The position numbers were made by a program, and so were the translations under genes. A stretch of 64,000 nt of DNA from a bacterium BMS3Bbin08 (GTDB taxonomy: Bacteria > Nitrospirota > Thermodesulfovibrionia > UBA6902 > BMS3Bbin08): NCBI GenBank assembly GCA_002897775.1, contig BDTR01000032.1:5556-69555 (forward strand), read 5' to 3'. Shown here piece after piece: positions 1 to 64,000 of this stretch. Positions within the stretch are counted from its first letter, which is position 1, and each line of letters starts with the position of its first letter. The notes beneath the pieces were generated by a model. It was not told the origin of the DNA and searched no databases. It was given only the letters and a program-made list of their open reading frames with translations.

Positions 1-1575
1 CACGCTGCTGACGGATACGCGCGGGCAAGCGGAAAGGTTGGCGTGGCCCTTGTGACTTCGGGCCCCGGTGCCACCAATACTGTTACGGGTATTGCCAATG
101 CCTCAATGGATTCAGTGCCAATAGTTGTTTTTTGCGGGCAGGTGCCGACGATGTTGATAGGAAATGATGCTTTTCAGGAGGCTGACATTGTAGGGATCAC
201 ACGGCCGTGCACAAAGTACAACTATCTTGTGAAAGATGTGAAGGACCTGGCCCATACGGTCAGGGAAGCGTTTCATATAGCGTCCACAGGAAGACCGGGT
301 CCGGTTCTGATCGATCTGCCAAAGGATGTCTCGGCAGGAAAGGCTGATTTTGTATGGCCCAAAGACATAAGAATACAGAGCTACAACCCGACCTATGAAG
401 GCAACAGGCGGATGATAAAACAGGCCGCGAATGAAATGGTCCGCGCCAAAAAGCCTGTTATCATGGCTGGCGGCGGAGTGATAATCTCCGAGGCTTCAAA
501 AGAGCTTACAGAACTGGCCAAAGCTGTGAACGCGCCTGTTACAACAACACTTATGGGTCTTGGCTGTTTCCCGGGCACACACCGCCTTTCCATGGGAATG
601 CTGGGTATGCACGGAACGTATTGCGCCAATATGGCTGTTCAGAACTCTGACCTGCTGATCGGCATAGGGGTAAGGTTTGACGACCGTGTTACCGGAAGGA
701 CCAGTTCTTTCGCGCCTGACGCCAGGATAATTCATATCGACATTGACCCTACGTCAATAAGAAAAAACGTAAGGGTCGATACCCCTATTGTTGGAGATGT
801 GAAACGTGTATTAAAGGAAATGCTGAAGGACATTAAGCAGGATGCTGAAAAGAAACGCGGAACTGACTCAAAAAAGCCGTGGGTAAAGCAGGTAGACAGG
901 TGGCAGAAGGAAAGACCTCTTACTTACAGATATGACAAGAAGCTTATTAAGCCCGAGTTTGTAGTAGAAAAAATTTATGAGCTGTCAAAAGGTAACGCGA
1001 TCATCTGCACGGAAGTGGGGCAGAACCAGATGTGGGCCGCGCAATTTTATAAATATGATAAGCCCAGGAGATGGTTGTCTTCAGGCGGCCTGGGAACAAT
1101 GGGTTATGGGTTTCCCGCGGCAATAGGGGCACAGTTCGCGCGTCCCAATGATCTGGTGGTGGACATTGCAGGTGACGGGAGCATTCAGATGAACATACAG
1201 GAACTGGCAACAGCGGTTATCAATAAACTGCCTGTTAAGGTGGCCATTCTTAACAACGGGTATCTGGGCATGGTCCGGCAGTGGCAGGAGCTTTTTTACA
1301 GAGGGCGCTATTCGCATACTAATCTTGGGGGGGGGCCTGATTTTGTAAAGGTCGCGGAAGCATACGGCGCGATCGGTTTAAGGGCGACCCGGCCTGAAGA
1401 GGTTGAGCCTGTTCTTAAAAAGGCATTCAAGATAAAAGATAAGCCCGTGTTCATGGACTTTGTGGTTGACTGGAAGGAAAAGGTCTATCCAATGGTCCCG
1501 GCCGGGGCGGCGATAGATGAGATGCTTTTTGATGAAGAAGAAAAGCCTAAAAAGAAACGCAAGACAAAAAAATAA
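1..1575 (+). CDS. ilvB: acetolactate synthase large subunit (5' end lies outside window)
   Basis: Frame-1 translation from nt 1 ([30 protein letters not shown]...) is the ThDP-enzyme middle and C-terminal region. Followed by small subunit ilvN and ilvC. The ORF-track M at 43 is an internal GTG. Confidence 0.9.
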
Positions 1576-1577
1576 AA

Positions 1578-1650
1578 GTCATTAAGTCAATAAGTCACTA
1601 AGTAATTATGTATTGATTGACTAAATAACTTAATAACTCAATTACTTATT
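1578..1650. repeat. AT-rich spacer built from AAGTCATTA / TAATGACTT-type words (ilvB-ilvN spacer); family members also at 4021..4100, 16441..16512 and 49609..49680
   Basis: aagtcattaagtcaataagtcactaagtaatta...gactaaataacttaataactcaattactta read directly. The same 9-mer and its reverse complement recur in the other spacers. Confidence 0.7.
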
Positions 1651-1662
1651 TAGAGGGGTGAG

Positions 1663-2151
1663 ATGAGACATACGATATCCATACATGTTGAAAACAAATT
1701 CGGGGTGCTTTCAAGGGTTTCAGGACTTTTCAGCGGCAGGGGGTTTAATATAGAAAGCCTTTCTGTCGGTGAGACCACTGACCCGAAGGTGTCCTTAATG
1801 ACCATTGTAACAACAGGAGACGACCAGATAATCGAGCAGATAACCAAACAGCTCAACAAGCTTATTGATGTTATTAAGGTCATTGATTTCACAGGAATAG
1901 AGCACGTCGAGAGAGAAATGGTGATCGTTAAGATCACCCCTAAAAAGGACGACCGGGCCGAGGCCTTAAGGCTCGCTGAGATCTTCAGGGGCAGGATCGT
2001 GGATTCCGGACCAATGACATATACAGTCGAGATAACAGGTGACGAGAATAAAATAGAGGCTTTTGTGGAGATCATGAAGAACTTCGGCATCAAGGAGTTT
2101 GTTCGCACGGGTAAAGCGGCGATCGCCAGGGAAAGAATCAGAAAGACATAA
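1663..2151 (+). CDS. ilvN: acetolactate synthase small (regulatory) subunit, ACT domain
   Basis: 162 aa, MRHTISIHVENKFGVLSRVSGLFSGRGFNIESLSV... ACT-domain signature. RBS GAGGGGTGAG upstream. Position between ilvB and ilvC. Confidence 0.9.
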   Translation: MRHTISIHVENKFGVLSRVSGLFSGRGFNIESLSVGETTDPKVSLMTIVTTGDDQIIEQITKQLNKLIDVIKVIDFTGIEHVEREMVIVKITPKKDDRAEALRLAEIFRGRIVDSGPMTYTVEITGDENKIEAFVEIMKNFGIKEFVRTGKAAIARERIRKT

Positions 2152-2190
2152 AATCAATTGTCAATTGACAATTGTCAATTTTCAATTTAA

Positions 2191-3222
<1,032 letters not shown>

Positions 3223-3234
3223 ACAATCAGAGCA

Positions 3235-3269
3235 CCCCCACAGATTCGAAGCGAATCTGGACGCGGGGG
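3235..3269. repeat. GC-clamped hairpin directly after the ilvC stop (CCCCCA-cagattcgaagcgaatctg-GACGCGGGGG)
   Basis: 7-bp inner stem and 5-bp G/C outer clamp read directly. Shares CTGGACGCGGG with the hairpin after hemH. No T-run follows. Confidence 0.5.
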
Positions 3270-3390
3270 CGGGCACAGATTACAGACTTCGGCATTCAGA
3301 TAAAAAAACATAACAAAGGCAGAACTACTGCTCAGGGATGTATCTTTTTCAGTCTGGGTTCTGTGCTCTGGGTTCTGTGCTCTGGAGCCA

Positions 3391-4020
3391 ATGTTTAAAC
3401 TTGCTCCTGAAGGTTATCCCTTTATCACAATCTTCGCGGTATTGTCTGTGATCACCGCTGTTATCGGACCACCCTGGATGGTCGCTGTCCCATTAGTGTT
3501 AACGGCGTTCATGATCTATTTCTTCCGGGACCCAGACAGGGTGACAACCGAAAGCAGAGACCTGTTTTATGCGCCTGCAGACGGCAAGGTCATCCTTATA
3601 CAGGAAACCGAAGAGAACGAACTATTGAATAAACGAGCGCTTGAAGTGAGCATTTTCATGGATGTGTTTAATGTCCATGTCAACAGGGCTCCGTGCGCGG
3701 GAACAGTTAAAGAGGTTGAGCGCTATCCCGGCAGGTTCATAGCCGCTTTCAAACATGATGCTTCAATGGTGAATGAGCATATAACCATGCTGATGGAGAC
3801 CGAACATGGAGATGTTGTTGTAAGGCAGGTTGCCGGCCTCCTTGCCAGACGCGCTGTATGCAGGGTAAAACCAGGGGCGTCCCTTAAGCAGGGGCAAAGA
3901 TACGGCATCATAAAATTCAGCTCAAGGCTTGACGTGTTCCTGCCATTAAATACCAGGATTAAGGTAAAATTAAACGATAAAGTAAAAGCAGGGGAAAGCA
4001 TTCTGGGAATAATCGAATAA
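3391..4020 (+). CDS. psd: phosphatidylserine decarboxylase-related protein (short, archaeal-type proenzyme)
   Basis: 209 aa with N-terminal TM helices and a C-terminal GxS-type region. Adjacent to pssA. Family assignment from the length and architecture of the short Psd-like family. Confidence 0.65.
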   Translation: MFKLAPEGYPFITIFAVLSVITAVIGPPWMVAVPLVLTAFMIYFFRDPDRVTTESRDLFYAPADGKVILIQETEENELLNKRALEVSIFMDVFNVHVNRAPCAGTVKEVERYPGRFIAAFKHDASMVNEHITMLMETEHGDVVVRQVAGLLARRAVCRVKPGASLKQGQRYGIIKFSSRLDVFLPLNTRIKVKLNDKVKAGESILGIIE

Positions 4021-4100
4021 AGTAATAAGTTATTCAGTCACTTAGTCATTGAGTGATTAATAATGACTTAATAACGCAATAACTTAATAACTTGGCGTGC
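4021..4100. repeat. AT-rich word-repeat spacer (psd-pssA), same family
   Basis: agtaataagttattcagtcacttagtcattgagtgattaataatgacttaataacgcaataacttaataactt. Confidence 0.7.
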
Positions 4101-4101
4101 G

Positions 4102-4833
4102 ATGAGAAAAGGAATTTACTTATTACCCAATACACTGACACTGTGCGGGATGTTTTGCGGGTTTTACGCTATTCTCTCGGCACTTGACGGCAATTTTGTG
4201 CACGGCGCGTGGGCAATATTGATCGCGATCATCTTTGATGGACTTGACGGCTGGGTCGCGAGGCTGACCCACAGCACAACAAAATTCGGGATAGAGCTTG
4301 ACTCTCTTTCCGACCTTGTCGCGTTTGGAATCGCGCCTGCCGTGCTTATTTACAGCTGGGGGCTGAATTCTTTTGGCCGTATCGGCTGGGGCGCCGCGTT
4401 TTTCTACGTAATATGCGGGGCCTTAAGGCTTGCCCGTTTTAATGTGCAGATGGACACCGCGGAGAGCAAGGCATTTACAGGCATGCCCATTCCCGGAGCT
4501 GCCGGGATAACAGCCTGTATGGTTTTATTTTACACAGAGATCTGGGGCAGTCTGACAGGCAGGAACTATGTTGTGCTTTTACTGCCTTTTTTACTGGCGG
4601 CTCTTATGGTCAGCACATTCCGCTATCACGGTTTAAAGGAGATCGATTTTAAGAGGAGAAAACCATTCTGGCTTCTGGTCGCTATTGTGGCGGCCTTTGT
4701 TCTGGTTTTTATTAATCCTGAGATCGTGCTCTTTGTTTTTGGCATAATGTACATGTTATCCGGAATTATAGAGCACGTAAAGATCGTAAAAAAGAAGGAA
4801 CGCTTAGGGACCAGACAAAATGAGAACAGTTAA
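4102..4833 (+). CDS. pssA: CDP-diacylglycerol--serine O-phosphatidyltransferase (CDP-alcohol phosphatidyltransferase family)
   Basis: 243 aa multi-TM with the CDP-OH transferase motif DGLDGWVARL...GIELDSLSDLVAFG. Confidence 0.8.
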   Translation: MRKGIYLLPNTLTLCGMFCGFYAILSALDGNFVHGAWAILIAIIFDGLDGWVARLTHSTTKFGIELDSLSDLVAFGIAPAVLIYSWGLNSFGRIGWGAAFFYVICGALRLARFNVQMDTAESKAFTGMPIPGAAGITACMVLFYTEIWGSLTGRNYVVLLLPFLLAALMVSTFRYHGLKEIDFKRRKPFWLLVAIVAAFVLVFINPEIVLFVFGIMYMLSGIIEHVKIVKKKERLGTRQNENS

Positions 4834-6325
4834 GATATTCGATACAACTCTCAGGGACGGGGAACAGTCGCCTGGAGCGTCCATGAACGTGGATGAAAAG
4901 GTGCAGGTTGCAAAACAGCTTGCCCGCCTTGGCGTGGATATTATTGAGGCTGGTTTTGCATTCAGCTCTCCGGGTGATTTTGAAGCCATAAAGACCATTG
5001 GCGCGGAGGTGGAGGGTCCTGTGATCTGCAGTCTTGCCCGGGCAAAAGAAGATGATATAAAAAGAGCCTGGGAAGCGCTCAGGGATGTTCCGAAGAAAAG
5101 GATCCACACATTTCATTCGACCTCTGATATCCATCTTAAGCACCAGTTCCGCATAAGCCGTGAAGAGGCCTTAAAGAGGTCTGTGGAAATGGTCAGGTTC
5201 GCGCGGAGCCTTGTTGAAGATGTGGAATTTTCACCCATGGACGCGGCAAGGACAGATATCAGTTACCTCTGTGAGGTTATAGAGGCGGTGATTGACGCTG
5301 GCGCGTCAACGGTCAATATACCTGATACGGTCGGCTATAGCATTCCGAATGAATTCGGCGCTTTAATAAAGGATATCCATGGCAGGGTGAAAAACATTGA
5401 TAAGGCCGTGATCTCGGTTCACTGCCATAATGACCTCGGACTCGCGACGTCAAACTCTCTTGCCGCGGTGCTTAACGGAGCAGGCCAGATCGAATGCACT
5501 ATCAACGGGATCGGGGAGCGTGCCGGAAACTGTTCTATGGAAGAAGTCGTAATGGCGATGAGGACAAGGCGGGACCTCTTCAACGCTGATACTCACGTAA
5601 ACTCTGAGGAGATAATGCGCAGCAGCAGGCTTGTTACAAAGGTCACAGGCATCTCGGTTCAGCCGAACAAGGCTATCGTCGGCGCCAATGCCTTTGCTCA
5701 CGAGTCAGGTATCCATCAGGACGGCCTGTTAAAGGACAAGTCGACCTATGAGATCATCAAACCCGAGACAATAGGCCTTCACAAGACAAAGTTTGTTCTT
5801 GGCAAGCATTCCGGAAGGCATGCCTTCAGAACCAGGCTTGATGAGCTCGGCTATAAATTGGCTGACGATGAGATCAACAGCGCGTTTGAGAGGTTTAAAA
5901 AGATCGCGGACCAGAAAAAGGATATCTTTGATGAGGACATAGAGGCCCTTGTTTCTGAAGAGGTCGGGAAAACCCCTGAGATATACAGGCTCCTGGGATT
6001 AAAAGTGTCTTCAGGCCTCGATCAAAAACCCGCGGCTGAAATAAAGCTCAAGGTTGATAAAGAAGTTGTGGAAAAAACAGAACATGGTGACGGCCCGGTC
6101 GATGCTGTTTATAAAGCCATTGCTTTAATTACGGAAACAGAGAGCAGCCTCATCAAATATGAGGTCAAGAGCATAACCGGCGGGACTGACGCCCTTGGAG
6201 AGGTGATGGTATCTCTTGAAGAGGACGGCAGGTCGGTAAGAGGGCACGGCGCTGATACCGACATTATTGTTGCCTCTGCCCAGGCGTATATAAACGCTCT
6301 GAACAAGCTTGCCGCAAAAAAATAG
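4820..6325 (+). CDS. leuA: 2-isopropylmalate synthase
   Basis: 501 aa. N-terminus MRTVKIFDTTLRDGEQSPGASM (HMGL-like TIM barrel) plus a C-terminal LeuA regulatory domain. Overlaps the pssA stop by 14 nt. Confidence 0.9.
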   Translation: MRTVKIFDTTLRDGEQSPGASMNVDEKVQVAKQLARLGVDIIEAGFAFSSPGDFEAIKTIGAEVEGPVICSLARAKEDDIKRAWEALRDVPKKRIHTFHSTSDIHLKHQFRISREEALKRSVEMVRFARSLVEDVEFSPMDAARTDISYLCEVIEAVIDAGASTVNIPDTVGYSIPNEFGALIKDIHGRVKNIDKAVISVHCHNDLGLATSNSLAAVLNGAGQIECTINGIGERAGNCSMEEVVMAMRTRRDLFNADTHVNSEEIMRSSRLVTKVTGISVQPNKAIVGANAFAHESGIHQDGLLKDKSTYEIIKPETIGLHKTKFVLGKHSGRHAFRTRLDELGYKLADDEINSAFERFKKIADQKKDIFDEDIEALVSEEVGKTPEIYRLLGLKVSSGLDQKPAAEIKLKVDKEVVEKTEHGDGPVDAVYKAIALITETESSLIKYEVKSITGGTDALGEVMVSLEEDGRSVRGHGADTDIIVASAQAYINALNKLAAKK

Positions 6326-6380
6326 CGCTTAAGCAAGAGCCGTTTTTATCCTGTGAAAAGACCGCGATTTTGTCTCATTG

Positions 6381-6424
6381 GTTCACCCCGTGAGATAATC
6401 AGTTTTGCTATCTCACGGGGTGAA
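6381..6424. repeat. near-perfect 16-17 bp inverted repeat (GTTCACCCCGTGAGATA ... TATCTCACGGGGTGAA) in the leuA-leuC spacer
   Basis: Read directly. Stem 16-17 bp with an 11-nt loop and no downstream T-run. Confidence 0.6.
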
Positions 6425-6508
6425 TTGACTAATCTCAACAGCATCCTGTAATATGTCCAGTACATCTTTTTTTGAGAGAAAAACCCGGTTTTTTAATTTG
6501 GAGAAACC

Positions 6509-7786
6509 ATGAACATCACGGAAAAAATTCTTGCCGCACACCTGTCTGACCGGCAGGCGGGCTCAGGCAAAAAAGAGGTATCAGCCGGAGAGCTGATCAA
6601 CGCCAGGGTTGACCTTGTTCTTGCCAATGATATTACCGCGCCTATCTCAATTACCGAGTTTAAGAAAACCGGAGCAAAGGATGTATTTGATAAGAACAGG
6701 ATTGCTTTTATACCTGATCACTTTGCGCCTCAGAAAGACATAAAAGCTGCGGAACAGTGCAAGATGCTCAGGGAGTTTTCCAGGGAGTACGGTCTTGGGC
6801 TTTACTTTGAGGTTGGAAGAATGGGAGTTGAGCACGCGCTTCTTCCTGAAGAGGGCATTGTCGTGCCCGGAGACCTGGTCGTGGGGGCTGACAGCCATAC
6901 CTGCACCTACGGCGCGCTCGGGGCTTTTTCAACGGGCGTCGGCTCAACAGATGTGGCAGCGGCTATGGCAACGGGAGAGTGCTGGTTTAAGGTCCCTGAA
7001 TCAATGAAATTTATATATTACGGAAAGCTCAATAAATGGGTCAGCGGCAAGGACCTGATACTTCATACTATCGGGGATATCGGAGTGGACGGCGCGCTTT
7101 ACAGGGCAATGGAATTTGAGGGAGAAGTGATCAGGTCGCTTCCCATGCATTCGAGGCTCACAATGTGCAACATGGCAATAGAAGCCGGGGGGAAGAACGG
7201 GATCATTGTGCCCGATGAAATAACAGAGCAATATGCCAAAGGCAGAGCCAGGAGGGAATATACATTTTATACTTCTGACGAGGATGCGAAATACGCGGAG
7301 GTTAAAGAGTACGATTGTTCAAGTATCCCTCTTACTGTATCATGCCCGCACCTCCCGTCAAATACAAAGCCTGCCGCAGAGCTTTCCAATGTCGCGATCG
7401 ACCAGGTTGTTGTAGGCTCCTGCACGAACGGCAGAATAGAGGACATGAGAGAGGCGGCAGAGGTTATAAAAGGCAGAAAGGTAAACCCGAACGTAAGGAT
7501 GATAGTAATTCCCGCGACACAGAAGGTGTACCTTCAGGCTGTAACAGAAGGACTTGCCGAGATATTTGTGAACGCGGAGGCTGTTTTTTCAACCCCTACA
7601 TGCGGTCCGTGCCTCGGCGGGCATATGGGAGTCCTTGCGAAAGGCGAGCGGGCGATCGCGACAACAAACAGGAATTTTGTGGGCAGAATGGGGCACCCTG
7701 AAAGTGAAGTGTACCTTTCAAATCCCGCGGTTGCGGCGGCTTCCGCGATAAAGGGAAGGATAGCGACGCCTGAGGAAGTGATCTGA
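6509..7786 (+). CDS. leuC: 3-isopropylmalate dehydratase large subunit (aconitase family)
   Basis: 425 aa. Aconitase-family Fe-S ligand region ([10 protein letters not shown]..., PTCGPCLG). Followed by leuD. Confidence 0.88.
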
Positions 7787-8014
7787 CGGAAATTGCTTCA
7801 ATAAAACATGAGTGATTACATGAAGTATGGCTACGCAACAAATTGATAAATAAACTTTTTTGCTGTGATGTTGTTGCTGATTTGACAGAAGGTAAACTGG
7901 CAGAATTGGAACACCGGTGGATGTAGTATAACAAGACATGGAAAGCTGGTGAGCCATTAGTTGTTAGCTGTTAGTTATGAGCTATCAGCTATGAGCTATT
8001 TGGGAGGAGATAAA

Positions 8015-8533
8015 ATGATCCTTAAAGGTAAGGTCTGGCAGTTTGGAGATAATGTAGACACTGACGCGATAATCCCGGCGCGCTATCTTAATACATCAGA
8101 TCCCAAAGAACTTGCCAGGCATATAATGGAGGATGCTGACAAGGAATTCCCGGACAAGGTAAGCTCCGGAGATATAATAGTTGCGGGAAACAATTTCGGG
8201 TGCGGTTCTTCAAGAGAGCATGCCCCTATCGCGATAAAGGCAGCTGGTCTTCAGGCTGTTATTGCAAAGAGCTTTGCCAGGATATTCTACAGAAACTCGT
8301 TTAATATAGGGCTTCCCATCTTTGAGTCTGAAGAAGCGGCTGAGAAGATCAGCGCTGGAGATGAGATAGAAATAGACGCGGACAGGGGTGTTATCAAAAA
8401 CATCACTAAAGGCGAAGAATACACCGCAAAACCTATTCCTCCGTTCATGCAGGAATTGATCTCAGTAGGCGGTTTGATCGAATGGACAAAGGCCAAGATC
8501 AAAAAACAAGAAATTGAGAGGTTGAGAAGTTAA
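8015..8533 (+). CDS. leuD: 3-isopropylmalate dehydratase small subunit
   Basis: Start moved to the ATG at 8015 ([25 protein letters not shown]), 6 nt after GGAGGAG. Aconitase swivel-domain motifs. Confidence 0.88.
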
Positions 8534-8640
8534 GAGGCTGAGAACTGTTAAGCAAGACGTTGAGTTGTTGAGAAGTCGAGTTGTTGGGAACTACTTAACC
8601 ACTTAACTACTGTACTACTTAACGATTCACCTATTATTTT
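8505..8640. repeat. degenerate tandem copies of the leuD 3' end (gaggttgagaagttaa / gaggctgagaactgttaa / gttgagttgttgagaagtcgagttgttgggaac) followed by an acttaac word repeat
   Basis: Read directly. The spacer repeats the last codons and the stop of leuD. Confidence 0.6.
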
Positions 8641-8660
8641 ATCCAAACGGCTGGTTCTGT

Positions 8661-9578
8661 ATGATGCCTGACTCTTATGATTTTATAGCCGCCTATCTGA
8701 AACTTTCCAAAGAAGCTCTCAGGGTAAAGATACAAAGAGCCGAAGAAATACTTACAAGCTGTACCCTGTGTCCGCGCAGCTGCAAAGTCGACCGGACAGC
8801 CGGGGAAAAAGGTTTTTGCAAGACCGGCAGCAAACCACTTGTCTCAAGCTTTAATCCCCACTTTGGCGAGGAACGCCCGCTTGTGGGAGAGCGCGGCTCA
8901 GGAACCATTTTTTTCAGCCGATGCAACCTTGGCTGTCTTTTCTGTCAGAACTGGACGATAAGCCATAACGGCGAAGGCAGTATAATATCTTTTGATGCGT
9001 TAGCCGGCATGATGCTGTCCCTGCAGAATTCCGGCTGTCACAATATAAACCTTGTCACACCGACCCATCAGGTCCCCATGATACTGAGATCTTTGGAGAT
9101 TGCAAAAGATATGGGTTTGAAGGCTCCTATAGTGTATAACTGCGGGGGATATGAATCTATCGATACCCTGAAAATACTCGATGGAGTTGTTGATATATAT
9201 ATGCCGGATATCAAGTATTCAGACCCTGATGTTGCCCTGAAATATTCAAAAGCAAAGGATTACCCTCAGGTAGCAAAGGCGGCTGTAAAAGAGATGCACA
9301 GGCAGGTTGGGGACCTTGTCATGGATGAACGGGGCATTGCCTTAAGGGGACTGCTTGTAAGGCATCTTGTGCTGCCGGAGGGTCTTGCCGGCACAGAGGA
9401 AATAGTCAAATTTCTTGCTGAAGAGATATCGCCTGATACGTATACGAACATAATGGCGCAGTATTACCCCTGTTATCAGGCCGCCGGGCTTCCGCCTCTT
9501 GACAGGAGAACAACAGGCGAAGAATACATAAAGGCAGTAAAGGCGGCACAGCGCGCGGGGCTTAAAAGGCTTGACTGA
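8661..9578 (+). CDS. radical SAM protein, PflX/activating-enzyme-like
   Basis: 305 aa. N-terminal Cys cluster CTLCPRSCKVDR...GFCKTG and the radical-SAM CxxxCxxC motif RCNLGCLFCQNW. Confidence 0.7.
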   Translation: MMPDSYDFIAAYLKLSKEALRVKIQRAEEILTSCTLCPRSCKVDRTAGEKGFCKTGSKPLVSSFNPHFGEERPLVGERGSGTIFFSRCNLGCLFCQNWTISHNGEGSIISFDALAGMMLSLQNSGCHNINLVTPTHQVPMILRSLEIAKDMGLKAPIVYNCGGYESIDTLKILDGVVDIYMPDIKYSDPDVALKYSKAKDYPQVAKAAVKEMHRQVGDLVMDERGIALRGLLVRHLVLPEGLAGTEEIVKFLAEEISPDTYTNIMAQYYPCYQAAGLPPLDRRTTGEEYIKAVKAAQRAGLKRLD

Positions 9579-9695
9579 ATTTCCGGCGCGAGAAGAGAAA
9601 TTACTTTCTGTATGTTCTGTTTTGTGCTACTATTTTAGGTAGAAGTGTGTACCGGCCTGTATGCTCAATCGCAGGTGCAAAATAAAACAGGAGGT

Positions 9696-10043
9696 ATGAT
9701 TATGGAACAGAATGTTTTTCTTGTTATCAGCAGTGATGTGATGGGAAAGGATGAGGATATAGGCAGGGCGGTAATAAAGAATTTTTTTGAGACTGTAAAG
9801 GCTACAAAAGAAATACCCCATACTATCTTTTTTGTAAATGCCGGGGTAAAGCTTACGACTGTAAACGAGGAGACAATAGCCATTCTCAAGGACATTGCAG
9901 AACTGGGAACAGAAATGTACTCATGCGGCACATGTCTGAAACATTATGACCTTGAAGACAAGATAAATGTCGGCAACAGGGGCGCTTCTACCCAGGTGGT
10001 CGAGGCGCTTAATGATTTCAAAAAAGTAGTATGGGTAGGGTAG
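9696..10043 (+). CDS. DsrE/DsrF-like (YedF C-terminal-like) sulfur/selenium-relay family protein
   Basis: About 115 aa from the ATG at 9696 after AGGAGG. DsrE-like fold with conserved Cys (MYSCGTCLKHYD). Sits next to the selC-like tRNA and selD. Confidence 0.5.
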   Translation: MIMEQNVFLVISSDVMGKDEDIGRAVIKNFFETVKATKEIPHTIFFVNAGVKLTTVNEETIAILKDIAELGTEMYSCGTCLKHYDLEDKINVGNRGASTQVVEALNDFKKVVWVG

Positions 10044-10113
10044 TTCAACCCTTGCTCCTATCTTCCTGGTTCTCGCTTTTGCCCCGAATTCAAAGGCGCG
10101 TCATAATCAGAGG

Positions 10114-10242
10114 TCACTCTAACATCATAGCAGAGTGCCACGGGCTTGCCCGTGGGAATCTGCTAACCTTATTGCTTTTTACGTTCAGATAGAAATTGCA
10201 GCCTGTCCCGCAATATGTGCATGTAGTCCTGACCTTTTCCAT
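10114..10242 (-). pseudogene. 42-codon remnant of a molybdopterin oxidoreductase (formate-dehydrogenase-like) N-terminus
   Basis: Translation MEKVRTTCTYCGTGCNFYLNVKSNKV... carries the CxxCxxxC 4Fe-4S motif that opens Mo-bisPGD enzymes such as FdhF. It stops after 42 codons and nothing continues in any frame. Preceded by AAGGAG. The ORF-track call 10114..10326 is an upstream extension that overlaps the tRNA. Confidence 0.45.
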
Positions 10243-10270
10243 TTCATAATTCTCCTTTGTGTTTATAATC

Positions 10271-10367
10271 TGGAGAGGGGAAGTGGGAATTGAACCCACC
10301 AGGACATTTTCTGAATATCCTGTCACTGGTTTTGCAGACCAGGAGGAACACCAGTTCCATACCCCTC
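10271..10367 (-). tRNA. tRNA-Sec-like tRNA with Cys anticodon GCA and U73 (selC-like tRNA-Cys), 97 nt including CCA
   Basis: Manual fold of the reverse complement: 8-bp acceptor stem (GAGGGGUA/UUCCCCUC, one U.U), 6-bp D-stem (GGAAC/GUUCC plus terminal U.U) with 4-nt loop UGGU, 5-bp anticodon stem CUGGU/ACCAG with loop CUGCAAA (anticodon GCA), roughly 26-nt variable arm with a CAGGA/UCCUG stem, 5-bp T-stem GUGGG/CCCAC with loop UUCAAUU, discriminator U, encoded CCA. Confidence 0.75.
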
Positions 10368-10534
10368 ATACAATTAATGACTAACAGGTTTTTTGGCGCT
10401 ACTTCAGCGAAAATCCGTCTTGCACACGCTGACCTCTGTGACTGTAAACAATACGGTCCATCTCCTTTTTGTTTTTGAATGGCTTTAGGCTATCCCTGGA
10501 ACAGCCTTGAAGAATCGGAATATATAATATATTC

Positions 10535-10562
10535 TATAGGCATGTCAAATAGATTTATTTTA
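10535..10562 (+). promoter_or_regulatory. conserved 28-nt motif, copy 1 (TATAGGCATGTCAAATAGATTTATTTTA), about 115 nt upstream of the LysR gene
   Basis: 26/28 identical to 12694..12721, in the same orientation. Both lie in AT-rich promoter regions. Confidence 0.45.
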
Positions 10563-10676
10563 TTAACATTAGTTTATTGATAGATACAACCGATAGTTTG
10601 CAGGTCGGATTTAATCCGGGTTAAAATAAGTCGGCGCAATTCAGAGAAAATCAATCGCCATATTTGGAGCTAAGTT

Positions 10677-11564
10677 ATGGATATACAACATTTAAAGATA
10701 TTTATCTCAGTTTATAAAAACAGGGGTTTCTCAAAGGCGGCTGTAGAACTCCACCTAAGCCAACCGACTATCAGTGAACATATAAAAAATCTGGAGTTTG
10801 AGCTTGGCTGTAAACTCTTTGACAGAGTTGGGCGCACTATTATTCCGACTAGAGAGGCGGGTATCATATATCCAAAGGCATTACAAATAATAGAAGACCT
10901 TGAAAAACTAAGGGAAGAACTGTCTCATGCCGGAAGTAATATAAAAGGGCAACTGATTCTGGGAGCAAGCACCATCCCCGGTACATACATCCTGCCGGTC
11001 ATGGCATCGGAGTTTAAGAAGCTGTACCCCGAGGTCTCATTTGAAATAATAATAGAGGATTCAAGAAAGATTACTGATATGGTCTTAAATTATGATCTGA
11101 TACTCGGTGCAGTAGGGGCTGAAATGGAACCGGGGAAAATTAACTATCTGCCTTTTATAGAGGATGAGCTGATACTTGCAGCCGGTGAAAAAGTTATTCC
11201 AAAAAATACCATAAGTGTGAAGGGATTAAAAGATGTCCCGTTTATCTTGAGGGAAGAAGGATCCGGAACGCTTAAAACAATGGAGCGTTTTCTAAATAAA
11301 AAGGGGATAGATATCGGGGAATTAAATGTTGTTGCAGTGCTTGGCTCTACCGACTCAGTGAAACAGGCAATAAAGTCAGGACTTGGTGCGTCAATATTAT
11401 CGAGGATTGCTATTAAGGACGAGTTGACTTGCGGGGCATTGAAGGAGATAAGGATAAGAGGGCTGAAAATGAAAAGGAGCTTTTATCTGATTACTCATAA
11501 AAAACGTGCTTTACCGAATCCTTACAATGCATTTTACAACTATCTGAAAGATTCAAAGCGATAG
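10677..11564 (+). CDS. LysR-family transcriptional regulator
   Basis: 295 aa. N-terminal wHTH (FSKAAVELHLSQPTISEHIKNLE) plus a C-terminal LysR substrate-binding domain. Confidence 0.85.
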   Translation: MDIQHLKIFISVYKNRGFSKAAVELHLSQPTISEHIKNLEFELGCKLFDRVGRTIIPTREAGIIYPKALQIIEDLEKLREELSHAGSNIKGQLILGASTIPGTYILPVMASEFKKLYPEVSFEIIIEDSRKITDMVLNYDLILGAVGAEMEPGKINYLPFIEDELILAAGEKVIPKNTISVKGLKDVPFILREEGSGTLKTMERFLNKKGIDIGELNVVAVLGSTDSVKQAIKSGLGASILSRIAIKDELTCGALKEIRIRGLKMKRSFYLITHKKRALPNPYNAFYNYLKDSKR

Positions 11565-11600
11565 CTTTGCCCCTCACCCCATATCTCTCCCCAGGCTCTT

Positions 11601-12650
11601 TTAACTGATCTGTACACATGGTTGATTACCGCCTGCTACTTCACCAATTAAAACAGCAGACTCAATTCCTTCATTCTTCAATTTTTCTATTAGAATTGAT
11701 GCATGAGAGTTTTTGACTGAGAGGAGAAGCCCTCCTGAGGTCTGAGGATCAAAAAGCAATTCTTCTTCCTCTGAAGAGAGTTTTATCTTTATCTCTAAAA
11801 ATCCCTCGGACAATTCTCTGTTCGGTTTATTGCTGCCCGTGGTCACTCCCTTGCGATACATTTCTATGGCATTCGGGAAAATAGGCAGATTTCTATAAAA
11901 CAGGTTTATCTGCATTTTACTGCCCTTCGCAATCTCCAGTGCATGTCCGACAATACCAAAACCCGTTACATCAGTACATGAGTGAATGTCGAATTTCAAG
12001 GCTGTCTCAATGGCTTTACCATTAAGAAAAGCTATCCAGGGGAGCAGGGGCTCCAGTTTTTTAAAGGGCAGCTTTTTGGAGCGGCAGGCGTTGAAGAGCA
12101 CGCCGGTCCCCAGCGGTTTAGTAAGAATCAGTGCATCTCCCTCGCGAGCGTCGCAGTTGGTGAGTATCCGCTCAGGGTGAACTATCCCTGTAACCGCAAG
12201 GCCGTACTTCGGCTCATTGTCGTCAACCGAATGGCCTCCGGCCATGGAAGCGCCGGCTTCGATTACTTTATCACTTCCTCCGCGGAGTATCTCTTTTAAT
12301 ATTCCGATGTCAAGCTGCTTTGAAGGGAACATCACAACATTCAGGGCTGTAAGGGGTTTGCCGCCCATTGCGTAAACGTCGGAAAGAGAATTAGCTGCAG
12401 AAATCTGCCCAAACCAGTACGGATCATCCACCGGCGGAGTAATATAGTCGACAGTAGATATTACGGCAATATCAGGTGAAAGGCGGTATACAGCCGCATC
12501 ATCGCTGGTTTCGAAACCTACTAACAGGTCAGGATCATCCGGGGTTTGAATCGATCCGAGCGCAGCCGACAGAACTGTCGGGCCAATTTTTGCAGCTCAC
12601 CCGCAGGTTCTTGCGAGACCTGGTAAGGTTTTTTTCTTAAAAAAAGTCAT
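11601..12650 (-). CDS. selD: selenophosphate synthetase (selenide, water dikinase), selenoprotein form with in-frame UGA (Sec) at 12597-12599
   Basis: The ORF track begins at an internal GTG (12431). Extending upstream gives MTFFKKKTLPGLARTCG-U-AAKIGPTVLSAALG...DPDLLVGFETSDDAAVYRL, which aligns with E. coli SelD GAGCGCKISPKVLETIL...DPNLLVGNETRDDAAVY with U at catalytic Cys17. ATG at 12650 after a GAGG RBS. No other stops between. Confidence 0.88.
12566..12582 (-). promoter_or_regulatory. candidate bacterial SECIS hairpin (CCGACAG-UU-CUGUCGG) 15-33 nt downstream of the selD UGA
   Basis: 7-bp stem with G/U in the apical region, at the spacing bacterial SECIS elements occupy downstream of UGA. 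Confidence 0.5.
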
Positions 12651-12693
12651 ATAACCTCACATTTAATAATTTATCGAAATAGTAAATAATAAC

Positions 12694-12721
12694 TATAGGA
12701 ATGTCAAATAGATATATTTTA
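12694..12721 (+). promoter_or_regulatory. conserved 28-nt motif, copy 2 (TATAGGAATGTCAAATAGATATATTTTA) in the selD/nikR divergent promoter region
   Basis: 44 nt upstream of the selD start and about 160 nt upstream of nikR. Matches 10535..10562. Confidence 0.45.
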
Positions 12722-12882
12722 CAGAATGAGTATCATTTATAGAGAATGCCTATATTAGCACGAGAGTGCCGATATCATATTTTGACGGCAATGACTATAG
12801 ATAAGCATTTTCAATGTTGAAACTTGACAATACATCAATACTAATGATATTGTAGTGCTACTTTAATTGAAAAAGTAACACC

Positions 12883-13299
12883 ATGTCCACTGTAAGATTC
12901 GGCATATCACTTGAGAATTCCCTGCTTAAAGGGTTTGACAGCCTTATAAAGAAGAAGGGCTACGCGAGCAGGAGTGAAGCGATCAGGGATCTGATAAGGG
13001 ACAGCCTTGTAAAAGAAGAATGGGAGCATGGCAATAAGGACACGGTCGGGGCTATTTCAATTGTTTATTCGCACGGCACAAGGGAACTTAGCGATACACT
13101 GACCGATATCCAGCACAATTTCCATTCTTCAGTGGTTTCCTCTTTGCACGTTCACCTTGACCATCATAATTGCCTTGAGGTAATTATAGTCAGGGGAAAG
13201 GGCAGGGAGATCAAGAAAATAGCTGACAGGCTGATAGGCACAAGAGGCGTAAAGCACGGAAAGCTTTCTTTAACAACAACAGGGAAAGATCTGAAATAG
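12883..13299 (+). CDS. nikR: nickel-responsive transcriptional regulator NikR (RHH plus ACT-like metal-binding domain)
   Basis: 138 aa. N-terminal ribbon-helix-helix ([35 protein letters not shown]) and a C-terminal His/Cys-rich domain ([10 protein letters not shown]). Confidence 0.8.
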
Positions 13300-13347
13300 C
13301 CCCCGTTAGATTCTAACGAATCAGGACAAGGGGGATAATTTTTTATT
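13300..13347 (+). terminator. GC-clamped hairpin plus T-run (CCCCCG..GATTCTAACGAATC..GGGGG ATAATTTTTTATT) after nikR
   Basis: Stem and U-tract read directly. Shares CCCCGTTAGATTCT with the element after hemH. Could be an attenuator because the nik transporter genes follow on the same strand. Confidence 0.45.
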
Positions 13348-13460
13348 GCTTGGTAGCACAAATATAATAATAGTAACACTTTTCCGGAAGAGGAAGACGC
13401 AAGAGGGATTATTCAATCCCTGCGGGGACAGCATTTAAATCCAAATGAAGGAGGTCTGCT

Positions 13461-14498
13461 ATGCATATGGCAGATGCATTACTTTCGCCCGGCGTTGGAA
13501 CAACGTTCTGGGCAGGTTCGTTAGGGGTAATTGGTTACTGTGCGAAAAAACTGAGAGAAAATATAAATGAAAAAATGATTCCTTTGATGGGGATCCTGGC
13601 GGCATTTATATTTGCAGCCCAAATGATCAATTTTACAATTCCCGGTACCGGCTCAAGCGGCCACATCGGGGGTGGTATGATTCTTGTCATCATCCTGGGG
13701 CCCTATGCCGCGTTTATTGCCGTTGCTTCTGTGTTGACTGTCCAATGTCTTTTTTTTGCTGACGGGGGCATACTGGCGCTTGGATGTAACATATGGAACA
13801 TGGCCGTATATCCCTGTTTTATTGCTTACCCATTAATTTATGCGCCTCTCACCAAAGGAAATAAAACCCCGGGTAGGATCATGATCGCGTCAATATTGAG
13901 TGTTGTGGTCGCGTTGGAGTTTGGCGCGCTTTCCGTAGTTCTTCAAACGATGTTTTCAGGCAAGACAGAACTTCCCTTTACTACTTTTTTAGTTTTGATG
14001 CTTCCAATTCATTTCGCGATTGCCATCGGGGAGGGTTTTATAACGGGTGGTTTTGTAAATTATATCAGGGTTATAAAGCCTGAGGTTCTTGATGTAGTTG
14101 AAGGTTCCAGGGCATTTTCTGTTAAGAAAGTTCTTGTCAGTATTGGGATAGTTGCAATTATTACAGGTGGGATGCTGTCGTGGTTCGCTTCGACACATCC
14201 TGACGGACTTGAATGGTCCATAGAGAGGGTGTATGGGAAAGCAGTGCTTCCAGGGTACGAGACAGGGATTATTCCGGATTTGAGAGATATTCAGGAAAAG
14301 ACAGCAATTTTACCTGATTATAATTTTCCCGCTGGTAAGGAGGAAAAATCTGAGGGAGCTGCTGACTCCTGGCCAGCGGTTAACGCTGGAACTTCATTTT
14401 CCGGTATAATTGGCAGCCTGATGGTTCTTGGATTGGTTTTTATCCTTGGATTTGGTATAAATGCAGTGAAGAGTAAACGGCGAAACATGGTAATATGA
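13461..14498 (+). CDS. nikMN: ECF-type Ni/Co transporter substrate component, CbiM/NikM fused to a CbiN/NikN-like C-terminal segment
   Basis: 345 aa. CbiM-type N-terminus MHMADALLSPGVG and a multi-TM body. The C-terminal extension carries the PDGLEW motif. RBS AAGGAGG. Followed by Q and O components. Confidence 0.72.
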   Translation: MHMADALLSPGVGTTFWAGSLGVIGYCAKKLRENINEKMIPLMGILAAFIFAAQMINFTIPGTGSSGHIGGGMILVIILGPYAAFIAVASVLTVQCLFFADGGILALGCNIWNMAVYPCFIAYPLIYAPLTKGNKTPGRIMIASILSVVVALEFGALSVVLQTMFSGKTELPFTTFLVLMLPIHFAIAIGEGFITGGFVNYIRVIKPEVLDVVEGSRAFSVKKVLVSIGIVAIITGGMLSWFASTHPDGLEWSIERVYGKAVLPGYETGIIPDLRDIQEKTAILPDYNFPAGKEEKSEGAADSWPAVNAGTSFSGIIGSLMVLGLVFILGFGINAVKSKRRNMVI

Positions 14499-14570
14499 AA
14501 TGAATTTTGTGATCCGCTATAAGGTAATCGTTATTCGTATTAACTTATAGCTGATAACTGTCTTAATTTT

Positions 14571-15377
14571 ATGCCTTCTTTTGATAAAGAATATTTCAAT
14601 CTGGGTTATCTTGACACGTTGTCATATAAGGATACGTTTGTTCATAGGCTGGACCCGAGAATAAAACTGGTTACAACCTTTATCTTTATTTTGTTTGTAG
14701 TTTCGTTTCCAAAATATGAGATCCTTAAAATGTTGCCGTTCTTTTTTTTTCCTGTTTTTATCCTGTCAGTCGGTGAGATCCCGCTGAAATTTATCTTAAA
14801 GAAACTCCTTATTGCTTCGCCATTTGCTCTATTTGTGGGAATTTTTAATCCGTTCTTTGATACGGCGGCAATGTATAATTTTTACGGGATCCCGATCTCT
14901 GGTGGATGGGTGTCATATCTTTCTATTATAATAAAATTCATTTTGACCGTTACTGCCGCGTTACTCCTGGTTGCCACAACGTCGTTTCCTGGCGTCTGCT
15001 TAGCTCTTAAAAAACTAAAAGTTCCAAATGTATTTGTTGTTCAGCTCCTTTTTCTATACAGATACATGTTTGTTCTTACAGCAGAGACTATGCGAATAAT
15101 CCGAGCCAGGAACATGAGGTCATTCGGAAAGAAGGGGCGGGGTATGAAGACGCTTATCAGTATTATTGGAGTGCTTTTTGTGAGGACGGTAGAGCGTTCC
15201 GAAAGAATATACCAGGCGATGTGTTCAAGGGGGTTTGACGGTGAAATCAGACTTTTAACGAGTTATAAAATCGGGTTTGTTGATATTTCATTTGCTATCA
15301 CAGCAATTACTGTTTTTATTATATTCAGAGGATATGATGTAACAAAAACCCTCGGGGAATTAATAACTAAAACTTAA
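14571..15377 (+). CDS. nikQ: ECF transporter transmembrane (T) component CbiQ/NikQ
   Basis: 268 aa, multi-TM, CbiQ-like region including the RSFGKKGRG stretch. Confidence 0.72.
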   Translation: MPSFDKEYFNLGYLDTLSYKDTFVHRLDPRIKLVTTFIFILFVVSFPKYEILKMLPFFFFPVFILSVGEIPLKFILKKLLIASPFALFVGIFNPFFDTAAMYNFYGIPISGGWVSYLSIIIKFILTVTAALLLVATTSFPGVCLALKKLKVPNVFVVQLLFLYRYMFVLTAETMRIIRARNMRSFGKKGRGMKTLISIIGVLFVRTVERSERIYQAMCSRGFDGEIRLLTSYKIGFVDISFAITAITVFIIFRGYDVTKTLGELITKT

Positions 15378-15400
15378 AAATAAATCTGTAATTATTAATT

Positions 15401-16135
15401 ATGAGTCATCACATTATAGATTTTAAAAATGTCCATTTTAATTATCCTGACGGCACTGAGGCGTTAAAAGGCGTTACCTTCAGGATTACACATGGAGAGT
15501 CAGTCGGCATTGTAGGTGCCAATGGTGCCGGCAAGTCAACTCTGATTTTCCATATGAATGGTTATCTTCTACCTACAAAAGGGGCAATAATAATCGGCGA
15601 TGTCCAGTTGGGTAAAACTACACGAAATGAAATCAGGAAAAAAGTTGGAGTGGTTTTCCAGGATCCTGATGATCAGCTTTTTATGCCGACTGTTTTTGAT
15701 GATGTTTCCTTTGGTCCTTTGAACATGGGATTGACCAAAAATAGAGTTATAGAAAGGGTTACTGAGGCCTTAAACACGGTAGGTTGTTATGAATTAAAGG
15801 ACCGCCCGCCCCACCATCTTTCCTCGGGGCAGAAACGCGCTGTTTCCATAGCAACTGTTATAGCGATGCAGCCTGATATTCTTGTAATGGATGAACCTGC
15901 GGCAAGCCTGGACCCCAGATCACGCCGGCAGCTTATAGAACTCCTTAAGGAGTTCAAACATACAAAAATTATCGCTTCTCATGATCTTGATCTTATATTG
16001 GAAGTTTGCAAGAGATGTATTGTAATTGCTGATGGGAAGGTGCGCGCTGACGGGCTTACTGAAGAACTGCTTATGGATGAGAAATTACTTATTGAGAACA
16101 GCCTTGAGCTCCCGCTTTCTTTAAAAGGCAGATGA
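15401..16135 (+). CDS. nikO: ECF transporter ATPase CbiO/NikO
   Basis: 244 aa. Walker A GANGAGKST, signature LSSGQKR, Walker B ILVMDEP. Confidence 0.82.
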   Translation: MSHHIIDFKNVHFNYPDGTEALKGVTFRITHGESVGIVGANGAGKSTLIFHMNGYLLPTKGAIIIGDVQLGKTTRNEIRKKVGVVFQDPDDQLFMPTVFDDVSFGPLNMGLTKNRVIERVTEALNTVGCYELKDRPPHHLSSGQKRAVSIATVIAMQPDILVMDEPAASLDPRSRRQLIELLKEFKHTKIIASHDLDLILEVCKRCIVIADGKVRADGLTEELLMDEKLLIENSLELPLSLKGR

Positions 16136-16223
16136 GCGCAAACAAAGGAGTACAGATGAATTTTTTAGATTATAATAAGAAGGGAAGTAGATAAGTTGGC
16201 GCTCTCTACTATATTTAAAAACG

Positions 16224-16424
16224 ATGACTGAACTGGAAAAACTAAAACACCTTCTTCAGCACTGGATGGAGCATAATGAGGCTCATGTGAAGACTTACAG
16301 CGAATGGGCGTCAAAGGCCGAATCCTTAGGTGAGAAGGAACTGGCCGATATCCTGGAACAAATCGCGGCAGAAACCAAAAAGCAGGAAGAGTTGTTCCTG
16401 CGGGCGAGTAAGATTATTGGATAA
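16224..16424 (+). CDS. small helical hypothetical protein (66 aa)
   Basis: An ORF with a plausible start downstream of nikO. No recognisable motifs. Confidence 0.3.
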   Translation: MTELEKLKHLLQHWMEHNEAHVKTYSEWASKAESLGEKELADILEQIAAETKKQEELFLRASKIIG

Positions 16425-16440
16425 ATAGTGGCGCCGCCCC

Positions 16441-16512
16441 TCTAACCAGGTAATTGAGTTATTAAGTTACTATGTCATTAAATACACAATGACTAAATGA
16501 CTTACTGACTTA
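16441..16512. repeat. AT-rich word-repeat spacer (upstream of hemW), same family
   Basis: ggtaattgagttattaagttactatgtcattaaatacacaatgactaaatgacttactgacttaatgactttta. Confidence 0.7.
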
Positions 16513-17745
16513 ATGACTTTTATTATGCACAATTCATTATACGTCCATATCCCTTTCTGTCTGAAAAGATGTGTCTACTGCGACTTTGTATCCGGGATTT
16601 ATGACCCTCAAAAAGAAACCGCTTATATTAAAGCCCTGAAACAGGAAATAGTGAACATTCCTGATAATGTCTCTTTTGAAACGCTGTATATAGGCGGCGG
16701 CACGCCTACCGCGCTTTCAACAGGTTCTTTGAATGACCTGATCGCGCATATTTTTGAACAGTGTAAGTTCACTATAGATCATGAGGCAACAATAGAGGCC
16801 AACCCCGGAACTGTTGATATCAGGAAGTTAAAAGCGATCCTCTCTTCAGGGGTAAACCCCGAACTACCACAGGGGTACCAGCGGCTTCGCCGCGAGGCGA
16901 GCGGGGCGAACAGGATAAGCATAGGTGTCCAGTCTTTTAATGACGATGAGCTTAAAACTCTTGGCAGACTGCACACGGCTGAAGAGGCAGAAAAGGCGGG
17001 TTCTCTTGCAAAAGAAGCGGGGTTTAAAAACATAGGCATTGATCTTATTTACGGTATTCCGGGTCAGAGTGTTAACTCATGGATAAAGACGCTTGAGAAA
17101 GCAGTACAGCTTGAGCCAGACCACATTTCCACATATGAGCTGACCGTAGAGAGCGGCACACTGCTTTATGATCATATAGAAAAAGGCAGGCTGCAGGGGC
17201 CTGAAGAGGAAAAGATCATTGAGATGTATAACCATACAATTGACTTTTTAACCGCAAAAGGGTTTGTTCATTATGAGATATCCAATTTTTCCATGCCGGG
17301 GTATTTCTGCAGGCATAATCTTAATTACTGGGACAGGGGTGAGTATTACGGAGCCGGCCTGGGAGCCCACTCTTTTATTAACGGCAAAAGGTCATACAAT
17401 ACAGGTGATCTTGAGCATTACATACAGTCACTTTCAAAAAATGAGCTGCCTGTAGAAGGTTCAGAAGTCATAACCGCGGATAAGGCGCTGTTAGAGACTT
17501 TTTTTCTTGGTTTAAGGAAAACAGAAGGGATAAACCTGGAAAAACTGTCCGCGTCTTATGGTGAGGACATACAAAAGGTCTATGAGAAACAGATAAGAGA
17601 GCTTCAGCGGGCTGGATTGATAGAAACATATAGTTCATCCCGAGGTTTCGGGACAAGCCGTGTAACCAGTTCAGGAAATAATCGCATGAGGCTGACAAGG
17701 CAGGGGATCCTTCTTTCAAATGAGGTTTTTATCAGATTTATGTGA
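16513..17745 (+). CDS. hemW: radical SAM heme chaperone HemW / HemN-like coproporphyrinogen oxidase family protein
   Basis: 410 aa. Radical-SAM motif HIPFCLKRCVYCDF, a HemN-type body and the HemW-like C-terminal domain. Contains an internal insertion of about 22 aa. Confidence 0.72.
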   Translation: MTFIMHNSLYVHIPFCLKRCVYCDFVSGIYDPQKETAYIKALKQEIVNIPDNVSFETLYIGGGTPTALSTGSLNDLIAHIFEQCKFTIDHEATIEANPGTVDIRKLKAILSSGVNPELPQGYQRLRREASGANRISIGVQSFNDDELKTLGRLHTAEEAEKAGSLAKEAGFKNIGIDLIYGIPGQSVNSWIKTLEKAVQLEPDHISTYELTVESGTLLYDHIEKGRLQGPEEEKIIEMYNHTIDFLTAKGFVHYEISNFSMPGYFCRHNLNYWDRGEYYGAGLGAHSFINGKRSYNTGDLEHYIQSLSKNELPVEGSEVITADKALLETFFLGLRKTEGINLEKLSASYGEDIQKVYEKQIRELQRAGLIETYSSSRGFGTSRVTSSGNNRMRLTRQGILLSNEVFIRFM

Positions 17746-17845
17746 TCGCGCATTCAGCATAAGATATATCAAATATCTGTTCGCTTCCAGGCGTATAACC
17801 AATTGTTTTTCTTGTTTTTTTAACCTTTATATGTGAAAATTACTG

Positions 17846-18922
17846 ATGCCCTCTAAATTCGAACCAAAATGGATCGCCTGGGAAATAACCCGCAGGTGCA
17901 ATCTTAAATGTATCCACTGCCGTTCTTCTTCTGAGGCTGTGGTGGCGCAGCATCCTGACTTTTCCCTGCAGGAGGCCTTTAGAATTATTGATGACATTGC
18001 AGGCTACGCAAAGCCTGTTATTGTTCTTTCCGGAGGAGAGCCTCTGTTAAGAAAAGATTTTTTTGATATCGCGCAGTACGGAACACAAAAGGGTCTGAGA
18101 ATGTGTCTTGCCACGAACGGGACCCTGGTTAATGATGATGTTTGCGAGAAGATAAAAGAGTCCGGTATCAGGATGGTGTCCCTCAGCCTTGACGGGTCTG
18201 TGGCAGAAGTTCACGATGATTTCAGAAGCCAGAAGGGAGCATTCGCAAGCACGATAAAAGCGGCGGAATTATTCAAAAAACATAATATAGAATTTCTCAT
18301 TAATTCGTCTTTCACAAAACGTAATCAGAAGGAAATTCCAAAGGTTTACAAACTGGCCAAAGAGCTTGGCGCGACCGCGTGGTACATGTTCATGATCGTT
18401 CCGACCGGCAGGGGTGAAGAGATAATGAGCGAGCTTATTTCCAAAGAGGACTACGAGGACATACTTGAGTGGCATTACGAGATGGAGAAAAAAGAAGACG
18501 ATATTCTTGTTAGGCCCACCTGCGCGCCGCATTATTACAGGATCATCCTTCAGAAATCAAAGGAACAGGGAGAAAAGTTTGAACGCAGGTCTTTGAAGTT
18601 CTCCACCGGGGGCGCCAAAGGGTGTATCGCGGGCCAGCTTATCGCTTTGATCGATGTTGACGGGAATGTTCTGCCGTGCAGTTACTTCCCCAAATCAGCA
18701 GGCAATGTAAAGGAAAAATCTTTTAAGGATATATGGGAAAACTCAGAGCTTTTTAAGGAATTAAGGGATTTCAAAAAGTATAAGGGGAAGTGCGGTTCAT
18801 GTGAATATATAAATGTCTGCGGCGGCTGCAGGGCAAGATCATACTCTGTGTACGGCGACTATCTTGAAGAGGAGCCGTTCTGCACGTATGTACCACGCAG
18901 ATTAGCGCAGACTAAAAAATAA
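17846..18922 (+). CDS. radical SAM / SPASM-domain protein, AhbD/NirJ-like (putative anaerobic heme synthase, i.e. coproheme decarboxylase)
   Basis: 358 aa. CxxxCxxC motif ([12 protein letters not shown]) and a C-terminal SPASM Cys cluster ([17 protein letters not shown]). Sits among hemW, hemE, hemH and hemY. Confidence 0.62.
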
Positions 18923-18927
18923 CGCAG

Positions 18928-19116
18928 ATGATCACAGAAAAAAACACAGATAAAAACAAAAATTATATTTATGAAGATTTGACTTATAAAATAATAGGTG
19001 CAATTTATAACGTTCACCAAGAGTTGGGGAATGTACACAAAGAAAGTATTTATCATAAAGCCCTTGCAATAGAACTATCTGAGATAGGAACTCCTTGTCT
19101 TACGGAGGTAAAATGA
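18928..19116 (+). pseudogene. N-terminal fragment of a GxxExxY-family protein (62 aa of a family normally about 125 aa)
   Basis: Carries the GxxExxY signature (LTYKIIGAIYNVHQELGNVHKESIYHKALAIEL). It ends at the ATGA overlap with the hemE start and the C-terminal half is absent. Confidence 0.5.
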
Positions 19117-20156
19117 ACGATACATTTCTGAAAGCATGCAGGGGCGAGGCTGTTCCATACACTCCTGTGTGGATCATGAGGCAGGCAGGAAGATATTTGA
19201 AACAGTATCAGAAAATCAGAAAGAAGGTTGATTTCCTTACTCTTTGCAAGACCCCTGAGCTTGCGGCAGAGGTAACTATCCAGCCGATCGACGCACTTGG
19301 CGTTGACGCAGCGATCCTGTTCTCGGATATACTCATCCCTGTTGAAGCAATGGGCATGAAACTTAAATTCCTGGAAAAGAAGGGTCCGGTGCTTACGCCA
19401 CCTGTACGGAACGAAACTGCGCTTAAAAAACTGTCAGTACCACAGCCTGAGACTGATATGGGCTTTGTAATGGAGACCATAAAAATTTTACGGAAGGAAC
19501 TTGCGACCAGAGTTCCTTTGATAGGATTTTCAGGCGCACCTTTTACCACAGCCACTTATATGATTGAGGGCGGCACGTCAAAGAACTTCCTTCACACTAA
19601 GAGAATGATCTTCGAATCTCCGGCTTTGTACGCGTCTCTGATGAGTAAAGTAACCACGACTGTTCTTGAATATCTTAAAGCCCAGATAAAGGCCGGCGCT
19701 CAGGCTGTACAGCTTTTTGATACGTGGGCGGGGATATTCTCACCTTTGGACTACAGGGAGTATGTGTTTCCTTATGTCAGGGAGGTTATTAAGTCCCTGA
19801 AAAGCTGGCAGGCGGCTGAAAACATTCGTGTGCCGGTTATTTATTTTGTGGGCTCATGCAGTGGTCTGCTTGAAGAGATGAGAACATGCGGGGCTGACGT
19901 GATAGGAATTGACTGGAGAATTAATATTGATGACGCGATAAAACGGCTTGATAGTGATCTTTCAGTGCAGGGGAATCTTGATCCGTGCGCTTTGTTCATG
20001 CCGAAAGAAAAGATTCAGTACCGCGTAAAGGACATCCTGAAAAGAGCCTCCAGCGCGCGAGGACATATTTTTAATTTGGGTCATGGTGTTTTGCCTGAAA
20101 CTTCAGCAGAGAATGTAGCCTCAATGGTGGAGATGGTGCACAGCTTCAGCAGGTAA
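19113..20156 (+). CDS. hemE: uroporphyrinogen decarboxylase
   Basis: Begins MNDTFLKACRGEAVPYTPVWIMRQAGRYL, the canonical HemE N-terminus. ATG at 19113 after GGAGGT. Confidence 0.9.
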   Translation: MNDTFLKACRGEAVPYTPVWIMRQAGRYLKQYQKIRKKVDFLTLCKTPELAAEVTIQPIDALGVDAAILFSDILIPVEAMGMKLKFLEKKGPVLTPPVRNETALKKLSVPQPETDMGFVMETIKILRKELATRVPLIGFSGAPFTTATYMIEGGTSKNFLHTKRMIFESPALYASLMSKVTTTVLEYLKAQIKAGAQAVQLFDTWAGIFSPLDYREYVFPYVREVIKSLKSWQAAENIRVPVIYFVGSCSGLLEEMRTCGADVIGIDWRINIDDAIKRLDSDLSVQGNLDPCALFMPKEKIQYRVKDILKRASSARGHIFNLGHGVLPETSAENVASMVEMVHSFSR

Positions 20157-20232
20157 TATACCTAAAAATGTTAGAATAAAAAATTATGAGACCTGTGAAG
20201 GGCTTTTGGGAATTATCTCAATAAGGTAATGC

Positions 20233-22758
20233 ATGATAGAGCTCGGAACTGCCATTAAAGAAACACTGGACCTCGTAAAAGACGGTATCCTGTTTATAGA
20301 CAGGGAGTTCTCGGTAGTTTTTATTAATAAGGCCGCGGCAAAGCTGTTCGGCAAAAAAGAGCAGGATATTGTAGGACAGAACTGTGCCGCTATATTCCTT
20401 GAATCTTCACGGCCTGATCAAACCACTCCTTCCTTTCAATGTCCCTGCAGCGAGGTTCTGAAGACCGGGAATGCCATTTCCACTTTGTACCGCCTTTTCA
20501 CACCTGGGGCCGCGGAAAAAATTCTCCAGATAACCGCCTCGCCGGTTATTAATGAGAACGGGGAAACTATCCAGGTGCTCGAGATCATAAGGGATGTAAC
20601 GTCAGAGAAAAAGTCTGAGGAAGCGCTTCGTCAAAGCGAAGAAAAATTCAAATCACTCTCAGAAGAATCGCCGAACATGATCTATATAAACAAAAAAGGA
20701 CGAATTGTCTACGTAAATAGAATCTGTGAAGAAATAATGGGTTATACAAAAGAGGAATTTTATTCGGACCAGTTTGATTTTATGTGCCTGATCGCGCCGG
20801 AGTCTAAGGACATTGTAAAAGAGAACTTCAGCAGGCATATGAGAGGCGAAGAAATTACTTCCTATGGGTATAATCTTGTAACAAAAGGCGGCAGTGTATT
20901 AAATGCTATACATAATGCAAAGCTAATTAACTTCGAAGGGGAGAAAGCAATTCTCGGGATAGTAACAGATGTAACCGACCGCAAGCTTGCTGAGGGGAAG
21001 CTAAGAATAGCTATTACAACAGCTGAAGAAGAAAAGCTGAAATCAGAGGCAATTATTGCCAGTGTCGGTGATGCTCTGGGTATTGTTGATACCAACTTTA
21101 AAATTGTATATCAGAACCTGGTAAGCAAGAAAATGTTTGGTGATTTTTTTGGCCAATACTGTTATGAGGCATATCAGGGAAAAGACCAAGTCTGCGAAGG
21201 ATGCCCTGTATTCAAGGCCATGAAAGAGAACAAGATCCAGAGAGTAGAAAGAACCAGGTATACTGACGCCGGGACAATGTTCCTGGAGATCACGGCATCA
21301 CCTATGATAGATTCAGAAGGGAAAATCATAGGGGGTGTTGAAGTTGTCAGGGACATTACCGACCGCAAGAAGACTGAAGAGGATGTTCTTCATTATGGAG
21401 AGCGCCTGAGACTCTTACGAGAGATCGACCATGCCATAATTACTGCTCAGACAACTGATAAGATCGTTCGAGTGGCCCTAAACCATATCAAGGAGCTGGT
21501 GCCATGCATTCGGGCAAGTATTGTTTTGTTTGATTTCCAGACCGATCAGGCGGAACTGCTTGTTCTCTATTCTAAAGGCGAGACCCAGATTAAAGAGGGT
21601 GAAATTATCCAGATGAAAGAGTTCGGCGTCGATGAAAGTCTTCACTTCGGGGAAGTTCATGTTATTGAGGACTTAAAGACCCTTTCTAATCCATCGCGTG
21701 TTGACCGGCAACTGATCAAGGAAGGGGTGCGCTCATGCATAAATGTACCTATTATTCACCTTGATGAACTAATAGGTACTATTAATGTATGCAAAGATGC
21801 TCCTTCTGCCTTTACCTCAGAAGACGTTACAATTGCCAGTGAAGTCGCTGATCTTCTCGCAGTCACTATCCAGAGTAAGCGGGCTGATCAGGAGTTGAGA
21901 GAATCCGAAAAGAAGTACCGAGACCTCGCGGACAATGCCCTTGTAGGAATATATAAAAGTAATCTCAAGGGTGATATTCTTTATGTAAATGATGCGCTCT
22001 TAAAGATGAGTGAGTTTGAATCACTTGAGGAGATAATATCTTCGGGTCAACTGAGATTATACAGAAACCCAAAAGACAGAGAAAATTTTGTTGCAAAGCT
22101 TAAGGCAGACGGCAAAGTTGAAAACTTTGAAACCGAGATGCTTACAAAGACTGGCAAAGTAAAAAGAATACTTAAGACTTCAACACTTCGTGGAGAGATC
22201 ATATCAGGAATGATGATGGATGTTACAGAACTCAGACAGGCTGAGACAGCTGTCAAGGAATCAGAGGTATTTCTCGCTTCGATCCTTGAGGGCATTAAAG
22301 ACGGAGTGGTTGTTTTGGACAGAGAGTTTAAGATACTTTTTACAAACAAAGCTTATATAGAGCAATCCGTCTGTTCGTCCAAAGAAGTAAAAGGCAGATA
22401 TTGTTATGAGGTATCTTATGATCGGAATGAGCCCTGTTATCTTAAAGGTCGGGAGGGCACTGTAAAAAATGTGTTTGACAGCGGAATAAGCAGCAGAGAC
22501 ATCCGGCGAAAAGGCGAGCGATTTATGGAAATGACGGTATATCCGTTGAAGAACTCCGCTGGAGAAGTTACATCTGTTGTAGAGATAAGAAGAGATGTTA
22601 CAAGAAATATCCAGATGGACGAAGAACTAAAGGAAAGGGTTAGAGAGCTGGAGGAGTTCTATGATATGGCTGTCGGCAGAGAACTGAAAATGAAACAGCT
22701 TAAGGAAAATGTAGAAGCATTAAAAGAAGAACTTAAGAAAAACAAAAAAATAAGCTGA
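20233..22758 (+). CDS. multi-PAS/GAF sensor protein without a recognisable output domain, ending in a coiled coil
   Basis: 841 aa. At least four PAS-like modules and a GAF-like segment. Repeated Cys motifs (FQCPCSEV, CYEAYQGKDQVCEGCPVF, CYEVSYDRNEPCYLKG). No HisKA/HATPase, GGDEF or HTH. Confidence 0.7.
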   Translation: MIELGTAIKETLDLVKDGILFIDREFSVVFINKAAAKLFGKKEQDIVGQNCAAIFLESSRPDQTTPSFQCPCSEVLKTGNAISTLYRLFTPGAAEKILQITASPVINENGETIQVLEIIRDVTSEKKSEEALRQSEEKFKSLSEESPNMIYINKKGRIVYVNRICEEIMGYTKEEFYSDQFDFMCLIAPESKDIVKENFSRHMRGEEITSYGYNLVTKGGSVLNAIHNAKLINFEGEKAILGIVTDVTDRKLAEGKLRIAITTAEEEKLKSEAIIASVGDALGIVDTNFKIVYQNLVSKKMFGDFFGQYCYEAYQGKDQVCEGCPVFKAMKENKIQRVERTRYTDAGTMFLEITASPMIDSEGKIIGGVEVVRDITDRKKTEEDVLHYGERLRLLREIDHAIITAQTTDKIVRVALNHIKELVPCIRASIVLFDFQTDQAELLVLYSKGETQIKEGEIIQMKEFGVDESLHFGEVHVIEDLKTLSNPSRVDRQLIKEGVRSCINVPIIHLDELIGTINVCKDAPSAFTSEDVTIASEVADLLAVTIQSKRADQELRESEKKYRDLADNALVGIYKSNLKGDILYVNDALLKMSEFESLEEIISSGQLRLYRNPKDRENFVAKLKADGKVENFETEMLTKTGKVKRILKTSTLRGEIISGMMMDVTELRQAETAVKESEVFLASILEGIKDGVVVLDREFKILFTNKAYIEQSVCSSKEVKGRYCYEVSYDRNEPCYLKGREGTVKNVFDSGISSRDIRRKGERFMEMTVYPLKNSAGEVTSVVEIRRDVTRNIQMDEELKERVRELEEFYDMAVGRELKMKQLKENVEALKEELKKNKKIS

Positions 22759-22825
22759 TGTGTAAGTTGAATCATTAATTGGCGGCCTTCCTGAATTGTG
22801 CGGGTAGAGTGGCCCGGATACTACT

Positions 22826-23893
22826 TTGAGGGAGAATAACGGGAAAAGCATAGGTGTTGTTTTACTGAACCTCGGCGGACCGGATTCTTTAAGTTCCGTG
22901 CGTCCCTTCCTGTATAATCTGTTTTCTGACAGGGGCATTATCAGGCTCGGTCCTTCCTTTCTGCAGAAATCCATTGCATGGCTGATATCAGGGTACCGTT
23001 CGAAAAAATCAGAAGAAATGTACAGCCTGATAGGAGGCAAATCTCCAATATTTGAGATTACAACGGCCCAGGCTGAAGCGCTTGAGAAAGCACTAAATAC
23101 AGAAGTTGAGAAGATAGGAAGTTTGGAAGATAAGATATCCTCAACATCTCAGCCTCTCAATTTCTTAACTTCCTCTTTCAAGGTGTATGTGGGTATGCGC
23201 TACTGGTATCCATATATAAGCGACACAGTTGATAAGATTCGTAGTGATGGTATTGAACAAGTGGTTGTGTTAAGCCTTTACCCCCACTATTCAAAGGCAA
23301 CGACAGGTTCTTCAGTTGCCGAGTTTAAACGCGTGATTTCACGATTCACGATTCCCTCCAAACAGCCGGCGGGCAGGCACGATTCACGATTCACGGTCAA
23401 ATATATTGATCAGTGGTATGATTTTCCCCTGTATATTGACGCGCTTTCAGATCGTATTGCAGAGGGGATGTCAAAATTCAAAGGAAAGACTTTTGATATT
23501 CTATACAGCGCGCACAGTCTTCCTGAAAGCTTCATCAAACAGGGAGACCCGTACCTCGATCATATCAAATCAACCATAAAGGCAGTTAACCCGTCAATCG
23601 GCAAGTGGCATCTTTCTTTCCAGAGCAGGAGCGGGCCGGTCAAATGGTTACAGCCTGACACGGAAGAGACTATAATCAGGCTTGCAAAGGGCGGCGTCAA
23701 GAATTTACTGGTAGTGCCGATAAGTTTTGTATCTGACCATATAGAAACCCTCTATGAAATAGATATTTACTATAAAAAGATCGCAAAGAGTTATGGTATA
23801 AATTTAAAGAGATGTGAATCATTAAATTTATCCGAAAAATTCATAAACGCTCTTAAAGAGTTGGTACTGGAAAAACTAAAGGAGTCGGAATGA
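22826..23893 (+). CDS. hemH: ferrochelatase (proto- or coproporphyrin ferrochelatase)
   Basis: 355 aa. Opens GVVLLNLGGPDSL and ends with the ferrochelatase C-terminal core. Contains a short internal tandem duplication (SRFTIPSKQPAGRHDSRFTV). Confidence 0.85.
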   Translation: MRENNGKSIGVVLLNLGGPDSLSSVRPFLYNLFSDRGIIRLGPSFLQKSIAWLISGYRSKKSEEMYSLIGGKSPIFEITTAQAEALEKALNTEVEKIGSLEDKISSTSQPLNFLTSSFKVYVGMRYWYPYISDTVDKIRSDGIEQVVVLSLYPHYSKATTGSSVAEFKRVISRFTIPSKQPAGRHDSRFTVKYIDQWYDFPLYIDALSDRIAEGMSKFKGKTFDILYSAHSLPESFIKQGDPYLDHIKSTIKAVNPSIGKWHLSFQSRSGPVKWLQPDTEETIIRLAKGGVKNLLVVPISFVSDHIETLYEIDIYYKKIAKSYGINLKRCESLNLSEKFINALKELVLEKLKESE

Positions 23894-23911
23894 TCCCCGT
23901 TAGATTCTGCA

Positions 23912-23946
23912 CCCGCAGTTTTGTTGCAACAAAAACTGGACGCGGG
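23912..23946. repeat. GC-clamped near-palindromic hairpin after hemH (CCCGC-AGTTTTGTTGCAACAAAAACT-GGACGCGGG)
   Basis: Read directly. Preceded by CCCCGTTAGATTCT, which also follows nikR. Shares CTGGACGCGGG with the element after ilvC. Confidence 0.5.
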
Positions 23947-23993
23947 TGTAACAAAAAGCATCTGGACAACGGGGCAGGCGGAAAGAGGAAAAC

Positions 23994-25370
23994 ATGAAGA
24001 AGGTTGTAGTTGTTGGCGGCGGCATATCCGGTCTGACCGTTGCTTACGCGCTTCTTGGCCGCGGGGATCTTGAAATTTCAGTTCTGGAGTCAGACTCAAG
24101 GCCCGGCGGCAAGATCTGGAGTGACAGAACAGAAGGATTCCTTTGTGAAAAGGGTACTAACGGCTTTCTTGATAATAAGCCGGGAACCCTTGAATTATGT
24201 AAAAGTCTGAGCCTGGAGCCCGTCCGGAGCAATGAGAACGCCAGGAAACGGTTTATTTATTCCAATAAAAGACTTAATGAAATGTCCGGCTCTCCAATGG
24301 CATTTTTAAGATCAGGACTTCTCTCGTGGCGCGGAAAACTAAGAATGTTATACGAGCTTTTTGCCCCGCAGGGGCCGGAGGATGAGACAGTAGCTGATTT
24401 TGTAATACGCCGTCTTGGAAAAGAGGGGCTTGATAAGCTTATTGACCCTATGTGTTCGGGCGTGTACGCCGGGGATCCCTACAGGATGAGTATTAAGAGC
24501 TGTTTCCCCAGGATAAAGGAGCTTGAGCAGCAGTACGGCAGTCTTATAAAGGCACTGATCAAGATACAGAGAACAAGAAAAAAAACAGGCGGACCAAAAG
24601 CGGGTCCGGCTATGGGCGGCAATCTTACCTCTTTTTACAACGGAGCTGACGCTATTACGAACGCGCTGGCGGAAAGACTGGGAGAACGGCTCAAACTCGG
24701 TGTCTCTGTACAGGGTATTGCCCGTCTCGGCGGGGAAAAGGGGAATTCGTATCAGCTTCACACCTCTGAAGGTATAGTCGATGCGGACATAGTGGTACTC
24801 GCGTTACCGGCTTACGCGACATCCGGTATACTGAAAGATTTTGATGCACGGCTTTCCAAAGCCCTGCTTGAGATCCCGTATCCGCCGGTATCGATCGTTT
24901 GTTTTGGATATAAAAAAGAAAAAGTCCAGCATTCTTTGAAGGGGTTCGGGTTCCTGGTCCCGCGCAGGGAAGGACTGAAGGTGCTTGGTACACTCTGGGA
25001 TTCAAGTATATTTCCTAACAGGGCCCCGGAAGGACATGTGCTCTTAAGAAGTATGGTGGGCGGAGCGCAGTCACCTGACTCTGCAATGCTGGATGATAAT
25101 AAACTGGTAAGCACTGTATTTGATGAGCTGAGGCCGATAGTTTCTTTAAAGGCAGAACCTGATATGGTGAGGATCTACAGGTGGGAGAGGGCGATCCCTC
25201 AGTATCTGATCGGTCACGACGAGAAATTGAAACTTATGGATGAGCGTCTCAGATCTCATCAGGGTTTATATATTACAGGCAACGCGTACAGGGGTGTGAG
25301 TATGAGCGATTGTATCGTAAACGGTTATAAGATCGCTGATGCAATTTTGTCAAAGATCCAGGATCATTAA
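23994..25370 (+). CDS. hemY: protoporphyrinogen/coproporphyrinogen III oxidase (HemY/CgoX-type FAD amine oxidase)
   Basis: 458 aa. FAD dinucleotide-binding N-terminus VVVVGGGISGLTVAY and a HemY-like body. Confidence 0.8.
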   Translation: MKKVVVVGGGISGLTVAYALLGRGDLEISVLESDSRPGGKIWSDRTEGFLCEKGTNGFLDNKPGTLELCKSLSLEPVRSNENARKRFIYSNKRLNEMSGSPMAFLRSGLLSWRGKLRMLYELFAPQGPEDETVADFVIRRLGKEGLDKLIDPMCSGVYAGDPYRMSIKSCFPRIKELEQQYGSLIKALIKIQRTRKKTGGPKAGPAMGGNLTSFYNGADAITNALAERLGERLKLGVSVQGIARLGGEKGNSYQLHTSEGIVDADIVVLALPAYATSGILKDFDARLSKALLEIPYPPVSIVCFGYKKEKVQHSLKGFGFLVPRREGLKVLGTLWDSSIFPNRAPEGHVLLRSMVGGAQSPDSAMLDDNKLVSTVFDELRPIVSLKAEPDMVRIYRWERAIPQYLIGHDEKLKLMDERLRSHQGLYITGNAYRGVSMSDCIVNGYKIADAILSKIQDH

Positions 25371-25944
25371 CCCCTCTTTTCCCCTGTCATTATTCACTGC
25401 ATTTCTATAATATTATTTAATGTGTAATGTTAGGAAATCTAGCCTAACCATTTATTAATAAAAGATAAACACAGTTAGAAGAACTTCGCCCTTCTAAACT
25501 TGCCTGACCTGTTTGCATATCTACACCATGTAAACCCGCCATACAACAAGGCGGGTAAACCAGCAGGCAGGCGGCAGACAGGAAGCGGGGCTTTCTAACG
25601 GGGCAAATATTCCTCACTTTTCTGACCATATGAAATCCTCTGTCGACAAACCAAAAACCCGTTATTATCGCAAAGTGTAACATTTGTATTGTGCCGAAGA
25701 GTTCCGCTTCAGTTCTCTTGATATCGTTCCTTATGTTTCGACCTGGCGCCCTGGCGATCTCTACAACCCCCTTCGCCCTCCCAGTGCATTTTTGCTATTA
25801 CTTCCCGTTCGTTCATGTTAATATGATTATATCGTTTTTCCATAAACACTCAGGATAGCATCTCCCTTTCTGCTCTCCCAGGTGTTGCACTTCATTATTG
25901 AACTGGCGAAAAATATATAATTAAAATCGTTTTAAGAAATTTCA

Positions 25945-27309
25945 ATGCAGGAAGTTCATAACATAGATCTAGGCGCTGTACTTCCAATATGGAGCTTGCT
26001 GCCTTTTATCGGCATGCTGCTTTCCATTGCCCTGTTTCCTCTTTTTGCTCCAAAGTTCTGGCATGATCATTTTGACAAGGTCTCGGTCTTTTGGGCGCTT
26101 GTCATAATCGTTCCGTTTTTATTTGTGTATAAATGGCTTGCTGTCCATGAGTTTCTTTATGTAGTTCTTGCTGACTATATCCCTTTTATCATACTTCTGG
26201 CTTCCCTCTATACGGTCTCAGGCGGGATTCTGCTCAAGGGCACGCCGCTTGGCACGCCTTTGGTCAATACATGCATGCTTGCAATAGGGACTGTTATTGC
26301 TTCCTGGATGGGGACCACGGGTGCCTCAATGCTGCTTATACGTCCATTCCTCAGGGCAAACAGACATAGAGAGAAAAGGACGTTCATGGTTGTTTTTTTT
26401 ATTTTCCTGATCGCAAATGTCGGGGGCTCACTTACTCCATTGGGAGATCCCCCTCTTTTTCTTGGTTTCCTCCGCGGGGTTCCGTTTTTCTGGACCTTTA
26501 ACCTTTTTCCACAAATGGCTATGGCTGCAATAATCCTGCTGGCGCTATATTTTGTTTTTGACCTGTATTTTTACAGGAAAGAGGGAGTTAAAAAACAAAA
26601 CAATGAGGAGAGCAGGGAACCGCTGAAAATAGAGGGCGGGCATAATATCTTTTTTTTGCTGGCGATAATGGGTGCTGTTTTGATGAGCGGCATGGTTAAA
26701 ATGGGTGAAGTAAGTATTTTGGGTGTTCACCTGACGTTTCAGGATATGTTAAGAGACGCTGTGCTTATTTTTATAGTGATCTTATCCATGGCTACAACAA
26801 GGAGAGAAGTGCGTGAAGACAACGGGTTTACATGGTTTCCAATGAAAGAGGTGGCAATACTTTTTGCCGGTATATTTTTGACCATGGTTCCCTGCCTGAA
26901 GATGCTGCAGGCAGGCACAAAAGGCGAACTTTCTTTCCTGGTTGAAAACATGCAGGAGCCTGTCCATTATTTCTGGATTACCGGATCATTATCCGCTTTT
27001 CTTGATAATGCCCCCACGTACCTTACATTTTTAAGTACACTCCTTGGGAAATTTTATCCCGGAGTTGAGGGACAGGAGGCAGTGCTGCTTCTGATCAGGG
27101 AGAATGGAATTTACCTTAAGGCAATATCAGTTTCAGCGGTGTTCTTCGGAGCAAGTACGTATATAGGTAATGCCCCGAACTTTATGGTTCGCTCCATTGC
27201 TGAGGAGACAGGCACCGAGATGCCGAGTTTTTTCGGTTATCAATTGAAATATTCTTTACCTATACTAATTCCTGTTTTCGCACTAATTGCCTGGCTATTC
27301 TATTTATAA
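25945..27309 (+). CDS. NhaD/ArsB-superfamily ion transporter (putative Na+/H+ antiporter NhaD)
   Basis: 454 aa with 10-12 predicted TM helices and an NhaD-like N-terminal region. Confidence 0.55.
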   Translation: MQEVHNIDLGAVLPIWSLLPFIGMLLSIALFPLFAPKFWHDHFDKVSVFWALVIIVPFLFVYKWLAVHEFLYVVLADYIPFIILLASLYTVSGGILLKGTPLGTPLVNTCMLAIGTVIASWMGTTGASMLLIRPFLRANRHREKRTFMVVFFIFLIANVGGSLTPLGDPPLFLGFLRGVPFFWTFNLFPQMAMAAIILLALYFVFDLYFYRKEGVKKQNNEESREPLKIEGGHNIFFLLAIMGAVLMSGMVKMGEVSILGVHLTFQDMLRDAVLIFIVILSMATTRREVREDNGFTWFPMKEVAILFAGIFLTMVPCLKMLQAGTKGELSFLVENMQEPVHYFWITGSLSAFLDNAPTYLTFLSTLLGKFYPGVEGQEAVLLLIRENGIYLKAISVSAVFFGASTYIGNAPNFMVRSIAEETGTEMPSFFGYQLKYSLPILIPVFALIAWLFYL

Positions 27310-27368
27310 TAAGAAATGTCAGGTATGCGGATAAAAAAAATAAAACATAAATTTAAACGGAGAATATT

Positions 27369-28250
27369 ATGCCAGTAGAAAAAATACTTTTCCCAACAAA
27401 ATTCAGAGAGCTTTCTTTTGATTCTCTTGAGACACTATTAGTGCTTAAAAAAGCGGGTCTCAGGGAAGTTATCCTGTTGCATGTTATATCAAGAGAAGAG
27501 GTCGGTTTTGTGCCTTTCGGCGGCTATTTAAAGAAGGAAGAGGAAAAGAGAAGACAGGAGGCAACGATAAGGTTTGAAGACTGGCAGAAAACTCTTTCAG
27601 AAAATGGTATAGACGCACATATTAAAATAGTTGTCGGAGAACCTGTTTATGAGATCCTGAAAAACGCAGAAAATGAAAGGGTTGATCTGATAGTTGTGGG
27701 CAGGAAGAAAAGAATAGAGGGGGGGGCTTTTGTGGGTTCTTATACGCATAAGATTATAACCCGCAGCAAGGTCCCCACGCTCGTAAGTAAATATATGGTT
27801 CAGTTCCAGTGGGACGATGCAATGCTGACAAAAACAAATGACAGACTTTTCGAGGTTCCTTTGGTGACTGTTGACTGGACAGAGAGGACGCAGAGGTTGC
27901 TGGGGTTTCTTATGTCATTGAAGGGGATCGTGCGAAAGGCTTTTATCTTTTACAATTTTACTGTTGACAGTTCAAAAGATAAGACAGAGGTTGCACGCGT
28001 TAAGGCGGAAAGTTCCGCCAGGCTTGAGAAGTACTGTGAAAAACTCAGGTCGTCAGGTATTGAGGCGGAAGCGCACCTTGGCTCCGGAGGAATGCTCGAT
28101 GAAATGATTCGTGTTTCACGTGAGAGAAAAGCAAGTATGATAATGATCGGGAACACGTCAGAAGAGCGGTTTTTAAAAAATATGTTAGATAGAAGTCTTT
28201 CTTATCAGGTAGCAAAGCTGTCCGAGCTGCCTACCTTACTTGTGCCTTAG
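27369..28250 (+). CDS. tandem universal stress protein (2x UspA domain)
   Basis: 293 aa with two USP-like halves. Confidence 0.6.
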   Translation: MPVEKILFPTKFRELSFDSLETLLVLKKAGLREVILLHVISREEVGFVPFGGYLKKEEEKRRQEATIRFEDWQKTLSENGIDAHIKIVVGEPVYEILKNAENERVDLIVVGRKKRIEGGAFVGSYTHKIITRSKVPTLVSKYMVQFQWDDAMLTKTNDRLFEVPLVTVDWTERTQRLLGFLMSLKGIVRKAFIFYNFTVDSSKDKTEVARVKAESSARLEKYCEKLRSSGIEAEAHLGSGGMLDEMIRVSRERKASMIMIGNTSEERFLKNMLDRSLSYQVAKLSELPTLLVP

Positions 28251-28616
28251 CTCCCTCTCCGCCTTTCTGACGGACTGTTTAAGGTCATTGACCTTAAATG
28301 GTTTTGTGATAAAATCAAAAGCGCCCTTATTAATGGCCTCTTTTGCTATTGACTTTCTTCCGTATCCGGTAATAATGATCACCTTGACACTCGGGTTTTT
28401 CCCCCTGGCGATCTTTAACAGCTTCAGCCCGTCAACACCTTCCATCTTCAGGTCAGTAATGATAATGTCAAAAGTTTTTTTATCAAGCTCCATGATCGCG
28501 GACGCGCTTCTGGTAAAGGCCTCGACCTCGTATCCCTCTTTTTTAAACAGCCGTTTAAGTCTTTTCCCGACGATCGGCTCGTCATCCACGACCATAAGGT
28601 TTAATTTATTTTCCAC
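28236..28616 (-). CDS. single-domain response regulator (CheY-like receiver)
   Basis: 126 aa. MVVDDEPIVGKRL...DIIITDLKMEGVDG...KVIIITGYG...AFDFITKPF. A paralog of 35214..35603 and 46035..46403. Confidence 0.85.
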   Translation of the reverse strand: MENKLNLMVVDDEPIVGKRLKRLFKKEGYEVEAFTRSASAIMELDKKTFDIIITDLKMEGVDGLKLLKIARGKNPSVKVIIITGYGRKSIAKEAINKGAFDFITKPFKVNDLKQSVRKAERELRHK

Positions 28617-30385
28617 TATCCTGTTTTTCCCTGTTCCATGTTAGGTACTTCACCTGACGCTGCGGTCCGGCCTCTCTCGCCGTAAAGCGGAAATTTTACC
28701 GTGAAGGTTGTGCCAATTCCTTCCTCGCTTTCGACTTCTATTTCCCCACCATGCTCCTTTATGAGGCTCTGGCTGACCGACAATCCGAGGCCAGTGCCCT
28801 GGCCAACAGGCTTTGTGGTAAAAAAGGGTTCAAATATGTCCTTCAGTTTGTCAGGAGAGATACCTGGCCCTGTGTCGCAGATGTTTATATGCACATTTTT
28901 ATTTTCCTCGTCTGCCTCGATGCTTACGGTCAGAGTGCCTCTGTCTTTCATTGCCTGTATGGCGTTAATAAATATGTTAACAAAGACCTGTTCCAGCTTG
29001 CTGAGATTACCCCTTACAAAAATTTCCTTTTCAGGGACATCAAGGTGCAGATTTATATTGTTGACCCTTAGCTGGTTGGCTATAAGATTTACCGATCCTT
29101 TTACAATACCTGCTATGTCCTGTTTCTCCATGACCGTAGAACGCCTTGCCCTGGCAAAGTCAAGCAGGTCTTCCACAATGTGGTGGGCACGCTCACTCTG
29201 GGAGAATATATCCTGTACATAGCCTTTTAGCTCATCAGGGTCAAGTTCCTCCAGGTCTTCCAGCATTGTCTCGGCGGTTAAAGAAATATTATTTAAAGGA
29301 TTGTTTAATTCATGAGCAACCCCGGATACAAGGAGTCCTATTGAGGCGCGTTTTTCCGACTCAACAAGTTGAGCCTGTTTTTCACGCAGAAGTTCCAGGC
29401 TTTTTTCCAGCGACTCATGGGTCAGTTGAAGATGATCCAGCATTGTATTGAAAGAGACGGCAAGGGAGAAGGTTTCATCATGTTCTTTGAGAGGCGCCCT
29501 GAGAGTTATATCACCCTCTGAGATTCTCTTTGTGATCTCAGAGAGCCTTTTTATAGGAGTGACAATATAGGTGGCGGTTTTATAGACAAACAGTGGACCT
29601 AATGTGCAAAGCAGGGCGAGTGCTATGAGAAGATGCCGTTTTGTAAGCTTTACAAATGAACTGATCTTTTCTCTTTCACGGATAGCTATTTCTTTTGTGT
29701 TCTTTTCAAATTTATCGCCTATGATCTGTATATCGTCTTCCATCGAGCTGTTTTGACTGTAAATCTTAAAAAGGTCCTTCATGGTCTGAATGTAAGGAGA
29801 GCATTCGTTACAGAAGGGGATTATGGATGTTAATTGAGAGAGCCCGCTGTTGAGTTCAAGGAAGGATTTTTTGTCATGAAACAGCATATAATTTTTTTCC
29901 AGAAGCCTGAGATGCAGAATAAAGCTTGTTGTGAGTTCTTTGGCATGACCGCCTTTTGACACAAATGTTTCCAGTTTTCTTCCCTCAGCCCTTACTTTTT
30001 CAGTAAACTCTCTTGCCACAAGGTACTTGTCATAAAGACTGTCAATAAGATCCGAATATTTGCCGATAGAATTCTGGAACTCCAGGAAATCTGTTTTGCC
30101 TATTTCTTTAGTGGTTTTCGGACTTATGGATGTTGCTGAATCAGACAGGTTGGAAATTGCATTGTGAAGGTTTTTGAGAGATTCTTCATTTTTATAATAA
30201 AGAAAATTTCTTTCGTTTCGCCGGACTTCAAGTACAAGTTCTTTAAGGTCATCGCCTATTTGAACATAGCCCTGCCTGTTTTCGACGTCAGTTATATATT
30301 TGTAAGTAAGGACGTTGCCTAAAATCGCAATGCAGGAAGGTATTGCAATGCCGATAATCATTTTATGCCAGATTTTCAGTTTCAT
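28616..30385 (-). CDS. sensor histidine kinase (2 TM; periplasmic sensor domain, HAMP, HisKA, HATPase_c)
   Basis: 589 aa. H-box GVAHELNNPLNN and N/G1/G2 boxes (DTGPGIS, GQGTGLGLS). N-terminal MKLKIWHKMIIGIAIPS. Near-identical in HAMP/HisKA to the kinase at 44321. Confidence 0.85.
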   Translation of the reverse strand: MKLKIWHKMIIGIAIPSCIAILGNVLTYKYITDVENRQGYVQIGDDLKELVLEVRRNERNFLYYKNEESLKNLHNAISNLSDSATSISPKTTKEIGKTDFLEFQNSIGKYSDLIDSLYDKYLVAREFTEKVRAEGRKLETFVSKGGHAKELTTSFILHLRLLEKNYMLFHDKKSFLELNSGLSQLTSIIPFCNECSPYIQTMKDLFKIYSQNSSMEDDIQIIGDKFEKNTKEIAIREREKISSFVKLTKRHLLIALALLCTLGPLFVYKTATYIVTPIKRLSEITKRISEGDITLRAPLKEHDETFSLAVSFNTMLDHLQLTHESLEKSLELLREKQAQLVESEKRASIGLLVSGVAHELNNPLNNISLTAETMLEDLEELDPDELKGYVQDIFSQSERAHHIVEDLLDFARARRSTVMEKQDIAGIVKGSVNLIANQLRVNNINLHLDVPEKEIFVRGNLSKLEQVFVNIFINAIQAMKDRGTLTVSIEADEENKNVHINICDTGPGISPDKLKDIFEPFFTTKPVGQGTGLGLSVSQSLIKEHGGEIEVESEEGIGTTFTVKFPLYGERGRTAASGEVPNMEQGKTG

Positions 30386-30652
30386 CGATGCTTTTAACTA
30401 GGCGATTATAAATTAATAATGCGGGATAGATAAAACATGTCACGTACTAAGATACAATATTTGCGGAAATTTAATCAAAATGATGCATTTTGAAACTGTT
30501 TTGTCAGAGTTTTGAGTTATTATAATTTTATCTTACATCCTTATAAAAAAAACAAAACGTTATCTGATTGACATAGGGCTTGTGATTTTTCTAATATTGT
30601 GATTAGCCTGAATACAGTCTGTTCTGTTGATGTCTGATAAAGGAGGAGCGAG

Positions 30653-31276
30653 TTGAGCAAAATAATTTTGATAGACGAAAAATGGGATTTTAATTCTCCA
30701 ATCTCCCGGTATGCGTTAAAAATGGCAAAAGGCTCTGATACTGAGATAGTCGGTGTCTGTCTTACTGGTGATGCCGGGGATGAAACAAGCAGGGCCCAGG
30801 CGGTGTTAAGCGGCGTTAAGCAGAAATTTGCTTCTGAAGGTATTGATTTTAGTTCATACATAATAGGCCCTGACCCGGATGCATTTATGAAAAGGATAGA
30901 CAGTCTGATGCCCGCCAGCCTTGTTATTCTGGGAGATATAACGTTTTCAGATGAAATGATCAGGGGCGGAGCGAATATTGATGCCATCAAGTCAAAATTT
31001 CAGTGTCCGGTTGCCACTGTCGATGCGATAACTCTGTCTCAGGAAGAGAAAAGGACCGCAGAGGGCATAAACTGGGGCAGGTGGATAATATATGCGATAG
31101 GTTCTGTATTAATGTACGCTGTGTTTTTCCCTAAAATAGAAGCGCTGAACAAGAAGATATTCATGGCGGAGACTGTTCTTGGCGGGCTTGCTATCATGGT
31201 TGTTGTTGCTGTACACGCGTGGATATGGGGCAATACAACCACTATCTTACCTAAATTATTCAAGCTTGAAAAATAA
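30653..31276 (+). CDS. membrane-anchored protein with an N-terminal USP-like alpha/beta domain and two C-terminal TM helices
   Basis: 207 aa. The USP-like assignment is tentative and rests on the fold-like pattern only. Confidence 0.4.
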   Translation: MSKIILIDEKWDFNSPISRYALKMAKGSDTEIVGVCLTGDAGDETSRAQAVLSGVKQKFASEGIDFSSYIIGPDPDAFMKRIDSLMPASLVILGDITFSDEMIRGGANIDAIKSKFQCPVATVDAITLSQEEKRTAEGINWGRWIIYAIGSVLMYAVFFPKIEALNKKIFMAETVLGGLAIMVVVAVHAWIWGNTTTILPKLFKLEK

Positions 31277-31299
31277 TAACTATGGAGGATTAATATGAA

Positions 31300-32364
31300 A
31301 TGCATGATGTAGCTGCCCAGGCAATAGACAAACTGACTGTTGTAAGCCAGATATTCGGTACAAGCCCCTGGATCATGCTCGGAGTCATATTGCTCGGTTT
31401 CATGGGAGGAACATTGTCCGGTTTTATCGGTTCGGGAGGAGCTTTTCTGATGACTCCCGGAATGATGAACCTTGGTGTACCAGGAGTTATGGCGGTTGCC
31501 GCCAATATTACCCATAAGTTCGGCAAGGCTATGATGGGCTCAAAAAAGCACGGGGAGCTCGGGCATGTGGACAGGAAATTAGGTATTTATCTGCTTATAA
31601 CGGCCTGTATCGGCATAAGGGCCGCGGTGGTGGTAAACGGGTACTTTTTTGAGAAACTGGGCTCGGCTGGTTCAGGCCTTTATGTAAGCGCTTTTTTTGT
31701 TATTACTCTAAGTATCATAGGTTATTCATTGCTTAAGGACGCCTTAAGGTCACAAAGAGAGCCGGGTGCAGGGCCTTCTGACAAGCTTCTTAATTTATCC
31801 AGAAAATTCCAGTTTAAACCTTTGATACATTTCAAGATAGCCGATGTGGAGGTTTCTTTTGTTGTCCTTCTGTTTGTAGGATTGGCTATAGGTTATATGG
31901 CGGGAACAATCGGGGTCGGAGGTTTTATCGGGGTTCCGGCTATGATCTACGTCTTTGGTGTCCCGACTGTTGTGGCCGCGGGAACCGAGTTGTTTCTTGC
32001 TATGTTCATGGGGGCATGGGGCGCTTTCAACTACGGTATGCAGGGTTATGTTGACCTAAGGCTGGTCCTGCTTCTTTATGCGGGGTCTCTGGTAGGTATA
32101 TATTTTGGTGCAGTCGGTACTCACCTGGTAAAAGAGCTTTATATCCGCATGGTAACAGCAGTACTTATTCTCTTATGTGTTGTCTCACGCGCACTGGCAA
32201 TCCCTGAATACTTACAGCAATTAAATCTGCTCAAAATGGGAGAAGGCTCTGCCTCGATGTTTGAGATTGGCAGTAAGATTTTCCTTTTTGGAAGCGGAAT
32301 TATAGCGACATTTTTGGTTTTATACTGGACATTCAAAGCAAAAGCAAAAGAGAAAAAGGCTTAA
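31300..32364 (+). CDS. TauE/SafE (DUF81) family anion exporter-like permease
   Basis: 354 aa. Two 4-TM halves with Gly-rich motifs (GSGGAFLMTPGMM; IGVGGFIGVPAMIY). Confidence 0.7.
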   Translation: MHDVAAQAIDKLTVVSQIFGTSPWIMLGVILLGFMGGTLSGFIGSGGAFLMTPGMMNLGVPGVMAVAANITHKFGKAMMGSKKHGELGHVDRKLGIYLLITACIGIRAAVVVNGYFFEKLGSAGSGLYVSAFFVITLSIIGYSLLKDALRSQREPGAGPSDKLLNLSRKFQFKPLIHFKIADVEVSFVVLLFVGLAIGYMAGTIGVGGFIGVPAMIYVFGVPTVVAAGTELFLAMFMGAWGAFNYGMQGYVDLRLVLLLYAGSLVGIYFGAVGTHLVKELYIRMVTAVLILLCVVSRALAIPEYLQQLNLLKMGEGSASMFEIGSKIFLFGSGIIATFLVLYWTFKAKAKEKKA

Positions 32365-32425
32365 AAGCCGGTTTTTCCAGCGGGTCTATGAAGATACCCG
32401 CAAATCGTTTAAGGAGGAATAATTA

Positions 32426-32854
32426 ATGGACATGTATAAGAAAATAGTAGTGGCAGTGGACGGCTCTGAGGTGAGCAAGAACGCTTTCAGACACGCTGTT
32501 GAACTGACGAGGCAGAATAACGGAACACTTACTGTTATTCATATCGTCCCGCAGATCGAAACCCTGGACATAGAGACCTTTAAACCTGAGAGCCTTCGCA
32601 AAGGGATGATGCAGGAAGGTGAAAAAATACTCTCAGAGGTCAGGGAACTTGCCGGCAAGAGCGGAATTACGGTCCAGGCCAGTGTGGAGGAAGGAGTTCC
32701 TTTTGAAAAAATATGCGAGGTCGCGGATAAGTCCGATGCAGACCTTATAGTCATGGGAAGCCATGGCCGTAGCGGGATCGGGAAAGTGCTTATCGGAAGT
32801 GTTACAGAAAGAGTCATCAGCAGAACCAGCTGTCCTGTGCTTGTGGTGAAATAA
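32426..32854 (+). CDS. universal stress protein UspA
   Basis: 142 aa. USP ATP-binding motif VMGSHGRSGIGKVLIGSVTERV. Confidence 0.8.
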   Translation: MDMYKKIVVAVDGSEVSKNAFRHAVELTRQNNGTLTVIHIVPQIETLDIETFKPESLRKGMMQEGEKILSEVRELAGKSGITVQASVEEGVPFEKICEVADKSDADLIVMGSHGRSGIGKVLIGSVTERVISRTSCPVLVVK

Positions 32855-32870
32855 ACATTGAAAAAAAGAG

Positions 32871-33362
32871 ATGCTTAAAAGAGGCGATGAGTCCTTTCTG
32901 AAAGATGCCTTTAAAAAGGTTTCACTGGTAACAGCCACAGTTATAGCAGGTTTTTTCTTAAGCGCTGTCCTGGTTGAGTGGATAAAAAGTTCACATGCCC
33001 CTTTTCAGGGTTTTGCAAATTACGAATGGGTCCCCCGGTTAAATACATTTCTTTACCTGATGACGATGTTCAATATTCTTGTGATAAGATATGCTGTAAT
33101 GAGGATCTATATCGCACCCGGACCCGGACCCGATGACTTTAAAGCAGTTGTCAGGCGTTTATACAGGGCTGATATTGCGGCTATGCTGCTCTCAGGACTG
33201 CCCTGTATTTACGGTCTTGTACTTTTTCTACTGGCCGGCGACCATGTAGATTTCTACCTTTTATTCGCATTGACGGTTATTTACGGGACGATCTATTTCC
33301 CAAGATATACAAAATGGGTATCTATAGTTGAGGAAAAGGAAATTAATATAAAAGCGGTTTAA
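32871..33362 (+). CDS. hypothetical 4-TM membrane protein
   Basis: 163 aa with hydrophobic helices and no recognised motif. Sits between a USP gene and the second TauE gene. Confidence 0.4.
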   Translation: MLKRGDESFLKDAFKKVSLVTATVIAGFFLSAVLVEWIKSSHAPFQGFANYEWVPRLNTFLYLMTMFNILVIRYAVMRIYIAPGPGPDDFKAVVRRLYRADIAAMLLSGLPCIYGLVLFLLAGDHVDFYLLFALTVIYGTIYFPRYTKWVSIVEEKEINIKAV

Positions 33363-33379
33363 AAGGAGGATTAACTGGG

Positions 33380-34324
33380 ATGCATTTTTATCTGCCGATT
33401 GCTTTAACTAGTATCAGCCTGCCTCTTGTGTTGGGGCTTGGACTTGTGGTTGGGCTGCTTTCAGGTCTTTTTGGCGTCGGGGGGGGGTTTTTAATGACCC
33501 CGCTTTTGATTATGATAGGTATTCCCCCGACAGTTGCCGCTGCTACGGACTCGCTCCAGATCGTTGGGGCTTCCACATCCGGTACATTTGCTCACTGGAG
33601 ACTCGGCAATGTTGATTTTAAAATGGGCATGTACCTGCTGATAGGGGGGTTCGTCGGCGGCCTTGCCGGAGTACAACTCATCAAGGTTCTCAGATTAATG
33701 GGTAACGCGGATTTTGTAATAAAAATAACGTATGTCCTTATGCTGGGAATTGTAGGCAGCTATATGTTTGTTGAAAGTTTGAACGCCCTTAAGAGGGCGA
33801 GACGCGCGAAACAGTCACAGACGACTGTCAAGACCAGTACAAAGAGCAGGAAGGAATCCGGATTTATAAAATTCATGAAGGGCCTCCCGTTTCAGACCAG
33901 GTTTAACAAATCAGGTGTAACCCATTCAGCCCTGCTGGTAGTGTTTCTTGGCATGTTTGTCGGTGTTCTTGCCGCTATTATGGGCGTGGGTGGCGGGTTT
34001 CTGATGGTCCCGGTCATGATATACCTTTTGAGAATGCCGATGCATGTAGTTGTGGGAACCAGCCTGTTCCAGATACTTTTCACCTGTATTGAGGTATCTT
34101 TTCTGCAGTCATATATAAACCATACAGTTGATTTTATACTGGCAATACTGCTTCTGGCGGGGTCTACCTTCGGGGCTCAGATAGGCACTAAACTCGGGAA
34201 AAAGCTCCATGGCGACCAGTTGAAGATACTGCTTGCCATGATCGTTCTTGTGGTTACCGCAAAAATAATGCTTGACCTGTTAATTGAACCCTCTGTGCTT
34301 CTTTCGCTTAAAGGAGGGCATTAG
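33380..34324 (+). CDS. TauE/SafE (DUF81) family permease, second paralog
   Basis: 314 aa. GLFGVGGGFLMTPLLIM and IMGVGGGFLMVPVMIY motifs. RBS AAGGAGGA. Confidence 0.7.
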   Translation: MHFYLPIALTSISLPLVLGLGLVVGLLSGLFGVGGGFLMTPLLIMIGIPPTVAAATDSLQIVGASTSGTFAHWRLGNVDFKMGMYLLIGGFVGGLAGVQLIKVLRLMGNADFVIKITYVLMLGIVGSYMFVESLNALKRARRAKQSQTTVKTSTKSRKESGFIKFMKGLPFQTRFNKSGVTHSALLVVFLGMFVGVLAAIMGVGGGFLMVPVMIYLLRMPMHVVVGTSLFQILFTCIEVSFLQSYINHTVDFILAILLLAGSTFGAQIGTKLGKKLHGDQLKILLAMIVLVVTAKIMLDLLIEPSVLLSLKGGH

Positions 34325-34325
34325 A

Positions 34326-35108
34326 ATGAGAATTATAAAAGGGTTTAATATTAAGGCACTGCTTCTGGCAGGCTGTTTAATGTTGATTCCGGTTCCTGAC
34401 GCGTTTTCTGTTACTTTCAAAGTTTCTCCTGAACACATTGCCGTCGATTCTCTTTACCACGGGAGCAGGGTGTCGATAACCGGTGAAGTCGGGGCGGACG
34501 AAGAGGTTATTGTAAAGGTGACCTCAGAGGAACATAAGGTCGATCTGCGCAAAAAGGGTAAAAAGATGGGCCTGTTGTGGATGAATGTGGGAGAGTTGGA
34601 AATAGAGCCTGTATCCGATGTTTATCTTTTGTTTTCAACGCGTGATATCAATGAAATATTGAATCCGGAACAGCAGAACAGTTATGTAATAGGATACGGC
34701 TCCCTGAAGAAAATAGTGAGTTTAGTCCCTGTATCGGATGAAGCTGAAAAAGAAAAATGGTTTGATGAATTTATTAAATTCAAAGAGAATGACAATATAT
34801 ACGGCGTGTTCCCCGGAACCATAGATGTTATTTCATCCGGTGAAGAGAAAAAATTCAAGATCGATGTGGACTGGCCTTATCAGGCCCCGCCTCAGGAATA
34901 CAAGGTCAGCGCGTACACGGTGAAAAACGGTTTGATATCAGGCGAATCAAACGCCACGCTTATTGTTGAGAAAACGGGCGCACTCAGGTTTCTATCGGAA
35001 ATGGCTTTCAATAAGGCCGCGGTTTATGGAGTTGTCTCAATATTTATAGCCATATTTGCCGGGTTCATTGTAAGCATGGTCTTTAAAGGAGGCGGAGGCG
35101 GACACTAA
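34326..35108 (+). CDS. exported hypothetical protein with signal peptide and a C-terminal TM anchor plus a Gly tail
   Basis: Start moved to the ATG at 34326 (MRIIKGFNIKALLLAGCLMLIPVPDAFS) after AGGAGGG. Ends in a hydrophobic helix and GGGGGH. Confidence 0.5.
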   Translation: MRIIKGFNIKALLLAGCLMLIPVPDAFSVTFKVSPEHIAVDSLYHGSRVSITGEVGADEEVIVKVTSEEHKVDLRKKGKKMGLLWMNVGELEIEPVSDVYLLFSTRDINEILNPEQQNSYVIGYGSLKKIVSLVPVSDEAEKEKWFDEFIKFKENDNIYGVFPGTIDVISSGEEKKFKIDVDWPYQAPPQEYKVSAYTVKNGLISGESNATLIVEKTGALRFLSEMAFNKAAVYGVVSIFIAIFAGFIVSMVFKGGGGGH

Positions 35109-35213
35109 CGCTCAGGGTAGACTATAAACAGGATACTTATAATCGGGGAACTGGAGATGTTATAATACCAGAGTTGAGGTATTGATACAGGTGTTTTTGT
35201 CAGCGGATCGGTC

Positions 35214-35603
35214 ATGGAAAAAGGAAAATATCTAATGATGGTGGTGGATGACGAACCCATAGTGGGAAAACGTCTGAAACAGATCTTCGAGAAAGCCGGC
35301 TATAATACGGAAGTATTTACAGGGGGCCGCTCAGCCCTTGAGGATCTGAAGAAAAAAAAATACGACATCGTTGTTACAGACCTGAGAATGGACGATGTGG
35401 ACGGCATAAAGATACTTGAGGAGGCAAGAGAGAAAAACCCGGACATTAAAGTAATAATTATTACCGCGTACGCGGAGATGGAAACTGCCAAAGAGGCCTT
35501 TAAAAAAGGGGCCTTTGATTTTATCGCCAAGCCTTTTAAAATAGACGAACTCAAGCAGGTAATAGCAAGGGCGGAAAAAGAACTTGCCAAGTCCAGGGAA
35601 TAA
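35214..35603 (+). CDS. single-domain response regulator (receiver), paralog
   Basis: 129 aa. MVVDDEPIVGKRLKQIF...DIVVTDLRMDDVDG...KVIIITAYA...AFDFIAKPF. Confidence 0.85.
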   Translation: MEKGKYLMMVVDDEPIVGKRLKQIFEKAGYNTEVFTGGRSALEDLKKKKYDIVVTDLRMDDVDGIKILEEAREKNPDIKVIIITAYAEMETAKEAFKKGAFDFIAKPFKIDELKQVIARAEKELAKSRE

Positions 35604-35811
35604 AAGGATCTTCTACCTGTCTTGTCCCCTCCCGCAGTTATTAATTATAATGTATATGAAAGCTGTTTTTTCGACTACCGTTCCTTACCACAGGGTGACC
35701 CGCTTAAAAGGAGTTGTGGTGTCATGATACGGCCCGCTTCTGATATCTTAAATTTTCCGAAGCTTTGAAAAAGAATACTATGAAGTTTATAATGAATTAG
35801 GAATAAAAGCC

Positions 35812-38469
35812 ATGTTCGGGAAGATAAGGAATTTTTTTAAAAAGAAACCGCAAAGGGTAGATAGGAAATTGCCTTTCAGGGAGGTTTTCAGCCGCTTCCG
35901 CCAAGTGCTTGACAGCAATAATCTCGCCCTTCAGATCATGGCGGATATGGGAGACAAGATGGGCGGTGATTATATATTTGACATAAACTACATAAAGAGC
36001 GCGTACGCGAAATTTGCCGACGCTGTCTTTAAATCCATCTACAACCTGAATGCGCTTGCGCAGAACAGGTACTTATATCTGCATGGGACTTATGAGAAGA
36101 TCAATTCCCAGATAAACAGGATATTGCAGGGCAAACCGGTCGCCGAAGCGCTTGAGCCTGTGCTTTTCTACAAGGACATTTCATGGGAATTCGCCGACGC
36201 AGTAGGCGGGAAAAACTCCGCTATAGCCACAATGTACAACAATCTTAAAATTAATGTGCCAGAAGGTTTCGCCATCACGACAGGCGCGTTCAAAAGGTTT
36301 GTCGAATATAACGGTATAGAAGAGAAGATCGAGGACCTGAAGCAGAAATACAAAAAGGCGTCGCAGCGGTCCCGGAAAGATGACATAATGACAACCGCAA
36401 CATTTGCGGAGGCCGGTGAACATGAGACCGCAAAAGAAATCGTGAGCGGTGTCGATTACATGAACGAGTCTTTTTTACAGGACATCCGGGAACTGTTCCT
36501 GAAGGGAGACATCCCTGCTGATATATCGGAAATTATAGAAGCTACCCTCGAGACGATGAAGATAAATCATGAAGGACCTTTATTTTTAGCGGTAAGAAGC
36601 AGCGCCGAAGAGGAGGATACCGAATTTTCCTTTGCTGGCCAGTTTGAAACTGAACTCAATGTGCCGGCTGAAAGGAAACCTGTTGAGGAGGCATATCGGA
36701 AAGTCCTTGCGAGTCTTTATTCGCGGAAAGCCATGGCCTATAAAGAACATATTATGCCCGAAGACAATTTGATTAATATGAGTGTCGGGTGTATGAAAAT
36801 GGTAAACGCCTCTGCAAGCGGCGTAATGAACACTATCGACCCCACTAATCTGAATAATGACGTAATCATAATAAATGCCAACTGGGGGCTGGGTAAGACG
36901 GTGGTTGATGGTTCTGTTGACGCTGACCACTTTATTATCTCGAAAGATGAGACTTACAGGGTCATTGACAGCAGGACAGGGAAAAAGAACGTCATGATAT
37001 CAGCGGACCCAAAAGGGGGGGTCAGCGAAATGGTGATATCCCCGGAAGAAGGGGAAAAACAGTGTCTCAACGAAGAACAGCTAAAAAAGCTCGCACATTA
37101 TGCAGTTACAATAGAGCATTATTTTAAAAAGCCACAGGATATAGAATGGGCTATTGACAGGAAGGGCGATATATTTATTGTTCAGTCAAGGCCGTTAAGG
37201 GTTTCGTCCAAGATACGGGCAGGGTCCAGGAACATATCTTGCAAGCTCGATAAATACGATGTAATTATGGAAGGCAAGGGCGTCATAGCCCAGCGCGGCA
37301 TCGGCTCTGGGAAGGTATTTGTGCTTAAAAGTCTGGATGACCTGAAAGACTTCGTAGCCGGTTCCATACTTGTGGCCAGGCATGATTCGTCACATTTTAT
37401 CAGAGTCATGCCCAAGGCGTCCGCGATTATTACCGACATGGGGACACCTACGAGCCACATGGCTAATATTGCCAGGGAGTTCCAGGTTCCGACAATAGTA
37501 AATACCGGCGACGGGACCACGGTCCTGAATCACGGGGAGGAAATCACGGTAGACGCCGATGACAACAGGATATATAAAGGGATAATCCAGGAACTGATGA
37601 AGTACAGGATATCATCGGACATCGATCTGAAGGGTACAAAGGAGTTCAGGCTTCTCAAGAAAATGCTCAGATATATAACACCTTTAAACCTGATCGACCC
37701 GTTACTGGAAAATTTCACACCGGAGGGCTGCAAAACCTTTCACGATATAATCAGGTTTATTCATGAAAAAGCCATCGCCGAGCTTGTCAATGTAAAGCGT
37801 TACGAGGGAAATATGTTAAAGGATAACGTAGCTATTAAACTCGATGTGAGCATACCGACAGGCATATTCATCATAGATATCGGCGGGGGGCTGGACCTCG
37901 TGAGCGGGAGCAGCATGGCGTCTTTTGATGAGATCACTTCTATCCCTTTTAAGTCAATCATGAGTGGAATGATGCATCCGGGAGTTTGGCACTCTGATTC
38001 CGTCTCAATGAGGGTCAATGATTTTATGTCGAGCATGATGAAGATGCCTGACATATCATCAATGCGTTACCTCGGCGATAACATCGCGGTAATTTCCCGT
38101 GAATATGTCAATATGAGCCTTAGGTTCGGCTATCACTTTAACATGCTTGACTGCTATTGCAGTGAAAATGTCAGGGACAACCATATCTACTTCCGGTTTG
38201 TCGGGGGAGCTACAGACATTTCCAAAAGGTCAAGGCGCGCAGAACTTCTGGCGATCATTCTCAAGGAATTCAACCTGATAGTGAATCTAAAGGGCGACCT
38301 GATTATAGGCCGCACCGGAAATGTGAGCCGGGCGGAAATGGAGGAGATTCTCGACAAACTCGGCAGGCTAATAGCCTATACCCGCCAGCTTGATGCCCTT
38401 CTCGATGATGATGAGACCGTTAACAGGTACGCCAGGCAATTCCTTGAAGAGAACTATACATTGGATTAG
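35812..38469 (+). CDS. PEP synthase / pyruvate-phosphate dikinase-like phosphotransferase: N-terminal unknown domain, PPDK_N ATP-grasp, swivel phospho-His domain, C-terminal unknown domain; no PEP/pyruvate TIM barrel
   Basis: 885 aa. ATP-grasp region (AVRSSAEEEDTEFSFAGQFETELNV). Mobile domain with the catalytic His (GTPTSHMANIAREFQVPTIV). N- and C-terminal regions about 130 and 300 aa long, homologous to those of the next gene. Confidence 0.72.
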   Translation: MFGKIRNFFKKKPQRVDRKLPFREVFSRFRQVLDSNNLALQIMADMGDKMGGDYIFDINYIKSAYAKFADAVFKSIYNLNALAQNRYLYLHGTYEKINSQINRILQGKPVAEALEPVLFYKDISWEFADAVGGKNSAIATMYNNLKINVPEGFAITTGAFKRFVEYNGIEEKIEDLKQKYKKASQRSRKDDIMTTATFAEAGEHETAKEIVSGVDYMNESFLQDIRELFLKGDIPADISEIIEATLETMKINHEGPLFLAVRSSAEEEDTEFSFAGQFETELNVPAERKPVEEAYRKVLASLYSRKAMAYKEHIMPEDNLINMSVGCMKMVNASASGVMNTIDPTNLNNDVIIINANWGLGKTVVDGSVDADHFIISKDETYRVIDSRTGKKNVMISADPKGGVSEMVISPEEGEKQCLNEEQLKKLAHYAVTIEHYFKKPQDIEWAIDRKGDIFIVQSRPLRVSSKIRAGSRNISCKLDKYDVIMEGKGVIAQRGIGSGKVFVLKSLDDLKDFVAGSILVARHDSSHFIRVMPKASAIITDMGTPTSHMANIAREFQVPTIVNTGDGTTVLNHGEEITVDADDNRIYKGIIQELMKYRISSDIDLKGTKEFRLLKKMLRYITPLNLIDPLLENFTPEGCKTFHDIIRFIHEKAIAELVNVKRYEGNMLKDNVAIKLDVSIPTGIFIIDIGGGLDLVSGSSMASFDEITSIPFKSIMSGMMHPGVWHSDSVSMRVNDFMSSMMKMPDISSMRYLGDNIAVISREYVNMSLRFGYHFNMLDCYCSENVRDNHIYFRFVGGATDISKRSRRAELLAIILKEFNLIVNLKGDLIIGRTGNVSRAEMEEILDKLGRLIAYTRQLDALLDDDETVNRYARQFLEENYTLD

Positions 38470-38528
38470 AGGATCGATAGGTCGACACCGTAAAAGTTAC
38501 GGTCTGATATTTTTGAGCCGGAGATAAC

Positions 38529-41129
38529 ATGGGCATTGATTCAATTATTAAAAAAACCGGAAATTTTTTAAAAAAATTCGACGGTATTCTGCATGGAAAG
38601 AGCAAGACATCTGAACTGGACCTTTTGATCCCCGGTGAGAATTATTTCAGGCTGAGGAGCAGGTATTACAGCTACAAGAGCCTTCTTTTAAAAAATAACG
38701 AGCTTCTGGATTCCCTGTCCGAAGTTGAAGAAGGTCTCGAATCAAAGACCCTGACTATTCAGAACTTCAGGGCGCATGTGGCGCGCATTTTCGATACGGC
38801 ATTCGGTTTTATTCAGAGCCTGAACGACATGGCTGACAATCGTTACCAGTATCTTTATGAAGTGCTGGAGCGAATCAGAGAAACAGCCCAGAGCCACTTT
38901 AAGAAAGAAACCGGGGGGAAAGCTTCGGACCTTGTTATCCCCATAGATAAAATAACGGCTGAACATTTCAAGGACGTCGGTGGTAAGGCGGGAAACCTCG
39001 GAGAGATAAGAAATATGTTAAGGCTGCCATCACCCGGGGGGTTTTCAATTACTGTACGGGCGTACAGGGAATTCATGTCTTACAATAACCTTGAGCAGGA
39101 GATTAACAGGCTCTCCGGCTCGGTGGACATGAACGACACTGCCGGGCTCGAAAATGTCTCCGAGGCGGTCCGGAAGTTGATCATGGGATCCCGGGTGCCG
39201 CCCGTGATAGAGGAAGCAATTGATGAAGAAGTGGGAAGGTTTGGAAAAGAGAAAAGCTTCTCTGTGAGGTCAAGCGCAGTCGGTGAAGACGGCAAGATAT
39301 CTTTCGCAGGACAATTCACAAGCGTTCTGAATGTGGGCGCGGGAGATATTACAAGCGCTTACAAAGAAGTGATAACGAGTAAATACGGAAGAAGGGCGGT
39401 ATTCTACCGGCAGGCAAAGGGAATAAAAGATAAAGATATTCCGATGGCTGTGCTTGTTCTTGAGATGATAGATTCGAAGTCGTCAGGGGTTCTTTATACT
39501 TTGAACCCAGGATATCCTGAAAGAGACGAGACCATAATCAGCTCGGTATGGGGACAGGGACAATACGCGGTCGGCGGAAAGATATCCCCGGACATGTTCA
39601 TACTTGACCGGCGAGACAATGGTAAAATCATAAGCAGTGTTGTGCCCGGGAAGAGTGTACAGCTTGCCATGAAACCGGACGGGGGAATGGAAGAGTTGCC
39701 GGTCCCGGAACGAGACCGTAATACGGCGAGTATTTCAGAAAGCAATATAAAAGAACTTTATCATTTTAGCCGAGTAATTGAAAGGCATTTCGGCGAACCG
39801 CAGGACATAGAGTGGACGGTCGATAAAAAGGGACTCATTCAGATACTCCAGACACGGCCCCTTCATATCAGGAGGGTCATACAGCCCTCGGCTCCTGACA
39901 CATTCGCCAAGAGGAAGGTCATGCTTTCACAGGGGGAAACGGCAAGCCGTGGAATCGCCTCGGGGCCGGTTTTTATCGTTGACAAATTCAGCCAGATAAA
40001 TGATTTCCCCCCGGGTGCCGTATTGATAGCGAGGAACTCGTCAAATGAATTTGTAAAGCTGATGCGTTCAGCCTCAGCCGTAGTTATAGAGACGGGCAGT
40101 ATTACAAGTCATCTTGCTACAGTGGCAAGAGAGTTTAATGTTCCGACGGTAGTCAACGTCAGGAATGTCCGGCAGATATTGAGAAACGAAAGGTCGGTTA
40201 CCGTAGACGCAAACTCCGGGCGGATTTACAGGGGGATGATCGAGGGTGTCGCCCGTCCCGTGCCGGATACCCGCGTTGCGGAAAACGTCTCTGCCGACGA
40301 AGGCATTATAAGGACGGTGATGAAATACATAACGCCCTTGAACCTTGTCACTCTCGATGAAAGCGAGATAACTCCGGAGGAATTCAAGACCGTGCACGAT
40401 ATAATAAGATACGTGCACGAGGTCTCCGTCAAGGAGATGTTTCGCATAGGAGAGCTTACCGAGGGGGAGGGTTCCACCCAGCAGCTTGTTTCAGACCTGA
40501 TTCCCATGTATTTCTATATTATTGATCTTGACGGCGGCGTTGTGGATGAAGCCAAATTCCTGAAAAAAATAGGCCCTGAACATATTACGTCGATCCCGTT
40601 AAAGGCGCTGTGGAAAGGCATGACCCATGAAGGGGTCAGGTGGTCGGGCCCTGTTGATATTGACATGGGAGGCCTTGCTTCGGTTATGGCCAGGTCTTTT
40701 GTGCGTACAGGTGTCACTGAAAAAGGGGGAAAGGCCTATGTTATTGTCACTGATCAGTATCTGAACCTGAGCGTAAAACTTGCATATCACTTTAGCGTGT
40801 TTGACGTCTTCTGCGGGGAGAGCTATATCAATAATTATATAAATTTCCGTTTTCAGGGAGGAGGCGCCAGCGCGGACGGAAGAATGCGGCGCGCCATGTT
40901 CCTCAGAGAGGTACTTGAATCTCTGGACTTCAGGGTGGAAGTCAAGGATGACATGGTCATTGCTGATATGAAAGGGGCGTCCAGGCAGGAGACAGAGGAA
41001 AGGCTGGATGTGCTGGGGCGATTGCTCGGCTGTTCAAGACAGCTTGATATGGCGATAAACAGTATGGAGGCAAAGGACTGGTATGTCAGGGCATTTTTAG
41101 AAGGCAATTATTCATTTGAACACAAATAA
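38529..41129 (+). CDS. PEP synthase-like phosphotransferase, tandem paralog (same four-part architecture)
   Basis: 866 aa. ATP-grasp (SVRSSAVGEDGKISFAGQFTSVLNV). Swivel His (GSITSHLATVAREFNVPTVV). Shared N-terminal motif NRYQYLY and a shared C-terminal domain. Confidence 0.72.
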   Translation: MGIDSIIKKTGNFLKKFDGILHGKSKTSELDLLIPGENYFRLRSRYYSYKSLLLKNNELLDSLSEVEEGLESKTLTIQNFRAHVARIFDTAFGFIQSLNDMADNRYQYLYEVLERIRETAQSHFKKETGGKASDLVIPIDKITAEHFKDVGGKAGNLGEIRNMLRLPSPGGFSITVRAYREFMSYNNLEQEINRLSGSVDMNDTAGLENVSEAVRKLIMGSRVPPVIEEAIDEEVGRFGKEKSFSVRSSAVGEDGKISFAGQFTSVLNVGAGDITSAYKEVITSKYGRRAVFYRQAKGIKDKDIPMAVLVLEMIDSKSSGVLYTLNPGYPERDETIISSVWGQGQYAVGGKISPDMFILDRRDNGKIISSVVPGKSVQLAMKPDGGMEELPVPERDRNTASISESNIKELYHFSRVIERHFGEPQDIEWTVDKKGLIQILQTRPLHIRRVIQPSAPDTFAKRKVMLSQGETASRGIASGPVFIVDKFSQINDFPPGAVLIARNSSNEFVKLMRSASAVVIETGSITSHLATVAREFNVPTVVNVRNVRQILRNERSVTVDANSGRIYRGMIEGVARPVPDTRVAENVSADEGIIRTVMKYITPLNLVTLDESEITPEEFKTVHDIIRYVHEVSVKEMFRIGELTEGEGSTQQLVSDLIPMYFYIIDLDGGVVDEAKFLKKIGPEHITSIPLKALWKGMTHEGVRWSGPVDIDMGGLASVMARSFVRTGVTEKGGKAYVIVTDQYLNLSVKLAYHFSVFDVFCGESYINNYINFRFQGGGASADGRMRRAMFLREVLESLDFRVEVKDDMVIADMKGASRQETEERLDVLGRLLGCSRQLDMAINSMEAKDWYVRAFLEGNYSFEHK

Positions 41130-41199
41130 ACATAAAAGTGTTTCCAGCGGTCGACGTTAGAAGATTCCTGTGGATCCGGAAACCCCGGATTAAACACAT

Positions 41200-42840
41200 A
41201 TGCTTAAAGCAAAGTTTGACAGGTTGATTAAAAACGCGGTCATAACCGATCAGGCGCTGGATGACGCGATAAAAGAGTCGGAGCGTTCGGGTAGCCATAT
41301 CGAAGAAACTCTGATGCGCAAGGGCATACCGAAACATGAAATATTAATATGCCTGTCAGAATATTACGGGTGCCCTTTCGTGGAATACGAAGAAGATATT
41401 ATGGTGTCACGAAATATCACAATGGGCCTTGATATGCAAAAGCTGAAAAGTGACCTCTGGTTCCCCCTTTCCGCCAGAAATGGCCGGGCTGAGGTGATAG
41501 TTTCTGATCCGGAAAACCGCGCCGTTGCCGATGATGTTAAAAAGGGCCTTAATGTTGATAGAATCAAATTTTTTCTCGCTCTCCCTTCCGACATAGTCAG
41601 AATAATCGAGAACAACCAGGACGTGAATCCAGGTTTTTCCGCCGAGGCAGGGAGGACCCCCCTTGCCATGGTCAGGACATTTCTCGCGGAGAGGCGTTCA
41701 CTTCTGGCCTGCATCAGGACGTCTCTGGCCAAGGCAAGGACGGGCCTTGCCTTTATCCGCACCGGCATTGCCTTTATTACCGTTGCCCTTGTCCTGTTCC
41801 GGCTTTTCGGCATCGGATATTTGACAATTCTTGAAGCGGTGCTTTTGCTGGCGGGTCTCTTCATGGCGGTTGACGGATTTCTATGGTATATCCCGGCCAG
41901 GCAAAGAGGGAAAAGAATATTTGATTGCAATTGCACGGAACTGACATGGGGAACGAGTGTGCTTACTATTTCAAACATATTGGAGAGCCCTTCTTTTGAG
42001 CGTTCCGGTATTGTGGAGGGGGCAACAAAGCTTCGAAAAGATTGGAGGGGTCTTTCTCCTGTTATGAGGCGGAGGTTCCTTGCCTGTGACAGAACGGACC
42101 TTGCCGAAGAAAGGACGTCTCTCGCCTGTTACAGGACAATGATGGCACGTGCGCGTACAGGGCTCGCATTCACACGAACGGGAATCGCCTTCATAGGTAT
42201 AGGCATCGCTTTGCTGAGACAGTTTCATGCGGGTGTGTGGACTATGTTTGATGCCCTGCTTATTATTATGGGCTTTGCTATGGTGACGGAGGGTTTTTAC
42301 TGGTATTTCCCGGGCCGTAGGGCAGGCGGTAAAGGTTTTGCGTCGGTCAGGAATGTCTATCGCAAACGCAGCATCTGGGAAATTGTCTTTCCCCCTGTTC
42401 ACAGAGATCCCGGCTCTGAGGATGACAGTTATCCTCACATTCCGGTGACACGATCTCAGTCCCCCGGGATATGGGGCACTACAGGCCTTGCCCTTGAACG
42501 TACTCTCCTTGCGGAAAGGCGCAATGTAATGGCGCGGCTGCGTACTGTAATGGCCCGCTCAAGGACGGGGCTGGCTTTTGTACGGACAGGGATGAGTATC
42601 TCTGCCGTGGGCGCCGGTCTTCTGGTATATTTCGGCGTCGGACTTCTTACATGGACGATATTTGATTCCGTTCTTATTTTAAGCGGGCTGGCGCTGGTTG
42701 TGGACGGTCTTTACTGGCATATCCCGGCGGACAAAATAAGGAGGCAGTTTCCGTACTGTTTCGGTGATATGGAAATTACCTTGCCTGATTACGGCAGGCC
42801 TGCCCGTTACTGGAAAAAAGTGGTTTTCAATCATGACTGA
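41200..42840 (+). CDS. membrane protein: N-terminal T2SS-E N-terminal-like (GSPII_E_N) cytoplasmic domain plus three DUF202/YidH-like repeats
   Basis: 546 aa. The N-terminal domain of about 150 aa resembles the GspE/PilB N1 regulatory domain. Three repeats of the ERxxLAxxRTxLAxxRTGLAFxRTG motif, each followed by two TM helices. Confidence 0.55.
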   Translation: MLKAKFDRLIKNAVITDQALDDAIKESERSGSHIEETLMRKGIPKHEILICLSEYYGCPFVEYEEDIMVSRNITMGLDMQKLKSDLWFPLSARNGRAEVIVSDPENRAVADDVKKGLNVDRIKFFLALPSDIVRIIENNQDVNPGFSAEAGRTPLAMVRTFLAERRSLLACIRTSLAKARTGLAFIRTGIAFITVALVLFRLFGIGYLTILEAVLLLAGLFMAVDGFLWYIPARQRGKRIFDCNCTELTWGTSVLTISNILESPSFERSGIVEGATKLRKDWRGLSPVMRRRFLACDRTDLAEERTSLACYRTMMARARTGLAFTRTGIAFIGIGIALLRQFHAGVWTMFDALLIIMGFAMVTEGFYWYFPGRRAGGKGFASVRNVYRKRSIWEIVFPPVHRDPGSEDDSYPHIPVTRSQSPGIWGTTGLALERTLLAERRNVMARLRTVMARSRTGLAFVRTGMSISAVGAGLLVYFGVGLLTWTIFDSVLILSGLALVVDGLYWHIPADKIRRQFPYCFGDMEITLPDYGRPARYWKKVVFNHD

Positions 42841-44086
42841 ATACGATCGCGCTGAAAATAGTTCTGACATTTCAATGGACGGGGACCGTCCGGCAACTGG
42901 CGTGGGGAGATATCGTCTGTTGGCAGACTGGGGTGTTATAGCTGAGGATAAACTCCGTGAAGCCAATGATTCAGCTGTTGCCAGAGGGTTGGCGCTGGAA
43001 ACGGTGCTCACAAGAGATTATCATGTTCCCCGTCATGCCCTTTTAAAGGCGCTCTCGGAGTTGTACCGCTGTCCTTATGTCGAATATGACGAGAGGCTGC
43101 CGATTCCCCCGGAACTCATATCCGGACTTGACGGAGACAGGCTCTCTCTCAGCAGATGGTTTCCGATCATCAAAGATGGAGACACGGCTGTAATAGCGGT
43201 GAATGATCCCTGTGACCGGGCTGTTTTAAGCGAGATAAAGGAATTCATCGGAGCTAAAAAGTACGAGATCCGGGTGGCGCTTGAAGACGATATTCAATGG
43301 TTTATCCGGGATTTTCTGCATACAAAACCTGGATATCTCATCGGGACAGAGAGGACAGGTCTTGCCTTTTGGCGTAATACAATGGCCCATTGGAGAACGA
43401 GGCTCGCCTGTTACAGGAATGATCTCGCCAGGGCCAGAACCAATCTTGCGTTCCTGAGATGGGGGCTGGGAACTGTAGCTCTCTCTGATGCGCTTATGCG
43501 CGCACAGAAATTCCATGTGCCGGTCTATCTTTACTGGGGCATGATGCTCACCGGATTTTCCCTGGTAATATTCGGCCTGTTCGGGTATACGAAAATCAGG
43601 AGGGCAAGAATGTCTCCTCCGGGACAGCAGACCCTTGTTGAGGTAACATCAGCCGTACTGAATTTCCTCGAGAATTATCATTTTATCGAAAACACCGGCA
43701 CAGTAGTGCACACAAAGCAAACAATGCTCGCGCGACTCGGCGATTTCCTTGCCGGTCACTGTACGATTCTCTATCCTTTGCCGGCCAGCAGGGAACGCAC
43801 ACAGTTGGCCCGCGAAAGGAATGTCCTTGCGGGCCAGCGGACAGTGGCCGCTTGCTATCGGACCATCTATGCCCGGGCGAGGACAGGACTTGCATTTATA
43901 AGGACCGGCGTTTCATTCTTGGGCCTCGCCCTTGGTCTTATCAGCTATTTCGGCTTCAGTTTACTGACCATATTCGATTTGATGCTCATAGTCGGGGGGG
44001 TATTGTTTGTGGTGGATGGTGCACTGTGGTATCTGCCGGTGAGAAAGGAACAGGCTGAGACCCCGAGATGTCCTGTGCCTACATAA
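42833..44086 (+). CDS. membrane protein paralog: T2SS-E N-terminal-like domain plus two DUF202/YidH-like repeats
   Basis: Start placed at the ATG at 42833 inside ATGACTGA, which overlaps the upstream stop. 417 aa. The N-terminal domain is homologous to the upstream gene (CPYVEYDERLPIPPELISGLD...). Two ER..RTGLAF repeats. The ORF-track start at 42764 would overlap the upstream gene by 77 nt. Confidence 0.55.
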   Translation: MTEYDRAENSSDISMDGDRPATGVGRYRLLADWGVIAEDKLREANDSAVARGLALETVLTRDYHVPRHALLKALSELYRCPYVEYDERLPIPPELISGLDGDRLSLSRWFPIIKDGDTAVIAVNDPCDRAVLSEIKEFIGAKKYEIRVALEDDIQWFIRDFLHTKPGYLIGTERTGLAFWRNTMAHWRTRLACYRNDLARARTNLAFLRWGLGTVALSDALMRAQKFHVPVYLYWGMMLTGFSLVIFGLFGYTKIRRARMSPPGQQTLVEVTSAVLNFLENYHFIENTGTVVHTKQTMLARLGDFLAGHCTILYPLPASRERTQLARERNVLAGQRTVAACYRTIYARARTGLAFIRTGVSFLGLALGLISYFGFSLLTIFDLMLIVGGVLFVVDGALWYLPVRKEQAETPRCPVPT

Positions 44087-44320
44087 AACAACCGTTTGTT
44101 CAAGAACCGTGTACAAAATTATTGCTTCTAATGCTTTTGACAATGAGCCGTCAATAGCAGAGGTTTTTCTGCTTTCTTAGCCGGGTCTTATTTTGACAAG
44201 GCTCACGTTTGCAGATCTTGTTGATAGTGTGGATGTGTTTTTTAATTATTGTGAACTTCAAGAATGTGATGTTTTTGATGTACAATATAAAATCTTATCC
44301 CTGGAACGTGAAGTGAGAAA

Positions 44321-46048
44321 ATGCAATTAAAAATCTGGCATAAAATGATTATCGGCATAGCCATCCCTTCCTTAATTGCCGTTCTGGGTGGATTTCTGAC
44401 CTACATATACATAAATAATGTTACTAACAGGCAGCGTTTTGTCGAGATCGCGGACGACCTGAAAGAAAGCGCTTTAGAAATCAGACGAAACGAAAAAAAC
44501 TTTCTCCATTACAAGAATGCCGAGAGTCTGAAGAATCTCGATATCGCGGTCTCGGCTTTCACCGCGTCGATCAGGGATATTTCATCGGTGGCCATTGAAG
44601 AAATAGGGAAAGAAGATTTCTCGGTACTTAATGAGACGATCCAAACATACCGGGATCTCATGAATGACCTGTACAAAAGTTATCGACGGGAATCCGAGGT
44701 CACCGAAAAGGTGAGAGCAGAGGGCAGAAAACTGGAAGATTTTGTGGCAAAGGGGGAACATGCATCTGATCTTACGACAAACTTCGTTTTTAATTTAAGG
44801 CTCATGGAAAAAAATTATATGCTTTTTCGTGATAATAAATCCTACGATGAGTTAGAACTCAAGCTCGGGGAATTAGGGAATTTTATCCCTTTCTGTGAAG
44901 AGTGCTTCCCTTACACAACGGCAATACAGACCCTTATGGATACTTATAAAAAAAGCAATTCGATAGTAAGCGATTTGCAGGTCATGGGAAACAAACTTGA
45001 AGAAACGACAGGGAAAATAGCTGACCGTGAAAGGTTGATGATAAAGTCTTTTCTTGCGCATACCCAGCGTCTTATTCTAATAGCATTTGCCCTGCTGAGT
45101 ATATTAGGCCCTTTATTTATATATAAGACCGCGAAAATAATAGTCGCCCCGATTAACAGGCTTGCCGCGATCACGCAAAAAATAGCCGAGGGAGACTTAT
45201 CTCTTAGAGCGCCCCTCAAGGAACACGACGAAACCTACTCACTGGCCGTGTCTTTCAATACAATGCTTGACCATCTTCAGCTTACTCACGAGTCTCTTGG
45301 GAGAAGCCTGGAGCTACTGCGTGAAAAGCAGGCCCAGCTTGTGGAAGCTGGAAAACTCGCGTCCCTCGGGGTTCTTACCGCCGGAGTGGCGCACGAGTTG
45401 ACAAACCCGCTCAATAATATATCCATGGTTGCCCAGACATATATCGAGCTCTATGACAATCTTCCCAGGGACAAACGGATCGGCTTTATGGAAACGGTGG
45501 AAAAAGAGACCGAGAGGACAAGAAAGATCGTCAATAATCTTTTGAGTTTCTCCAAACCGAAGAAAGCCAACCTGAAGGAAGCTTATGTCAATGTCATAAT
45601 ATTGAACGCCCTGGATTTCATGCAAAACATGATCCACGTTTCCAATATAGATACCAAATTAAACCTTGGGGATAATCTTCCCCACATTCTCATCGATGAA
45701 TCCCAGATAATTCAGGTGTTGATAAACCTTATAACAAATGCTGTTCATGCAATGCCTCCCGGCGGGTTATTGACCCTCTCAACAGGGCCTGGAAAAGAGA
45801 ATTTTATCGAGATCAAGGTGAAAGATACGGGGAAGGGCATTCCCCCCGAGTATTTGGGTCACATTTTTGATCCTTTTTTCAGCACAAAGGGAGTTGAAGG
45901 GACAGGTCTCGGACTATCGGTAAGTTATGGTATAATAAAAACCCATAAAGGGAACATCACTGTAGAAAGTACGGTCGGAGAGGGTACTGTTTTTACCATT
46001 GAACTGCCCGTATATAAAGGAGAAGGAATCAATCATGGAAAGCTATAG
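44321..46048 (+). CDS. sensor histidine kinase, paralog of 28616..30385
   Basis: 575 aa. Same N-terminus MQLKIWHKMIIGIAIPS and the sensor motif RRNEKNFLHYKN. Near-identical HAMP/HisKA stretch LRAPLKEHDETYSLAVSFNTMLDHLQLTHESL...GVAHELTNPLNN. Confidence 0.85.
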   Translation: MQLKIWHKMIIGIAIPSLIAVLGGFLTYIYINNVTNRQRFVEIADDLKESALEIRRNEKNFLHYKNAESLKNLDIAVSAFTASIRDISSVAIEEIGKEDFSVLNETIQTYRDLMNDLYKSYRRESEVTEKVRAEGRKLEDFVAKGEHASDLTTNFVFNLRLMEKNYMLFRDNKSYDELELKLGELGNFIPFCEECFPYTTAIQTLMDTYKKSNSIVSDLQVMGNKLEETTGKIADRERLMIKSFLAHTQRLILIAFALLSILGPLFIYKTAKIIVAPINRLAAITQKIAEGDLSLRAPLKEHDETYSLAVSFNTMLDHLQLTHESLGRSLELLREKQAQLVEAGKLASLGVLTAGVAHELTNPLNNISMVAQTYIELYDNLPRDKRIGFMETVEKETERTRKIVNNLLSFSKPKKANLKEAYVNVIILNALDFMQNMIHVSNIDTKLNLGDNLPHILIDESQIIQVLINLITNAVHAMPPGGLLTLSTGPGKENFIEIKVKDTGKGIPPEYLGHIFDPFFSTKGVEGTGLGLSVSYGIIKTHKGNITVESTVGEGTVFTIELPVYKGEGINHGKL

Positions 46049-46403
46049 GATTATGGTTATTGACGATGAAAAGGTTGTCGGAGATATGGCGAGGATGACT
46101 CTTGAACAGGAAGGTTATACGGTAGAGACCTTTTTAAGCGCGGAACCCGCGCTGGAGAGATTAAAGGAAGAGAAATTCAACGTAGTCGTCACAGACTATA
46201 AGATGAAAGGCATTGACGGTATGGAGGTCCTCAGGATTGTAAAGGAGCTATATCCGGAAACGGTAGTAATAATGATCACGGCATTTGCCAACCTGGATGC
46301 CGCGATAGAAGCACTGCGCTCGGATGTCCATGACTTTTTTCCGAAACCCGTCAAAATAAAGGAATTGAAAGCCTCCATCAAACGCGCATTAAGTAAGGAC
46401 TGA
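46035..46403 (+). CDS. single-domain response regulator (receiver), overlaps the kinase stop by 14 nt
   Basis: Start at ATG 46035 (MESYRIMVIDDEKVVGD...) after AAGGAGAAGG. VVVTDYKMKGIDG...VVIMITAF...DFFPKP. Confidence 0.85.
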   Translation: MESYRIMVIDDEKVVGDMARMTLEQEGYTVETFLSAEPALERLKEEKFNVVVTDYKMKGIDGMEVLRIVKELYPETVVIMITAFANLDAAIEALRSDVHDFFPKPVKIKELKASIKRALSKD

Positions 46404-46572
46404 AAAGAGACAAATTACCTTTACTATACGGGAAGCTTTTGACCCGTAAGACGATACCCGTGGGCATTTCGGGCTTTTCTATTTTCCTCCGGAAGTCAAA
46501 AACAAGTTCGAAATTGTTACAGTAAATAAAATTGCGGAAGCGGTTTACAGGTACTTGCGGCGAATCCGGGAT

Positions 46573-46896
46573 TTACAACAGGGTTTTCAGGAACTCCCTG
46601 TATTCCAAAGGCGGTTCTGTTATCTGCATTCCAATGCTCAATGTTGAATGCGTTGTGGCTTTATAAAACCACTTGACCTTGCAGTTTAGAATGAGCTTCT
46701 CTCCTGAAGGAAGACGGAATTTAAGCTTGACAGGTTTTTCACGGGCAATGCCCGGATCGATTCCAGGGGTCGCGTGCAGAATTATAAATATACCCTCTTC
46801 TGAGACGTTTGCTATTATTCCGGTATAATTCCCATTATCCATGACAAGCTCGGCCTCTGAGCTTATAACCGTTCTCTGGAAACGTCTCTGTTTCAT
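46573..46896 (-). CDS. PilZ-domain protein (putative c-di-GMP receptor)
   Basis: 107 aa. QRRFQR (RxxxR) and NVSEEG (D/NxSxxG) motifs. Confidence 0.6.
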   Translation of the reverse strand: MKQRRFQRTVISSEAELVMDNGNYTGIIANVSEEGIFIILHATPGIDPGIAREKPVKLKFRLPSGEKLILNCKVKWFYKATTHSTLSIGMQITEPPLEYREFLKTLL

Positions 46897-46956
46897 GCTG
46901 TTTTATTTTATAGTTTCAGTCCCGCATATTCAAATTAAAAACATAATGTCCCCGGC

Positions 46957-48240
46957 TTATATCTCTTCCAGAGCGTTTGCCATCCTGCTTCCTTCCTCTT
47001 CATTTACAAAAAAAAGTAAAACAGCTCCGGAAATGAATAGCACTATAATGGACAGTATGCCAACGCGGGGATCACCAAAGACCACGCCAATCCAGCCCAT
47101 TAATATCGGTCCTATTACCGCCGCGAATTTTCCGAGCATGTTGTAAAAACCGAAGAATTCTGCTGATTTGTTTTGAGGTATGATACGTGTAAAGAACGAA
47201 CGGCTAAGCGACTGCACACCTCCCTGCACAAGCCCTATTGATACAGCAAGTGCATAGAACTCTGTAACATTAGTCATAAAAAATGCCCATATAGTTACAG
47301 CAATATAGACAAAGATTCCAATAAAGATCCCTGTCTTTGGCCCAAACTTCTCTCCAATTTTCCCAAAGGCTATGGCAGACGGGAAACCTACGAACTGTGT
47401 GATCAGCAGAGCGACTATTAACGCGTTTGCGTCAAAACCGAGTGACAGACCATAGTCTACAGCCATGCGGACGATGGTATCAACACCATCAATATAAAGC
47501 CAGTATCCAAGCAGGAACAGAAACACAACGCGCAAACGCCGGACCTCAGCGAATGTTGCGCGAAACTGCCGGAAACCTCCGGCAACGGCGTGCCACCCTC
47601 TTGATCTATCCCTGACCGCGGGTTCTTTCACAAAGAGAAATAATGGAACAGAGAATACTGCCCACCATATTGCCACCAGGATAAATGATAGCCGCACTGC
47701 CTCGCTCTGACCGGATAATCCAAAAAATCCGGGGTTAAGCGTCATGGCCACGTTCAGGGCAAAGAGCAGACCACCGCCGAGATAACCAAAGGCGAACCCC
47801 AAAGCAGATACAAAGTCCACCTTGTTGCGGCCGGAAACATTAATGAGCAATGAGTCATAGAAGATATTCCCGCCGGAAAAACCGATTATACCGAATACAT
47901 ATAAAAGTACCGCAAGGGGCCAGTCTCCTTTTGAGACAAAGTAGAGCGCGCCTGTCATCACTATCCCCATTGATGTGAAGAACAAAAGGAACTTTTTCTT
48001 TGAGCCTCCTCTGTCCGCGATCGCGCCGAGTATAGGCGCCAGCGCTACAATTACCAGGCTCGCGAAAGAGTTCGCGGCGCCCAGTCTGAACGTACTTAAA
48101 GTCGCGTTAGCGTCAGGACCCCAGTATTGCTTGAAAAAAACAGGAAAAAAGCCCGCCATTACTGTTGTGGCGAACGCTGAATTGGCCCAATCGTAAAACG
48201 CCCAGGATATGGTTTTTTTTCTGTCACGCTCGTGTTCCAT
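46957..48240 (-). CDS. MFS transporter
   Basis: 427 aa, 12 TM. MFS loop motif (GAIADRGGSKKK). Confidence 0.8.
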   Translation of the reverse strand: MEHERDRKKTISWAFYDWANSAFATTVMAGFFPVFFKQYWGPDANATLSTFRLGAANSFASLVIVALAPILGAIADRGGSKKKFLLFFTSMGIVMTGALYFVSKGDWPLAVLLYVFGIIGFSGGNIFYDSLLINVSGRNKVDFVSALGFAFGYLGGGLLFALNVAMTLNPGFFGLSGQSEAVRLSFILVAIWWAVFSVPLFLFVKEPAVRDRSRGWHAVAGGFRQFRATFAEVRRLRVVFLFLLGYWLYIDGVDTIVRMAVDYGLSLGFDANALIVALLITQFVGFPSAIAFGKIGEKFGPKTGIFIGIFVYIAVTIWAFFMTNVTEFYALAVSIGLVQGGVQSLSRSFFTRIIPQNKSAEFFGFYNMLGKFAAVIGPILMGWIGVVFGDPRVGILSIIVLFISGAVLLFFVNEEEGSRMANALEEI

Positions 48241-48315
48241 GGTTGTTTTAAAAATAATAAGAAAGTTCTGCCTTAGCGGGTGGATAACGTTTTCTCCGGA
48301 TGATTCAAGTACAAA

Positions 48316-48591
48316 TCATTTGGTGACCATGTCAGCCATCATCGGTCCGAGCATGTCCTTTACCATGTCGGTAAAATCATCTGCTCTTATTAATGAGATA
48401 CAGCCGACCTTGTCGTCCTTTCCCCACGTTATAACGATCAGTTTGTCACCGGGCTTAATATTCGCTTTTTCCCTTAATTCCTTCGGGAGTATCATCTGCC
48501 CCCTCTCGTCTATGCTTATTACTGATTCCACATTGCAGCAACTCACTGCCTTATTCGACGGATGACAGCCGCCCTTGCTCTTCTTAGCCAT
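48316..48591 (-). CDS. AbrB/MazE/SpoVT-family DNA-binding protein with a Cys-rich N-terminal extension
   Basis: 91 aa. Swapped-hairpin motif IDERGQMILPKELREKANIKPGDKL. N-terminus GGCHPSNKAVSCCNV. Confidence 0.6.
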   Translation of the reverse strand: MAKKSKGGCHPSNKAVSCCNVESVISIDERGQMILPKELREKANIKPGDKLIVITWGKDDKVGCISLIRADDFTDMVKDMLGPMMADMVTK

Positions 48592-48834
48592 GTCTACCCC
48601 TTCAGATTATTTAATTTTTTCAGTATTTACTGAATATTCTGATTTTACGGTAGCTCATAAAAGAGGTGGTGTCAAGTGTTTTTTTATTGACGATTGACGA
48701 ATAACAATACGCAGTTTGAACGGTTTGAGCAGCCTGCCCCGCTCGCCTCGCGGCGAAGCAGCTGGTACCCTTTAGTGGTTTACGGGGGTTTATGCAATTT
48801 GAACCAAAAACTTAGGATAGTCAACTTTGATATA

Positions 48835-49608
48835 ATGGTAGTCATGATGAACGGGTTTAGAGTTGTGATAATTGTTCTGTGCGCGGTCTTAATGTCGTCT
48901 TTTTCCGCGTTCGCCCAGAAAGGGCTTGATGTGCGGGAGATAGTTGACAAGGTCGACAAACTCTACCGGAGCGATACAAGCCGGAGTGAAGTGGAGATGA
49001 CAGTTGTATCGGAGCACTGGGAGCGGACGTTTACCATGAATATCTGGACAGAAGGCATGGACAGGACATTCATCTATATTACAGGCCCCAGGAAGGACGC
49101 CGGCATTTCGACTCTCCGCATTGGAAGCGAGATGTGGAATTATTTGCCAAAGATCAACAAGGTGATGAAGGTGCCTCCGTCAATGATGATGAGTTCATGG
49201 ATGGGTTCGGACTTTACAAACGACGACCTTGTAAAAGAAAGCTCAATGATCAAGGACTATAACTTAAGATTTATAACACCGGCTGACGCAGAGACTGATA
49301 ACTATTATATTGAGCTGATACCCAAAAAAGATATTCCAATTGTTTGGACAAAGATTATTCTTATAGTGCGGAAGAAAGACTACATACCCATTGAGCAGTC
49401 CTATTTTGACGAAAAGGGGCGGAAAATGAGAATAATGACTTTTAGTGAAATAAAGAAATTCGGCAGCAGAAGCCTGCCTTCCGTATTGGAGATGAGACCT
49501 TTGAACAAGCCCAAAAAAAAGACGGTTATACGTTATAAGGATCTGGGATTTGATGTAAAACTGAAACCGGACGTATTTACGTTGCGGAATCTGCAAAAAA
49601 AACGGTGA
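48835..49608 (+). CDS. LolA-like outer-membrane lipoprotein-sorting family protein (periplasmic, signal peptide)
   Basis: Start placed at the ATG at 48835 (MVVMMNGFRVVIIVLCAVLMSSFSAFAQKG). LolA-like beta-barrel region. Followed by two FtsX permeases and an ABC ATPase. Confidence 0.55.
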   Translation: MVVMMNGFRVVIIVLCAVLMSSFSAFAQKGLDVREIVDKVDKLYRSDTSRSEVEMTVVSEHWERTFTMNIWTEGMDRTFIYITGPRKDAGISTLRIGSEMWNYLPKINKVMKVPPSMMMSSWMGSDFTNDDLVKESSMIKDYNLRFITPADAETDNYYIELIPKKDIPIVWTKIILIVRKKDYIPIEQSYFDEKGRKMRIMTFSEIKKFGSRSLPSVLEMRPLNKPKKKTVIRYKDLGFDVKLKPDVFTLRNLQKKR

Positions 49609-49680
49609 AGTTATTGAGTAATTAAGTTATTAAGTCATTTTACTTAATGACTCGCTGACAGAATGACTTAATGACTATTT
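49609..49680. repeat. AT-rich word-repeat spacer (LolA-like to FtsX), same family
   Basis: agttattgagtaattaagttattaagtcattttacttaatgactcgctgacagaatgacttaatgactattt. Confidence 0.7.
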
Positions 49681-50905
49681 GGTTGAAGTGATCATTCTAA
49701 AGATAGCGTTCAGAAATATATTCCGCCATAAAAAGCGTTCCGCTCTTACGGGTCTGATGATGGCCGGAGGGTGTGCATTGTTCGCGCTTTCCATAGGAAT
49801 GGTTGACGGAGGATACGGCAATCTCATCGACATGTTCACGCGTGACCACACCGGGCATATTCAGGTGCATAAAAAAGGGTATCTTGATAAGCCTTCGATA
49901 TATAGTACCATCGATAACCCTGATTCCGTCGGCAAAAAGATACAGTCGGTCGCTCATGTCCAGTCATGGGCGCCCAGGGTTTATACTCCTGCGCTTGCTT
50001 TTGCGGGCAAAAAAACAACCAATGTCCGGGTCGTCGGCATAGATCCGATCAGAGAGGCAAGAACAACACGGATAAAATACAAAGTTGACATAGGGCGGTT
50101 CATCTCCGAAGCGCCTTTAAATGAGGCGGTAATAAGTGACAGGCTCGCGCGGCTCCTTAAAATCGATCTCAATGGAGAAATAGCCCTGATCACTCAGGGC
50201 GCGGACGGTTCCATAGCAAACGAACTGTTCACTGTTGTCGGTATTACAGGTAAGTCCGGGGAAACGTCGGGAACCTCAACATGTTACATGCATATAAAAA
50301 CCGCTCAGGACTTTCTTTCGCTTGGAGGCGGGGTACATGAGATAGCGGTTGTGCTTACAGATCAGGCGCTTACAATGAAGACGGTAGGGTTGATAAAAAG
50401 CGCTCTTCAGGATCCGTCCCTTGAAGTTGATCCGTGGCAGGTGGTTGAGAGCCAGTTTTACAGGGCAATGAAGGCGGACATCAAGGGTAGCTGGTATACC
50501 ATAGTGATCTTTACGATAATCATTGCCGTAGGAGTGCTGAACACAGTACTTATGATAATACTTGAAAGGACCCGGGAGTTCGGGGTCTTAAAGGCGCTCG
50601 GTACGAGACCGCTTCAGATATTTATGCTTATTGTGTATGAGACGGTCTTTCTTGCGGTACTGAGTATAATTATCGGTACTGCAGTTGGAATGTCCGCCAA
50701 CTGGTGGTTCCATGAATACGGGATAACCCTTGCAAACCCTATTGAATACGGCGGCTACTTTTTTGACACAATAACAGCAAAGATAACGCTCCGGTCCCTG
50801 GTCCTGCCGGCCATGATTATTTTTGGCACTGCTTTGATCGTAAGCATATGGCCTGCCATAAGGGCTGCACGAATAATACCTGTAAAGGCAATGAGGTCAA
50901 ATTAA
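49679..50905 (+). CDS. ABC transporter permease, FtsX/LolC/MacB family
   Basis: 408 aa. N-terminal TM, large periplasmic domain and a C-terminal three-TM FtsX domain. Confidence 0.8.
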   Translation: MVEVIILKIAFRNIFRHKKRSALTGLMMAGGCALFALSIGMVDGGYGNLIDMFTRDHTGHIQVHKKGYLDKPSIYSTIDNPDSVGKKIQSVAHVQSWAPRVYTPALAFAGKKTTNVRVVGIDPIREARTTRIKYKVDIGRFISEAPLNEAVISDRLARLLKIDLNGEIALITQGADGSIANELFTVVGITGKSGETSGTSTCYMHIKTAQDFLSLGGGVHEIAVVLTDQALTMKTVGLIKSALQDPSLEVDPWQVVESQFYRAMKADIKGSWYTIVIFTIIIAVGVLNTVLMIILERTREFGVLKALGTRPLQIFMLIVYETVFLAVLSIIIGTAVGMSANWWFHEYGITLANPIEYGGYFFDTITAKITLRSLVLPAMIIFGTALIVSIWPAIRAARIIPVKAMRSN

Positions 50906-50908
50906 CCT

Positions 50909-52135
50909 ATGAAACTGCTCTTAAAGCTTGCATGGAGGAACGTGCTCAGGAACAAAAGAAGAACGGTGCTGGCCGGGCTGGCGGTTGGCATTGCATTGGC
51001 TTCCATGATATTTATAGACGGCCTTTATATCGGCATGCTGGAGAGCATGATAAGAACAGCAACAGACACATTCCTCGGGCAGGGGCAGATACACGCGGAA
51101 GGTTTCCGCGATACGCTTGAGGTGGAGAAGACCATTCACAATCCAGAAGAACTTATGAAGTCTCTTGATTCAGAAGAGATTCTGGCCGGCTTTTCAGAGC
51201 GCACTGTTTCGATCGCCATGCTGAGTTCCGCGGCCGGAGTGAACTCTGTTGTGCTTTATGGAATAAATCCTGAAAGGGAAAGGCGCATATCCATGATAGA
51301 CGAGGCAATAAAAAAAGGAGACTACATTGCTTCTGATAATGCCGGGCAGATACTCATAGGCTCGAAAATAGCTGAAATACTTGAGGTCGGAACAGGGGAC
51401 AGACTGGTGCTTACGACCGCGCAGGCCGGTACAGGCGAACTTTCTCAGGATCTGTTCAGGGTAACAGGTATTTTTCATATGGACATAAGGAAGATGGACA
51501 GCGGAATGGCATTTATAAATATCGATCGTTCACGTGACCTGCTTGCCCTTGGACAGGGTATCCATGAGATAGCGCTAAAGTTTAAGAATATTGACGACTC
51601 GGGTGACCGTTCGCTCGCCTTCTGGAGAAAATACTCCACAGACGGCAATGAAGCGATCGGATGGAGGGACCTGATCCCTCAGCTGGACGGTATTATTGAT
51701 ATGACAAAAATATCAACTGTTATAACGTCTTTTCTGGTGTTTTGTATTGTAGCCGTGATAATAATGCACGCTCTTTTTATGTCCCTGTATGAAAGGATGT
51801 TCGAGTTCGGCATTCTCAGGGCATTGGGGACAAGGCCGGTGAACATGGCTCTCATCATTTTTTTTGAATCAGCGGCGCTTTCATTAATAAGCATTGTTAT
51901 GGGCCTGGGCCTGGCCTTTGTTTTTATGCAGGTTTTTTCAGTGTACGGCATCAATTATAAAGGTATTGAGTTCGCGGGTGTTACAATAACCGAGTTGATG
52001 TACCCGGTGATGACCGTGAAGCAGTTCACGCTCTATCCTTTTTTAATATTTATATTTTCCCTGGTCGCGGCGATCTATCCGGCTGTTTTCGCGGCTAAGA
52101 TGACCCCGGCAAGGGCGATGCGGAGAAGCATGTAA
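50909..52135 (+). CDS. ABC transporter permease, FtsX family (second)
   Basis: 408 aa, same architecture. Confidence 0.8.
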   Translation: MKLLLKLAWRNVLRNKRRTVLAGLAVGIALASMIFIDGLYIGMLESMIRTATDTFLGQGQIHAEGFRDTLEVEKTIHNPEELMKSLDSEEILAGFSERTVSIAMLSSAAGVNSVVLYGINPERERRISMIDEAIKKGDYIASDNAGQILIGSKIAEILEVGTGDRLVLTTAQAGTGELSQDLFRVTGIFHMDIRKMDSGMAFINIDRSRDLLALGQGIHEIALKFKNIDDSGDRSLAFWRKYSTDGNEAIGWRDLIPQLDGIIDMTKISTVITSFLVFCIVAVIIMHALFMSLYERMFEFGILRALGTRPVNMALIIFFESAALSLISIVMGLGLAFVFMQVFSVYGINYKGIEFAGVTITELMYPVMTVKQFTLYPFLIFIFSLVAAIYPAVFAAKMTPARAMRRSM

Positions 52136-52231
52136 TTAAAAGAAGTAGAGAGTAACGAGTAGCGGGAAAAAAATAAAATCTAATAATAAAGATGTACAGT
52201 AAAACAATCTTGCTACTCTCTACTTATTTGA
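52135..52231. repeat. 19-nt motif TTAAAAGAAGTAGAGAGTA with an inverted copy (TACTCTCTACTT) 60 nt downstream; a second direct copy at 52941..52961 flanks the ABC ATPase gene
   Basis: Direct copies at 52135..52155 and 52941..52961, inverted copy at about 52217..52229, read directly. Confidence 0.65.
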
Positions 52232-52245
52232 CTAAAGGAGGAATA

Positions 52246-52938
52246 ATGTCTGAAGCGGTAATAGAAATACAGGGCGTGTCAAAGATCTACCGGGCAGATG
52301 AAGTAGAAGTGCACGCGGTCAGGTCGTTAAATCTGACAATTAATGCGGGTGAGTTCACTGCGATTGCCGGACCGTCAGGTTCGGGTAAAACAACATTGCT
52401 TAATGTAATGAGCGGTCTTGACACACCGACCGCCGGCCGTGTGCTCCTGGCCGGTAAATACATAAGTGAAATGAAAGGCAGTGAGCTTTCTGATTTCAGG
52501 CGAGACCATATAGGTTTTATATTTCAGTCATATAACCTCATACCGGTTCTTACGGTAAAGGAGAACATCGAATACATAATGCTGCTTCAGGGTATTGGTG
52601 AAGATGAAAGACGCGACCGTGTTGCATCCATATTAAAGCGGGTCGGGCTTGAGGGAATGGAGGGCAGACTGCCCAAACAGCTCTCAGGCGGACAGCAGCA
52701 GAGGGTCGCTGTTGCAAGGGCAATGGTATCAAGGCCTGACATAATACTTGCTGACGAGCCTACAGCCAACCTTGACTCGCATACCGGCGCGTCACTTCTG
52801 GATATGATGCGCGAGCTTAATGAAAAAAGCGGCATGACCTTTGTGTTTTCCACTCATGACAACATGATCATGCAGAGGGCAAGGAGACTGGTGCTTTTAA
52901 AAGACGGCGAAATAGACAGGGACGAAGTGAGAGGATGA
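52246..52938 (+). CDS. ABC transporter ATP-binding protein (LolD/MacB-type)
   Basis: Start at ATG 52246 (MSEAVIEIQGVSKIY) after AAGGAGG. Walker A GPSGSGKTT, signature LSGGQQQR, Walker B ILADEPT. Confidence 0.88.
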   Translation: MSEAVIEIQGVSKIYRADEVEVHAVRSLNLTINAGEFTAIAGPSGSGKTTLLNVMSGLDTPTAGRVLLAGKYISEMKGSELSDFRRDHIGFIFQSYNLIPVLTVKENIEYIMLLQGIGEDERRDRVASILKRVGLEGMEGRLPKQLSGGQQQRVAVARAMVSRPDIILADEPTANLDSHTGASLLDMMRELNEKSGMTFVFSTHDNMIMQRARRLVLLKDGEIDRDEVRG

Positions 52939-52969
52939 AGTTAAAAGAAGTAGAGAGTAGAGAGAAAAA

Positions 52970-53019
52970 ATGTAAAATGTAAAATGTAAAATCTAAAATG
53001 TAAAATTTGAAATGTAAAA
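52970..53019. repeat. heptamer microsatellite (ATGTAAA) with about seven degenerate copies
   Basis: aatgtaaaatgtaaaatgtaaaatctaaaatgtaaaatttgaaatgtaaaatc read directly. Lies in the spacer between the ABC ATPase and the outer-membrane-protein gene. Confidence 0.75.
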
Positions 53020-53046
53020 TCTCGCTACTTACGTAAGGAATGAAGG

Positions 53047-54276
53047 ATGAAGGACTATAGACGACTGACGAGCATGTTGAGAACTTTTCTCCTGTTTTTT
53101 TTAATTCTTACTTCCACTCTTCTGTTATTCCGGGCTTCAGCTTTTGCTGATGAGACCGGTGTCAAAGCGACCGGTTATGCCCGGAATTTTTTTATACTGA
53201 CAAACCTGGGCGATGATATGGCATTTGACGCCCTGTCCCGGTTAAGGCTCAGGCTTAATGTCAAACCGTCTGAATCTTCTTATTTTGAGGTCGCGTACGA
53301 ATTAGTTCCAGGGTTCAGGGATGGGGACATCAGCTCTGCGTATGTCCCGGGCCCGGCGCTTTTTTCTTACCGGGCCGTTGACCTGGATGAGAACATATAT
53401 CCCCCTGACAAAAACTCAGGCAGTGACTTTGTGCTTGCCCAGAATCTTGACAGGCTGTTACTGACTCTGAGCACCTCTGCCCTTGATATATCCATAGGCC
53501 GTCAGTCCATTGCGTTCGGCTCTGCTCGTGTTATTAACCCCACGGACATAATCGCTCCTTTTGTCTATAACACTATTGCGAAAGAAGAACTTGTCGGTGC
53601 TGATGCCTTAAGAGTAAAAACACCGCTATCCGAGATGGGAGAGCTGGACATGGGAATAGTGTTTGGAGATGATTTTGAGCCTGACAAGAGTGCTGGTTTT
53701 ATTCGCTTAAAAACATACCAGGTTCAAACTGACATCGCTTTCATGGTAATGGTGTTCAGGAAAAACATTCTTGTTGGTATTGACCTGGCACGCTCAATAG
53801 GAGGTGCGGGCGCGTGGTTTGAAGCAGCGCAGGTATTTGCACAGGGGGCATCAGGGGAAAACTACCTGAGGCTGTCAGTTGGCGCTGACTACAGTTTTAC
53901 AGACGGACTTTATACTTATATTGAGTATCATTACAGCGGCGCCGGCACCGGCAGTCCTGAGAACTATTTTAACGCTATTGCTGAAACCGCCTTTACTGAC
54001 GGCGCGGTGTACCTTCTCGGCAGGCATTATATAGCGCCCGGGCTTACTTATGAGATCACCCCGCTTCTTGTTTTTAGTGCTCAAGCCCTTGTGAATGTAG
54101 AGGACTGGTCCGCGCTTGGCTCAACAGGGTTTGAGTATAACGCGGCAGAGGATGTTTACGTGAATCTGGGAGCGTATGTCGGGCTGGGGCAGGAGTCTGA
54201 TGATCCCACCCGTCCTGAGAACGAGTTCGGACTTTATCCGGATGTGTATTACACTGCATTGAACTTCTATTTTTAA
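53047..54276 (+). CDS. putative outer-membrane beta-barrel protein (signal peptide, C-terminal aromatic residue)
   Basis: 409 aa. Signal peptide, alternating amphipathic strands and a C-terminal ...YTALNFYF. Confidence 0.5.
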   Translation: MKDYRRLTSMLRTFLLFFLILTSTLLLFRASAFADETGVKATGYARNFFILTNLGDDMAFDALSRLRLRLNVKPSESSYFEVAYELVPGFRDGDISSAYVPGPALFSYRAVDLDENIYPPDKNSGSDFVLAQNLDRLLLTLSTSALDISIGRQSIAFGSARVINPTDIIAPFVYNTIAKEELVGADALRVKTPLSEMGELDMGIVFGDDFEPDKSAGFIRLKTYQVQTDIAFMVMVFRKNILVGIDLARSIGGAGAWFEAAQVFAQGASGENYLRLSVGADYSFTDGLYTYIEYHYSGAGTGSPENYFNAIAETAFTDGAVYLLGRHYIAPGLTYEITPLLVFSAQALVNVEDWSALGSTGFEYNAAEDVYVNLGAYVGLGQESDDPTRPENEFGLYPDVYYTALNFYF

Positions 54277-54334
54277 CCTTCCGTCTGTTACTTATCACCG
54301 CCTTTTATATCTAAAGTAAATCATTGAACATTAA

Positions 54335-54619
54335 CTATAACACTTTAATTTTAATCAAAAGAATTCCTCGAAGCTTGCTGCGGGGTAGTTCATTGGATTG
54401 TACTTCATAAGATTTTTCTCCGACAGCAACTTCAAAGTAGAGGTCCTGAGTCTCTGGATCAATGAGAATAAGACTGCCTGACTCTGTGTCCAGGAGTCTG
54501 GTCGCTGCCTCGATGACTTTTGTTTTTATCGTGTATGGATCAAGAGTCGAATTTATAAGCGCCGTCATTTCCACAAGCGTGTTCAGCTGCTGGAGTTTTT
54601 TATTCTGGGGGTCGAGCAT
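54335..54619 (-). pseudogene. GAF-domain N-terminal fragment (94 aa)
   Basis: Looks like the start of a GAF domain (LQQLNTLVEMTALINSTLD...GSLILID). It ends abruptly and no continuation is found in other frames. Confidence 0.35.
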
Positions 54620-54782
54620 TTAATATATCCGATGCGTCGTTTCCTTAAGGATTCAGCCGCCTCAGAGTGAGGAGCTACTCTACTATTATATATATATAGC
54701 GAAAACATGCAAATAGAGGCTTGGCCCGCTCTATTCCCTGCTAACGGCTCAATTCCCTGGAGGGGGCTATATCATCCTTTTT

Positions 54783-55043
54783 GTGAGGGTGTCTGATCTG
54801 TCATCAATACCCTGGCCTTGTAAGGCTGGAGAAAAGGATAAAGAACTGGAATATTTCCATAAGGACATAGCAAAGAAAGAGATCAGCATCGCGTGCAGTG
54901 AATGTCATTCTTTAGACGGTATAATGGATTACGAAAAGCTGGGTTTTGACGAGAAAAAGGCCAGGCAGCTTAAGACCATAAATATCAAAGGACTGATAAC
55001 CAAGTATGATATTTTCTATCTTCCCCAAATGCTGTACCACTGA
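54783..55043 (+). CDS. small CxxCH-containing c-type cytochrome-like ORF, possibly a fragment
   Basis: 86 aa. Single heme-binding motif IACSECHS. No signal peptide is evident from the GTG start. Confidence 0.3.
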   Translation: MRVSDLSSIPWPCKAGEKDKELEYFHKDIAKKEISIACSECHSLDGIMDYEKLGFDEKKARQLKTINIKGLITKYDIFYLPQMLYH

Positions 55044-55290
55044 TCTGCGCGTAATTCAGATTTTTTTAAAAGGGTTGCCCTTAGTTTTGAAATATGGATA
55101 AAATATGATAGGATTAAAACAGGTTATCCGCCTACGCACAGATCAAAGTATAGAGGCTTCGGCGGATTTCGCTATTGGCGGATAACCATCCGAAGCCTTG
55201 GCGCAGGAGGGTATTCAGGAAGGTACCACGGGCCTGCCTGCCGGTAGGCGGGCTTGCCCGTAGGGTTCCATGATTTAATAAAAGGGGGGC

Positions 55291-56181
55291 ATGATGAAGA
55301 TATTACTTACGACAGACGGTTCGGAGAACTCGGACGGAGCAGCGAAGTTTTTGAACAAACTCCAGTTTACTGCTGATGATGAGATTTCCATTTTCTATGT
55401 TATAGGCTGGGTTCCGATTTTAAGCGAATGGGAAGCTCTGTTCCCTGACTTCCAGGTGATGCGTAAGGATGTCGCTCCCAAAGTCCTTGAATCTTGTGAA
55501 AATATTTTAAAGACAGCTAAAGCAAAAGTAAGCAGTTCTTTTATGGAAGGCTATCCTGACAAATCCATAATTGATACTGCTGAAGACACGGGTGTTGACC
55601 TTGTTGTCATGGGGGCAAGGGGGAAAAGAGGTGTCGGCTCTTATATTGTAGGGAGTGTGACCAGGCTGGTTACGATCAATTCGCGCAAGCCTGTTCTTGT
55701 GATAAGGCCTTTGCAGTGGGGAATCTCCGGCAGCATAAAGATACTTTTTGCTACAGACGGGTCTGAACATTCTGATGCAATGGCAAAGTTGATTGCTTCA
55801 ATGCCTTTTCCTGATGATACGGAAATAACGGTCCTTAATGTTATACCTTCTCCGTTTGAGGACATACCGGAAAGATTTGCCATGGAGATCAATGACAGGA
55901 TCAAGAGAGCTGTGGCTGACGCAAGGACCAGGGAATTTAAAGAGTCAGGAGAGATAATTGAAAAAACCTGTCAACTTCTCAGTAATAAATACTCCAGGAT
56001 AGAAGATATGGCAAAGATCGGCGACCCCTCTGCAGAGATACTGAAAACAGCAGAGGCACTGAAAACCAATATCATCGCTGTCGGCAGCAGCGGAAGGAGA
56101 GGCATAAGGGGTGTTCTGGGCAGCGTATCAAGGCACATCCTGAACAGCTCCGCCTGTTCTGTTCTTATCGGTAAAAGCTGA
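55291..56181 (+). CDS. tandem universal stress protein (2x UspA)
   Basis: 296 aa. Two USP halves, each carrying a G-x2-G-x9-G(S/T) motif (VMGARGKRGVGSYIVGSVT; VGSSGRRGIRGVLGSVS). Confidence 0.75.
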   Translation: MMKILLTTDGSENSDGAAKFLNKLQFTADDEISIFYVIGWVPILSEWEALFPDFQVMRKDVAPKVLESCENILKTAKAKVSSSFMEGYPDKSIIDTAEDTGVDLVVMGARGKRGVGSYIVGSVTRLVTINSRKPVLVIRPLQWGISGSIKILFATDGSEHSDAMAKLIASMPFPDDTEITVLNVIPSPFEDIPERFAMEINDRIKRAVADARTREFKESGEIIEKTCQLLSNKYSRIEDMAKIGDPSAEILKTAEALKTNIIAVGSSGRRGIRGVLGSVSRHILNSSACSVLIGKS

Positions 56182-56249
56182 GTTGCGCTTTTTCCCCGAT
56201 CTTGACCTCTGCAGTATAAAATTGACCTGCATCCGTAGTTGTTTGACAG

Positions 56250-56666
56250 TTAGAACTTTATGACTTCGATGCCGTCTTCTCTTGTATTGTTTTCCAGTGT
56301 CCAGAAACGGGCGTGTCCGTGTGAGAGCCTTAGGAGCTTGAATTTCGGGTCATCAGCCGTAAACCCTTTAAGATAGTCTCTTTCGTTGATGAGTTGCTGT
56401 TTTTTTGCGGGGTCATCTATGACCTCGATCTTACCTGCAATGCGCATCATTTTACTGAAGTCCTGAGTGCAATAGCAGAGTTCAACCTTCGGATTTTTCA
56501 TCAATTGCCGGAAGACATTCTTGGTCGACGCGGTTGTGAAGTAGATGCTGTTATCGTCAAACAGAACTGTCAGGAACGCCCTTACACGCGGCTGGTCATC
56601 ATCCATTGTAGCAATACCGCATACCGGGTTCTCTCTCGCAAAGCTTATAACATCGTTGATAGACAT
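56250..56666 (-). CDS. pyridoxamine 5'-phosphate oxidase-like FMN-binding split-barrel family protein
   Basis: Start placed at ATG 56666 (MSINDVISFARENPV...) after GGGAGGT. PNPOx-like fold pattern. Confidence 0.6.
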   Translation of the reverse strand: MSINDVISFARENPVCGIATMDDDQPRVRAFLTVLFDDNSIYFTTASTKNVFRQLMKNPKVELCYCTQDFSKMMRIAGKIEVIDDPAKKQQLINERDYLKGFTADDPKFKLLRLSHGHARFWTLENNTREDGIEVIKF

Positions 56667-56775
56667 TGTTACCTCCCTTTTACCGCAGTCTTGAATTCCG
56701 GATCTTTCTGTCAGCTGCAGTATGAAGACAGAATAAATTTTTCTTTTCAAATACCTTTTTGATAAAAGTCCCTCC

Positions 56776-56931
56776 TTATTCGGTATATATTTTCTGGACT
56801 ATATCCCTGAACCAGGGCGGCTTTGCGAGTATCACATATATAAGGACCACCTCAAGGATCGGGACAGGGATCACCACATCCACTATACCCAGCAGGAGCA
56901 GGCCTATAATGTATTTTGTCTTAATGCTCAC
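56776..56931 (-). CDS. candidate 51-aa small membrane protein (GTG start), missed by the 60-aa ORF cutoff
   Basis: VSIKTKYIIGLLLLGIVDVVIPVPILEVVLIYVILAKPPWFRDIVQKIYTE. One long hydrophobic helix, purine-rich stretch upstream. Confidence 0.25.
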   Translation of the reverse strand: MSIKTKYIIGLLLLGIVDVVIPVPILEVVLIYVILAKPPWFRDIVQKIYTE

Positions 56932-57106
56932 GAATGAAATTTCTCTTTCTTCCGTTTTTACCGGTTTCTCCCATTATATCAAACGCTGCTGCCGGATTTA
57001 ACTGAAATTTGTTTTCCTGATTAAACCTTTTTCTGTTTCATGAATCTAATAAACTAAAAGCTGATAAAGGCCTTGTCAGAACTGAAACCAGCCATATAAG
57101 GAGGAG

Positions 57107-57439
57107 TTGACAATGAAAAAGAACATGGCATTAATAGCAGTACTGGCAATGATCCTGTTTACGACCCCCGCAATAGCAGGCAACACCTATGACCCGGGCG
57201 TTAACAAAAGACAGCGGGTCCAGCGCCACAGGATAGTTGACGGCGTTAAAAGCGGGGAACTGAACCGCAGGGAGGCATTCAGGCTCTCAAAAGAACAGGC
57301 GCATATAGCCGGGAAAGAGAGAGCTTTTAAATCCGACGGCACTCTTACAAAAAGAGAAAGAATTAACCTCCAACGCAGCCTTGACCGCTCAGGCAGGCAT
57401 ATTTTCAGGGAAAAGCACGACCGTCAGCACAGGCGCTAG
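57107..57439 (+). CDS. secreted basic hypothetical protein (signal peptide)
   Basis: 110 aa. Signal peptide MKKNMALIAVLAMILFTTPAIAG, highly basic mature part. RBS AGGAGT. Confidence 0.5.
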   Translation: MTMKKNMALIAVLAMILFTTPAIAGNTYDPGVNKRQRVQRHRIVDGVKSGELNRREAFRLSKEQAHIAGKERAFKSDGTLTKRERINLQRSLDRSGRHIFREKHDRQHRR

Positions 57440-57620
57440 TTGGGTTGAACGCTCAGATACGCGAGACTGCAGCAGGGGGAGAGATATGGACCATCGGCAG
57501 GTTCTTTTTCTCCCCCTGCTCCATGACTTCTCTTGACTTTGGCGGATGAATGTCCTATGTTTATGAGAAAGAAAAGATTTTTTCACGGACTATAAATCTT
57601 TATCATAAAAGGAGAGAGAA

Positions 57621-58277
57621 ATGAACAGGTTCATCTCATTATGTCTTATGGGCCTGCTGGCATTAACAACGGCGTGCGCTACCCCACAGACCAAGACACA
57701 AAAAGGCGCTGCATACGGAGCAGGGGGGGGCGCTGTGGCAGGGGCGATCGCCGGAGCGTTGATCGCGAAAGACACTGAAGGCGCACTTATTGGCGCTGCG
57801 ATAGGCGCGGCAGTGGGCGGTCTTGCGGGTGCCGGGGTCGGCAAAATGATGGACAATCAGGAAAGAGATCTTCGTCAGGCGCTTGCTGATTCAGAGGCGG
57901 CGGCTGTCCGCAGGGAGGGAAATCTCCTTACGGTCAGCCTAAAGGGAAATGTTACATTTGATTTTGACTCGGCCGTCGTAAAACCAGGGCTTTATTCAGA
58001 GATATACAAGATCGCGGATGCGCTTAACAGGTACCCCCGGACCTTAAGCAGTGTGGAAGGCCATACCGACAGTATAGGATCGGAATCCTATAATGTGGAC
58101 CTGTCAACGAGGCGGGCGACCGCAGTGAAAGATCTGCTTTTACAAAGAGGCGTTGCTCCCCACAGAGTTGAAGCAGTAGGCTATGGAGAGTCTATGCCTG
58201 TGGCTACGAATGAGACCGAGGCAGGCCGCCTTCAGAACAGGAGAGTGGAGATAAAGATCGCGCCTTCGAATTATTAA
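57621..58277 (+). CDS. OmpA-family lipoprotein with a glycine-zipper N-terminal region
   Basis: 218 aa. Lipobox LTTAC, Gly-zipper (GAAYGAGGGAVAGAIAGALIA), and an OmpA C-terminal domain (EGHTDSIGSESYNVDLSTRRA...NRRVEI). Confidence 0.8.
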   Translation: MNRFISLCLMGLLALTTACATPQTKTQKGAAYGAGGGAVAGAIAGALIAKDTEGALIGAAIGAAVGGLAGAGVGKMMDNQERDLRQALADSEAAAVRREGNLLTVSLKGNVTFDFDSAVVKPGLYSEIYKIADALNRYPRTLSSVEGHTDSIGSESYNVDLSTRRATAVKDLLLQRGVAPHRVEAVGYGESMPVATNETEAGRLQNRRVEIKIAPSNY

Positions 58278-58462
58278 GGCATTCCTGACATTAGTGTTTC
58301 CCCTGGAAACACAACGCAGGGATTTATCTATTATTAATATTCGTTCACTAACCCCATAACAAGTCTGCGACTTGTAGACTACGGGGTGCACGTTCACTGA
58401 ACGTTCAGGATTCCCTGTGGTCTTGCCACAGGGAAGATCAATAGCCCGGGCCTGTCCGGTTT

Positions 58463-58720
58463 TTATTCCCTGTTTTCTTCAAATTTTTTGAGAAGGACTT
58501 TTTTCTTTATCCGGCCATGCAGTGCTGAGCCGTCTTTGAACTCAAACACGGGTATGTCAAATCTGTAGAGCTCATAAAGCTCGTCATCAGAGTCGATCGC
58601 GACCTTGTTCACTTTGACATCGTACTTTTCAGTAACACCGTTCAGCATTTCCTCGGCAGTATCGCACAACCAGCAGCCGGCTTTATAATAAAAGGTCAAT
58701 CTGACCACGTTCTTTTCCAC
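58463..58720 (-). CDS. glutaredoxin-like / thioredoxin-fold small protein (CWLC active site)
   Basis: 85 aa. A CxxC motif (CWLC) in a short thioredoxin-fold-sized protein. Confidence 0.6.
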   Translation of the reverse strand: MEKNVVRLTFYYKAGCWLCDTAEEMLNGVTEKYDVKVNKVAIDSDDELYELYRFDIPVFEFKDGSALHGRIKKKVLLKKFEENRE

Positions 58721-58813
58721 CTATATTCGCATATGAGGATAACATTAAGTCGCAATGAGAGGCAGGAAACACATTCTCATCAGCCGGTAATGTCCTGGAT
58801 CAGGCCGTTACCG

Positions 58814-59386
58814 CTATTCTTTAAAACCCAGGAAAGCGAGGAACTCGTTTTTTCCGCCTTTTTCAGCCCGTTTGTTCCACTTCGTGAGTTTTCTCTCGAA
58901 AGAGTCGGTCTCAATAACATCCTGTACCGCATAGTTCAGGATCTTTTTAAGCGGTTTTTGCTTGCCATAGGTATACTTACAGCTGACAGACTTGTCCAGG
59001 ATGATGTCCCTTATGTTTATTTCGTCCAGCTTGTTCTCTTCAGTGATCGTCAGTTCAAGAGGGTATGTACGGCATAATATCGGTCTGGCCTCGTAAACAG
59101 TGCATTGCCGGTCCTTTGAAAGGAATATGCAGCGTTCGTCAAGTTTCCTTAATCCCATGATACGTTTTCCATATGACAGATATATCAGGTCTTCTTCTAT
59201 CTCGTCCTGGTCGATGAAGTCTGAGCACGTATACAGTTTTACGAGGTTGCGGGCCGGTTTGCCGGTGTGTTTGACCAGCCTGCGCAGATCGTGGTGAGTG
59301 ACCGTGGCGATCGGATCTGAGCAGCACGTGCCGCATTGCGCGCAATGAACCTTTAATAACTTTTTTAACCGTTCGTTCTTTTTCAT
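58814..59386 (-). CDS. YkgJ-family cysteine-cluster (CxxCxxCC) protein
   Basis: 190 aa. CAQCGTCCSD motif plus a second Cys cluster (CIFLSKDRQC...ILCRTYP). Confidence 0.7.
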   Translation of the reverse strand: MKKNERLKKLLKVHCAQCGTCCSDPIATVTHHDLRRLVKHTGKPARNLVKLYTCSDFIDQDEIEEDLIYLSYGKRIMGLRKLDERCIFLSKDRQCTVYEARPILCRTYPLELTITEENKLDEINIRDIILDKSVSCKYTYGKQKPLKKILNYAVQDVIETDSFERKLTKWNKRAEKGGKNEFLAFLGFKE

Positions 59387-59504
59387 AGTCTTCTCCTGTT
59401 CATAATATAGTGAACTACACTTAATCCGTTACTGAGGGCCAGAGATAAATGGAGGTTGTACCCCGCGGATCTCTCACTGCATAATTGTAACTTTTTGCGG
59501 TATC

Positions 59505-60347
59505 TTAACGCCATTCATTCGGAACAGCGTTCTTGCTGGCATAAACCCAAAGTCTGTCATAAAGGTCCTGGGCTTCTTTATACTGCGTGTCAGCAAAATC
59601 CTTTAGCTGTCTGAGTTTTTTTGAATCATCTTTCTGTGTGTCAAGATACTTCCTGTATTCCTTCCATGATGATCTCATCGATTTAAACTTTTGAAATGTC
59701 ATCCTCCACCATGTCTCATCATGTCCGCCAGGCATCCTGGGGTCCGGCGGAAGCTCCTCAAGCACAACCACGTGTTTCCCTGTATCGATCCTTATGGAGT
59801 AATTTGCCATAAAGTCCATTCCGATCAGTCCCTCGAAATCGTCAGAGATCGCCGGTGATACAACTGTCGGAACAAAATTATCTCTGGCTTCGCCTACCTG
59901 CACGCTATCTATAATAGTGTAGACAGCGGGGATCAGACCGCCTATGCCGCCGACTGTGACCCACAGTTTATCCCCGCCCCTTTTAAAAATACCGAGTTTT
60001 TCCGCCAGGCTCCGGGAGATATGCATACCGGGGGCTCCTGTATCAAGGAGCATCGGCACTGTATAGCGGCGGTTGAACGTCACAGGGATAATGATCCTCC
60101 TGGCTGTTCCTTCATACGCCTTGTATGGGATCACGTAACGTTTGAGTTCCTGTTCGTCCTGTCTGTCGTAGGCTGAGCTTCTGTCTAAACCATCGTTACC
60201 GGCGTGTGACGAACCAGAGGGGTATGTATATTTTTCAAGGTCCCCGTCTCCGAAACTTCGGACCTTGTTTTGACCGCCGTCATTTCCCGCAAAAGCAGGG
60301 GGCAGGGCAAGTGTAAATATCAGTACGGTTAATATAAGTTTATTCAT
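59505..60347 (-). CDS. secreted retropepsin-like (clan AA) aspartyl protease domain protein
   Basis: 280 aa. Signal peptide, the catalytic motif LLDTGAPGMHIS, and a second hydrophobic-Gly region. Confidence 0.6.
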   Translation of the reverse strand: MNKLILTVLIFTLALPPAFAGNDGGQNKVRSFGDGDLEKYTYPSGSSHAGNDGLDRSSAYDRQDEQELKRYVIPYKAYEGTARRIIIPVTFNRRYTVPMLLDTGAPGMHISRSLAEKLGIFKRGGDKLWVTVGGIGGLIPAVYTIIDSVQVGEARDNFVPTVVSPAISDDFEGLIGMDFMANYSIRIDTGKHVVVLEELPPDPRMPGGHDETWWRMTFQKFKSMRSSWKEYRKYLDTQKDDSKKLRQLKDFADTQYKEAQDLYDRLWVYASKNAVPNEWR

Positions 60348-60449
60348 GTGGTTCTAATTATAACAGGCTTACGTTGCAGTTCTTCAGGTGTTTTTCTTTG
60401 CAGTGTAATAAGCCCTGTGGAATACCCGGTATGGGCCCAAATATTTTTT

Positions 60450-60629
60450 CTATGCCATTTCGACTGAGATCAGGATATATTCATCCTTCTTTTTAAAATA
60501 CATGACAGCTCTTCCGTCTTCATTTTCGTAGACAATAACGTCGTTACCGAATTCTTTTACCATCTTTAACTTCATCTTCTGTGTCCTTACCAGCTTTCCG
60601 CCTTCTATGATCTGTACTTCAGCGTACAT
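60450..60629 (-). CDS. unannotated 59-aa hypothetical protein with a strong RBS
   Basis: MYAEVQIIEGGKLVRTQKMKLKMVKEFGNDVIVYENEDGRAVMYFKKKDEYILISVEMA. AAAAAGGAGG lies 5 nt upstream of the ATG. One codon under the ORF-track cutoff. Confidence 0.4.
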   Translation of the reverse strand: MYAEVQIIEGGKLVRTQKMKLKMVKEFGNDVIVYENEDGRAVMYFKKKDEYILISVEMA

Positions 60630-60785
60630 ATAGCCTCCTTTTTAAAACAGTTGAGAAGCAATTTGCCGACATGTTTCTTATTCAATTATATCAGACGTGA
60701 ATTCCTGTTGACCAGCAGGGTTATATTCCGGAGGGCAGGGCGTGTCTGAAGTTTGTGCCTAACGCGCAAGTTTGAAAAATAAGGG

Positions 60786-62423
60786 TTACGCCATCTTCTT
60801 GTTTATTTTCTGTTCGTACATCAGCCTGTCTGCCTGGATCAGCAGTTCATCTATCGTATACGGGCACCTGCCTTTATGATGTACTATACCTACACTTATG
60901 ACCAGCTTGTAGCCGCGGTCTTGTCTTCCGGCGTTATAGGTCTCAAGCTGCCGCATGAAACGATCATTAAGCATCCGGGCATTTTTATCGGTCAGTTCGA
61001 TCGGAAAGACCACGAATTCATCGCCGCCTATCCGGGCGATTATGTCAGACTCCCTGAAGACCTGCTTGAGGATGTTAGCGGTCTCGATCAAAGCCCGGTC
61101 ACCTTCCTTATGTCCGAATTTATCATTGATCCACTTCATCCCGTCCAGGTCGGCGTACAGCATTAGCACGCCTTTGTTAAGCCGGTTGGCGATCTTTAAC
61201 TGTTGGGAAGATAAGGTAAGAAATCCCCGCCTGTTGTAAAGGCCGGTCAGTTCATCAGTAAGGCTGAGTGAGCGCAGTTCCTCCTCCAGCTTATGACGCT
61301 TGGTGAAGTCCCTTACAATATGAACGACTCCGATTATGTTGTTGTCTTTATCAAACCGGGGCAGAGCCTTTATCTCAATGTATTTGTTCAGGTTTGGTTC
61401 GAACAGTTCAGTGGTGGATGGTATGCCGGTTTTTAAGGTCTGGCAGCTGGGGCAGCCTTCAGGCGGGCAGGTTGTGCCGTGGTAGGACAGGTAGCATTTC
61501 TGGCTTAAGAGCGTCTTAAAGGACTTGCCGAGCATTGTTTCAGCTGCCTTGTTGGCGCGTATGATATTAAAGTCAGAGTCATGGACGGTTATCGCTTCGT
61601 TGATAATGTCGAAAGTCTCTTCCCATTCTTTTTTCGCATTAATGATCATCTCCTGCAGCTTTTTATGCTCGGTTATATCCCGGAAAACCAGGACAACACC
61701 TGTGATATTGCCCTTTTCATCCCTGATCGGCGCGCCGCTGTCATCTATCGGTCTTTTGGCGCCGTCCCTGGCTATCAGTATCGTTTGATCAGTCAGGCCG
61801 ACAACCGTTCTTTCCCGGAGCACTTTTTTTACCGGACTTTCAGCTCTTTCCCCTGTTTCTTCGTTTATGATATTAAACACTTCTTCGATCGTTTTTCCTT
61901 TGGCCTCTTCCTGTTTCCAGCCGGTCAGCTTTTCGGCAACAGGATTTATGAACATTATCCGGCCGTCCATATCAGTGGCGATCATTGCGTCACCAATGCT
62001 TTTAAGTACGGTGGAAAGCCATTCCTGGCTTTCCTTAACTTTTTTCTCCATCCCGTGTTTATAAAGAGCCGTCTCTATGACGCTGTATAATTCCCTGTCC
62101 TCGAAAGGTTTGATAAGGTAACCAAAAGGCTCTGTGACCTTTGCGCGGGAGAGGGTATCGTCGTCCGCGTACGCGGTAAGATATATTACTGGTATGTTCA
62201 ATTTTGCGCGTATCTGGCCGGCAACATCGATACCGTTCATTTCTCCCTGCAGCACAATATCCATAAGAACCAGGTCCGGCCTGAACTTTGTCGCCTTTTT
62301 AATGGCCTCTTCTCCTCTGGATACAACCGCCGGCACCTTGTAACCCATGCCCTGGAGGCTCATTTTTATGTCCTCAGCCACGATACTTTCATCTTCAACG
62401 ATCATGATCTGTTTTTTAGCCAT
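60786..62423 (-). CDS. response regulator receiver, two PAS domains, GGDEF diguanylate cyclase
   Basis: 545 aa. Receiver (IMIVEDESIV...LVLMDIVLQGEMNG), PAS modules, and the GGDEF active site RIGGDEFVV. Confidence 0.85.
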   Translation of the reverse strand: MAKKQIMIVEDESIVAEDIKMSLQGMGYKVPAVVSRGEEAIKKATKFRPDLVLMDIVLQGEMNGIDVAGQIRAKLNIPVIYLTAYADDDTLSRAKVTEPFGYLIKPFEDRELYSVIETALYKHGMEKKVKESQEWLSTVLKSIGDAMIATDMDGRIMFINPVAEKLTGWKQEEAKGKTIEEVFNIINEETGERAESPVKKVLRERTVVGLTDQTILIARDGAKRPIDDSGAPIRDEKGNITGVVLVFRDITEHKKLQEMIINAKKEWEETFDIINEAITVHDSDFNIIRANKAAETMLGKSFKTLLSQKCYLSYHGTTCPPEGCPSCQTLKTGIPSTTELFEPNLNKYIEIKALPRFDKDNNIIGVVHIVRDFTKRHKLEEELRSLSLTDELTGLYNRRGFLTLSSQQLKIANRLNKGVLMLYADLDGMKWINDKFGHKEGDRALIETANILKQVFRESDIIARIGGDEFVVFPIELTDKNARMLNDRFMRQLETYNAGRQDRGYKLVISVGIVHHKGRCPYTIDELLIQADRLMYEQKINKKMA

Positions 62424-62655
62424 TATCCTGTGATCCCTCTTTGTAAATGGAACAGGGAATGCGAATACTTAACCCCGGATGCCTATCAATTTCTTAATAT
62501 ATTCTATCATAATAAGCAATCACGGTTGATGTTAAATAGAGGGGAAATATCGCATCAGAGACCTTTACCACCTGCGGGTCGAAATGCGGGCCTGAGTTCT
62601 CGATTATTTCCTTCCTTGCGTCAAAGGGTGACTGAGCCTGTCAATAACCGCTTGT

Positions 62656-63999
62656 TTAAACCTTCAGGTTCAGTGTCGGCAGTCCTATTCTCTGCCTGCT
62701 GTTTTCGCCTTTGAACAGGTCGGTCATTCTTCCTGGTATATCGCCTCTTTCCCCTTTATGCCGTGCCTGTAGTTTCGCGGGCCGGGATCGACTCGTACCG
62801 AGCAGGCTGGCGGCGTGCTGAACAGTATGTTTGCCAAAGCGTGCAGATAGTTTATCTACGGTATGATAAATTTTAGACATTTTCTCTATTCTTGCCGTAT
62901 CATCGAACAGGGAGAACTGGATTCGGCTGTCAGGCATCAGGCCGCCGAGCACAACACCGGTCAGACGATAGGGCATGCCGGGCTGATAGACATGGCGAAA
63001 GCCTTGCCGTAACGGGTCGAACAGTTCGGCGGGGTAGGCAGTGGAACGGTTTAATTTAAGCTCAATGCCGATATCCCTGAAATCTTTTTTCCTGAGAAAT
63101 ATAATAAGCCGTGTTGCCGTAAGCTTATGCCGCCGTGCCTTGATGCAGGCATTCTCCAGGTTTTTGGAAAGCTGGGCAAAGACGAATGCTTCCTCAGTTG
63201 AGGGCGGGGTGAATGTTCTTGTCTTGCTTATCGACTGATAACTGCTCTTTGATTCGGTTACAACCGGGTAAACGCTTTTACCGTTCAGCTCGCTCCAGAT
63301 CTCCTGATATGGTTTGGACAGGTGTTTCCTGATAAACCCTTCATCTTTCCTTGCGAGCTCCAACGCGGTGGTTATTCCCAGTTTCCTTAGAAATGCCGCT
63401 GTATTCGGCCCTATGCCCCAGACCTTTTCCAGAGGCAGTTTATCCAGGTAAAGATGTATATCTCTTCCGGGTATCACTGTAAGTCCGCGCGGTTTGTTAT
63501 GATTTGAGCCTATCTTGCTGAGGACCTTTGTGAGGCTTATTCCCGCGGATACAGTGATCCCGAGCTCGCCTTTTATTGTTTTCTGGATCTCACCGGCGAT
63601 CCTGCTGTAAGGTCCGTGAAAGCTCCTTCTCAGGCCTGTAAGGTCGATAAAAGCCTCGTCTATGGAGTATTCCTCCACATCAGGGGAGAAGCGCCTTAGT
63701 ATATCGAACATCCGCACAGAGAACAGGCTGTAGGTCTCGTAATCAGAAGGAATGAGTATAACGTCAGGGCAGACCTTCTTTGCCTCGAAAAGTCTCATGC
63801 CTCTTTTGATCCCCCTGGCCTTTGCTTCGTAACTGGCGGCAGTAACTATTCCGCGCTCCCTGCCTGTGATAACAGGTTTTCCCCTGAGCTTCGGGTTGAT
63901 TGCCTGTTCACAGGATGCAAAAAAGGCGTCGGCATCCACGTGAAGGATGGCGCCTGGCCAGGAATGTATGGTTAAAGGCTGACTGGTCATTTTCCTCAT
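62656..63999 (-). CDS. Y-family DNA polymerase (UmuC/DinB-like); the start sits at the window edge and may extend beyond it
   Basis: 447 aa. N-terminus LHVDADAFFASCEQAINPKLRGKPVIT...YSIDEAFIDLTG, the Y-family palm signature. Confidence 0.8.
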   Translation of the reverse strand: MRKMTSQPLTIHSWPGAILHVDADAFFASCEQAINPKLRGKPVITGRERGIVTAASYEAKARGIKRGMRLFEAKKVCPDVILIPSDYETYSLFSVRMFDILRRFSPDVEEYSIDEAFIDLTGLRRSFHGPYSRIAGEIQKTIKGELGITVSAGISLTKVLSKIGSNHNKPRGLTVIPGRDIHLYLDKLPLEKVWGIGPNTAAFLRKLGITTALELARKDEGFIRKHLSKPYQEIWSELNGKSVYPVVTESKSSYQSISKTRTFTPPSTEEAFVFAQLSKNLENACIKARRHKLTATRLIIFLRKKDFRDIGIELKLNRSTAYPAELFDPLRQGFRHVYQPGMPYRLTGVVLGGLMPDSRIQFSLFDDTARIEKMSKIYHTVDKLSARFGKHTVQHAASLLGTSRSRPAKLQARHKGERGDIPGRMTDLFKGENSRQRIGLPTLNLKV

Positions 64000-64000
64000 T

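Follow-up and report, generated by a model that had tools for sequence, protein, structure and literature searches.

An apparently relocated selenium cassette with a putative selC*-type tRNA-Cys, a LysR_Se regulator gene and a selenocysteine-type selD

A YedF-type gene, a tRNA with the outline of tRNA-Sec, a piece of a formate dehydrogenase gene, a LysR regulator gene, selD and nikR adjoin one another within the window (the whole stretch of DNA analysed, 64,000 nucleotides), which raises the question of whether they form one functional unit. The initial annotation had read them in this way, and all the elements it listed were found where it had placed them. Its YedF type, selenium-associated LysR, Sec-type selD and true fdh remnant stood, whereas the identity of the tRNA as selC, the conserved unit and the deletion of fdh in situ did not. 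On sequence grounds the locus is a composite, in which a movable cassette lies among a resident YedF-like gene, nikR and nickel transporter genes. The explanation that we favour overall, and consider probable, is a relocated selenium cassette with a Cys-for-Sec tRNA, in which LysR_Se controls selC* and selD. The features are as follows.

9696-10043, + strand: stand-alone YedF-type DsrE-like protein, 115 aa (TIGR03527 selenium_YedF, 121.7 bits, cutoff 110)
10044-10261, - strand: non-homologous filler from the YedF-like stop codon to the cassette, at the left edge of the inserted block
10114-10242, - strand: 42-codon ORF, the 'fdh stub' (Pfam Molybdop_Fe4S4 positions 1-28 of 55, E 2.2e-8)
10128-10165, - strand: hairpin UAGCAGA..CCACGGG-CAAG-CCCGUGG..UCUGCUA (inverted repeat I2)
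10271-10367, - strand: putative selC*-type tRNA-Cys, tRNA-ReC-like (ARAGORN, Rfam, MFE fold, homologues)
10368-10513, - strand: leader between promoter and tRNA, predicted to be transcribed (alignment columns 215-292)
10514-10598, - strand: predicted promoter/operator copy 1, driving selC* and divergent from lysR (direct repeat D1)
10677-11564, + strand: LysR_Se, selenium metabolism-associated LysR regulator (NF040786, 302.7 bits, cutoff 250)
11601-12650, - strand: selD, selenophosphate synthetase (TIGR00476, 361.9 bits)
12673-12757, - strand: predicted promoter/operator copy 2, driving selD (same half-sites 31 nt apart)
12883-13299, + strand: nikR (NF003381, 217.7 bits), resident and outside the cassette
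13461-16135, + strand: ECF-type Ni/Co importer, a CbiM+PDGLE fusion, CbiQ and CbiO (Pfam CbiM, PDGLE, CbiQ, ABC_tran; NCBIfam ECF_T_CbiQ, cbiO)

The YedF-type protein passes the TIGR03527 cutoff and matches profile positions 83-194 only, the DsrE-like half; it carries a CGTC motif, has no SirA/TusA half and scores 19 bits against Pfam DsrE, below that cutoff. Among longer homologues the nearest are YedF proteins with two domains (60-66% identity), in agreement with the YedF type first assigned to it. Within the YedF-like clade, homologues of 111-112 aa (75-87% identity) lie in syntenic position, behind leuCD and a radical-SAM gene, and the gene appears to be resident in the relatives and external to the cassette. 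The CbiM-PDGLE, CbiQ and CbiO genes are likewise resident context, and a palindrome upstream of nikR (GTGCTAC-N13-GTAACAC, at about 12855-12881) is conserved in L003.

Comparison of synteny across L003-L012, with junction alignments at both edges, points to a relocated selenium cassette at 10044-12830. This block, about 2.75 kb long, separates the YedF-type gene from nikR and holds the fdh fragment, selC*, lysR_Se and Sec-selD. In L003-L005 nikR comes 73 nt after the YedF-like gene, in L006-L008 hemN adjoins it directly, and none of these six has selC*, lysR or selD at that site. Elsewhere in the chromosome the cassette is found in two more relatives, beside hemC in L095 and beside tRNA-Gln in L002/L093 (there without selC*). 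On the left, homology of the YedF 3' end to relatives stops at the stop codon, where one additional Gly and another stop codon distinguish the window, and homology to the L095 cassette ends 13 nt past the tRNA CCA; the filler between holds the fdhA fragment and the hairpin. The right edge falls at about 12776-12830, since the three-way homology with L095 and L002 runs to about 12776 and the nikR-proximal sequence common to the window and L003 starts near 12824. An assembly artefact is excluded by an independent assembly from another sample (L104), which shows the same arrangement: it is 99.4% identical over 3205 nt, with identical junctions and no differences in 10044-10676. The proposal of a conserved functional unit thus fails, with the sel genes missing between the YedF-like gene and nikR in relatives. 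The divergent placing of nikR and selD, taken earlier as a sign of joint Se/Ni supply, looks incidental, a by-product of where the cassette landed, because the cassette occupies other sites in relatives.

The fdh stub is FdhA-like only over approximately 10248-10165 (YEMEKVRTTCTYCGTGCNFYLNVKSNKV). It is a pseudogene fragment because it keeps three of the four cluster cysteines and has no Mo-bisPGD domain; some 28 residues are left, and the fourth cluster cysteine and the Sec/Cys site are also gone. Its best match among solved structures is HDCR FdhF residues 7-31 (PDB 7qv7_S, E 1.3e-5; 68% identity to T. kivui FdhF over these residues). With residues 116-143 of protein P0244 it shares 75% identity over the Fe4S4 motif and the 'YEM.KV' that precedes it, and in this long-form FdhA (NuoG-like N-terminus, FdhF/HDCR-type catalytic domain) the segment 'SYEMKKVRTTC' is internal. 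The ATG of the ORF is probably not a native start codon, and the remnant, correctly recognized as formate dehydrogenase alpha, is an internal fragment of the long form rather than the N-terminal stub of a protein. Because a relative (L095/L096) carries different fragments of the same FdhA family directly 3' of the same tRNA, fdhA evidently once lay 3' of selC*, not necessarily at the present site. Deletion in situ had been proposed; loss before or during relocation is more likely.

The tRNA is the only one in the 64 kb and had been described as Sec-like and selC-like. The Rfam tRNA-Sec model indeed matches it (56.7 bits; gathering 47, E 8e-9), and ARAGORN calls it tRNA-Cys (gca), 95 nt. Folded without constraints, it gives as MFE structure a cloverleaf (-41.9 kcal/mol, z -3.97) of the tRNA-Sec-like 8/5 shape, in which the D stem has 5 bp and a tetraloop, the variable arm 9 bp and the T stem 5 bp, and the acceptor stem contains a U7-U66 mismatch. 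The anticodon is GCA (10335-10333, loop CUGCAAA) and not UCA, the discriminator is U73 (10274) and the CCA is encoded (10273-10271). GCA and U73 are kept in four independent homologues, among them L095, L013 and L078, with D-stem and acceptor-stem changes that keep pairing; the L095 copy differs at four positions with pairing retained. Because of GCA and U73 a cysteine identity is predicted, and the tRNA fits the known selC*/tRNA-ReC class of tRNA-Cys mimicking tRNA-Sec. Canonical selC, selA and selB are absent from the 64-kb window.

This class, rare but already known, was defined and studied experimentally by Mukai et al. 2017 (NAR) and has been reviewed, a JBC 2024 review summarizing Vargas-Rodriguez 2018 (RNA Biol) on selC*/tRNA-ReC. 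In the published work it is a tRNA-Cys mimic of tRNA-Sec delivered by SelB, demonstrated in E. coli with a clostridial tRNA, and an operational rule assigns a discriminator G or A to SelC and U to tRNA-ReC. Our tRNA shares with it the tRNA-Sec-like fold, long variable arm, extended acceptor, D-stem tetraloop, U73 and GCA, a place among Sec-machinery genes and an anaerobe-type lineage, Nitrospirota/Thermodesulfovibrionia being already listed for selC*. It differs in its 8/5 fold with the U7-U66 mismatch (8/4 with an A51a bulge in the delta-proteobacterial members), in having no selB* or cysS* downstream and in lying divergent from LysR_Se behind a promoter/operator duplicated at selD. We did not find the last arrangement in the text of Mukai 2017 or in the reviews of the class.

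Transcribed divergently from selC*, the regulator gene passes the NF040786 cutoff, so its placement in the selenium-associated subfamily holds; selD is the next gene and is convergent with it. In describing the subfamily, Lin et al. 2015 define no binding site for its bacterial members; selenophosphate is the proposed effector of LysR_Se/HrsM, and the archaeal orthologue HrsM controls selenium-free isoenzymes by selenium status (Sun and Klein 2004). Control of Cys back-up isoenzymes would resemble control of a Cys-for-Sec back-up tRNA, the difference being that the target proposed here is a tRNA gene and selD, not hydrogenase isogenes. The selD gene is of the Sec type, as first annotated, with an in-frame TGA as Sec codon 18 (12599-12597), also present in L002, L095 and L078, and a SECIS-like hairpin 15 nt after it (CCGACAG-UU-CUGUCGG, 12581-12566). 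It is no specific evidence for a link with selC*, because the LysR_Se-adjacent selD was Sec-type in 17 of 17 sampled, with or without selC*.

What is new is that selC* and selD each lie behind a copy of one predicted promoter/operator, the two copies flanking lysR_Se. The direct repeat D1 covers 49 nt with 80% identity between copies. In copy 1 the proximal box (ATCTAT-TTGACAT-GCCT-ATAG, LysR-type T-N11-A) overlies the -35, and the distal half-site ATCTAT lies 31 nt upstream. Both copies rank top among promoter-like sites, copy 1 being the best sigma-70-like site (11/12 matches), and the 64 kb hold two occurrences of the core motif where 0.05 would be expected. The two-half-site architecture is found in six copies from three lineages, copy 1 being kept in L095, L002 and L093. 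We infer from the consensus that LysR_Se is the putative ligand of the T-N11-A boxes. The shared, putative regulator-binding site yields a testable idea on the purpose of the selC* tRNA.

By analogy with the class, selC* in this organism would receive its cysteine from CysRS, use SelB in place of EF-Tu as its carrier and act at SECIS-programmed UGA codons, placing Cys where Sec would go; reading of UGA by the GCA anticodon would need a G34-A mismatch. The duplicated operator, together with the control of Se-free isoenzymes by HrsM, suggests selenium-responsive co-control by LysR_Se of this backup tRNA and the Sec-dependent SelD. When selenium (selenophosphate) is short, the cell could still translate UGA-containing mRNAs, among them the selD mRNA; synthesis of SelD otherwise depends on the product of SelD. 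The fdhA fragment would be a record of an earlier selC*-fdhA linkage, with no present function.

Four other readings were weighed against this one. The cassette could be decaying, with selC* a passenger or relic like the fdhA fragment and the promoter repeat serving lysR autoregulation and selD control only. The destruction of the adjacent fdhA in three relatives and the U-U acceptor mismatch would suit this, as would the closest cassette that lacks selC* (L002/L093): because its lysR-side operator is kept, that operator may be for lysR autoregulation alone, and selC* is dispensable in that lineage. We nevertheless regard decay as unlikely, given the intact CCA, U73 and GCA, the consensus -35/-10 promoter facing the tRNA and the retention of this class beside LysR_Se in distant lineages; the tRNA is only four positions from the L095 copy, while DNA 14 nt past the CCA is unalignable. 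Quite improbable is a genuine variant of tRNA-Sec bearing a sense anticodon, which would receive serine, be converted by SelA and place Sec at SECIS-flagged UGC/UGU codons, as in the Aeromonas tRNA-Sec(GCA) (2016). Such recoding of UGC has been documented, SerRS uses the tRNA-Sec fold and the long variable arm as determinants, and Mukai 2017 notes that an allo-tRNA combining U73 and a long V-arm may still point to serine identity. U73 and GCA are, however, the CysRS identity pair, a U discriminator gives tRNA-ReC under the operational rule, and the adjacent selD and all homologues use UGA, not UGC. The Aeromonas tRNA keeps Sec/Ser identity and replaced canonical selC, whereas the same-class tRNA in L078 coexists with a separate canonical selC (UCA, G73).

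A coherent, conserved Se and Ni locus, in which NikR and the nickel importer pair with selD for Ni-Fe-Se enzymes and fdh was deleted beside a selC, is in our view very improbable. Its genes do adjoin physically, the YedF-type gene and LysR_Se both belong to selenium-linked families and an FdhA remnant follows the tRNA, but GCA with U73 is not selC, the synteny already stands against it, and the stub is internal to long-form FdhA and separated from the junction by 118 nt of unrelated sequence. Hardly credible is a tRNA-like RNA outside decoding, titrating SelB or sensing selenium for a regulon, with the downstream hairpin a remnant of a SelB-binding SECIS. Mukai 2017 allows for irregular tRNAs with regulatory roles, the leader is unusually long (about 150 nt, of which about 90 nt are conserved in L095), and the hairpin is strong (18-nt arms, 89% complementary, in both MFE and centroid folds), occurs once in the window and has no U-tract. 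The leader, however, has no significant fold (z +0.7) and gave no hit in Rfam at E<=1, conservation with L095 does not extend to the hairpin, whose loop also differs from that of the selD SECIS, and the intact aminoacylation identity elements argue for charging.

Among metagenomic LysR_Se loci, selC* was found in only 2 of 80. Its linkage with LysR_Se and selD recurs in L013, where lysR is followed by selC*, and in L078, where the order is selA-selB-selC-lysR-yedE-selC*-Sec-selD.

The genes named in the initial annotation were all recovered between 9696 and 13299 by profile, covariance-model and sequence evidence, but its Sec-like tRNA, listed there as selC-like, has the anticodon GCA and U73 and hence a cysteine identity. 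The features on which the analysis rests are as follows (window coordinates, strand in brackets).

9696-10043 (+): YedF-type protein, 115 aa (NCBIfam TIGR03527, 121.7 bits against a cutoff of 110)
10242..10114 (-): fdh stub, 42 codons (first 28 positions of Pfam Molybdop_Fe4S4, E 2.2e-8)
10367..10271 (-): selC*-type tRNA (Rfam RF01852, ARAGORN and minimum free energy (MFE) fold)
10514-10562 (-): copy 1 of a 49-nt direct repeat, upstream of selC*
12650..11601 (-): selD (TIGR00476, 361.9 bits)
12673-12721 (-): copy 2 of the 49-nt direct repeat, upstream of selD
12883-13299 (+): nikR (NF003381, 217.7 bits)

The tRNA at 10367..10271 (-), the only one in the 64-kb window, is 97 nt long including CCA, and combines a tRNA-Sec-like structure with a long variable arm. 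It scores 56.7 bits against RF01852, the Rfam tRNA-Sec model (gathering score 47). Unconstrained MFE folding returned a cloverleaf (-41.9 kcal/mol, z -3.97) with a 5-bp D stem capped by a UGGU tetraloop, a 9-bp variable arm and a 5-bp T stem. Its acceptor stem has 6 bp, or eight pairs when the U7-U66 mismatch and A8:U65 are included, giving the same 8/5 geometry as bacterial tRNA-Sec. The anticodon, read both by ARAGORN and from the sequence, is GCA at 10335-10333 (loop CUGCAAA), and the discriminator is U73 at 10274, followed by an encoded CCA; a canonical selC would instead carry UCA with G73 or A73. Both GCA and U73 are kept in all homologues of the tRNA, found at the related loci L095/L096, L013 and L078, and the D-stem and acceptor changes among them preserve pairing (GGAAC/GUUCC versus CCAAC/GUUGG and GGGGU/GCCCC).

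U73 and GCA form the identity pair of CysRS. The U73/GCA combination in a Sec-shaped tRNA is also the one that Mukai et al. (2017) named 'selC* tRNA-Cys', and we therefore assign the window tRNA to the selC*/tRNA-ReC class. It equally falls under the working definition of tRNA-ReC in a 2026 study: a length of 80 nt or more, anticodon UCA or GCA, and U as the discriminator. Judged from its sequence, it is a cysteine tRNA with the shape of tRNA-Sec, and it adds a member to a known class previously reported in the same lineage, which the names of the closest homologues place in Nitrospirota/Thermodesulfovibrionia. Reviews that cover Vargas-Rodriguez et al. (2018) describe the Desulfotomaculum selC* as a CysRS substrate that EF-Tu ignores and SelB delivers; charging by CysRS and delivery by SelB rather than EF-Tu are known from the D. 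nigrificans and Desulfococcus tRNAs alone. Automated labels conflict for 10271-10367, which Rfam/Infernal calls tRNA-Sec (above the gathering score) and ARAGORN an oversized tRNA-Cys with a 7/5 fold. Annotation as tRNA-Sec by covariance model would falsely imply a complete Sec-decoding locus; the 64-kb window contains no selA, selB, yedE, nifS or intact fdhA, and canonical selC also lies outside it.

Between selC* and selD lies a LysR gene (10677-11564) of the 'selenium metabolism-associated' equivalog NF040786 (302.7 bits, cutoff 250), here LysR_Se. It is divergent from selC* and convergent with its Sec-machinery neighbour selD, whose stop codon is 36 nt from the lysR_Se 3' end, and it is bracketed by the two copies of the 49-nt repeat. 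These are 80% identical and contain the region's best sigma-70-like promoter predictions. Their core, CTATTTGACATNCCTATAG, has just these two occurrences in 64 kb, where 0.05 would be expected, and comprises a T-N11-A palindrome (CTAT-N11-ATAG) with the -35 hexamer inside; a second ATCTAT half-site is present 31 nt upstream in six copies from three lineages. We take this two-half-site layout of the putative operator to be that expected for a LysR-type tetramer. The lineage of L002/L093 (loci with a lysR-selD pair) lacks selC*, yet retains the lysR-side operator. Lin et al. (2015) defined LysR_Se by the genes it is linked to (selA, selB and selD) and point out that HrsM, its orthologue in archaea, keeps selenium-free (Cys) hydrogenase isogenes repressed while Se is available, selenophosphate being the suggested effector.

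The window selD encodes the selenoprotein form of its equivalog, in which codon 18 is an in-frame TGA (motif TCG-U-AAK, matching G-(C/U)-x-x-K), with a 7-bp hairpin in the SECIS position 15 nt downstream. A crude scan for genes combining an in-frame TGA with a hairpin convincingly recovered selD only. The in-frame TGA in G-U-x-x-K is present in 17/17 selD genes adjoining LysR_Se homologues, from about a dozen lineages, with no Cys form among them (L001, L002, L032, L047, L049, L050, L062, L063, L069, L076, L078, L089, L093, L095-L097 and L104), which may point to a specific tie between LysR_Se and the selenoprotein type of SelD. Because the Sec type is universal beside LysR_Se in this sample regardless of selC*, it is not specific to selC*, and we rejected the pairing of Sec-type selD with selC* as a meaningful association in itself. 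Mukai et al. (2017) demonstrated Cys suppression by a selC* tRNA with a Sec-type selD reporter.

The locus thus presents a Sec-shaped tRNA gene of Cys identity and a Sec-dependent selD, with a LysR_Se gene between them and one operator/promoter fronting both. LysR_Se would sense selenium status and control selC* and selD jointly. When selenophosphate is lacking, selC* would supply Cys at SECIS-programmed UGA codons, which would allow SelD, normally dependent on its own product for its synthesis, and other selenoproteins to be produced in a Cys form. We tentatively raise the possibility, which we hold to be rather doubtful, that the cassette (the block of fdh fragment, selC*, lysR_Se and selD) is a selenium-responsive switch of UGA meaning, whereby LysR_Se, acting at both operator copies, co-induces a SelB-dependent Cys tRNA and a Sec-dependent selD once selenophosphate runs out, SelD and further selenoproteins are first made as Cys variants, and Sec decoding can restart itself. 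Reading of UGA by a GCA anticodon must involve a mispair at the wobble position. If true, the proposal would assign to tRNA-ReC both a definite physiological function and a regulator; how functions are partitioned between tRNA-Sec and tRNA-ReC 'remains unclear' according to a 2026 paper. The locus offers a testable handle on this question, with the tRNA gene wired to the promoter/operator of selD and operator copies flanking LysR_Se, whose archaeal orthologue switches Sec/Cys isoenzymes. We found no description, in the literature examined, of a selC* divergent from LysR_Se with a duplicated operator common to selD. Leaving the tRNA aside, the proteins at the locus are ordinary members of known families.

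Around 90 nt of the selC* leader (window 10385-10460), from promoter to tRNA, are conserved in L095, including the invariant stretch CAGAGGTCAGCGTGT. The leader holds a 19-codon ORF with a Shine-Dalgarno sequence, which we do not regard as coding because its differences from L095 are mostly non-synonymous. The 150-nt leader gave no Rfam match and no significant fold (z +0.7).

On the YedF side, the initial annotation was borne out in that the DsrE-like gene passes the TIGR03527 cutoff and groups with YedF, not with sulfur-oxidation DsrE. The match is limited to the DsrE-like C-terminal half (profile 83-194, CGTC present), with Pfam DsrE below threshold. The protein lacks the two-domain YedF signature (SirA/TusA CPxP plus DsrE-like CGxC), there being no TusA domain within it and no upstream ORF able to supply one; the short form is nonetheless conserved, in 27 clusters of 111-112 aa. 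In relatives with a stand-alone YedF-like gene (75-87% identity), the upstream side has the shared order leuA-leuC-leuD-radical SAM-YedF-like. Downstream, nikR follows 73 nt after the YedF-like gene in L003-L005, hemN follows directly in L006-L008, and another gene, neither nikR nor hemN, in L009-L012. Throughout L003-L012, selC*, lysR and selD are absent after the YedF-like gene. The 3' side of the YedF-like gene (window 10043) is a rearrangement hot spot, occupied by nikR, hemN, a membrane-protein gene or the sel cassette depending on the relative.

By alignment, the left cassette junction coincides with the end of the YedF-like gene at its stop codon; the window differs there in carrying an additional Gly and in the stop codon used. 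The right junction falls at ~12776-12830, just 5' of a conserved palindrome, the putative nikR operator. By these alignments the locus is composite, with the cassette set between genes of another neighbourhood. L104, assembled independently from a different sample, matches the window at 99.4% identity over 3.2 kb and without any difference in the tRNA/stub region, so the arrangement is no chimera. The initial annotation had read the proximity of nickel and selenium genes as a functional pairing. NikR is indeed followed by CbiM+PDGLE, CbiQ and CbiO, a putative nickel (or cobalt) ECF importer. In L095/L096, however, the cassette adjoins hemC (LysR 87% identical to that of the window; L096 comes from the same sample), and in L002/L093 the lysR-selD pair (LysR 82-83%) adjoins tRNA-Gln without selC*. 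Since the cassette sits elsewhere in these loci, the selD/nikR divergence is a by-product of its landing site and the Ni/Se adjacency an insertion artefact; we consider the Ni/Se reading unsupported. A perfect 7-N13-7 palindrome, GTGCTAC-N13-GTAACAC (~12855-12881), lies immediately 5' of the nikR start, is conserved in L003 and is probably the NikR autoregulatory operator.

The fdh stub, directly downstream of the tRNA, is far from a functional FdhA, which would have a complete four-Cys Fe4S4 domain together with Molybdopterin and Molydop_binding domains. It retains three Cys and Molybdop_Fe4S4 positions 1-28 and reaches 21 bits with TIGR01591, whose cutoff is 666. A further match is to the N-terminal region of the HDCR FdhF structure. 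Public collections hold the 42-aa stub as a called protein (P0242). A HMMER search of the full library with the stub retrieved P0244, a homologous protein 75% identical to it and, by eye, close to the Fer4 fragment of L095. The stretch 'SYEMKKVRTTCSYCGTGCNF' is residues 116-143 of P0244, behind a NuoG-like Fe-S extension, and the 'ATG' of the stub is therefore an internal Met of long-form FdhA. The window and L095 are alignable over selD, lysR, promoter, conserved leader, tRNA and 13 nt past CCA (GATTAWAAACACA), where homology ends at the same point in both (window 10262-10274, L095:838-853). From there both read on into FdhA-like coding fragments, and these are in frame with an ORF that extends from the 3' half of the tRNA. 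The window keeps the Fe4S4 motif, and L095 keeps Fer4_Nqo3 fused to a Mo-bisPGD region starting a few residues after the Sec/Cys position; the two thus retain non-overlapping pieces of one FdhA gene family.

P0244, on an 888-bp contig from another sample (L103:1-888), is a third decayed long-form fdhA copy. Its FDH homology ends after 'CNFDLNVK', within ~4 codons of the window's end point, and is succeeded by sequence of no relation and a tryptophanase-like fragment. Sec types belong to the family, since some members, among them P0266, break off at 'CART', just before the expected Sec; the window fragment has lost the Sec/Cys codon. These comparisons support the view that an fdhA once followed the tRNA, as the initial annotation proposed, but that its decay went together with a mobile cassette and was no deletion in place, and that what remains is an internal fragment, not an N-terminal stub. 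Independent simple deletions do not explain the common junction, which could be a tRNA-3'-end recombination site. A hairpin within the stub region (10128..10165) was rejected both as a repeated element and as a terminator: it is single-copy in the window, lacks a U-tract and shows no conservation in L095.

No intact selC*-fdhA arrangement was found in genome-contig, metagenome, LysR-homologue context and protein searches. The LysR search of genome contigs returned a single locus, L002 (BMS3Abin06), with tRNA-Gln where selC* would be, and the FdhA remnant of L095, used as query in a word-indexed protein search, retrieved only itself. L002:1339-5651 has an intact NuoF-like gene and a long-form FdhA/NuoG-like gene (820 aa; Fer2_4, NADH-G, Fer4_Nqo3, Molybdop_Fe4S4, Molybdopterin, Molydop_binding) ~2.3 kb upstream of lysR_Se-selD; at only 39-42% identity, we rejected it as the source of the remnants. 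LysR homologues of 64-70% identity (L098-L102) neighbour YedF/TusA, DsrE or AFOR, with no tRNA-Sec-like tRNA nearby where checked. Among 80 LysR_Se loci from metagenomes, two carry selC* (L013 and L078), neither with fdh. L078 also carries a canonical selC (UCA, G73) 3 kb from selC*, so the two are distinct genes. Coexistence with a canonical selC, selA, selB and selD in one genome is a defining trait of the selC*/tRNA-ReC class; it is seen at the homologous locus L078, whereas of these genes the window has selD. This AT-rich metagenomic contig holds a complete selenium island at L078:1918-12109 (selA, selB, selC, lysR_Se, yedE, selC*, Sec-selD and a NifS-like gene), in which ~250 nt between yedE and selC* (8440-8640) are hairpin-rich and repeat-like.

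Follow-up and report, generated by a model that had tools for sequence, protein, structure and literature searches.

The window, a 64-kb stretch of DNA from the uncultivated bacterium BMS3Bbin08, carries the gene for a tRNA that combines the body of tRNASec with the GCA anticodon and the discriminator U73 of a tRNACys. The tRNA gene is real and conserved, and its product is a member of the published selC* tRNACys class, also named tRNAReC; the class is not new. In this anaerobic Nitrospirota bacterium the tRNA is probably functional, and it would work by SelB-dependent recoding of UGA to cysteine, possibly under the control of LysR_Se, a selenium metabolism-associated regulator of the LysR family. 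The positions of the tRNA, of its promoter and of the neighbouring genes are collected in Table 1.

Table 1. Features of the window around the tRNA gene (nucleotide positions in the window; basis as given by the method of assignment).
Feature	Position	Strand	Basis
selC*-type tRNACys(GCA), tRNAReC	10271..10367	-	sequence, ARAGORN, Rfam, fold, covariation
tRNA position 1	G10367	-	
Acceptor stem, 5' strand	10367-10360	-	
D arm	about 10358-10345	-	
Anticodon	G10335-C10334-A10333	-	
Variable arm	10325-10300	-	
T arm	10299-10283	-	
Acceptor stem, 3' strand	10282-10275	-	
Discriminator U73	U10274	-	
Encoded CCA	10273-10271	-	
Predicted tRNA promoter-operator	10519..10563	-	consensus scan and conservation
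LysR-type box ATAAAATAAATCTAT, one mismatch to ATAG-N7-CTAT	10563-10549	-	
-35 element TTGACA of the tRNA promoter, abutted by the box	10548-10543	-	
-10 element TATATT of the tRNA promoter	10524-10519	-	
YedF selenium-metabolism protein, C-terminal DsrE-like half only, 113 aa	9702..10043	+	NCBIfam TIGR03527
fdhA-like remnant, 42 codons then stop, Fe4S4 domain of molybdopterin oxidoreductase	10114..10242	-	Pfam
LysR_Se, selenium metabolism-associated LysR-family regulator	10677..11564	+	NCBIfam NF040786 equivalog
selD, selenophosphate synthetase, Sec-containing	11601..12650	-	NCBIfam TIGR00476, 283.8 bits
Predicted selD promoter-operator	12693..12722	-	pattern match and weight matrix

Fold of the tRNA and its conservation in Nitrospirota

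The tRNA is 97 nt long and its sequence, read directly from the minus strand (10367..10271), is GAGGGGUAUGGAACUGGUGUUCCUCCUGGUCUGCAAAACCAGUGACAGGAUAUUCAGAAAAUGUCCUGGUGGGUUCAAUUCCCACUUCCCCUCUCCA. ARAGORN returned a single tRNA across the 64 kb, a tRNA-Cys(gca), and a single Rfam family was detected in the window, tRNA-Sec (RF01852, full model), with a score of 56.7 bits (E 8e-9) against a gathering score of 47. The anticodon was read as GCA in the Rfam alignment as well as by ARAGORN. The MFE fold is a five-arm cloverleaf of -41.9 kcal/mol (z = -3.97), an energy that was equalled by none of 200 shuffles. The acceptor strands GAGGGGUA and UUCCCCUC are 8 nt each, with G1:C72 as the end pair, and continue into a 5-bp T stem (GUGGG/CCCAC), yielding an acceptor/T helix of 13 bp (8+5) in which position 7:66 is a U.U mismatch. 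The D stem (GGAAC/GUUCC) consists of 5 Watson-Crick pairs plus an outer U.U and carries the loop UGGU; the anticodon stem is CUGGU/ACCAG with the loop CUGCAAA, and the variable arm of 26 nt forms its own stem of 8-9 bp.

Most of this architecture had been anticipated from the DNA letters. The original prediction placed the tRNA at this position on the minus strand and described it as a tRNA of Cys identity in a Sec scaffold, with the anticodon GCA in a CUGCAAA loop, the discriminator U73 and a variable arm of about 26 nt with a stem of its own; these points were confirmed, the Cys identity by U73, GCA and G1:C72 within an 8/5 tRNA-Sec body, and the covariance-model and ARAGORN runs that it had proposed as a check came out in its favour. 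Two stems were predicted correctly in part. The acceptor stem of 8 bp and the T stem of 5 bp stand as an 8/5 layout, which is borne out by covariation, but pair 7:66 is mismatched. The 4-nt loop of the D arm is present, but the sixth pair of the proposed 6-bp D stem is a U.U in the window; it forms in 7 of 15 sequences and is mostly mismatched among the relatives. Two further pairing schemes were rejected. A plain 6-bp anticodon stem would need an outer pair that is mostly mismatched among the relatives (a sixth pair that includes one bulged nucleotide fits 8 of 11 sequences, as judged by eye), and a 9-bp acceptor stem with a paired discriminator, obtained from script-scored stems, was overruled by the position of the encoded CCA.

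Relatives were collected by scanning species-representative genomes for tRNAs with a long variable arm and a GCA anticodon, which gave at least 119 loci; the census is incomplete and biased because the scan pattern was narrow (a D loop UGGU and a T arm GGTTCRANTCC were required), so that nothing follows from a taxon not being represented. A related gene was found in at least 14 species representatives of the Nitrospirota/Thermodesulfovibrionales (loci L017, L033, L035, L036, L047, L050, L072, L076, L096, L100, L116, L117, L118 and L122) and in the sister genome L130. The GCA anticodon, U73 and the encoded CCA are kept in all 15 of these further sequences, each of which also exceeded the gathering score of the Rfam tRNA-Sec model. 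With the window included, U73 is invariant in 16 of 16 Nitrospirota family sequences.

The pairing was assessed in an alignment of 11 sequences (A2), using a structure with an 8-bp acceptor stem and D, anticodon and T stems of 5 bp each. Standard pairs occupied 98.8% of the cells, against 54-67% in slid controls, and 8 pairs showed two-sided compensatory change, a number reached by none of 500 shuffles. The 8/5 layout is supported because the eighth acceptor pair is among those that covary (A-U in 10 sequences and G-C in 1). Within the alignment, the T stem GUGGG/CCCAC does not vary. Pair 7:66 is U-A or C-G in the relatives, and the U.U is confined to the species group of the window.

At closer range, one and the same tRNA sequence is carried by all four assemblies that cover the gene (the window, its source contig, BMS3Abin10 and ERZ1742236). 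Disrupted stems in close relatives had been named beforehand as a possible mark of a pseudo-tRNA; in L130 the stems are undisrupted. The tRNA of this genome differs from that of the window at three positions, an A2 to G change that gives a G.U pair, an unpaired base of the variable arm and a base of the T loop, and the fold is kept at all three. An A.C mismatch in the anticodon stem occurs in L133, which is one short assembly. A covariance model built from the Nitrospirota sequences (R1) gave the window tRNA 96.4 bits; it also recovered U73 members in Desulfotomaculia, other Bacillota, Armatimonadota, Planctomycetota and Thermosulfurimonas, and delta-type 8/4 forms that are flanked by fdhA and selB.

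Relation to the published selC* tRNAs

The selC* tRNACys were described as tRNASec-like molecules with U73 and either a GCA or a UCA anticodon (Mukai et al. 2017, PMC5389517). They were reported from anaerobic Firmicutes, Thermodesulfobacteria, Nitrospirae (Thermodesulfovibrio) and Deltaproteobacteria, and a complete Sec apparatus is present in all isolate genomes carrying selC* (PMC5389517). The name tRNAReC stems from Vargas-Rodriguez et al. 2018 (RNA Biol 15:471), as summarised in PMC11415595 and PMC13582414. The class features that can be read from a sequence, namely U73, GCA, a tRNASec-like 8/5 body and a long variable arm, were all found in the window tRNA. A canonical bacterial tRNASec has UCA and G73, where this tRNA has GCA and U73; a canonical class I tRNACys is a 7/5 molecule with a variable loop of 4-5 nt, where this tRNA is 8/5 with a 26-nt arm. 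The allo-tRNAs, which usually have Ser identity, have a 12-bp acceptor branch of the 8/4 or 9/3 type (Mukai et al. 2017, PMC5389517), unlike the 13-bp 8/5 branch seen here.

Tests of the class in E. coli date from 2017-2018 (PMC5389517; summaries in PMC11415595 and PMC13582414). According to the summary in PMC11415595, the Sec-like tRNACys(GCA) of Desulfotomaculum nigrificans is carried by SelB, has no interaction with EF-Tu and inserts Cys at UGA; according to that in PMC13582414, the UCA and GCA types are alike in mediating UGA recoding when a SECIS element follows. These studies bear on three statements of the original prediction. It had stated correctly that rare Sec-like tRNA-Cys species were known, Nitrospirae being listed in PMC5389517. 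Its view that their function was unresolved is overstated for a class that has been named and tested, and its assertion that a tRNA of this kind cannot decode the UGA of selD is contradicted by the SelB-delivered GCA homologue that reads UGA as Cys (as summarised in PMC11415595 and PMC13582414).

The window tRNA shares with tRNAReC of D. nigrificans the Sec-like shape, the GCA anticodon and U73. Relatives in Desulfotomaculia (e.g. L079, L084 and L115) are 8/5 tRNAs whose genes encode the CCA; the Nitrospirota model gives them 55-72 bits. The two differ in phylum and are of moderate sequence similarity only, function being known for the Bacillota tRNA alone. The window tRNA is further distinguished by the U7.U66 mismatch and a longer variable arm; its LysR_Se/YedF/selD neighbourhood, with a LysR-type operator, was not seen at the Bacillota loci.

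The Deltaproteobacteria selC* tRNAs (Desulfococcus biacutus and Desulfomonile tiedjei; PMC5389517) resemble the window tRNA in U73 and in their mimicry of tRNASec; the class as published coexists with the Sec machinery and is associated with fdhA and selB (PMC5389517). They are, however, of the 8/4 type with a bulged A51a, UCA anticodons and A1:U72 are frequent among them, and dedicated selB* and cysS* genes follow, whereas the window tRNA is 8/5 with GCA and G1:C72, and no selB* or cysS* was found within the 64 kb. The G1:C72 pair fits charging by the housekeeping CysRS, as far as can be judged from the sequence. With canonical tRNASec (selC), the window tRNA has in common the 8/5 layout, the long D stem with a 4-nt loop, the long variable arm, A36-A37-A38 and the match to RF01852; the anticodon (GCA, not UCA) and the discriminator (U73, not G73) set it apart, and a SerRS/SelA route is therefore not expected. 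The tRNASec(GCA) of Aeromonas salmonicida (Mukai et al. 2016, cited in PMC11415595) likewise combines a Sec shape with a Cys anticodon, but it has Sec identity and inserts Sec at UGC, while the window tRNA has Cys identity and would be expected to insert Cys at UGA.

Selenium genes and the predicted promoter-operator shared with selD

The tRNA lies in a selenium locus, as had been proposed from a YedF/DsrE-like gene, a formate dehydrogenase remnant and a Sec-containing selD nearby, and all three were found. The YedF half scored 121.5 bits with TIGR03527 (cutoff 110) over profile positions 83-194; in 6 related loci the tRNA is followed by a full-length YedF, in ORFs of about 194-229 aa. The fdhA-like remnant (Pfam Molybdop_Fe4S4, E 2e-8) is the next feature downstream of the window tRNA. 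L130 has 706 additional bases between the tRNA and this remnant, which encode the N-terminal 2Fe-2S and 4Fe-4S domains, and its fdhA-like gene is likewise truncated at the C-terminus. The presence of the 5' part of fdhA in L130 therefore indicates an ancestral tRNA-fdhA unit that is being eroded in the lineage of the window. The gene for LysR_Se is divergent from the tRNA and scored 302.7 bits with NF040786 (cutoff 250), compared to 326 and 284 bits for the orthologues of L072 and L036. The Sec-type selD, 1.2 kb from the tRNA, has its Sec codon as an in-frame TGA at 12599-12597 (motif TCG-U-AAK), followed immediately by a SECIS-like hairpin (about 12596-12555). The source contig of the window is NODE_77 of ERZ1742238, the sister MAG is BMS3Abin10 (GCA_002897755.1), and the samples were deep-sea massive sulfide deposits.

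Within the 64-kb window, no selA, selB, cysS, canonical selC or second tRNA (a housekeeping tRNACys included) was found. A search for selB of BMS3Bbin08 with SelB of L017 as query gave, among the 120 matches listed, sequences of other Nitrospirota only (67-100% identity); one of these, P0067, comes from a different MAG, and its upstream region lacks a tRNA. A canonical selC elsewhere in the genome, as the original prediction had it, is a reasonable assumption because the Sec machinery is complete in all isolate genomes with selC* (PMC5389517).

Similar neighbours recur in the related genomes. LysR_Se adjoins the tRNA in L035, L036, L072, L076, L100 and L122, and in four of these (L035, L036, L072 and L100) the order is LysR_Se, tRNA and YedF, all co-directional. 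In L076 LysR_Se is co-directional with the tRNA and no YedF was seen at the locus; in L122 LysR_Se is divergent, and YedF comes after the tRNA, as it does in L096 and L118. The gene directly downstream of the tRNA is selB in L017 and L117; a Sec-type selD adjoins the tRNA in L116, and a molybdopterin oxidoreductase gene is present downstream in L050.

A consensus scan upstream of the window tRNA gave a strong predicted sigma-70-like promoter, TTGACA-18 nt-TATATT, which agrees with the consensus at 11 of 12 positions; transcripts from it would have a 5' leader of about 145 nt. The possibility of a structured leader or riboswitch was discarded; the leader folds no better than shuffles (z = 0.1 to 0.7) and no Rfam family was found there. 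In addition to the LysR-type box that abuts the -35 element, a CCTATAG half-site is present between -35 and -10. At least 13 of 16 Nitrospirota loci have an ATAG-N7-CTAT box abutting a -35-like element ahead of the tRNA, and in many of them another CTATAG follows some 8 nt further on. Exact ATAG-N7-CTAT boxes were counted 10 times in the 400 nt preceding each of the 16 tRNAs, where about 0.14 would be expected from the base composition. Relative to the 5' end of the tRNA, the box is at -51 to -57 in L017, L117, L047, L033 and L100 (and, with one mismatch, in L116), at -104 in L072, at -140 to -150 in L035, L036 and L096, at -196 in the window and at -217 in L130. In L076 and L122 it is at about -1,200, with a transglutaminase-like gene between promoter and tRNA.

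A weight matrix was trained on 11 of the sites, which themselves score 25-33 bits; the null maximum was 12.6. Up to 15 of 16 loci had matches of at least 18 bits ahead of the tRNA or of the operon containing it, 11 of these matches being training sites. Sites that had not been used for training were found upstream of the tRNA-containing operon in L050, upstream of a gene for a TonB-dependent receptor that follows selB in L017, and upstream of selD in the window (22.5 bits against the null maximum of 12.6). The selD element ATCTATTTGACATTCCTATAG (12713-12693, minus strand) agrees with its counterpart before the tRNA at 20 of 21 positions; it ends 43 nt before the selD ATG, and the candidate -10 is TACTAT. 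The 21-nt pattern ATCTATTTGACATNCCTATAG has exactly two matches in the window and none in 100 shuffles, and the two copies (10554..10534 before the tRNA and 12713..12693 before selD) lie on either side of the LysR_Se gene. The tRNA promoter block of L130 is almost the same as that of the window, while the flanks are about 74-79% identical.

T-N11-A dyads beside the -35 element and divergent pairs of regulator and target are typical of LysR-type regulators. From the motif and the arrangement of the genes we infer that the tRNA and selD may form a LysR_Se regulon. The box is palindromic and AT-rich, and a regulator other than LysR_Se could bind to it. In the paper that defined LysR_Se (Lin et al. 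2015, PMC5322559), the archaeal orthologue HrsM is noted to control genes for Cys isoforms according to selenium status, with selenophosphate as suggested effector. The regulator of the window belongs to the same subfamily as HrsM of Methanococcus, and the proposed selenium logic, Cys against Sec versions of proteins, is alike, but Methanococcus switches separate genes (PMC5322559), whereas here the proposed targets are a recoding tRNA and selD. None of the papers covered by our literature search linked LysR_Se to tRNAReC, and the promoter-operator motif shared by the tRNA and selD may be new.

Proposed decoding role of the tRNA and its alternatives

By analogy with the published Bacillota homologue, the tRNA would be charged by CysRS, depend on SelB and decode UGA as Cys. 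In such a scheme the ordinary CysRS would charge the tRNA with Cys through U73, GCA and G1:C72, and the 13-bp acceptor/T helix and Sec-like body would avoid EF-Tu and favour SelB. SelB bound to a SECIS hairpin would then let the tRNA read UGA as Cys, the G34.A mismatch being tolerated, and mRNAs of selenoproteins, e.g. that of the adjacent Sec-type selD, would be completed with Cys when Sec-tRNASec is scarce. LysR_Se, encoded between the tRNA and selD, would probably control both via the shared operator-promoter. With its UGA and the hairpin that follows, selD would be the obvious local client. A Sec-dependent SelD needs its own product, and a Cys-inserting tRNA would remove this circularity. 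The U7.U66 mismatch at a position where relatives pair, the outer U.U of the D stem and the A.C mismatch of the L133 variant count against the proposed mechanism.

It is unlikely that the tRNA is instead a second, odd-shaped elongator tRNACys, charged by CysRS, delivered by EF-Tu and reading UGC/UGU with no recoding. Such a role would agree with the presence of all Cys identity elements (U73, GCA and G1:C72), with the ARAGORN call of a tRNA-Cys and with the finding that a housekeeping tRNACys was not seen in the 64-kb window. It would be hard to explain, however, that the 13-bp helix, the 26-nt arm and the 4-nt D loop are kept with covariation throughout the phylum and that the gene is consistently found among selenium genes; moreover, the published homologue reportedly has no interaction with EF-Tu (PMC11415595).

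Still more doubtful is a gene that no longer functions and is left over, silent or in decay, from an earlier selC*-fdhA unit. Some decay is conceivable in view of the decaying fdhA fragment and the sharp boundary in sister-genome divergence beside the tRNA. The downstream fdhA is fragmentary and was shortened further by a 706-bp deletion in the window strain, YedF is down to half a protein, and in the tRNA both position 7:66 and the outer D pair are U.U. Yet the tRNA is identical in four independent assemblies and the changes in L130 are fold-neutral, with flanks that differ by 2-26%; the anticodon loop, U73 and CCA are intact, and a strong predicted promoter with the conserved operator of the family has been retained and is conserved in L130.

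A Sec donor for UGC, serylated by SerRS, converted from Ser to Sec by SelA and used by SelB at selected UGC codons, is very improbable, even though the tRNA has a Sec-like fold that passes the tRNA-Sec model. The long variable arm is the main determinant for SerRS, so some serylation is conceivable; for allo-tRNAs, Mukai et al. 2017 (PMC5389517) regard U73 as compatible with SerRS, and a tRNASec with a GCA anticodon exists in Aeromonas salmonicida (PMC11415595). On the other hand, U73 is invariant in the 16 Nitrospirota sequences while tRNASec has G73, the homologue that was tested carries Cys (PMC13582414 and PMC11415595), and no target with UGC plus SECIS was found. We give as little credence to a non-decoding role, such as titration of SelB or a tRNA-like signal of cysteine or selenium status, which the regulated promoter common to selD and the tRNA would also suit, but which leaves the needs of a translating tRNA (full anticodon loop, T loop, encoded CCA and covarying acceptor stem) and the decoding by the homologue in vivo (PMC13582414 and PMC11415595) to be accounted for.

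A functional recoding tRNAReC is thus the reading that we favour. The tRNA alone is one more member of a described class, from a Nitrospirota MAG of a deep-sea sulfide deposit, and in this respect the finding is confirmatory. Its context offers a testable lead on when and why cells use tRNAReC. We know of no description of a recoding tRNA that is governed by a metabolite-responsive transcription factor of its own. We propose, tentatively and with less confidence than the recoding itself, that LysR_Se switches on a Cys-charged, SelB-dependent tRNA together with a Sec-type selD and so acts as a selenium-responsive switch of the meaning of SECIS-linked UGA in Nitrospirota; the link to selenium status, like the regulation by LysR_Se, is suggested by the operator motif and the gene order. 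If this is true, Cys versions of selenoproteins would be made from the same genes at low selenium or selenophosphate, and the Sec pathway would be restarted. The shared operator-promoter around LysR_Se suggests a selenium-dependent substitution of Cys for Sec, which would provide an exit from the SelD bootstrapping problem. For the annotation of such genomes, an in-frame UGA may mean Cys as well as Sec.

A LysR-type box upstream of the tRNA and selD

An ATAG-N7-CTAT element of the LysR type is conserved 5' of the Sec-like tRNACys across Nitrospirota, where it abuts the -35 hexamer. It was followed through loci (L-numbers) from a genome-collection scan for long-variable-arm tRNAs with a GCA anticodon, and the related loci are L017, L033, L035, L036, L047, L050, L072, L076, L096, L100, L116, L117, L122 and L130 (the sister genome). 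The Sec-type selD in the window is preceded by the same 21-nt element as the tRNA, and the gene located between the two copies encodes the regulator LysR_Se (NF040786). In L033, a Thermodesulfovibrio MAG, the tRNA heads a cluster with three ordinary tRNAs and keeps, despite this arrangement, its own LysR-type box at -51. In L017 the gene for a TonB-dependent receptor that comes directly after selB is likewise preceded by the box and -35 element, and it may also belong to a putative selenium regulon, with a role in, for example, uptake.

The 3' end of the ferrochelatase gene also contains two adjacent copies of ATAG-N7-CTAT-TTG, each with one mismatch, which lie upstream of an amine-oxidase-like gene. 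Over the whole window the pattern has 3 matches versus 1.45 expected, and these copies are compatible with chance.

Coordinates and scores of the features described
Feature	Sequence	Position	Strand	Weight-matrix score
LysR-type box region	window	10519-10563	minus	
LysR-type box region	window	12693-12722	minus	
LysR-type box and -35 element	L017	4206-4235		28.3 (null maximum 12.6)
TonB-dependent receptor gene	L017	4378-5808		
tRNA cluster headed by the Sec-like tRNACys	L033	6177-6641		
Adjacent pattern copies	window	23738-23773		
YedF	window	9702-10043	plus	
Conserved leader block	window	10390-10465	minus	
706-bp indel, window side	window	10255/10263		
706-bp indel, sister-genome side	L130	3556-4261		

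The leader and the surroundings of the tRNA

The predicted pre-tRNA leader holds a block that is conserved between the window and the matching part of L130. Within it lie an ORF of 20 codons, which reads MDRIVYSHRGQRVQDGFSLK in the window and MNRIICSRRGQRVQNRFWLK in L130, and a hairpin in which a single compensatory change distinguishes the window (CGC/GCG) from L130 (GGC/GCC). The L130 hairpin is followed by a U-run and is terminator-like. The overall fold of the leader showed no significance (z = 0.1 to 0.7).

The sister genomes are separated by a 706-bp indel, and the fdhA-like gene of the window strain, truncated already before, has lost its 2Fe-2S/4Fe-4S N-terminal part. Towards YedF the sequences flanking the tRNA are 98.9% identical, and towards LysR identity drops to about 74%, which places the tRNA at a recombination or divergence boundary. 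The tRNA of the DRR093004 assembly (L133) carries a G to A change in the anticodon stem, yielding an A.C mismatch, and an A to G change in the D stem, yielding a G.U pair. This version could stem from an assembly error or represent a minor variant within the population. YedF consists of the C-terminal DsrE-like half only (113 aa) in the species group of the window; the relatives have the full two-domain protein, whose N-terminal part carries the CPxP motif, and in L072 the gene is present twice.

Other long-variable-arm tRNAs with a GCA anticodon

Among the matches listed, class II tRNAs combining a Ser/Leu/Tyr-like D arm and 7/5 layout with the GCA (Cys) anticodon are found in L011, L018, L045 (with U73 plus CCA), L051, L059, L064, L070, L071, L073, L080, L085, L087, L107 and L119. 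Their hosts include Armatimonas, Bacteroides/Clostridium MAGs, Pseudaquabacterium and Methanothrix. Such tRNAs could have a hybrid identity or cause mistranslation.

The Cloacimonadota loci among the matches listed (L014, L020, L034, L037, L046, L052, L091 and L109) have GCA-anticodon tRNAs that possess a long variable arm and match the Sec model; in these, G or A rather than U precedes CCA and pair 1:72 is apparently mismatched. The tRNA lies beside fdhA in at least one locus (L014) and beside selB in L046. These molecules may be Sec donors for UGC of the tRNASec(GCA) type, and not tRNAReC.

Follow-up and report, generated by a model that had tools for sequence, protein, structure and literature searches.

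A 28-nt sequence that occurs twice in the window, i.e., the whole 64-kb stretch of DNA analysed here, is likely the core of an operator-promoter module of approximately 85 nt belonging to LysR_Se, the selenium metabolism-associated LysR regulator that is encoded between the two copies. From its sequence, copy 2 would drive selD (selenide, water dikinase) and copy 1 a selC*-type tRNA-Cys gene, and LysR_Se probably controls both genes through the module. The module combines two dyads at a fixed distance with a sigma-70-like promoter, is conserved beside lysR_Se in other genomes and lies in front of selenium genes. The features are listed in Table 1.

The two 28-mers lie in the same orientation and are identical at 26 of 28 positions, as the preliminary description of this DNA had reported, and the distances given there are right as well: copy 1 is found about 114 nt from the ATG of lysR (10677) and copy 2 43 nt from that of selD (12650). 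On both strands of the 64 kb, they are the only matches with up to three mismatches. None is expected by chance, as 100 dinucleotide-preserving shuffles gave no match to the 28-mer, and a search of the window with a profile of the module returned the two copies only. The upstream regions had been called otherwise dissimilar. This holds for the linker and the downstream sequence, but the repeat extends to 49 nt, where a conserved CGAT sits just past the −10 box, and a second island of similarity, a dyad of the form ATAG-N7-C[TG]AT, is present 31 bp to the right of each copy (10580-10594 and 12739-12753). Compared island by island, copy 1 and copy 2 of the window agree at 25/28 positions in the core and 10/15 in the distal dyad, and at 5/16 in the linker and 3/15 downstream. 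Such patchy islands at fixed spacing argue for constraint on binding sites rather than for a recent duplication.

Table 1. Features of the selenium island and of the two module copies (window coordinates unless a locus is named).
Feature	Position	Strand	Description
YedF homologue	9702-10043	+	C-terminal (DsrE-like) half only, TIGR03527 profile positions 83-194
Formate dehydrogenase alpha N-terminal fragment	10058/10114-10242	−	MEKVRTTCTYCGTGC...; truncated, frameshifted; directly downstream of selC*
selC*-type tRNA-Cys(GCA)	10271-10367	−	95-97 nt; tRNA-Sec-like fold; U73 at 10274; encoded CCA 10273-10271
Extended repeat, copy 1	10514-10562	−	49 nt, 80% identity to copy 2; also spans spacer, −10 and CGAT
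Predicted sigma-70 promoter of selC*	10519-10548	−	−35 TTGACA 10548-10543, 18-nt spacer, −10 TATATT 10524-10519
28-mer, copy 1	10535-10562	− (functional reading)	TATAGGCATGTCAAATAGATTTATTTTA on the + strand; putative module core upstream of selC*
Proximal dyad, copy 1	10549-10563		+ strand ATAG-ATTTATT-TTAT, − strand ATAA-N7-CTAT; one half-site degenerate; abuts −35
Distal dyad, copy 1	10580-10594		ATAG-ATACAAC-CGAT; 31 bp from proximal dyad
lysR_Se	10677-11564	+	Selenium metabolism-associated LysR regulator, NF040786; presumed module binder, encoded between the two copies
selD (selenide, water dikinase)	11601-12650	−	In-frame TGA (Sec) at codon 18, 12597-12599; predicted target of copy 2
Extended repeat, copy 2	12673-12721	−	49 nt, 80% identity to 10514-10562
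Predicted sigma-70 promoter of selD	12679-12707	−	−35 TTGACA 12707-12702, 17-nt spacer, −10 TACTAT 12684-12679
28-mer, copy 2	12694-12721	− (functional reading)	TATAGGAATGTCAAATAGATATATTTTA on the + strand; putative module core upstream of selD
Proximal dyad, copy 2	12708-12722		ATAG-ATATATT-TTAC
Distal dyad, copy 2	12739-12753		ATAG-AGAATGC-CTAT; perfect LTTR-type dyad; 31 bp from proximal dyad
nikR-cbiM(N)-cbiQ-cbiO operon	12883-16135	+	Ni/Co ECF transporter under NikR; own predicted promoter 12824-12853
Secreted transglutaminase-core protein	L062 ~7050-8070; L046 ~9860-10880		Also in L039, L052, L045 and L076

The module has to be read on the minus strand, in the order distal dyad, proximal dyad, −35 box, spacer and −10 box. 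A plus-strand reading had been assumed before and is not supported: in both copies TTGACA and the −10 box point leftwards. Read in this direction, copy 1 is TAAAATAAATCTATTTGACATGCCTATA and comprises the proximal dyad, the −35 box and the beginning of the spacer. With spacers in the 16-18 bp range of sigma-70 promoters, TTGACA-18-TATATT matches 11 and TTGACA-17-TACTAT 10 of the 12 consensus positions, and these are the two best promoter matches in the region. The orientation is supported by the module loci of other genomes and by a matrix of 27 promoters (see below). Transcription would start near 10512 (selC*) and near 12672 (selD).

For the dyads, the window copies were aligned with those of L001 (bacterium BMS3Abin06, LysR 82% identical to that of the window), L091 (a syntenic metagenome contig) and L009 (SAR324, LysR 59% identical). 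On the minus strand the distal dyad reads AT[ACT]G-N7-CTAT; L001 and L091 retain that of copy 2. The proximal dyad reads [AG]TAA-N7-CTAT in the window and ATAG-N7-CTAT in the family consensus. T-N11-A-type dyads, as known from LTTR sites, are thus found in the window and, as ATAG-N7-CTAT at both positions, in the family consensus. The distance from CTAT to CTAT is fixed at 31 bp, corresponding to three helical turns, with 30 bp in L009 and 35 bp in L002. In the aligned loci the CTAT of the proximal dyad abuts TTGAC, and the spacer holds CCTATAG, followed by the −10 box and the conserved CGAT. A 21-nt dyad PWM trained on other genomes was dropped, as the maxima of shuffled sequences (mean 14.0) exceeded the score of the selD dyad (12.1). 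In the window, this matrix ranked the selD distal dyad second; its top match was a tandem ATAG-N7-CTAT pair inside the coding sequence of ferrochelatase (hemH) at 23738-23776 (+) (…SDHIETLYEIDIYY…). This match arose by chance and warns that the dyad lacks specificity when used by itself. An RNA element was also considered as explanation and rejected, as an Rfam scan of the window yielded only the tRNA.

The presumed binder of the module scores 302.7 bits against the NCBIfam model NF040786 (LysR_Sec_metab, cutoff 250). Its subfamily, LysR_Se, was predicted from gene neighbourhood and phylogeny alone (Lin et al., 2015; PMC5322559). The window protein passes the curated cutoff and is encoded in the gene context by which the family was defined (selD, yedF, Sec-type tRNA); as in the window, lysR has selD, yedF, selC* or tRNA-Sec as neighbours in many of the 80 loci compared below. 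The terms 'binding site', 'operator' and 'regulon' are absent from that paper, and an operator, binding site or regulon of a bacterial LysR_Se was not found in the searchable literature. The module and its predicted target list are additions to the family description.

As in other LTTR systems, the putative site lies beside the regulator gene: copy 1 is located between the divergent selC* and lysR, and in L091 and L001 the start of lysR is within about 60 nt of the module. Copy 1 had been assigned to lysR in the preliminary description, which overlooked the divergent tRNA gene. Its main target would be selC*, and autoregulation of lysR remains a plausible secondary role of copy 1, because lysR is transcribed divergently from it. 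Some further observations concern the start of lysR. In 23 of 57 lysR_Se orthologues (L023-L079), mostly from Nitrospirota, an extended −10 element (TGnTAnnnT) ends 5-9 nt before the ATG in the absence of a Shine-Dalgarno sequence, against a random expectation of 0.5%. This suggests that the lysR mRNAs of these orthologues may be leaderless. The window lysR, by contrast, has a GGAG Shine-Dalgarno sequence in its start region (10655-10679). Between module and lysR, the window carries about 95 extra nt (~10596-10676) relative to L091 and L001, which are common to L128. The sequence at 10580-10591 (ATAGATACAACC) resembles the start of lysR (ATGGATATACAAC), which hints at a small duplication.

For the comparison across genomes, the regulator was used to collect 80 loci with LysR_Se orthologues from species-representative genomes. 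Co-occurrence of module and lysR is therefore partly built in, and the spacing scan described below controls for composition and not for the identity of the binder. Both module copies are found at syntenic positions in L001 and L091 (LysR 82-85% identical to that of the window), and copy 1 of L001 has no obvious target on the minus strand. In L009 the orthologue reaches 293.5 bits against NF040786, and the module agrees with that of the window at 24/28 positions in the core, 11/15 in the distal dyad and 3/15 in the linker. Matches to the module profile (nhmmer) were weak. In Nitrospirota they clustered directly behind lysR and in front of selC* or yedF; most loci of this phylum carry the module downstream of lysR, directed away from that gene and towards selC* or yedF. 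The spacing was then addressed with the pattern C[TG]AT-Nx-CTATT, which was scanned for x = 20-40 from 400 nt upstream to 500 nt downstream of lysR in the 80 loci. For x = 27, 19 matches were obtained in 17 loci, and every other x gave 0-3. Anywhere in the 80 loci, 33 N27 sites were found, 27 of them module-like and six GC-rich chance matches in coding sequence. The matrix of 27 non-redundant promoters reads (t)atAG-N7-CTAT - N16 - ATAGA-N6-CTAT-TTGA(c); 18 bp behind TTGAca it shows a TAannT box. The ATAG left halves, TTGA and the −10 box were absent from the search pattern and therefore provide independent support for the module model. Two other approaches were abandoned: 6-mer enrichment in the lysR upstream regions was confounded by the coding sequence of upstream genes and by GC content, and 18-mers shared, with up to three mismatches, by the lysR upstream region and other sites of the same locus were chance-level noise except in L001.

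The genes behind the module form a coherent selenium-related set, and this is the main argument for regarding it as the LysR_Se operator. In nine genomes (window, L091, L003, L037, L039, L045, L046, L055 and L076) selC*(GCA) follows directly; six of these nine tRNAs were called by Rfam, that of L055 by its anticodon-arm sequence, and those of L037 and L046 by visible tRNA 5' sequence only. The 5' end of selC* lies only 7-12 nt past the −10 box in L039, L055 and L076. The gene selD is found behind the module in the window, L001 and L091, and probably in L014. In L057, L072 and L016 it is yedF (L057 and L016 by TIGR03527, L072 by tblastn and N-terminal similarity), followed in L057 by tRNA-Sec(UCA), and in L074 yedE (TIGR04112, 490 bits). 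The L009 module precedes an operon for a 'putative selenate ABC transporter' (TIGR04553, 373.5 bits), and that of L044 a double-cubane reductase. Directly behind the module of L063 (~7215-7850) and L055 (~7418-7600), a stand-alone LysR_Se effector domain lacking the HTH is encoded (212 aa, 176 bits to NF040786 positions 89-296), which could be a selenium-ligand-binding protein or an anti-regulator. A secreted transglutaminase-core protein of 338-339 aa recurs behind the module in Nitrospirota (PF01841, 92.9 bits; no NCBIfam match); we know of no role of this protein in selenium metabolism. A c-di-GMP-I-GGC riboswitch in L063 (1512-1591, +; RF03167, 76.3 bits), about 4.4 kb upstream of lysR_Se, is unrelated.

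The tRNA behind copy 1 is called tRNA-Cys(GCA) by ARAGORN, and Rfam places it in tRNA-Sec (RF01852) with 56.7 bits against a gathering threshold of 47. Folding of the RNA gives a cloverleaf whose variable arm is long (z = −4.1). Both the window and six related loci have the CU-GCA-AA anticodon loop, U73 and the encoded CCA. Mukai et al. (2017; PMC5389517) described a class of tRNA-Sec-like selC* tRNA-Cys with U73 and GCA or UCA anticodon, with Nitrospirae/Thermodesulfovibrio among its sources. By its sequence features, the window tRNA belongs to this class: it is alike in fold, U73 and GCA anticodon, and it stems from a Nitrospirae-like genome that uses Sec (selD with a Sec codon). The main text of that paper is silent on LysR or selC* regulation, whereas in our comparison selC* appears as the most frequent module target; mention of selC* regulation was not found in the searchable literature. 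In L091 about 60 nt separate the promoter from the 5' end of selC*. The selC* leader of the window contains an insertion of about 83 nt (~10385-10470) relative to L091 and L001. A possible leader peptide between copy 1 and the tRNA, MDRIVYSHRGQRVQDGFSLK (10399-10461), was rejected, as this stretch is absent in L091 and L001. In L002, the 102-nt tRNA that ARAGORN calls tRNA-Gly(acc) (5576-5673, −) is a selC* tRNA-Cys(GCA) according to Rfam (tRNA-Sec, 49.4 bits) and its CU-GCA-AA loop, and it is divergent from lysR, as in the window.

The neighbourhood of lysR in the window is a selenium island. The in-frame TGA of selD is at the active-site position, and SelD itself is therefore a selenoprotein, which poses the usual bootstrapping problem. 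The GCA anticodon of selC* cannot read UGA; thus, selC* is no obvious answer to it. The YedF homologue lacks the N-terminal TusA-like domain, a homologue in L091 aligns over the same segment (tblastn), and no module is found in front of the window gene. The formate dehydrogenase fragment, which has a similar 50-aa counterpart in L091, is probably the remnant of an fdhA that once followed the tRNA.

Several other explanations have to be weighed against a LysR_Se operator. A plain shared promoter, i.e., an UP-element-like A/T tract and a consensus −35 box kept alike at two strongly expressed genes by RNA polymerase alone without LysR, would fit the perfect TTGACA with properly spaced −10 boxes and the A/T-rich tract just upstream of −35. 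It would also fit the left half of the window proximal dyad (ATAA/GTAA), which is degenerate and whose A/T tract could equally be an UP element. We nevertheless regard it as unlikely, as it leaves unexplained why a further conserved dyad lies at precisely 31 bp upstream, the narrow spacing peak at N27, the ATAG left half-sites of the family consensus, the restriction of the downstream genes to selenium genes beside lysR_Se and the conservation of CCTATAG in the spacer across phyla. Potentially, the operator belongs to another factor, either an OxyR-like LTTR or an unrelated regulator, with LysR_Se as a mere neighbour. ATAG-N7-CTAT is also the half-site pattern of the OxyR consensus, selenium chemistry is redox-linked, and all loci were chosen via lysR_Se, a selection that does not identify the binder independently. 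The dyad centres of the oxidised OxyR tetrad are, however, spaced by roughly 22 bp and those of the module by 31 bp. Moreover, the module lies directly beside lysR_Se in at least 17 species from three phyla, often in the intergenic region between lysR and target, which is the classic LTTR arrangement. This makes another factor a distinctly improbable binder.

The preliminary description had proposed a plus-strand operator shared by lysR and the divergent selD/nikR promoter, which would couple selenium and nickel. Its idea of a shared LysR operator or promoter is very probably right, judging from the family score, the T-N11-A dyads and the conservation beside lysR across phyla, and selD was proposed there as a target, in agreement with copy 2 reading as a selD promoter and with the module kept upstream of selD in L001. 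Copy 1 lies upstream of lysR, with the module within 60 nt of the lysR start in L091 and L001, and copy 2 between selD and nikR. The nickel part found no support: L001 retains the module upstream of selD in a locus where a homologue of nikR was not detected, about 100 nt separate the module from the predicted promoter of nikR (12824-12853), and no nickel genes were found among the module targets of other genomes. The module also points away from lysR in most loci from Nitrospirota. The nikR-cbi operon thus appears to be independent of the selenium module, and there is little chance that the proposal as a whole is correct. Least credible of all is the view that the copies are a dispersed repeat or a miniature mobile element, or that a recent local duplication left them behind as neutral sequence. 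The near-identical copies are only 2.2 kb apart, and the window carries indels near copy 1 relative to L091 and L001. However, flanking terminal inverted repeats and a longer repeat unit are missing, the identity is patchy and not uniform, and both copies occupy the same positions in related species, with the core conserved in another phylum. Many copies scattered over the genome had been named as the outcome that would speak for a repeat; there are two in the 64 kb, and matches outside the clade come without the module. A metagenome scan with the exact 20-nt core TATAGRNATRTCAAATAGAT gave 53 matches, of which about 50 were unrelated AT-rich sequence; by our own estimate, chance could account for them, given a pattern of ~36 bits and the very large size of the collection. 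The two real ones were the syntenic relatives L091 and L128. The dispersed-repeat reading is thereby largely refuted.

We infer that LysR_Se binds the module. A LysR_Se tetramer could bridge both dyads, which three helical turns would place on one face of the DNA. A selenium-derived effector would then alter the contacts of LysR_Se at the −35-proximal site, and selD and selC* would be switched together with selenium status, whereas the same complex at copy 1 may autoregulate the divergent lysR. One candidate effector is selenophosphate, which has been suggested for the archaeal orthologue HrsM. A near-consensus −35 box is unusual for an activator-dependent promoter. Together with the conservation across −35, it would also suit repression.

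The proposed layout resembles known LTTR operators (OxyR, BenM/CatM, CbnR), in which two T-N11-A dyads lie on one helix face, the proximal one touches −35 and the regulator gene is adjacent and often divergent. Counted from transcription starts placed 7 nt past the −10 box by consensus matches, the dyad centres of the module lie near −75 and −44, which would correspond to the usual layout of recognition site and activation site, where the distal site is expected near −65 to −80 and the proximal one close to or over −35. In contrast to these operators, the centre spacing of the putative operator described here is fixed at 31 bp, no third intermediate dyad is evident, and conservation in the clade of the window runs through −35 into the spacer (CCTATAG). 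In the searchable literature, HrsM of Methanococcus, an archaeal LysR_Se orthologue, is the only tested member of the family. It acts in a selenium-dependent manner, with selenophosphate as the suggested cue, and binds an intergenic region that separates divergent operons. HrsM represses genes of Cys-containing isoenzymes (frc/vhc), whereas the predicted targets of the module are Sec machinery, selenium uptake genes and a tRNA. Archaeal promoters differ as well.

None of the three components, i.e., regulator family, tRNA class and LTTR operator architecture, is new in itself. Little is known about how bacteria perceive selenium and control its use, and the operator geometry (two ATAG-N7-CTAT dyads, 31 bp apart, abutting −35) together with the predicted targets (selD, selC*, yedE, yedF with tRNA-Sec, a selenate-type ABC transporter and a secreted transglutaminase-like protein) provides testable material. 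The module can be used as a probe in EMSA or DAP-seq, as a pattern for regulon mapping and as a candidate selenium-responsive promoter. It would also give a first hint, from the side of regulation, at what selC* tRNA-Cys does. Tentatively, selC* tRNA-Cys(GCA) might be a core, perhaps the most frequent, member of the bacterial LysR_Se selenium regulon. If this is true, selenium status would switch the level of selC* in step with selD, yedE/yedF and selenium uptake, and the tRNA may help to manage decoding as Sec or Cys, or to sense or titrate the Sec machinery (SelA/SelB), instead of taking part in housekeeping translation.

What the first reader, a model, noticed from the sequence alone, without database searches (positions are those of the whole stretch)
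12431..12650. selD is a selenoprotein: the six-frame call is truncated, and the true N-terminus crosses an in-frame UGA with a SECIS-like hairpin
The ORF caller starts selD at an internal GTG (12431). Reading upstream on the minus strand gives 73 more codons from ATG 12650, with a GAGG RBS. That stretch contains TGA at 12599-12597 inside ...LARTCG-U-AAKIGPTVL... This aligns with the E. coli SelD motif GAGCGCKISPKVL, and the TGA falls exactly on catalytic Cys17, the position where Sec-containing SelD proteins carry U. The hairpin CCGACAG-UU-CUGUCGG begins 15 nt downstream (12582-12566), as expected for a bacterial SECIS. A Sec-dependent SelD implies an autoregulated selenium-utilisation trait.
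Basis: partly seen in the sequence, partly recalled or inferred. Interest (0 to 1): 0.6.

Follow-up and report, generated by a model that had tools for sequence, protein, structure and literature searches.

The report
Selenocysteine-containing SelD, truncated by ORF callers

Summary
Confirmed and ordinary. On the minus strand, selD runs from ATG 12650 to the stop at 11601 (349 aa). It crosses one in-frame TGA at 12599-12597, and GTG 12431 is an internal codon. The TGA aligns with catalytic Cys17 of E. coli SelD and with the Sec/Cys site of Aquifex SelD.

All 80 relatives fetched from other species (64-85% identity) carry TGA at this codon, with a conserved N-terminus (KKKTLTGLSRTCG-U-AAKIGP) upstream of it. 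So does an independent MAG of the same species.

A hairpin follows the TGA: CCGACA-GUUC-UGUCGG at 12581-12566, with its loop 21 nt after the UGA. It meets all four published bacterial SECIS constraints. It is 95% paired across 81 sequences and freezes the synonymous sites inside it.

SelD is the second most widespread bacterial selenoprotein family, so this is a new member of a known kind.

Caveats: no selA, selB or UCA-anticodon selC lies in the window. The only tRNASec-like gene (10367-10271) has anticodon GCA and discriminator U73, which makes it a selC* tRNACys.

Side observations: a 21-nt promoter/operator-like motif is shared by selD and selC*, and an FdhA-like mini-ORF after the tRNA is unusually conserved.

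The parts
11601..12650 (-). Full selD coding sequence: 349 aa including Sec18, plus the stop codon.
   Evidence: Translation. TIGR00476 selD 361.9 bits and NF002098 319.6 bits. PDB SelD matches at E = 2.8e-64 and 4.3e-64.
12597..12599 (-). In-frame UGA, the selenocysteine codon (codon 18).
   Evidence: Aligns with E. coli Cys17 and the Aquifex Sec/Cys site. TGA in 80 of 80 relatives. Retained in the independent MAG L111.
12566..12581 (-). bSECIS upper hairpin CCGACA-GUUC-UGUCGG. The apical loop GUUC lies at 12575-12572.
   Evidence: Energy -7.3 kcal/mol, or -8.1 with the bulged extension. RNAalifold consensus. 94.9% of cells paired across 81 sequences. Synonymous sites frozen.
12557..12599 (-). 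Extended SECIS structure: a lower stem that pairs UGAGC/GCA with UGC/GCUCG and so includes the UGA.
   Evidence: MFE -15.3 kcal/mol. The lower helix is 78% paired in 81 sequences, so it is weaker than the upper one.
12429..12431 (-). Internal GTG (Val74) wrongly taken as the start by mechanical ORF calling.
   Evidence: The public gene calls for this contig and a sister MAG are 276 aa and 255 aa.
12655..12658 (-). Shine-Dalgarno-like GAGG, 4 nt before ATG 12650.
   Evidence: Read from the sequence.
12679..12707 (-). Sigma-70-like promoter of selD: TTGACA, 17 nt, TACTAT.
   Evidence: Promoter scan, 10 of 12 matches. This is a consensus match only.
12693..12713 (-). 21-nt motif ATCTATTTGACATTCCTATAG (dyad CTAT-N11-ATAG) overlapping the -35 box. 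Candidate operator.
   Evidence: The motif occurs exactly twice in the window, with 0 expected by chance. It is conserved upstream of selD in L018 and L087.
10677..11564 (+). Selenium-metabolism-associated LysR-family regulator, convergent with selD.
   Evidence: NF040786 LysR_Sec_metab scores 302.7 bits against a cut-off of 250. It is adjacent to selD in L018 and 8 other loci.
10534..10554 (-). Second copy of the 21-nt motif (ATCTATTTGACATGCCTATAG). It lies in the region upstream of lysR and drives the strand that carries the tRNA.
   Evidence: TTGACA, 18 nt, TATATT; 11 of 12 matches. A second copy sits in the same position next to lysR in L018 and L087.
10271..10367 (-). selC*-type tRNACys: tRNASec-shaped, anticodon GCA at 10335-10333, discriminator U at 10274, encoded CCA. 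It is not a UGA-reading tRNASec.
   Evidence: Rfam tRNA-Sec scores 56.7 bits against a gathering score of 47, with anticodon loop CUGCAAA. ARAGORN calls tRNA-Cys(gca). The cloverleaf fold has z = -3.97. The class definition is in PMC5389517.

Best explanation
selD encodes a selenocysteine-containing selenophosphate synthetase.

Translation starts at ATG 12650. At codon 18 the UGA is not read as stop. A hairpin in the mRNA just downstream acts as a bacterial SECIS element. It has a 6-bp upper stem and a GUUC tetraloop 21 nt after the UGA, plus a lower stem that includes the UGA. By the established mechanism, the SECIS recruits SelB carrying Sec-tRNASec, so that Sec is inserted into the N-terminal glycine-rich loop (C-G-U-A-A-K). 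This is the position held by catalytic Cys17 in E. coli SelD.

Shown here: the reading frame, the homology, the position of the UGA, its conservation, and the conservation of the hairpin at RNA level.

Inferred: SelB/tRNASec-dependent Sec insertion itself, and the positive-feedback consequence that SelD synthesis needs selenophosphate.
For: - Family: full-length SelD match (TIGR00476, 361.9 bits against a cut-off of 125, residues 12-316).
- Position: the UGA aligns with Cys17 of E. coli SelD and with the Sec/Cys site of Aquifex SelD. Lys21 aligns with Lys20.
- Conservation of the codon: 80 of 80 relatives from other species carry TGA at this codon.
- Coding upstream of the TGA: in the 12 codons before it, amino acids are mostly conserved. 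Entropy is at most 0.42 bits at 9 of 12 codons. Third positions are largely free, at 1.5-1.95 bits at four-fold sites. So the upstream stretch is translated in this frame.
- RNA-level constraint: inside the hairpin, the four-fold degenerate codons +5, +6, +9 and +10 have third-position entropy of 0.00-0.19 bits. Four-fold codons outside show 1.7-1.9 bits.
- Hairpin conservation: the upper helix is 94.9% paired in 81 sequences. Pair 22:31 occurs as A-U in 56, G-U in 18 and U-G in 6. The whole structure is 88.4% paired, against at most 44.8% when partners are slid. RNAalifold recovers the same hairpin.
- bSECIS model as restated in PMC13188914, all met: 4-nt loop, 6-bp stem, G then U at the start of the loop, 21-nt spacing, MFE -8.1 to -15.3 kcal/mol.
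- Not an assembly error: an independent MAG (L111, 99.1% identical) keeps the TGA while carrying a synonymous TGC to TGT change two codons upstream.
- No code reassignment: TGA ends 12 of 43 genes in the window.
- Literature: Sec-containing SelD with a bSECIS is documented (PMC4561486; PMC1794560; D. tiedjei selD with an opal codon at codon 15, PMC5389517).
Against: - No selA, selB or UCA-anticodon tRNASec was found in the 64-kb window. None was found in roughly 10 kb and 7 kb of the same contig or sister assembly beyond its ends.
- The only tRNASec-like gene has anticodon GCA and U73, so it cannot read UGA.
- The single-sequence fold is not better than shuffles.
- The window's hairpin has a C/C clash where 78 of 81 sequences have U-A, and it is accommodated as a bulge.
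- Covariation is thin. There is one pair with double changes, in 6 related sequences. Most of the support is conservation.
- There is no protein-level evidence.
Confidence: 0.95

Rival explanations
1. The UGA is decoded, but as cysteine or another standard amino acid rather than Sec. This could happen at least under selenium limitation, through a suppressor tRNA such as a selC*-type tRNACys, giving a Cys-SelD that bootstraps the pathway.
For: A selC*-type tRNA lies 1.2 kb from selD and shares a 21-nt promoter motif with it. Mukai et al. showed that a selC* tRNACys with anticodon UCA can suppress the opal codon of D. tiedjei selD and yield active enzyme in E. coli (PMC5389517).
Against: The tRNA in this window has anticodon GCA, not UCA, so it reads UGC/UGU and not UGA. 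The conserved SECIS hairpin is the signature of SelB-dependent Sec insertion. No cysS* or selB* gene is in the window.
Confidence: 0.03
2. The UGA is a true stop. The gene is a pseudogene or split gene, and any product starts at the internal GTG 12431. That is a 276-aa protein lacking the catalytic loop.
For: This is what mechanical ORF calling and the public gene calls give: 276 aa and 255 aa. No Sec machinery is visible in the window.
Against: The 17 codons upstream of the TGA and the 55 codons between it and the GTG are conserved as protein in 80 species. The truncated product would lack the Sec/Cys17 and Lys20 equivalents. There is no Shine-Dalgarno sequence before GTG 12431. A stop conserved at one codon across 80 species is not how pseudogenes look.
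Confidence: 0.01
3. The TGA is a sequencing or assembly error for TGC or TGT.
For: None, beyond the general possibility in metagenome assemblies.
Against: The same codon appears in three independent assemblies of the species (L081/L112, L082, L111) and in 80 other species.
Confidence: 0.005

Closest known systems
Sec-containing SelD of anaerobic bacteria, such as Desulfomonile tiedjei selD with an opal Sec codon at codon 15 (PMC5389517). SelD is the second most widespread prokaryotic selenoprotein family (PMC1794560, PMC13188914).
   Same: UGA at the catalytic position of the N-terminal loop, a SECIS hairpin inside the coding sequence just downstream, and the same clades among the relatives (Thermodesulfobacteriota, Nitrospirota).
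   Different: Nothing of substance. This copy is at most 85% identical to the species representatives searched. It is truncated in the public gene calls.
Aquifex aeolicus SelD (PDB 2yye/2zod).
   Same: E = 4.3e-64. The N-terminal motif R-S-S-G-C-A-A-K-V-G-P aligns with R-T-C-G-U-A-A-K-I-G-P. That the native Aquifex protein carries Sec at this site is from my own knowledge.
   Different: The window protein has Cys two residues before the Sec (C-G-U, invariant in 81 sequences). Aquifex has Ser there.
E. coli SelD (PDB 3u0o), the Cys form.
   Same: Same family and fold, E = 2.8e-64. The catalytic loop G-C17-G-C-K20 aligns with G-U18-A-A-K21.
   Different: It uses Cys, not Sec, and has no SECIS. 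E. coli has a second Cys at position 19 where this protein has Ala.
Bacterial SECIS consensus model (bSECISearch model as restated in PMC13188914). The E. coli fdhF SECIS is the archetype.
   Same: A stem-loop immediately 3' of the UGA, a small apical loop starting with G then U, 16-37 nt spacing, and MFE at or below -7.5 kcal/mol. All are met.
   Different: The sequence is family-specific. The loop consensus is G-N-N-C, and its second base varies (A, U or C) among relatives. SelB binding was not tested.
selC* tRNACys (Mukai et al. 2017, PMC5389517), for the neighbouring tRNA.
   Same: tRNASec-like shape, U73, anticodon GCA, and occurrence in anaerobes of Nitrospirae and delta-proteobacterial type.
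   Different: By my reading this one has an 8/5 acceptor/T arrangement with a U-U mismatch at the seventh acceptor pair, not the bulged 8/4 form described for delta-proteobacteria. No selB* or cysS* lies downstream. An FdhA-like mini-ORF follows instead.

Membership tests
SelD / selenide, water dikinase (TIGR00476) | Whole-protein match above the curated cut-off | tested here: met
   361.9 bits against a cut-off of 125. NF002098 scores 319.6 against 299.
SelD / selenide, water dikinase (TIGR00476) | N-terminal glycine-rich loop with catalytic Cys/Sec and Lys (E. coli C17, K20) | tested here: met
   Codon 18 (UGA) aligns with C17 and K21 with K20. The loop exists only in the extended reading.
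SelD / selenide, water dikinase (TIGR00476) | ATP-dependent selenophosphate synthesis | not testable with these tools
   Needs an enzyme assay.
Bacterial selenoprotein gene | In-frame UGA aligned with Cys or Sec in homologues, with coding conservation on both sides | tested here: met
   Cys in E. coli. TGA in 80 of 80 relatives. Amino acids are mostly conserved and third positions free in the 12 codons upstream.
Bacterial selenoprotein gene | UGA is otherwise a stop codon in the genome (no code 4/25) | tested here: met
   12 of 43 genes in the window end in TGA.
Bacterial selenoprotein gene | Sec-decoding machinery (selA, selB, selC with UCA) in the same genome | tested here: inconclusive
   None in the window or about 17 kb of flanking contig. 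The rest of the genome could not be read.
Bacterial selenoprotein gene | Selenium actually incorporated | not testable with these tools
   Needs 75Se labelling or mass spectrometry.
bSECIS (consensus model, PMC13188914) | 3-9 nt apical loop and 4-16 bp upper stem | tested here: met
   Loop GUUC (4 nt) and stem CCGACA/UGUCGG (6 bp).
bSECIS (consensus model, PMC13188914) | G in the first two loop positions, usually followed by G or U | tested here: met
   The loop starts G-U. The G (column 25) is invariant in 81 sequences.
bSECIS (consensus model, PMC13188914) | 16-37 nt between the UGA and the apical loop | tested here: met
   21 nt (12596-12576).
bSECIS (consensus model, PMC13188914) | MFE at or below -7.5 kcal/mol | tested here: met
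   -8.1 kcal/mol for the hairpin with bulge, and -15.3 with the lower stem. The bare 16-mer is -7.3.
bSECIS (consensus model, PMC13188914) | Binding by SelB and dependence of read-through on the hairpin | not testable with these tools
   Needs a reporter or binding assay.
Genuine tRNASec (selC), for the tRNA at 10367-10271 | Anticodon UCA and discriminator G73 | tested here: not met
   Anticodon GCA, discriminator U (sequence).
selC* tRNACys (PMC5389517) | tRNASec-like cloverleaf with U73 and a GCA or UCA anticodon | tested here: met
   Rfam tRNA-Sec scores 56.7 bits against 47, with a long V-arm and an 8-pair acceptor. U73 and GCA are read from the sequence.
selC* tRNACys (PMC5389517) | Charged with cysteine by CysRS | not testable with these tools
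   Needs an aminoacylation assay.
Selenium-metabolism-associated LysR regulator (NF040786) | Match above the curated cut-off and location next to selenium genes | tested here: met
   302.7 bits against a cut-off of 250. It is next to selD here and in 9 of 80 related loci.

The most novel reading that the evidence does not exclude
selD, the selC*-type tRNACys(GCA) and the unusually conserved FdhA-like mini-ORF behind the tRNA may form one selenium-responsive module. The adjacent LysR_Sec_metab regulator would control it through the shared CTAT-N11-ATAG operator. The tRNASec-shaped Cys tRNA would help to manage or bootstrap a SelD that needs its own product to be made, for example by supplying Cys through the Sec-type delivery route when selenium is scarce.

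The evidence shows the co-location, the shared motif in three genomes, and the conservation. It says nothing about function.
Probability: 0.1. Interest if true: 0.6.

Novelty: new member of a known kind. Interest (0 to 1): 0.2.

Why it matters
Practically, it corrects an annotation. The public gene calls for this contig and its sister MAG give a 276-aa or 255-aa SelD without its catalytic loop. The real product is a 349-aa selenoprotein.

It also marks the organism, an uncultured anaerobe whose closest relatives among the fetched loci are Nitrospirota- and Thermodesulfobacteriota-type MAGs, as a selenocysteine user. Biologically this is expected: Sec-SelD is one of the two most common bacterial selenoproteins.

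The more open questions lie beside the finding. One is what a tRNASec-shaped tRNACys with a Cys anticodon does next to selD. The other is whether the shared 21-nt motif is the operator of the selenium-associated LysR regulator.

Tried and rejected
- Single-sequence folding of the 66 nt after the UGA was not significant (z = -0.15). I therefore relied on comparative data.
- Rfam at gathering threshold over the whole window found only the tRNA-Sec match. No SECIS family was reported.
- I suspected that the YedF-like ORF (profile positions 79-194 only) hid a second Sec codon upstream. Translation shows stops and a proper start at ATG 9696 with an AGGAGG site. It is a stand-alone C-terminal domain, not a split selenoprotein.
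- I looked for selA and selB among 30 further ORFs of the window with Pfam, and in the gene tables of about 17 kb beyond the window ends. None was found.
- A crude scan for other long ORFs interrupted by a single TGA found only selD as a free-standing candidate. The rest overlap annotated genes on the other strand or in another frame.
- ARAGORN on the 80 selD loci found a long tRNA-Cys(gca) near selD in only one (L007). So the selC*-selD linkage is not general.
- Rfam with permissive thresholds on the tRNA and FdhA-like region gave nothing but the tRNA. The fold of the 231-nt region after the tRNA has z = -1.86, which is not convincing.
- The supplement of Mukai et al. 2017, which shows selC* gene contexts, is not held.
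- One call failed on a frame error, and the Pfam test of the FdhA-like fragment was not repeated.
- The large protein searches, structure prediction and fold search were not used, because the question was settled without them.

Full report
**Observation.** The minus strand between 12650 and 11601 reads as one frame of 350 codons with a single internal stop. Mechanical ORF listing starts the gene at GTG 12431, giving 276 aa. Reading upstream adds 73 codons from ATG 12650. A GAGG lies 4 nt before that ATG. An in-frame stop at 12659-12657 leaves no other start. The internal stop is TGA at 12599-12597, in the context ...LARTCG-TGA-AAKIGPTVL...

**What the protein is.** With a placeholder at codon 18, the product matches the SelD equivalog TIGR00476 at 361.9 bits against a cut-off of 125, over residues 12-316. 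It also matches solved SelD structures: E. coli 3u0o at E = 2.8e-64 and Aquifex 2yye at 4.3e-64. In those alignments codon 18 falls on Cys17 of E. coli SelD and on the Cys of the Aquifex construct. Lys21 falls on Lys20. The product that starts at GTG 12431 would lack this catalytic loop altogether.

**Is the TGA real and conserved?**
- A scan of one genome per species returned 80 loci encoding SelD at 64-85% identity. Most are Thermodesulfobacteriota, Desulfobacterales and Nitrospirota/Thermodesulfovibrionales MAGs. All 80 have TGA at the aligned codon, within the consensus KKKTLTGLSRTCG-TGA-AAKIGP.
- In the twelve codons upstream of the TGA, amino acids are mostly conserved, with entropy at most 0.42 bits at 9 of 12 codons. 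Third codon positions are largely free, at 1.5-1.95 bits at four-fold sites. This is the signature of translation in this frame upstream of the "stop".
- The window is part of a 101-kb metagenome contig (ENA ERZ1742238, NODE_77). An independent MAG of the same species (NCBI GCA_002897755.1, locus L111) is 99.1% identical over the region. It keeps the TGA while carrying a synonymous TGC to TGT change two codons upstream. A sequencing error is excluded.
- TGA terminates 12 of 43 genes in the window, so the codon is not globally reassigned.

**The hairpin.**
The real element is CCGACA-GUUC-UGUCGG at 12581-12566, at -7.3 kcal/mol. With a bulged extension it is -8.1 kcal/mol. With a lower stem that pairs the UGA region itself (12599-12557) it is -15.3 kcal/mol.
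- Chance: alone, the 66-nt region folds no better than shuffles (z = -0.15). The window by itself does not prove the structure.
- Comparison: the first 60 nt from the TGA align without gaps in 81 sequences. RNAalifold predicts the same hairpin.
- Pairing: for the structure I specified, the upper helix is 94.9% paired. The whole structure is 88.4% paired, against at most 44.8% when the 3' partners are slid. One pair occurs as A-U in 56 sequences, G-U in 18 and U-G in 6, with the pair kept. Those six sequences also switch the encoded peptide from GPT..LS to GPS..LA, so the RNA pairing shapes the protein.
- Strongest argument: the four-fold degenerate codons inside the stem (Gly+5, Pro+6, Leu+9, Ser+10) have third-position entropies of 0.19, 0.10, 0.10 and 0.00 bits. 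Four-fold codons outside show 1.7-1.9 bits.
- Model: the element meets the published bSECIS constraints: loop 3-9 nt, stem 4-16 bp, G in the first two loop positions, 16-37 nt from the UGA, MFE at or below -7.5 kcal/mol (PMC13188914). Here these are a 4-nt loop starting G-U, a 6-bp stem, and a 21-nt spacing.
- Departure: the window has a C/C clash where 78 of 81 sequences have U-A. It is absorbed as a bulge.

**Mechanism.** The best explanation is standard bacterial selenocysteine insertion. The SECIS recruits SelB carrying Sec-tRNASec to the UGA and places Sec in the selenium-binding N-terminal loop. The frame, homology, conservation and RNA constraint are shown here. The SelB step and actual selenium incorporation are inferred from the established mechanism. 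The feedback idea, that SelD needs selenophosphate to be made, follows logically but was not tested.

**What is missing.**
- No selA or selB was found among the window's ORFs.
- Rfam finds a single tRNASec-like gene at 10367-10275 on the minus strand. Its anticodon loop is CUGCAAA, so the anticodon is GCA. The base after the acceptor stem is U, followed by an encoded CCA. ARAGORN calls it tRNA-Cys.
- This is the selC* tRNACys class described by Mukai et al. 2017: tRNASec-shaped, with U73 and a GCA or UCA anticodon, found in anaerobes including Nitrospirae (PMC5389517). With GCA it cannot read UGA, so the true selC must lie elsewhere.
- About 10 kb beyond one end of the window (in sister assemblies of the species) and 7 kb beyond the other (in the same contig) also lack the machinery. 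This leaves one membership criterion open. It does not weigh much against 80-species conservation.

**Comparison with what is known.** Sec-containing SelD is textbook for this field.
- FdhA and SelD are the two most widespread bacterial selenoproteins (PMC1794560).
- SelD is called the second largest prokaryotic selenoprotein family, with Sec in its N-terminal loop (PMC13188914).
- The bSECIS of Sec-SelD genes has been recovered computationally (PMC4561486).
- D. tiedjei selD, with an opal codon at position 15, has served as a reporter (PMC5389517).

The present gene is therefore a new member of a known kind, and its truncation by gene callers is the usual artefact.

**Side observations.**
1. 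A 21-nt motif, ATCTATTTGACAT[G/T]CCTATAG, occurs exactly twice in 64 kb, with 0 expected by chance. One copy overlaps the -35 box of the selD promoter (12713-12693). The other overlaps the -35 box of the promoter that faces the selC* tRNA, in the region upstream of lysR (10554-10534).
   - The motif contains the dyad CTAT-N11-ATAG, which fits the T-N11-A pattern of LysR-type operators. That pattern is from my own knowledge.
   - The same pair of sites, upstream of selD and next to lysR, is present in two other genomes, L018 and L087.
   - The adjacent regulator matches the selenium-metabolism-associated LysR model.
2. The syntenic locus L087 differs from the window by 18-25% in neighbouring genes. 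Yet the tRNA and the 110 nt that follow are 222 of 223 identical. Those 110 nt include a ribosome-binding site and the first 28 codons of an ORF resembling the N-terminus of formate dehydrogenase (MEKVRTTCTYCGTGCNFYLNVKSNKV). Two window-specific insertions of 83 and 41 nt interrupt the similarity. I have no tested explanation.
3. Metagenome relatives of this tRNA are often followed by yedF or by yedE plus yedF, with the LysR gene nearby (gene identities read from ORF sequences, not profile-tested). The link between selC* and selenium-metabolism genes therefore recurs.

**Verdict.** The finding is ordinary for the field. Interest is low for the finding itself and moderate for the unexplained neighbours.

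Noticed in passing
window 10271-10367 (-): The only tRNASec-like gene in the window (Rfam tRNA-Sec, 56.7 bits) has anticodon GCA and discriminator U73 with an encoded CCA. It is a selC*-type tRNACys (Mukai 2017), not a UGA-reading tRNASec. It has an 8-pair acceptor with a U-U mismatch, a 5-bp T stem and a 9-bp variable arm.
   Followed up: partly
window 12693-12713 (-) and 10534-10554 (-): A 21-nt motif, ATCTATTTGACAT[G/T]CCTATAG (dyad CTAT-N11-ATAG, containing a TTGACA -35 box), occurs exactly twice. One copy is upstream of selD. The other is in the lysR-upstream region facing the selC* tRNA. The same pair of sites is present in L018 and L087. It is a candidate operator of the selenium-associated LysR regulator.
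   Followed up: partly
window 10114-10242 (-); compare L087 1150-1640: A 42-codon ORF with a strong ribosome-binding site directly follows the tRNA and resembles the N-terminus of formate dehydrogenase alpha (MEKVRTTCTYCGTGCNFYL..., three UGC codons). The tRNA plus the next 110 nt are 222 of 223 identical to L087, whose flanking genes are only 75-82% identical. In L087 the ORF stays in frame for 50 codons. This is unexplained.
   Followed up: partly
window 10121-10161 (-) and 10385-10467 (-): Two insertions relative to L087. One is 41 nt, lies inside the FdhA-like ORF, and carries the perfect palindrome CCACGGGC/GCCCGTGG. The other is 83 nt, lies upstream of the tRNA, and carries a ribosome-binding site and a 20-codon ORF (MDRIVYSHRGQRVQDGFSLK).
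   Followed up: no
window 10677-11564 (+): A selenium-metabolism-associated LysR-family regulator (NF040786, 302.7 bits) is convergent with selD, with 36 nt between the two stop codons. It is also adjacent to selD in L018 (82% identity) and 8 other related loci.
   Followed up: partly
window 9696-10043 (+): A 115-aa protein matches only the C-terminal (DsrE-like) half of the selenium-metabolism protein YedF (TIGR03527 positions 79-194). It has its own AGGAGG site and ATG, with no upstream TGA. It is a stand-alone domain carrying an S-C-G-T-C motif.
   Followed up: yes
L095, L102, L103 (yedF); L096, L097 (yedE then yedF); L083, L100, L101 (tRNA clusters): Metagenome relatives of the selC*-like tRNA are often directly followed by yedF or by yedE plus yedF, with the LysR gene nearby in L103. 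Others sit inside ordinary tRNA gene clusters. The gene identities were read from the ORF sequences and were not profile-tested.
   Followed up: partly
L007 7913-8004 and 20271-20364: One selD relative carries both a long tRNA-Cys(gca), immediately followed by a SelB-like GTPase gene, and a genuine tRNA-Sec(tca) about 12 kb away. This is the selC*/selB* arrangement described in the literature.
   Followed up: no
window 12603-12605 (-), and 81 aligned sequences: A Cys two residues before the Sec (the C-G-U motif) is invariant in all 81 sequences (TGC in 65, TGT in 16). E. coli has Ala and Aquifex has Ser at that position. A possible selenenylsulfide partner is speculation.
   Followed up: no
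window 12883-16135 (+): Divergent from selD lie NikR and a CbiM gene (both by NCBIfam). The next two genes are CbiQ and an ABC ATPase by the Pfam tags of the public gene calls. Together they form a nickel/cobalt ECF transporter cluster.
   Followed up: no
window 16513-25370 (+): A run of haem-biosynthesis-type genes: a HemN-like radical SAM, a radical SAM/SPASM protein, uroporphyrinogen decarboxylase, ferrochelatase and a flavin amine-oxidase-type (HemY-like) protein. A PAS/GAF sensor gene interrupts the run.
   Followed up: no
window 35812-41129 (+); 28616-30385 (-) and 44321-46048 (+): Two tandem paralogues with pyruvate-phosphate-dikinase N-terminal and PEP-utilising domains (885 and 866 aa). 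Also two HAMP-HisKA-HATPase histidine kinases of nearly identical architecture (589 and 575 aa).
   Followed up: no
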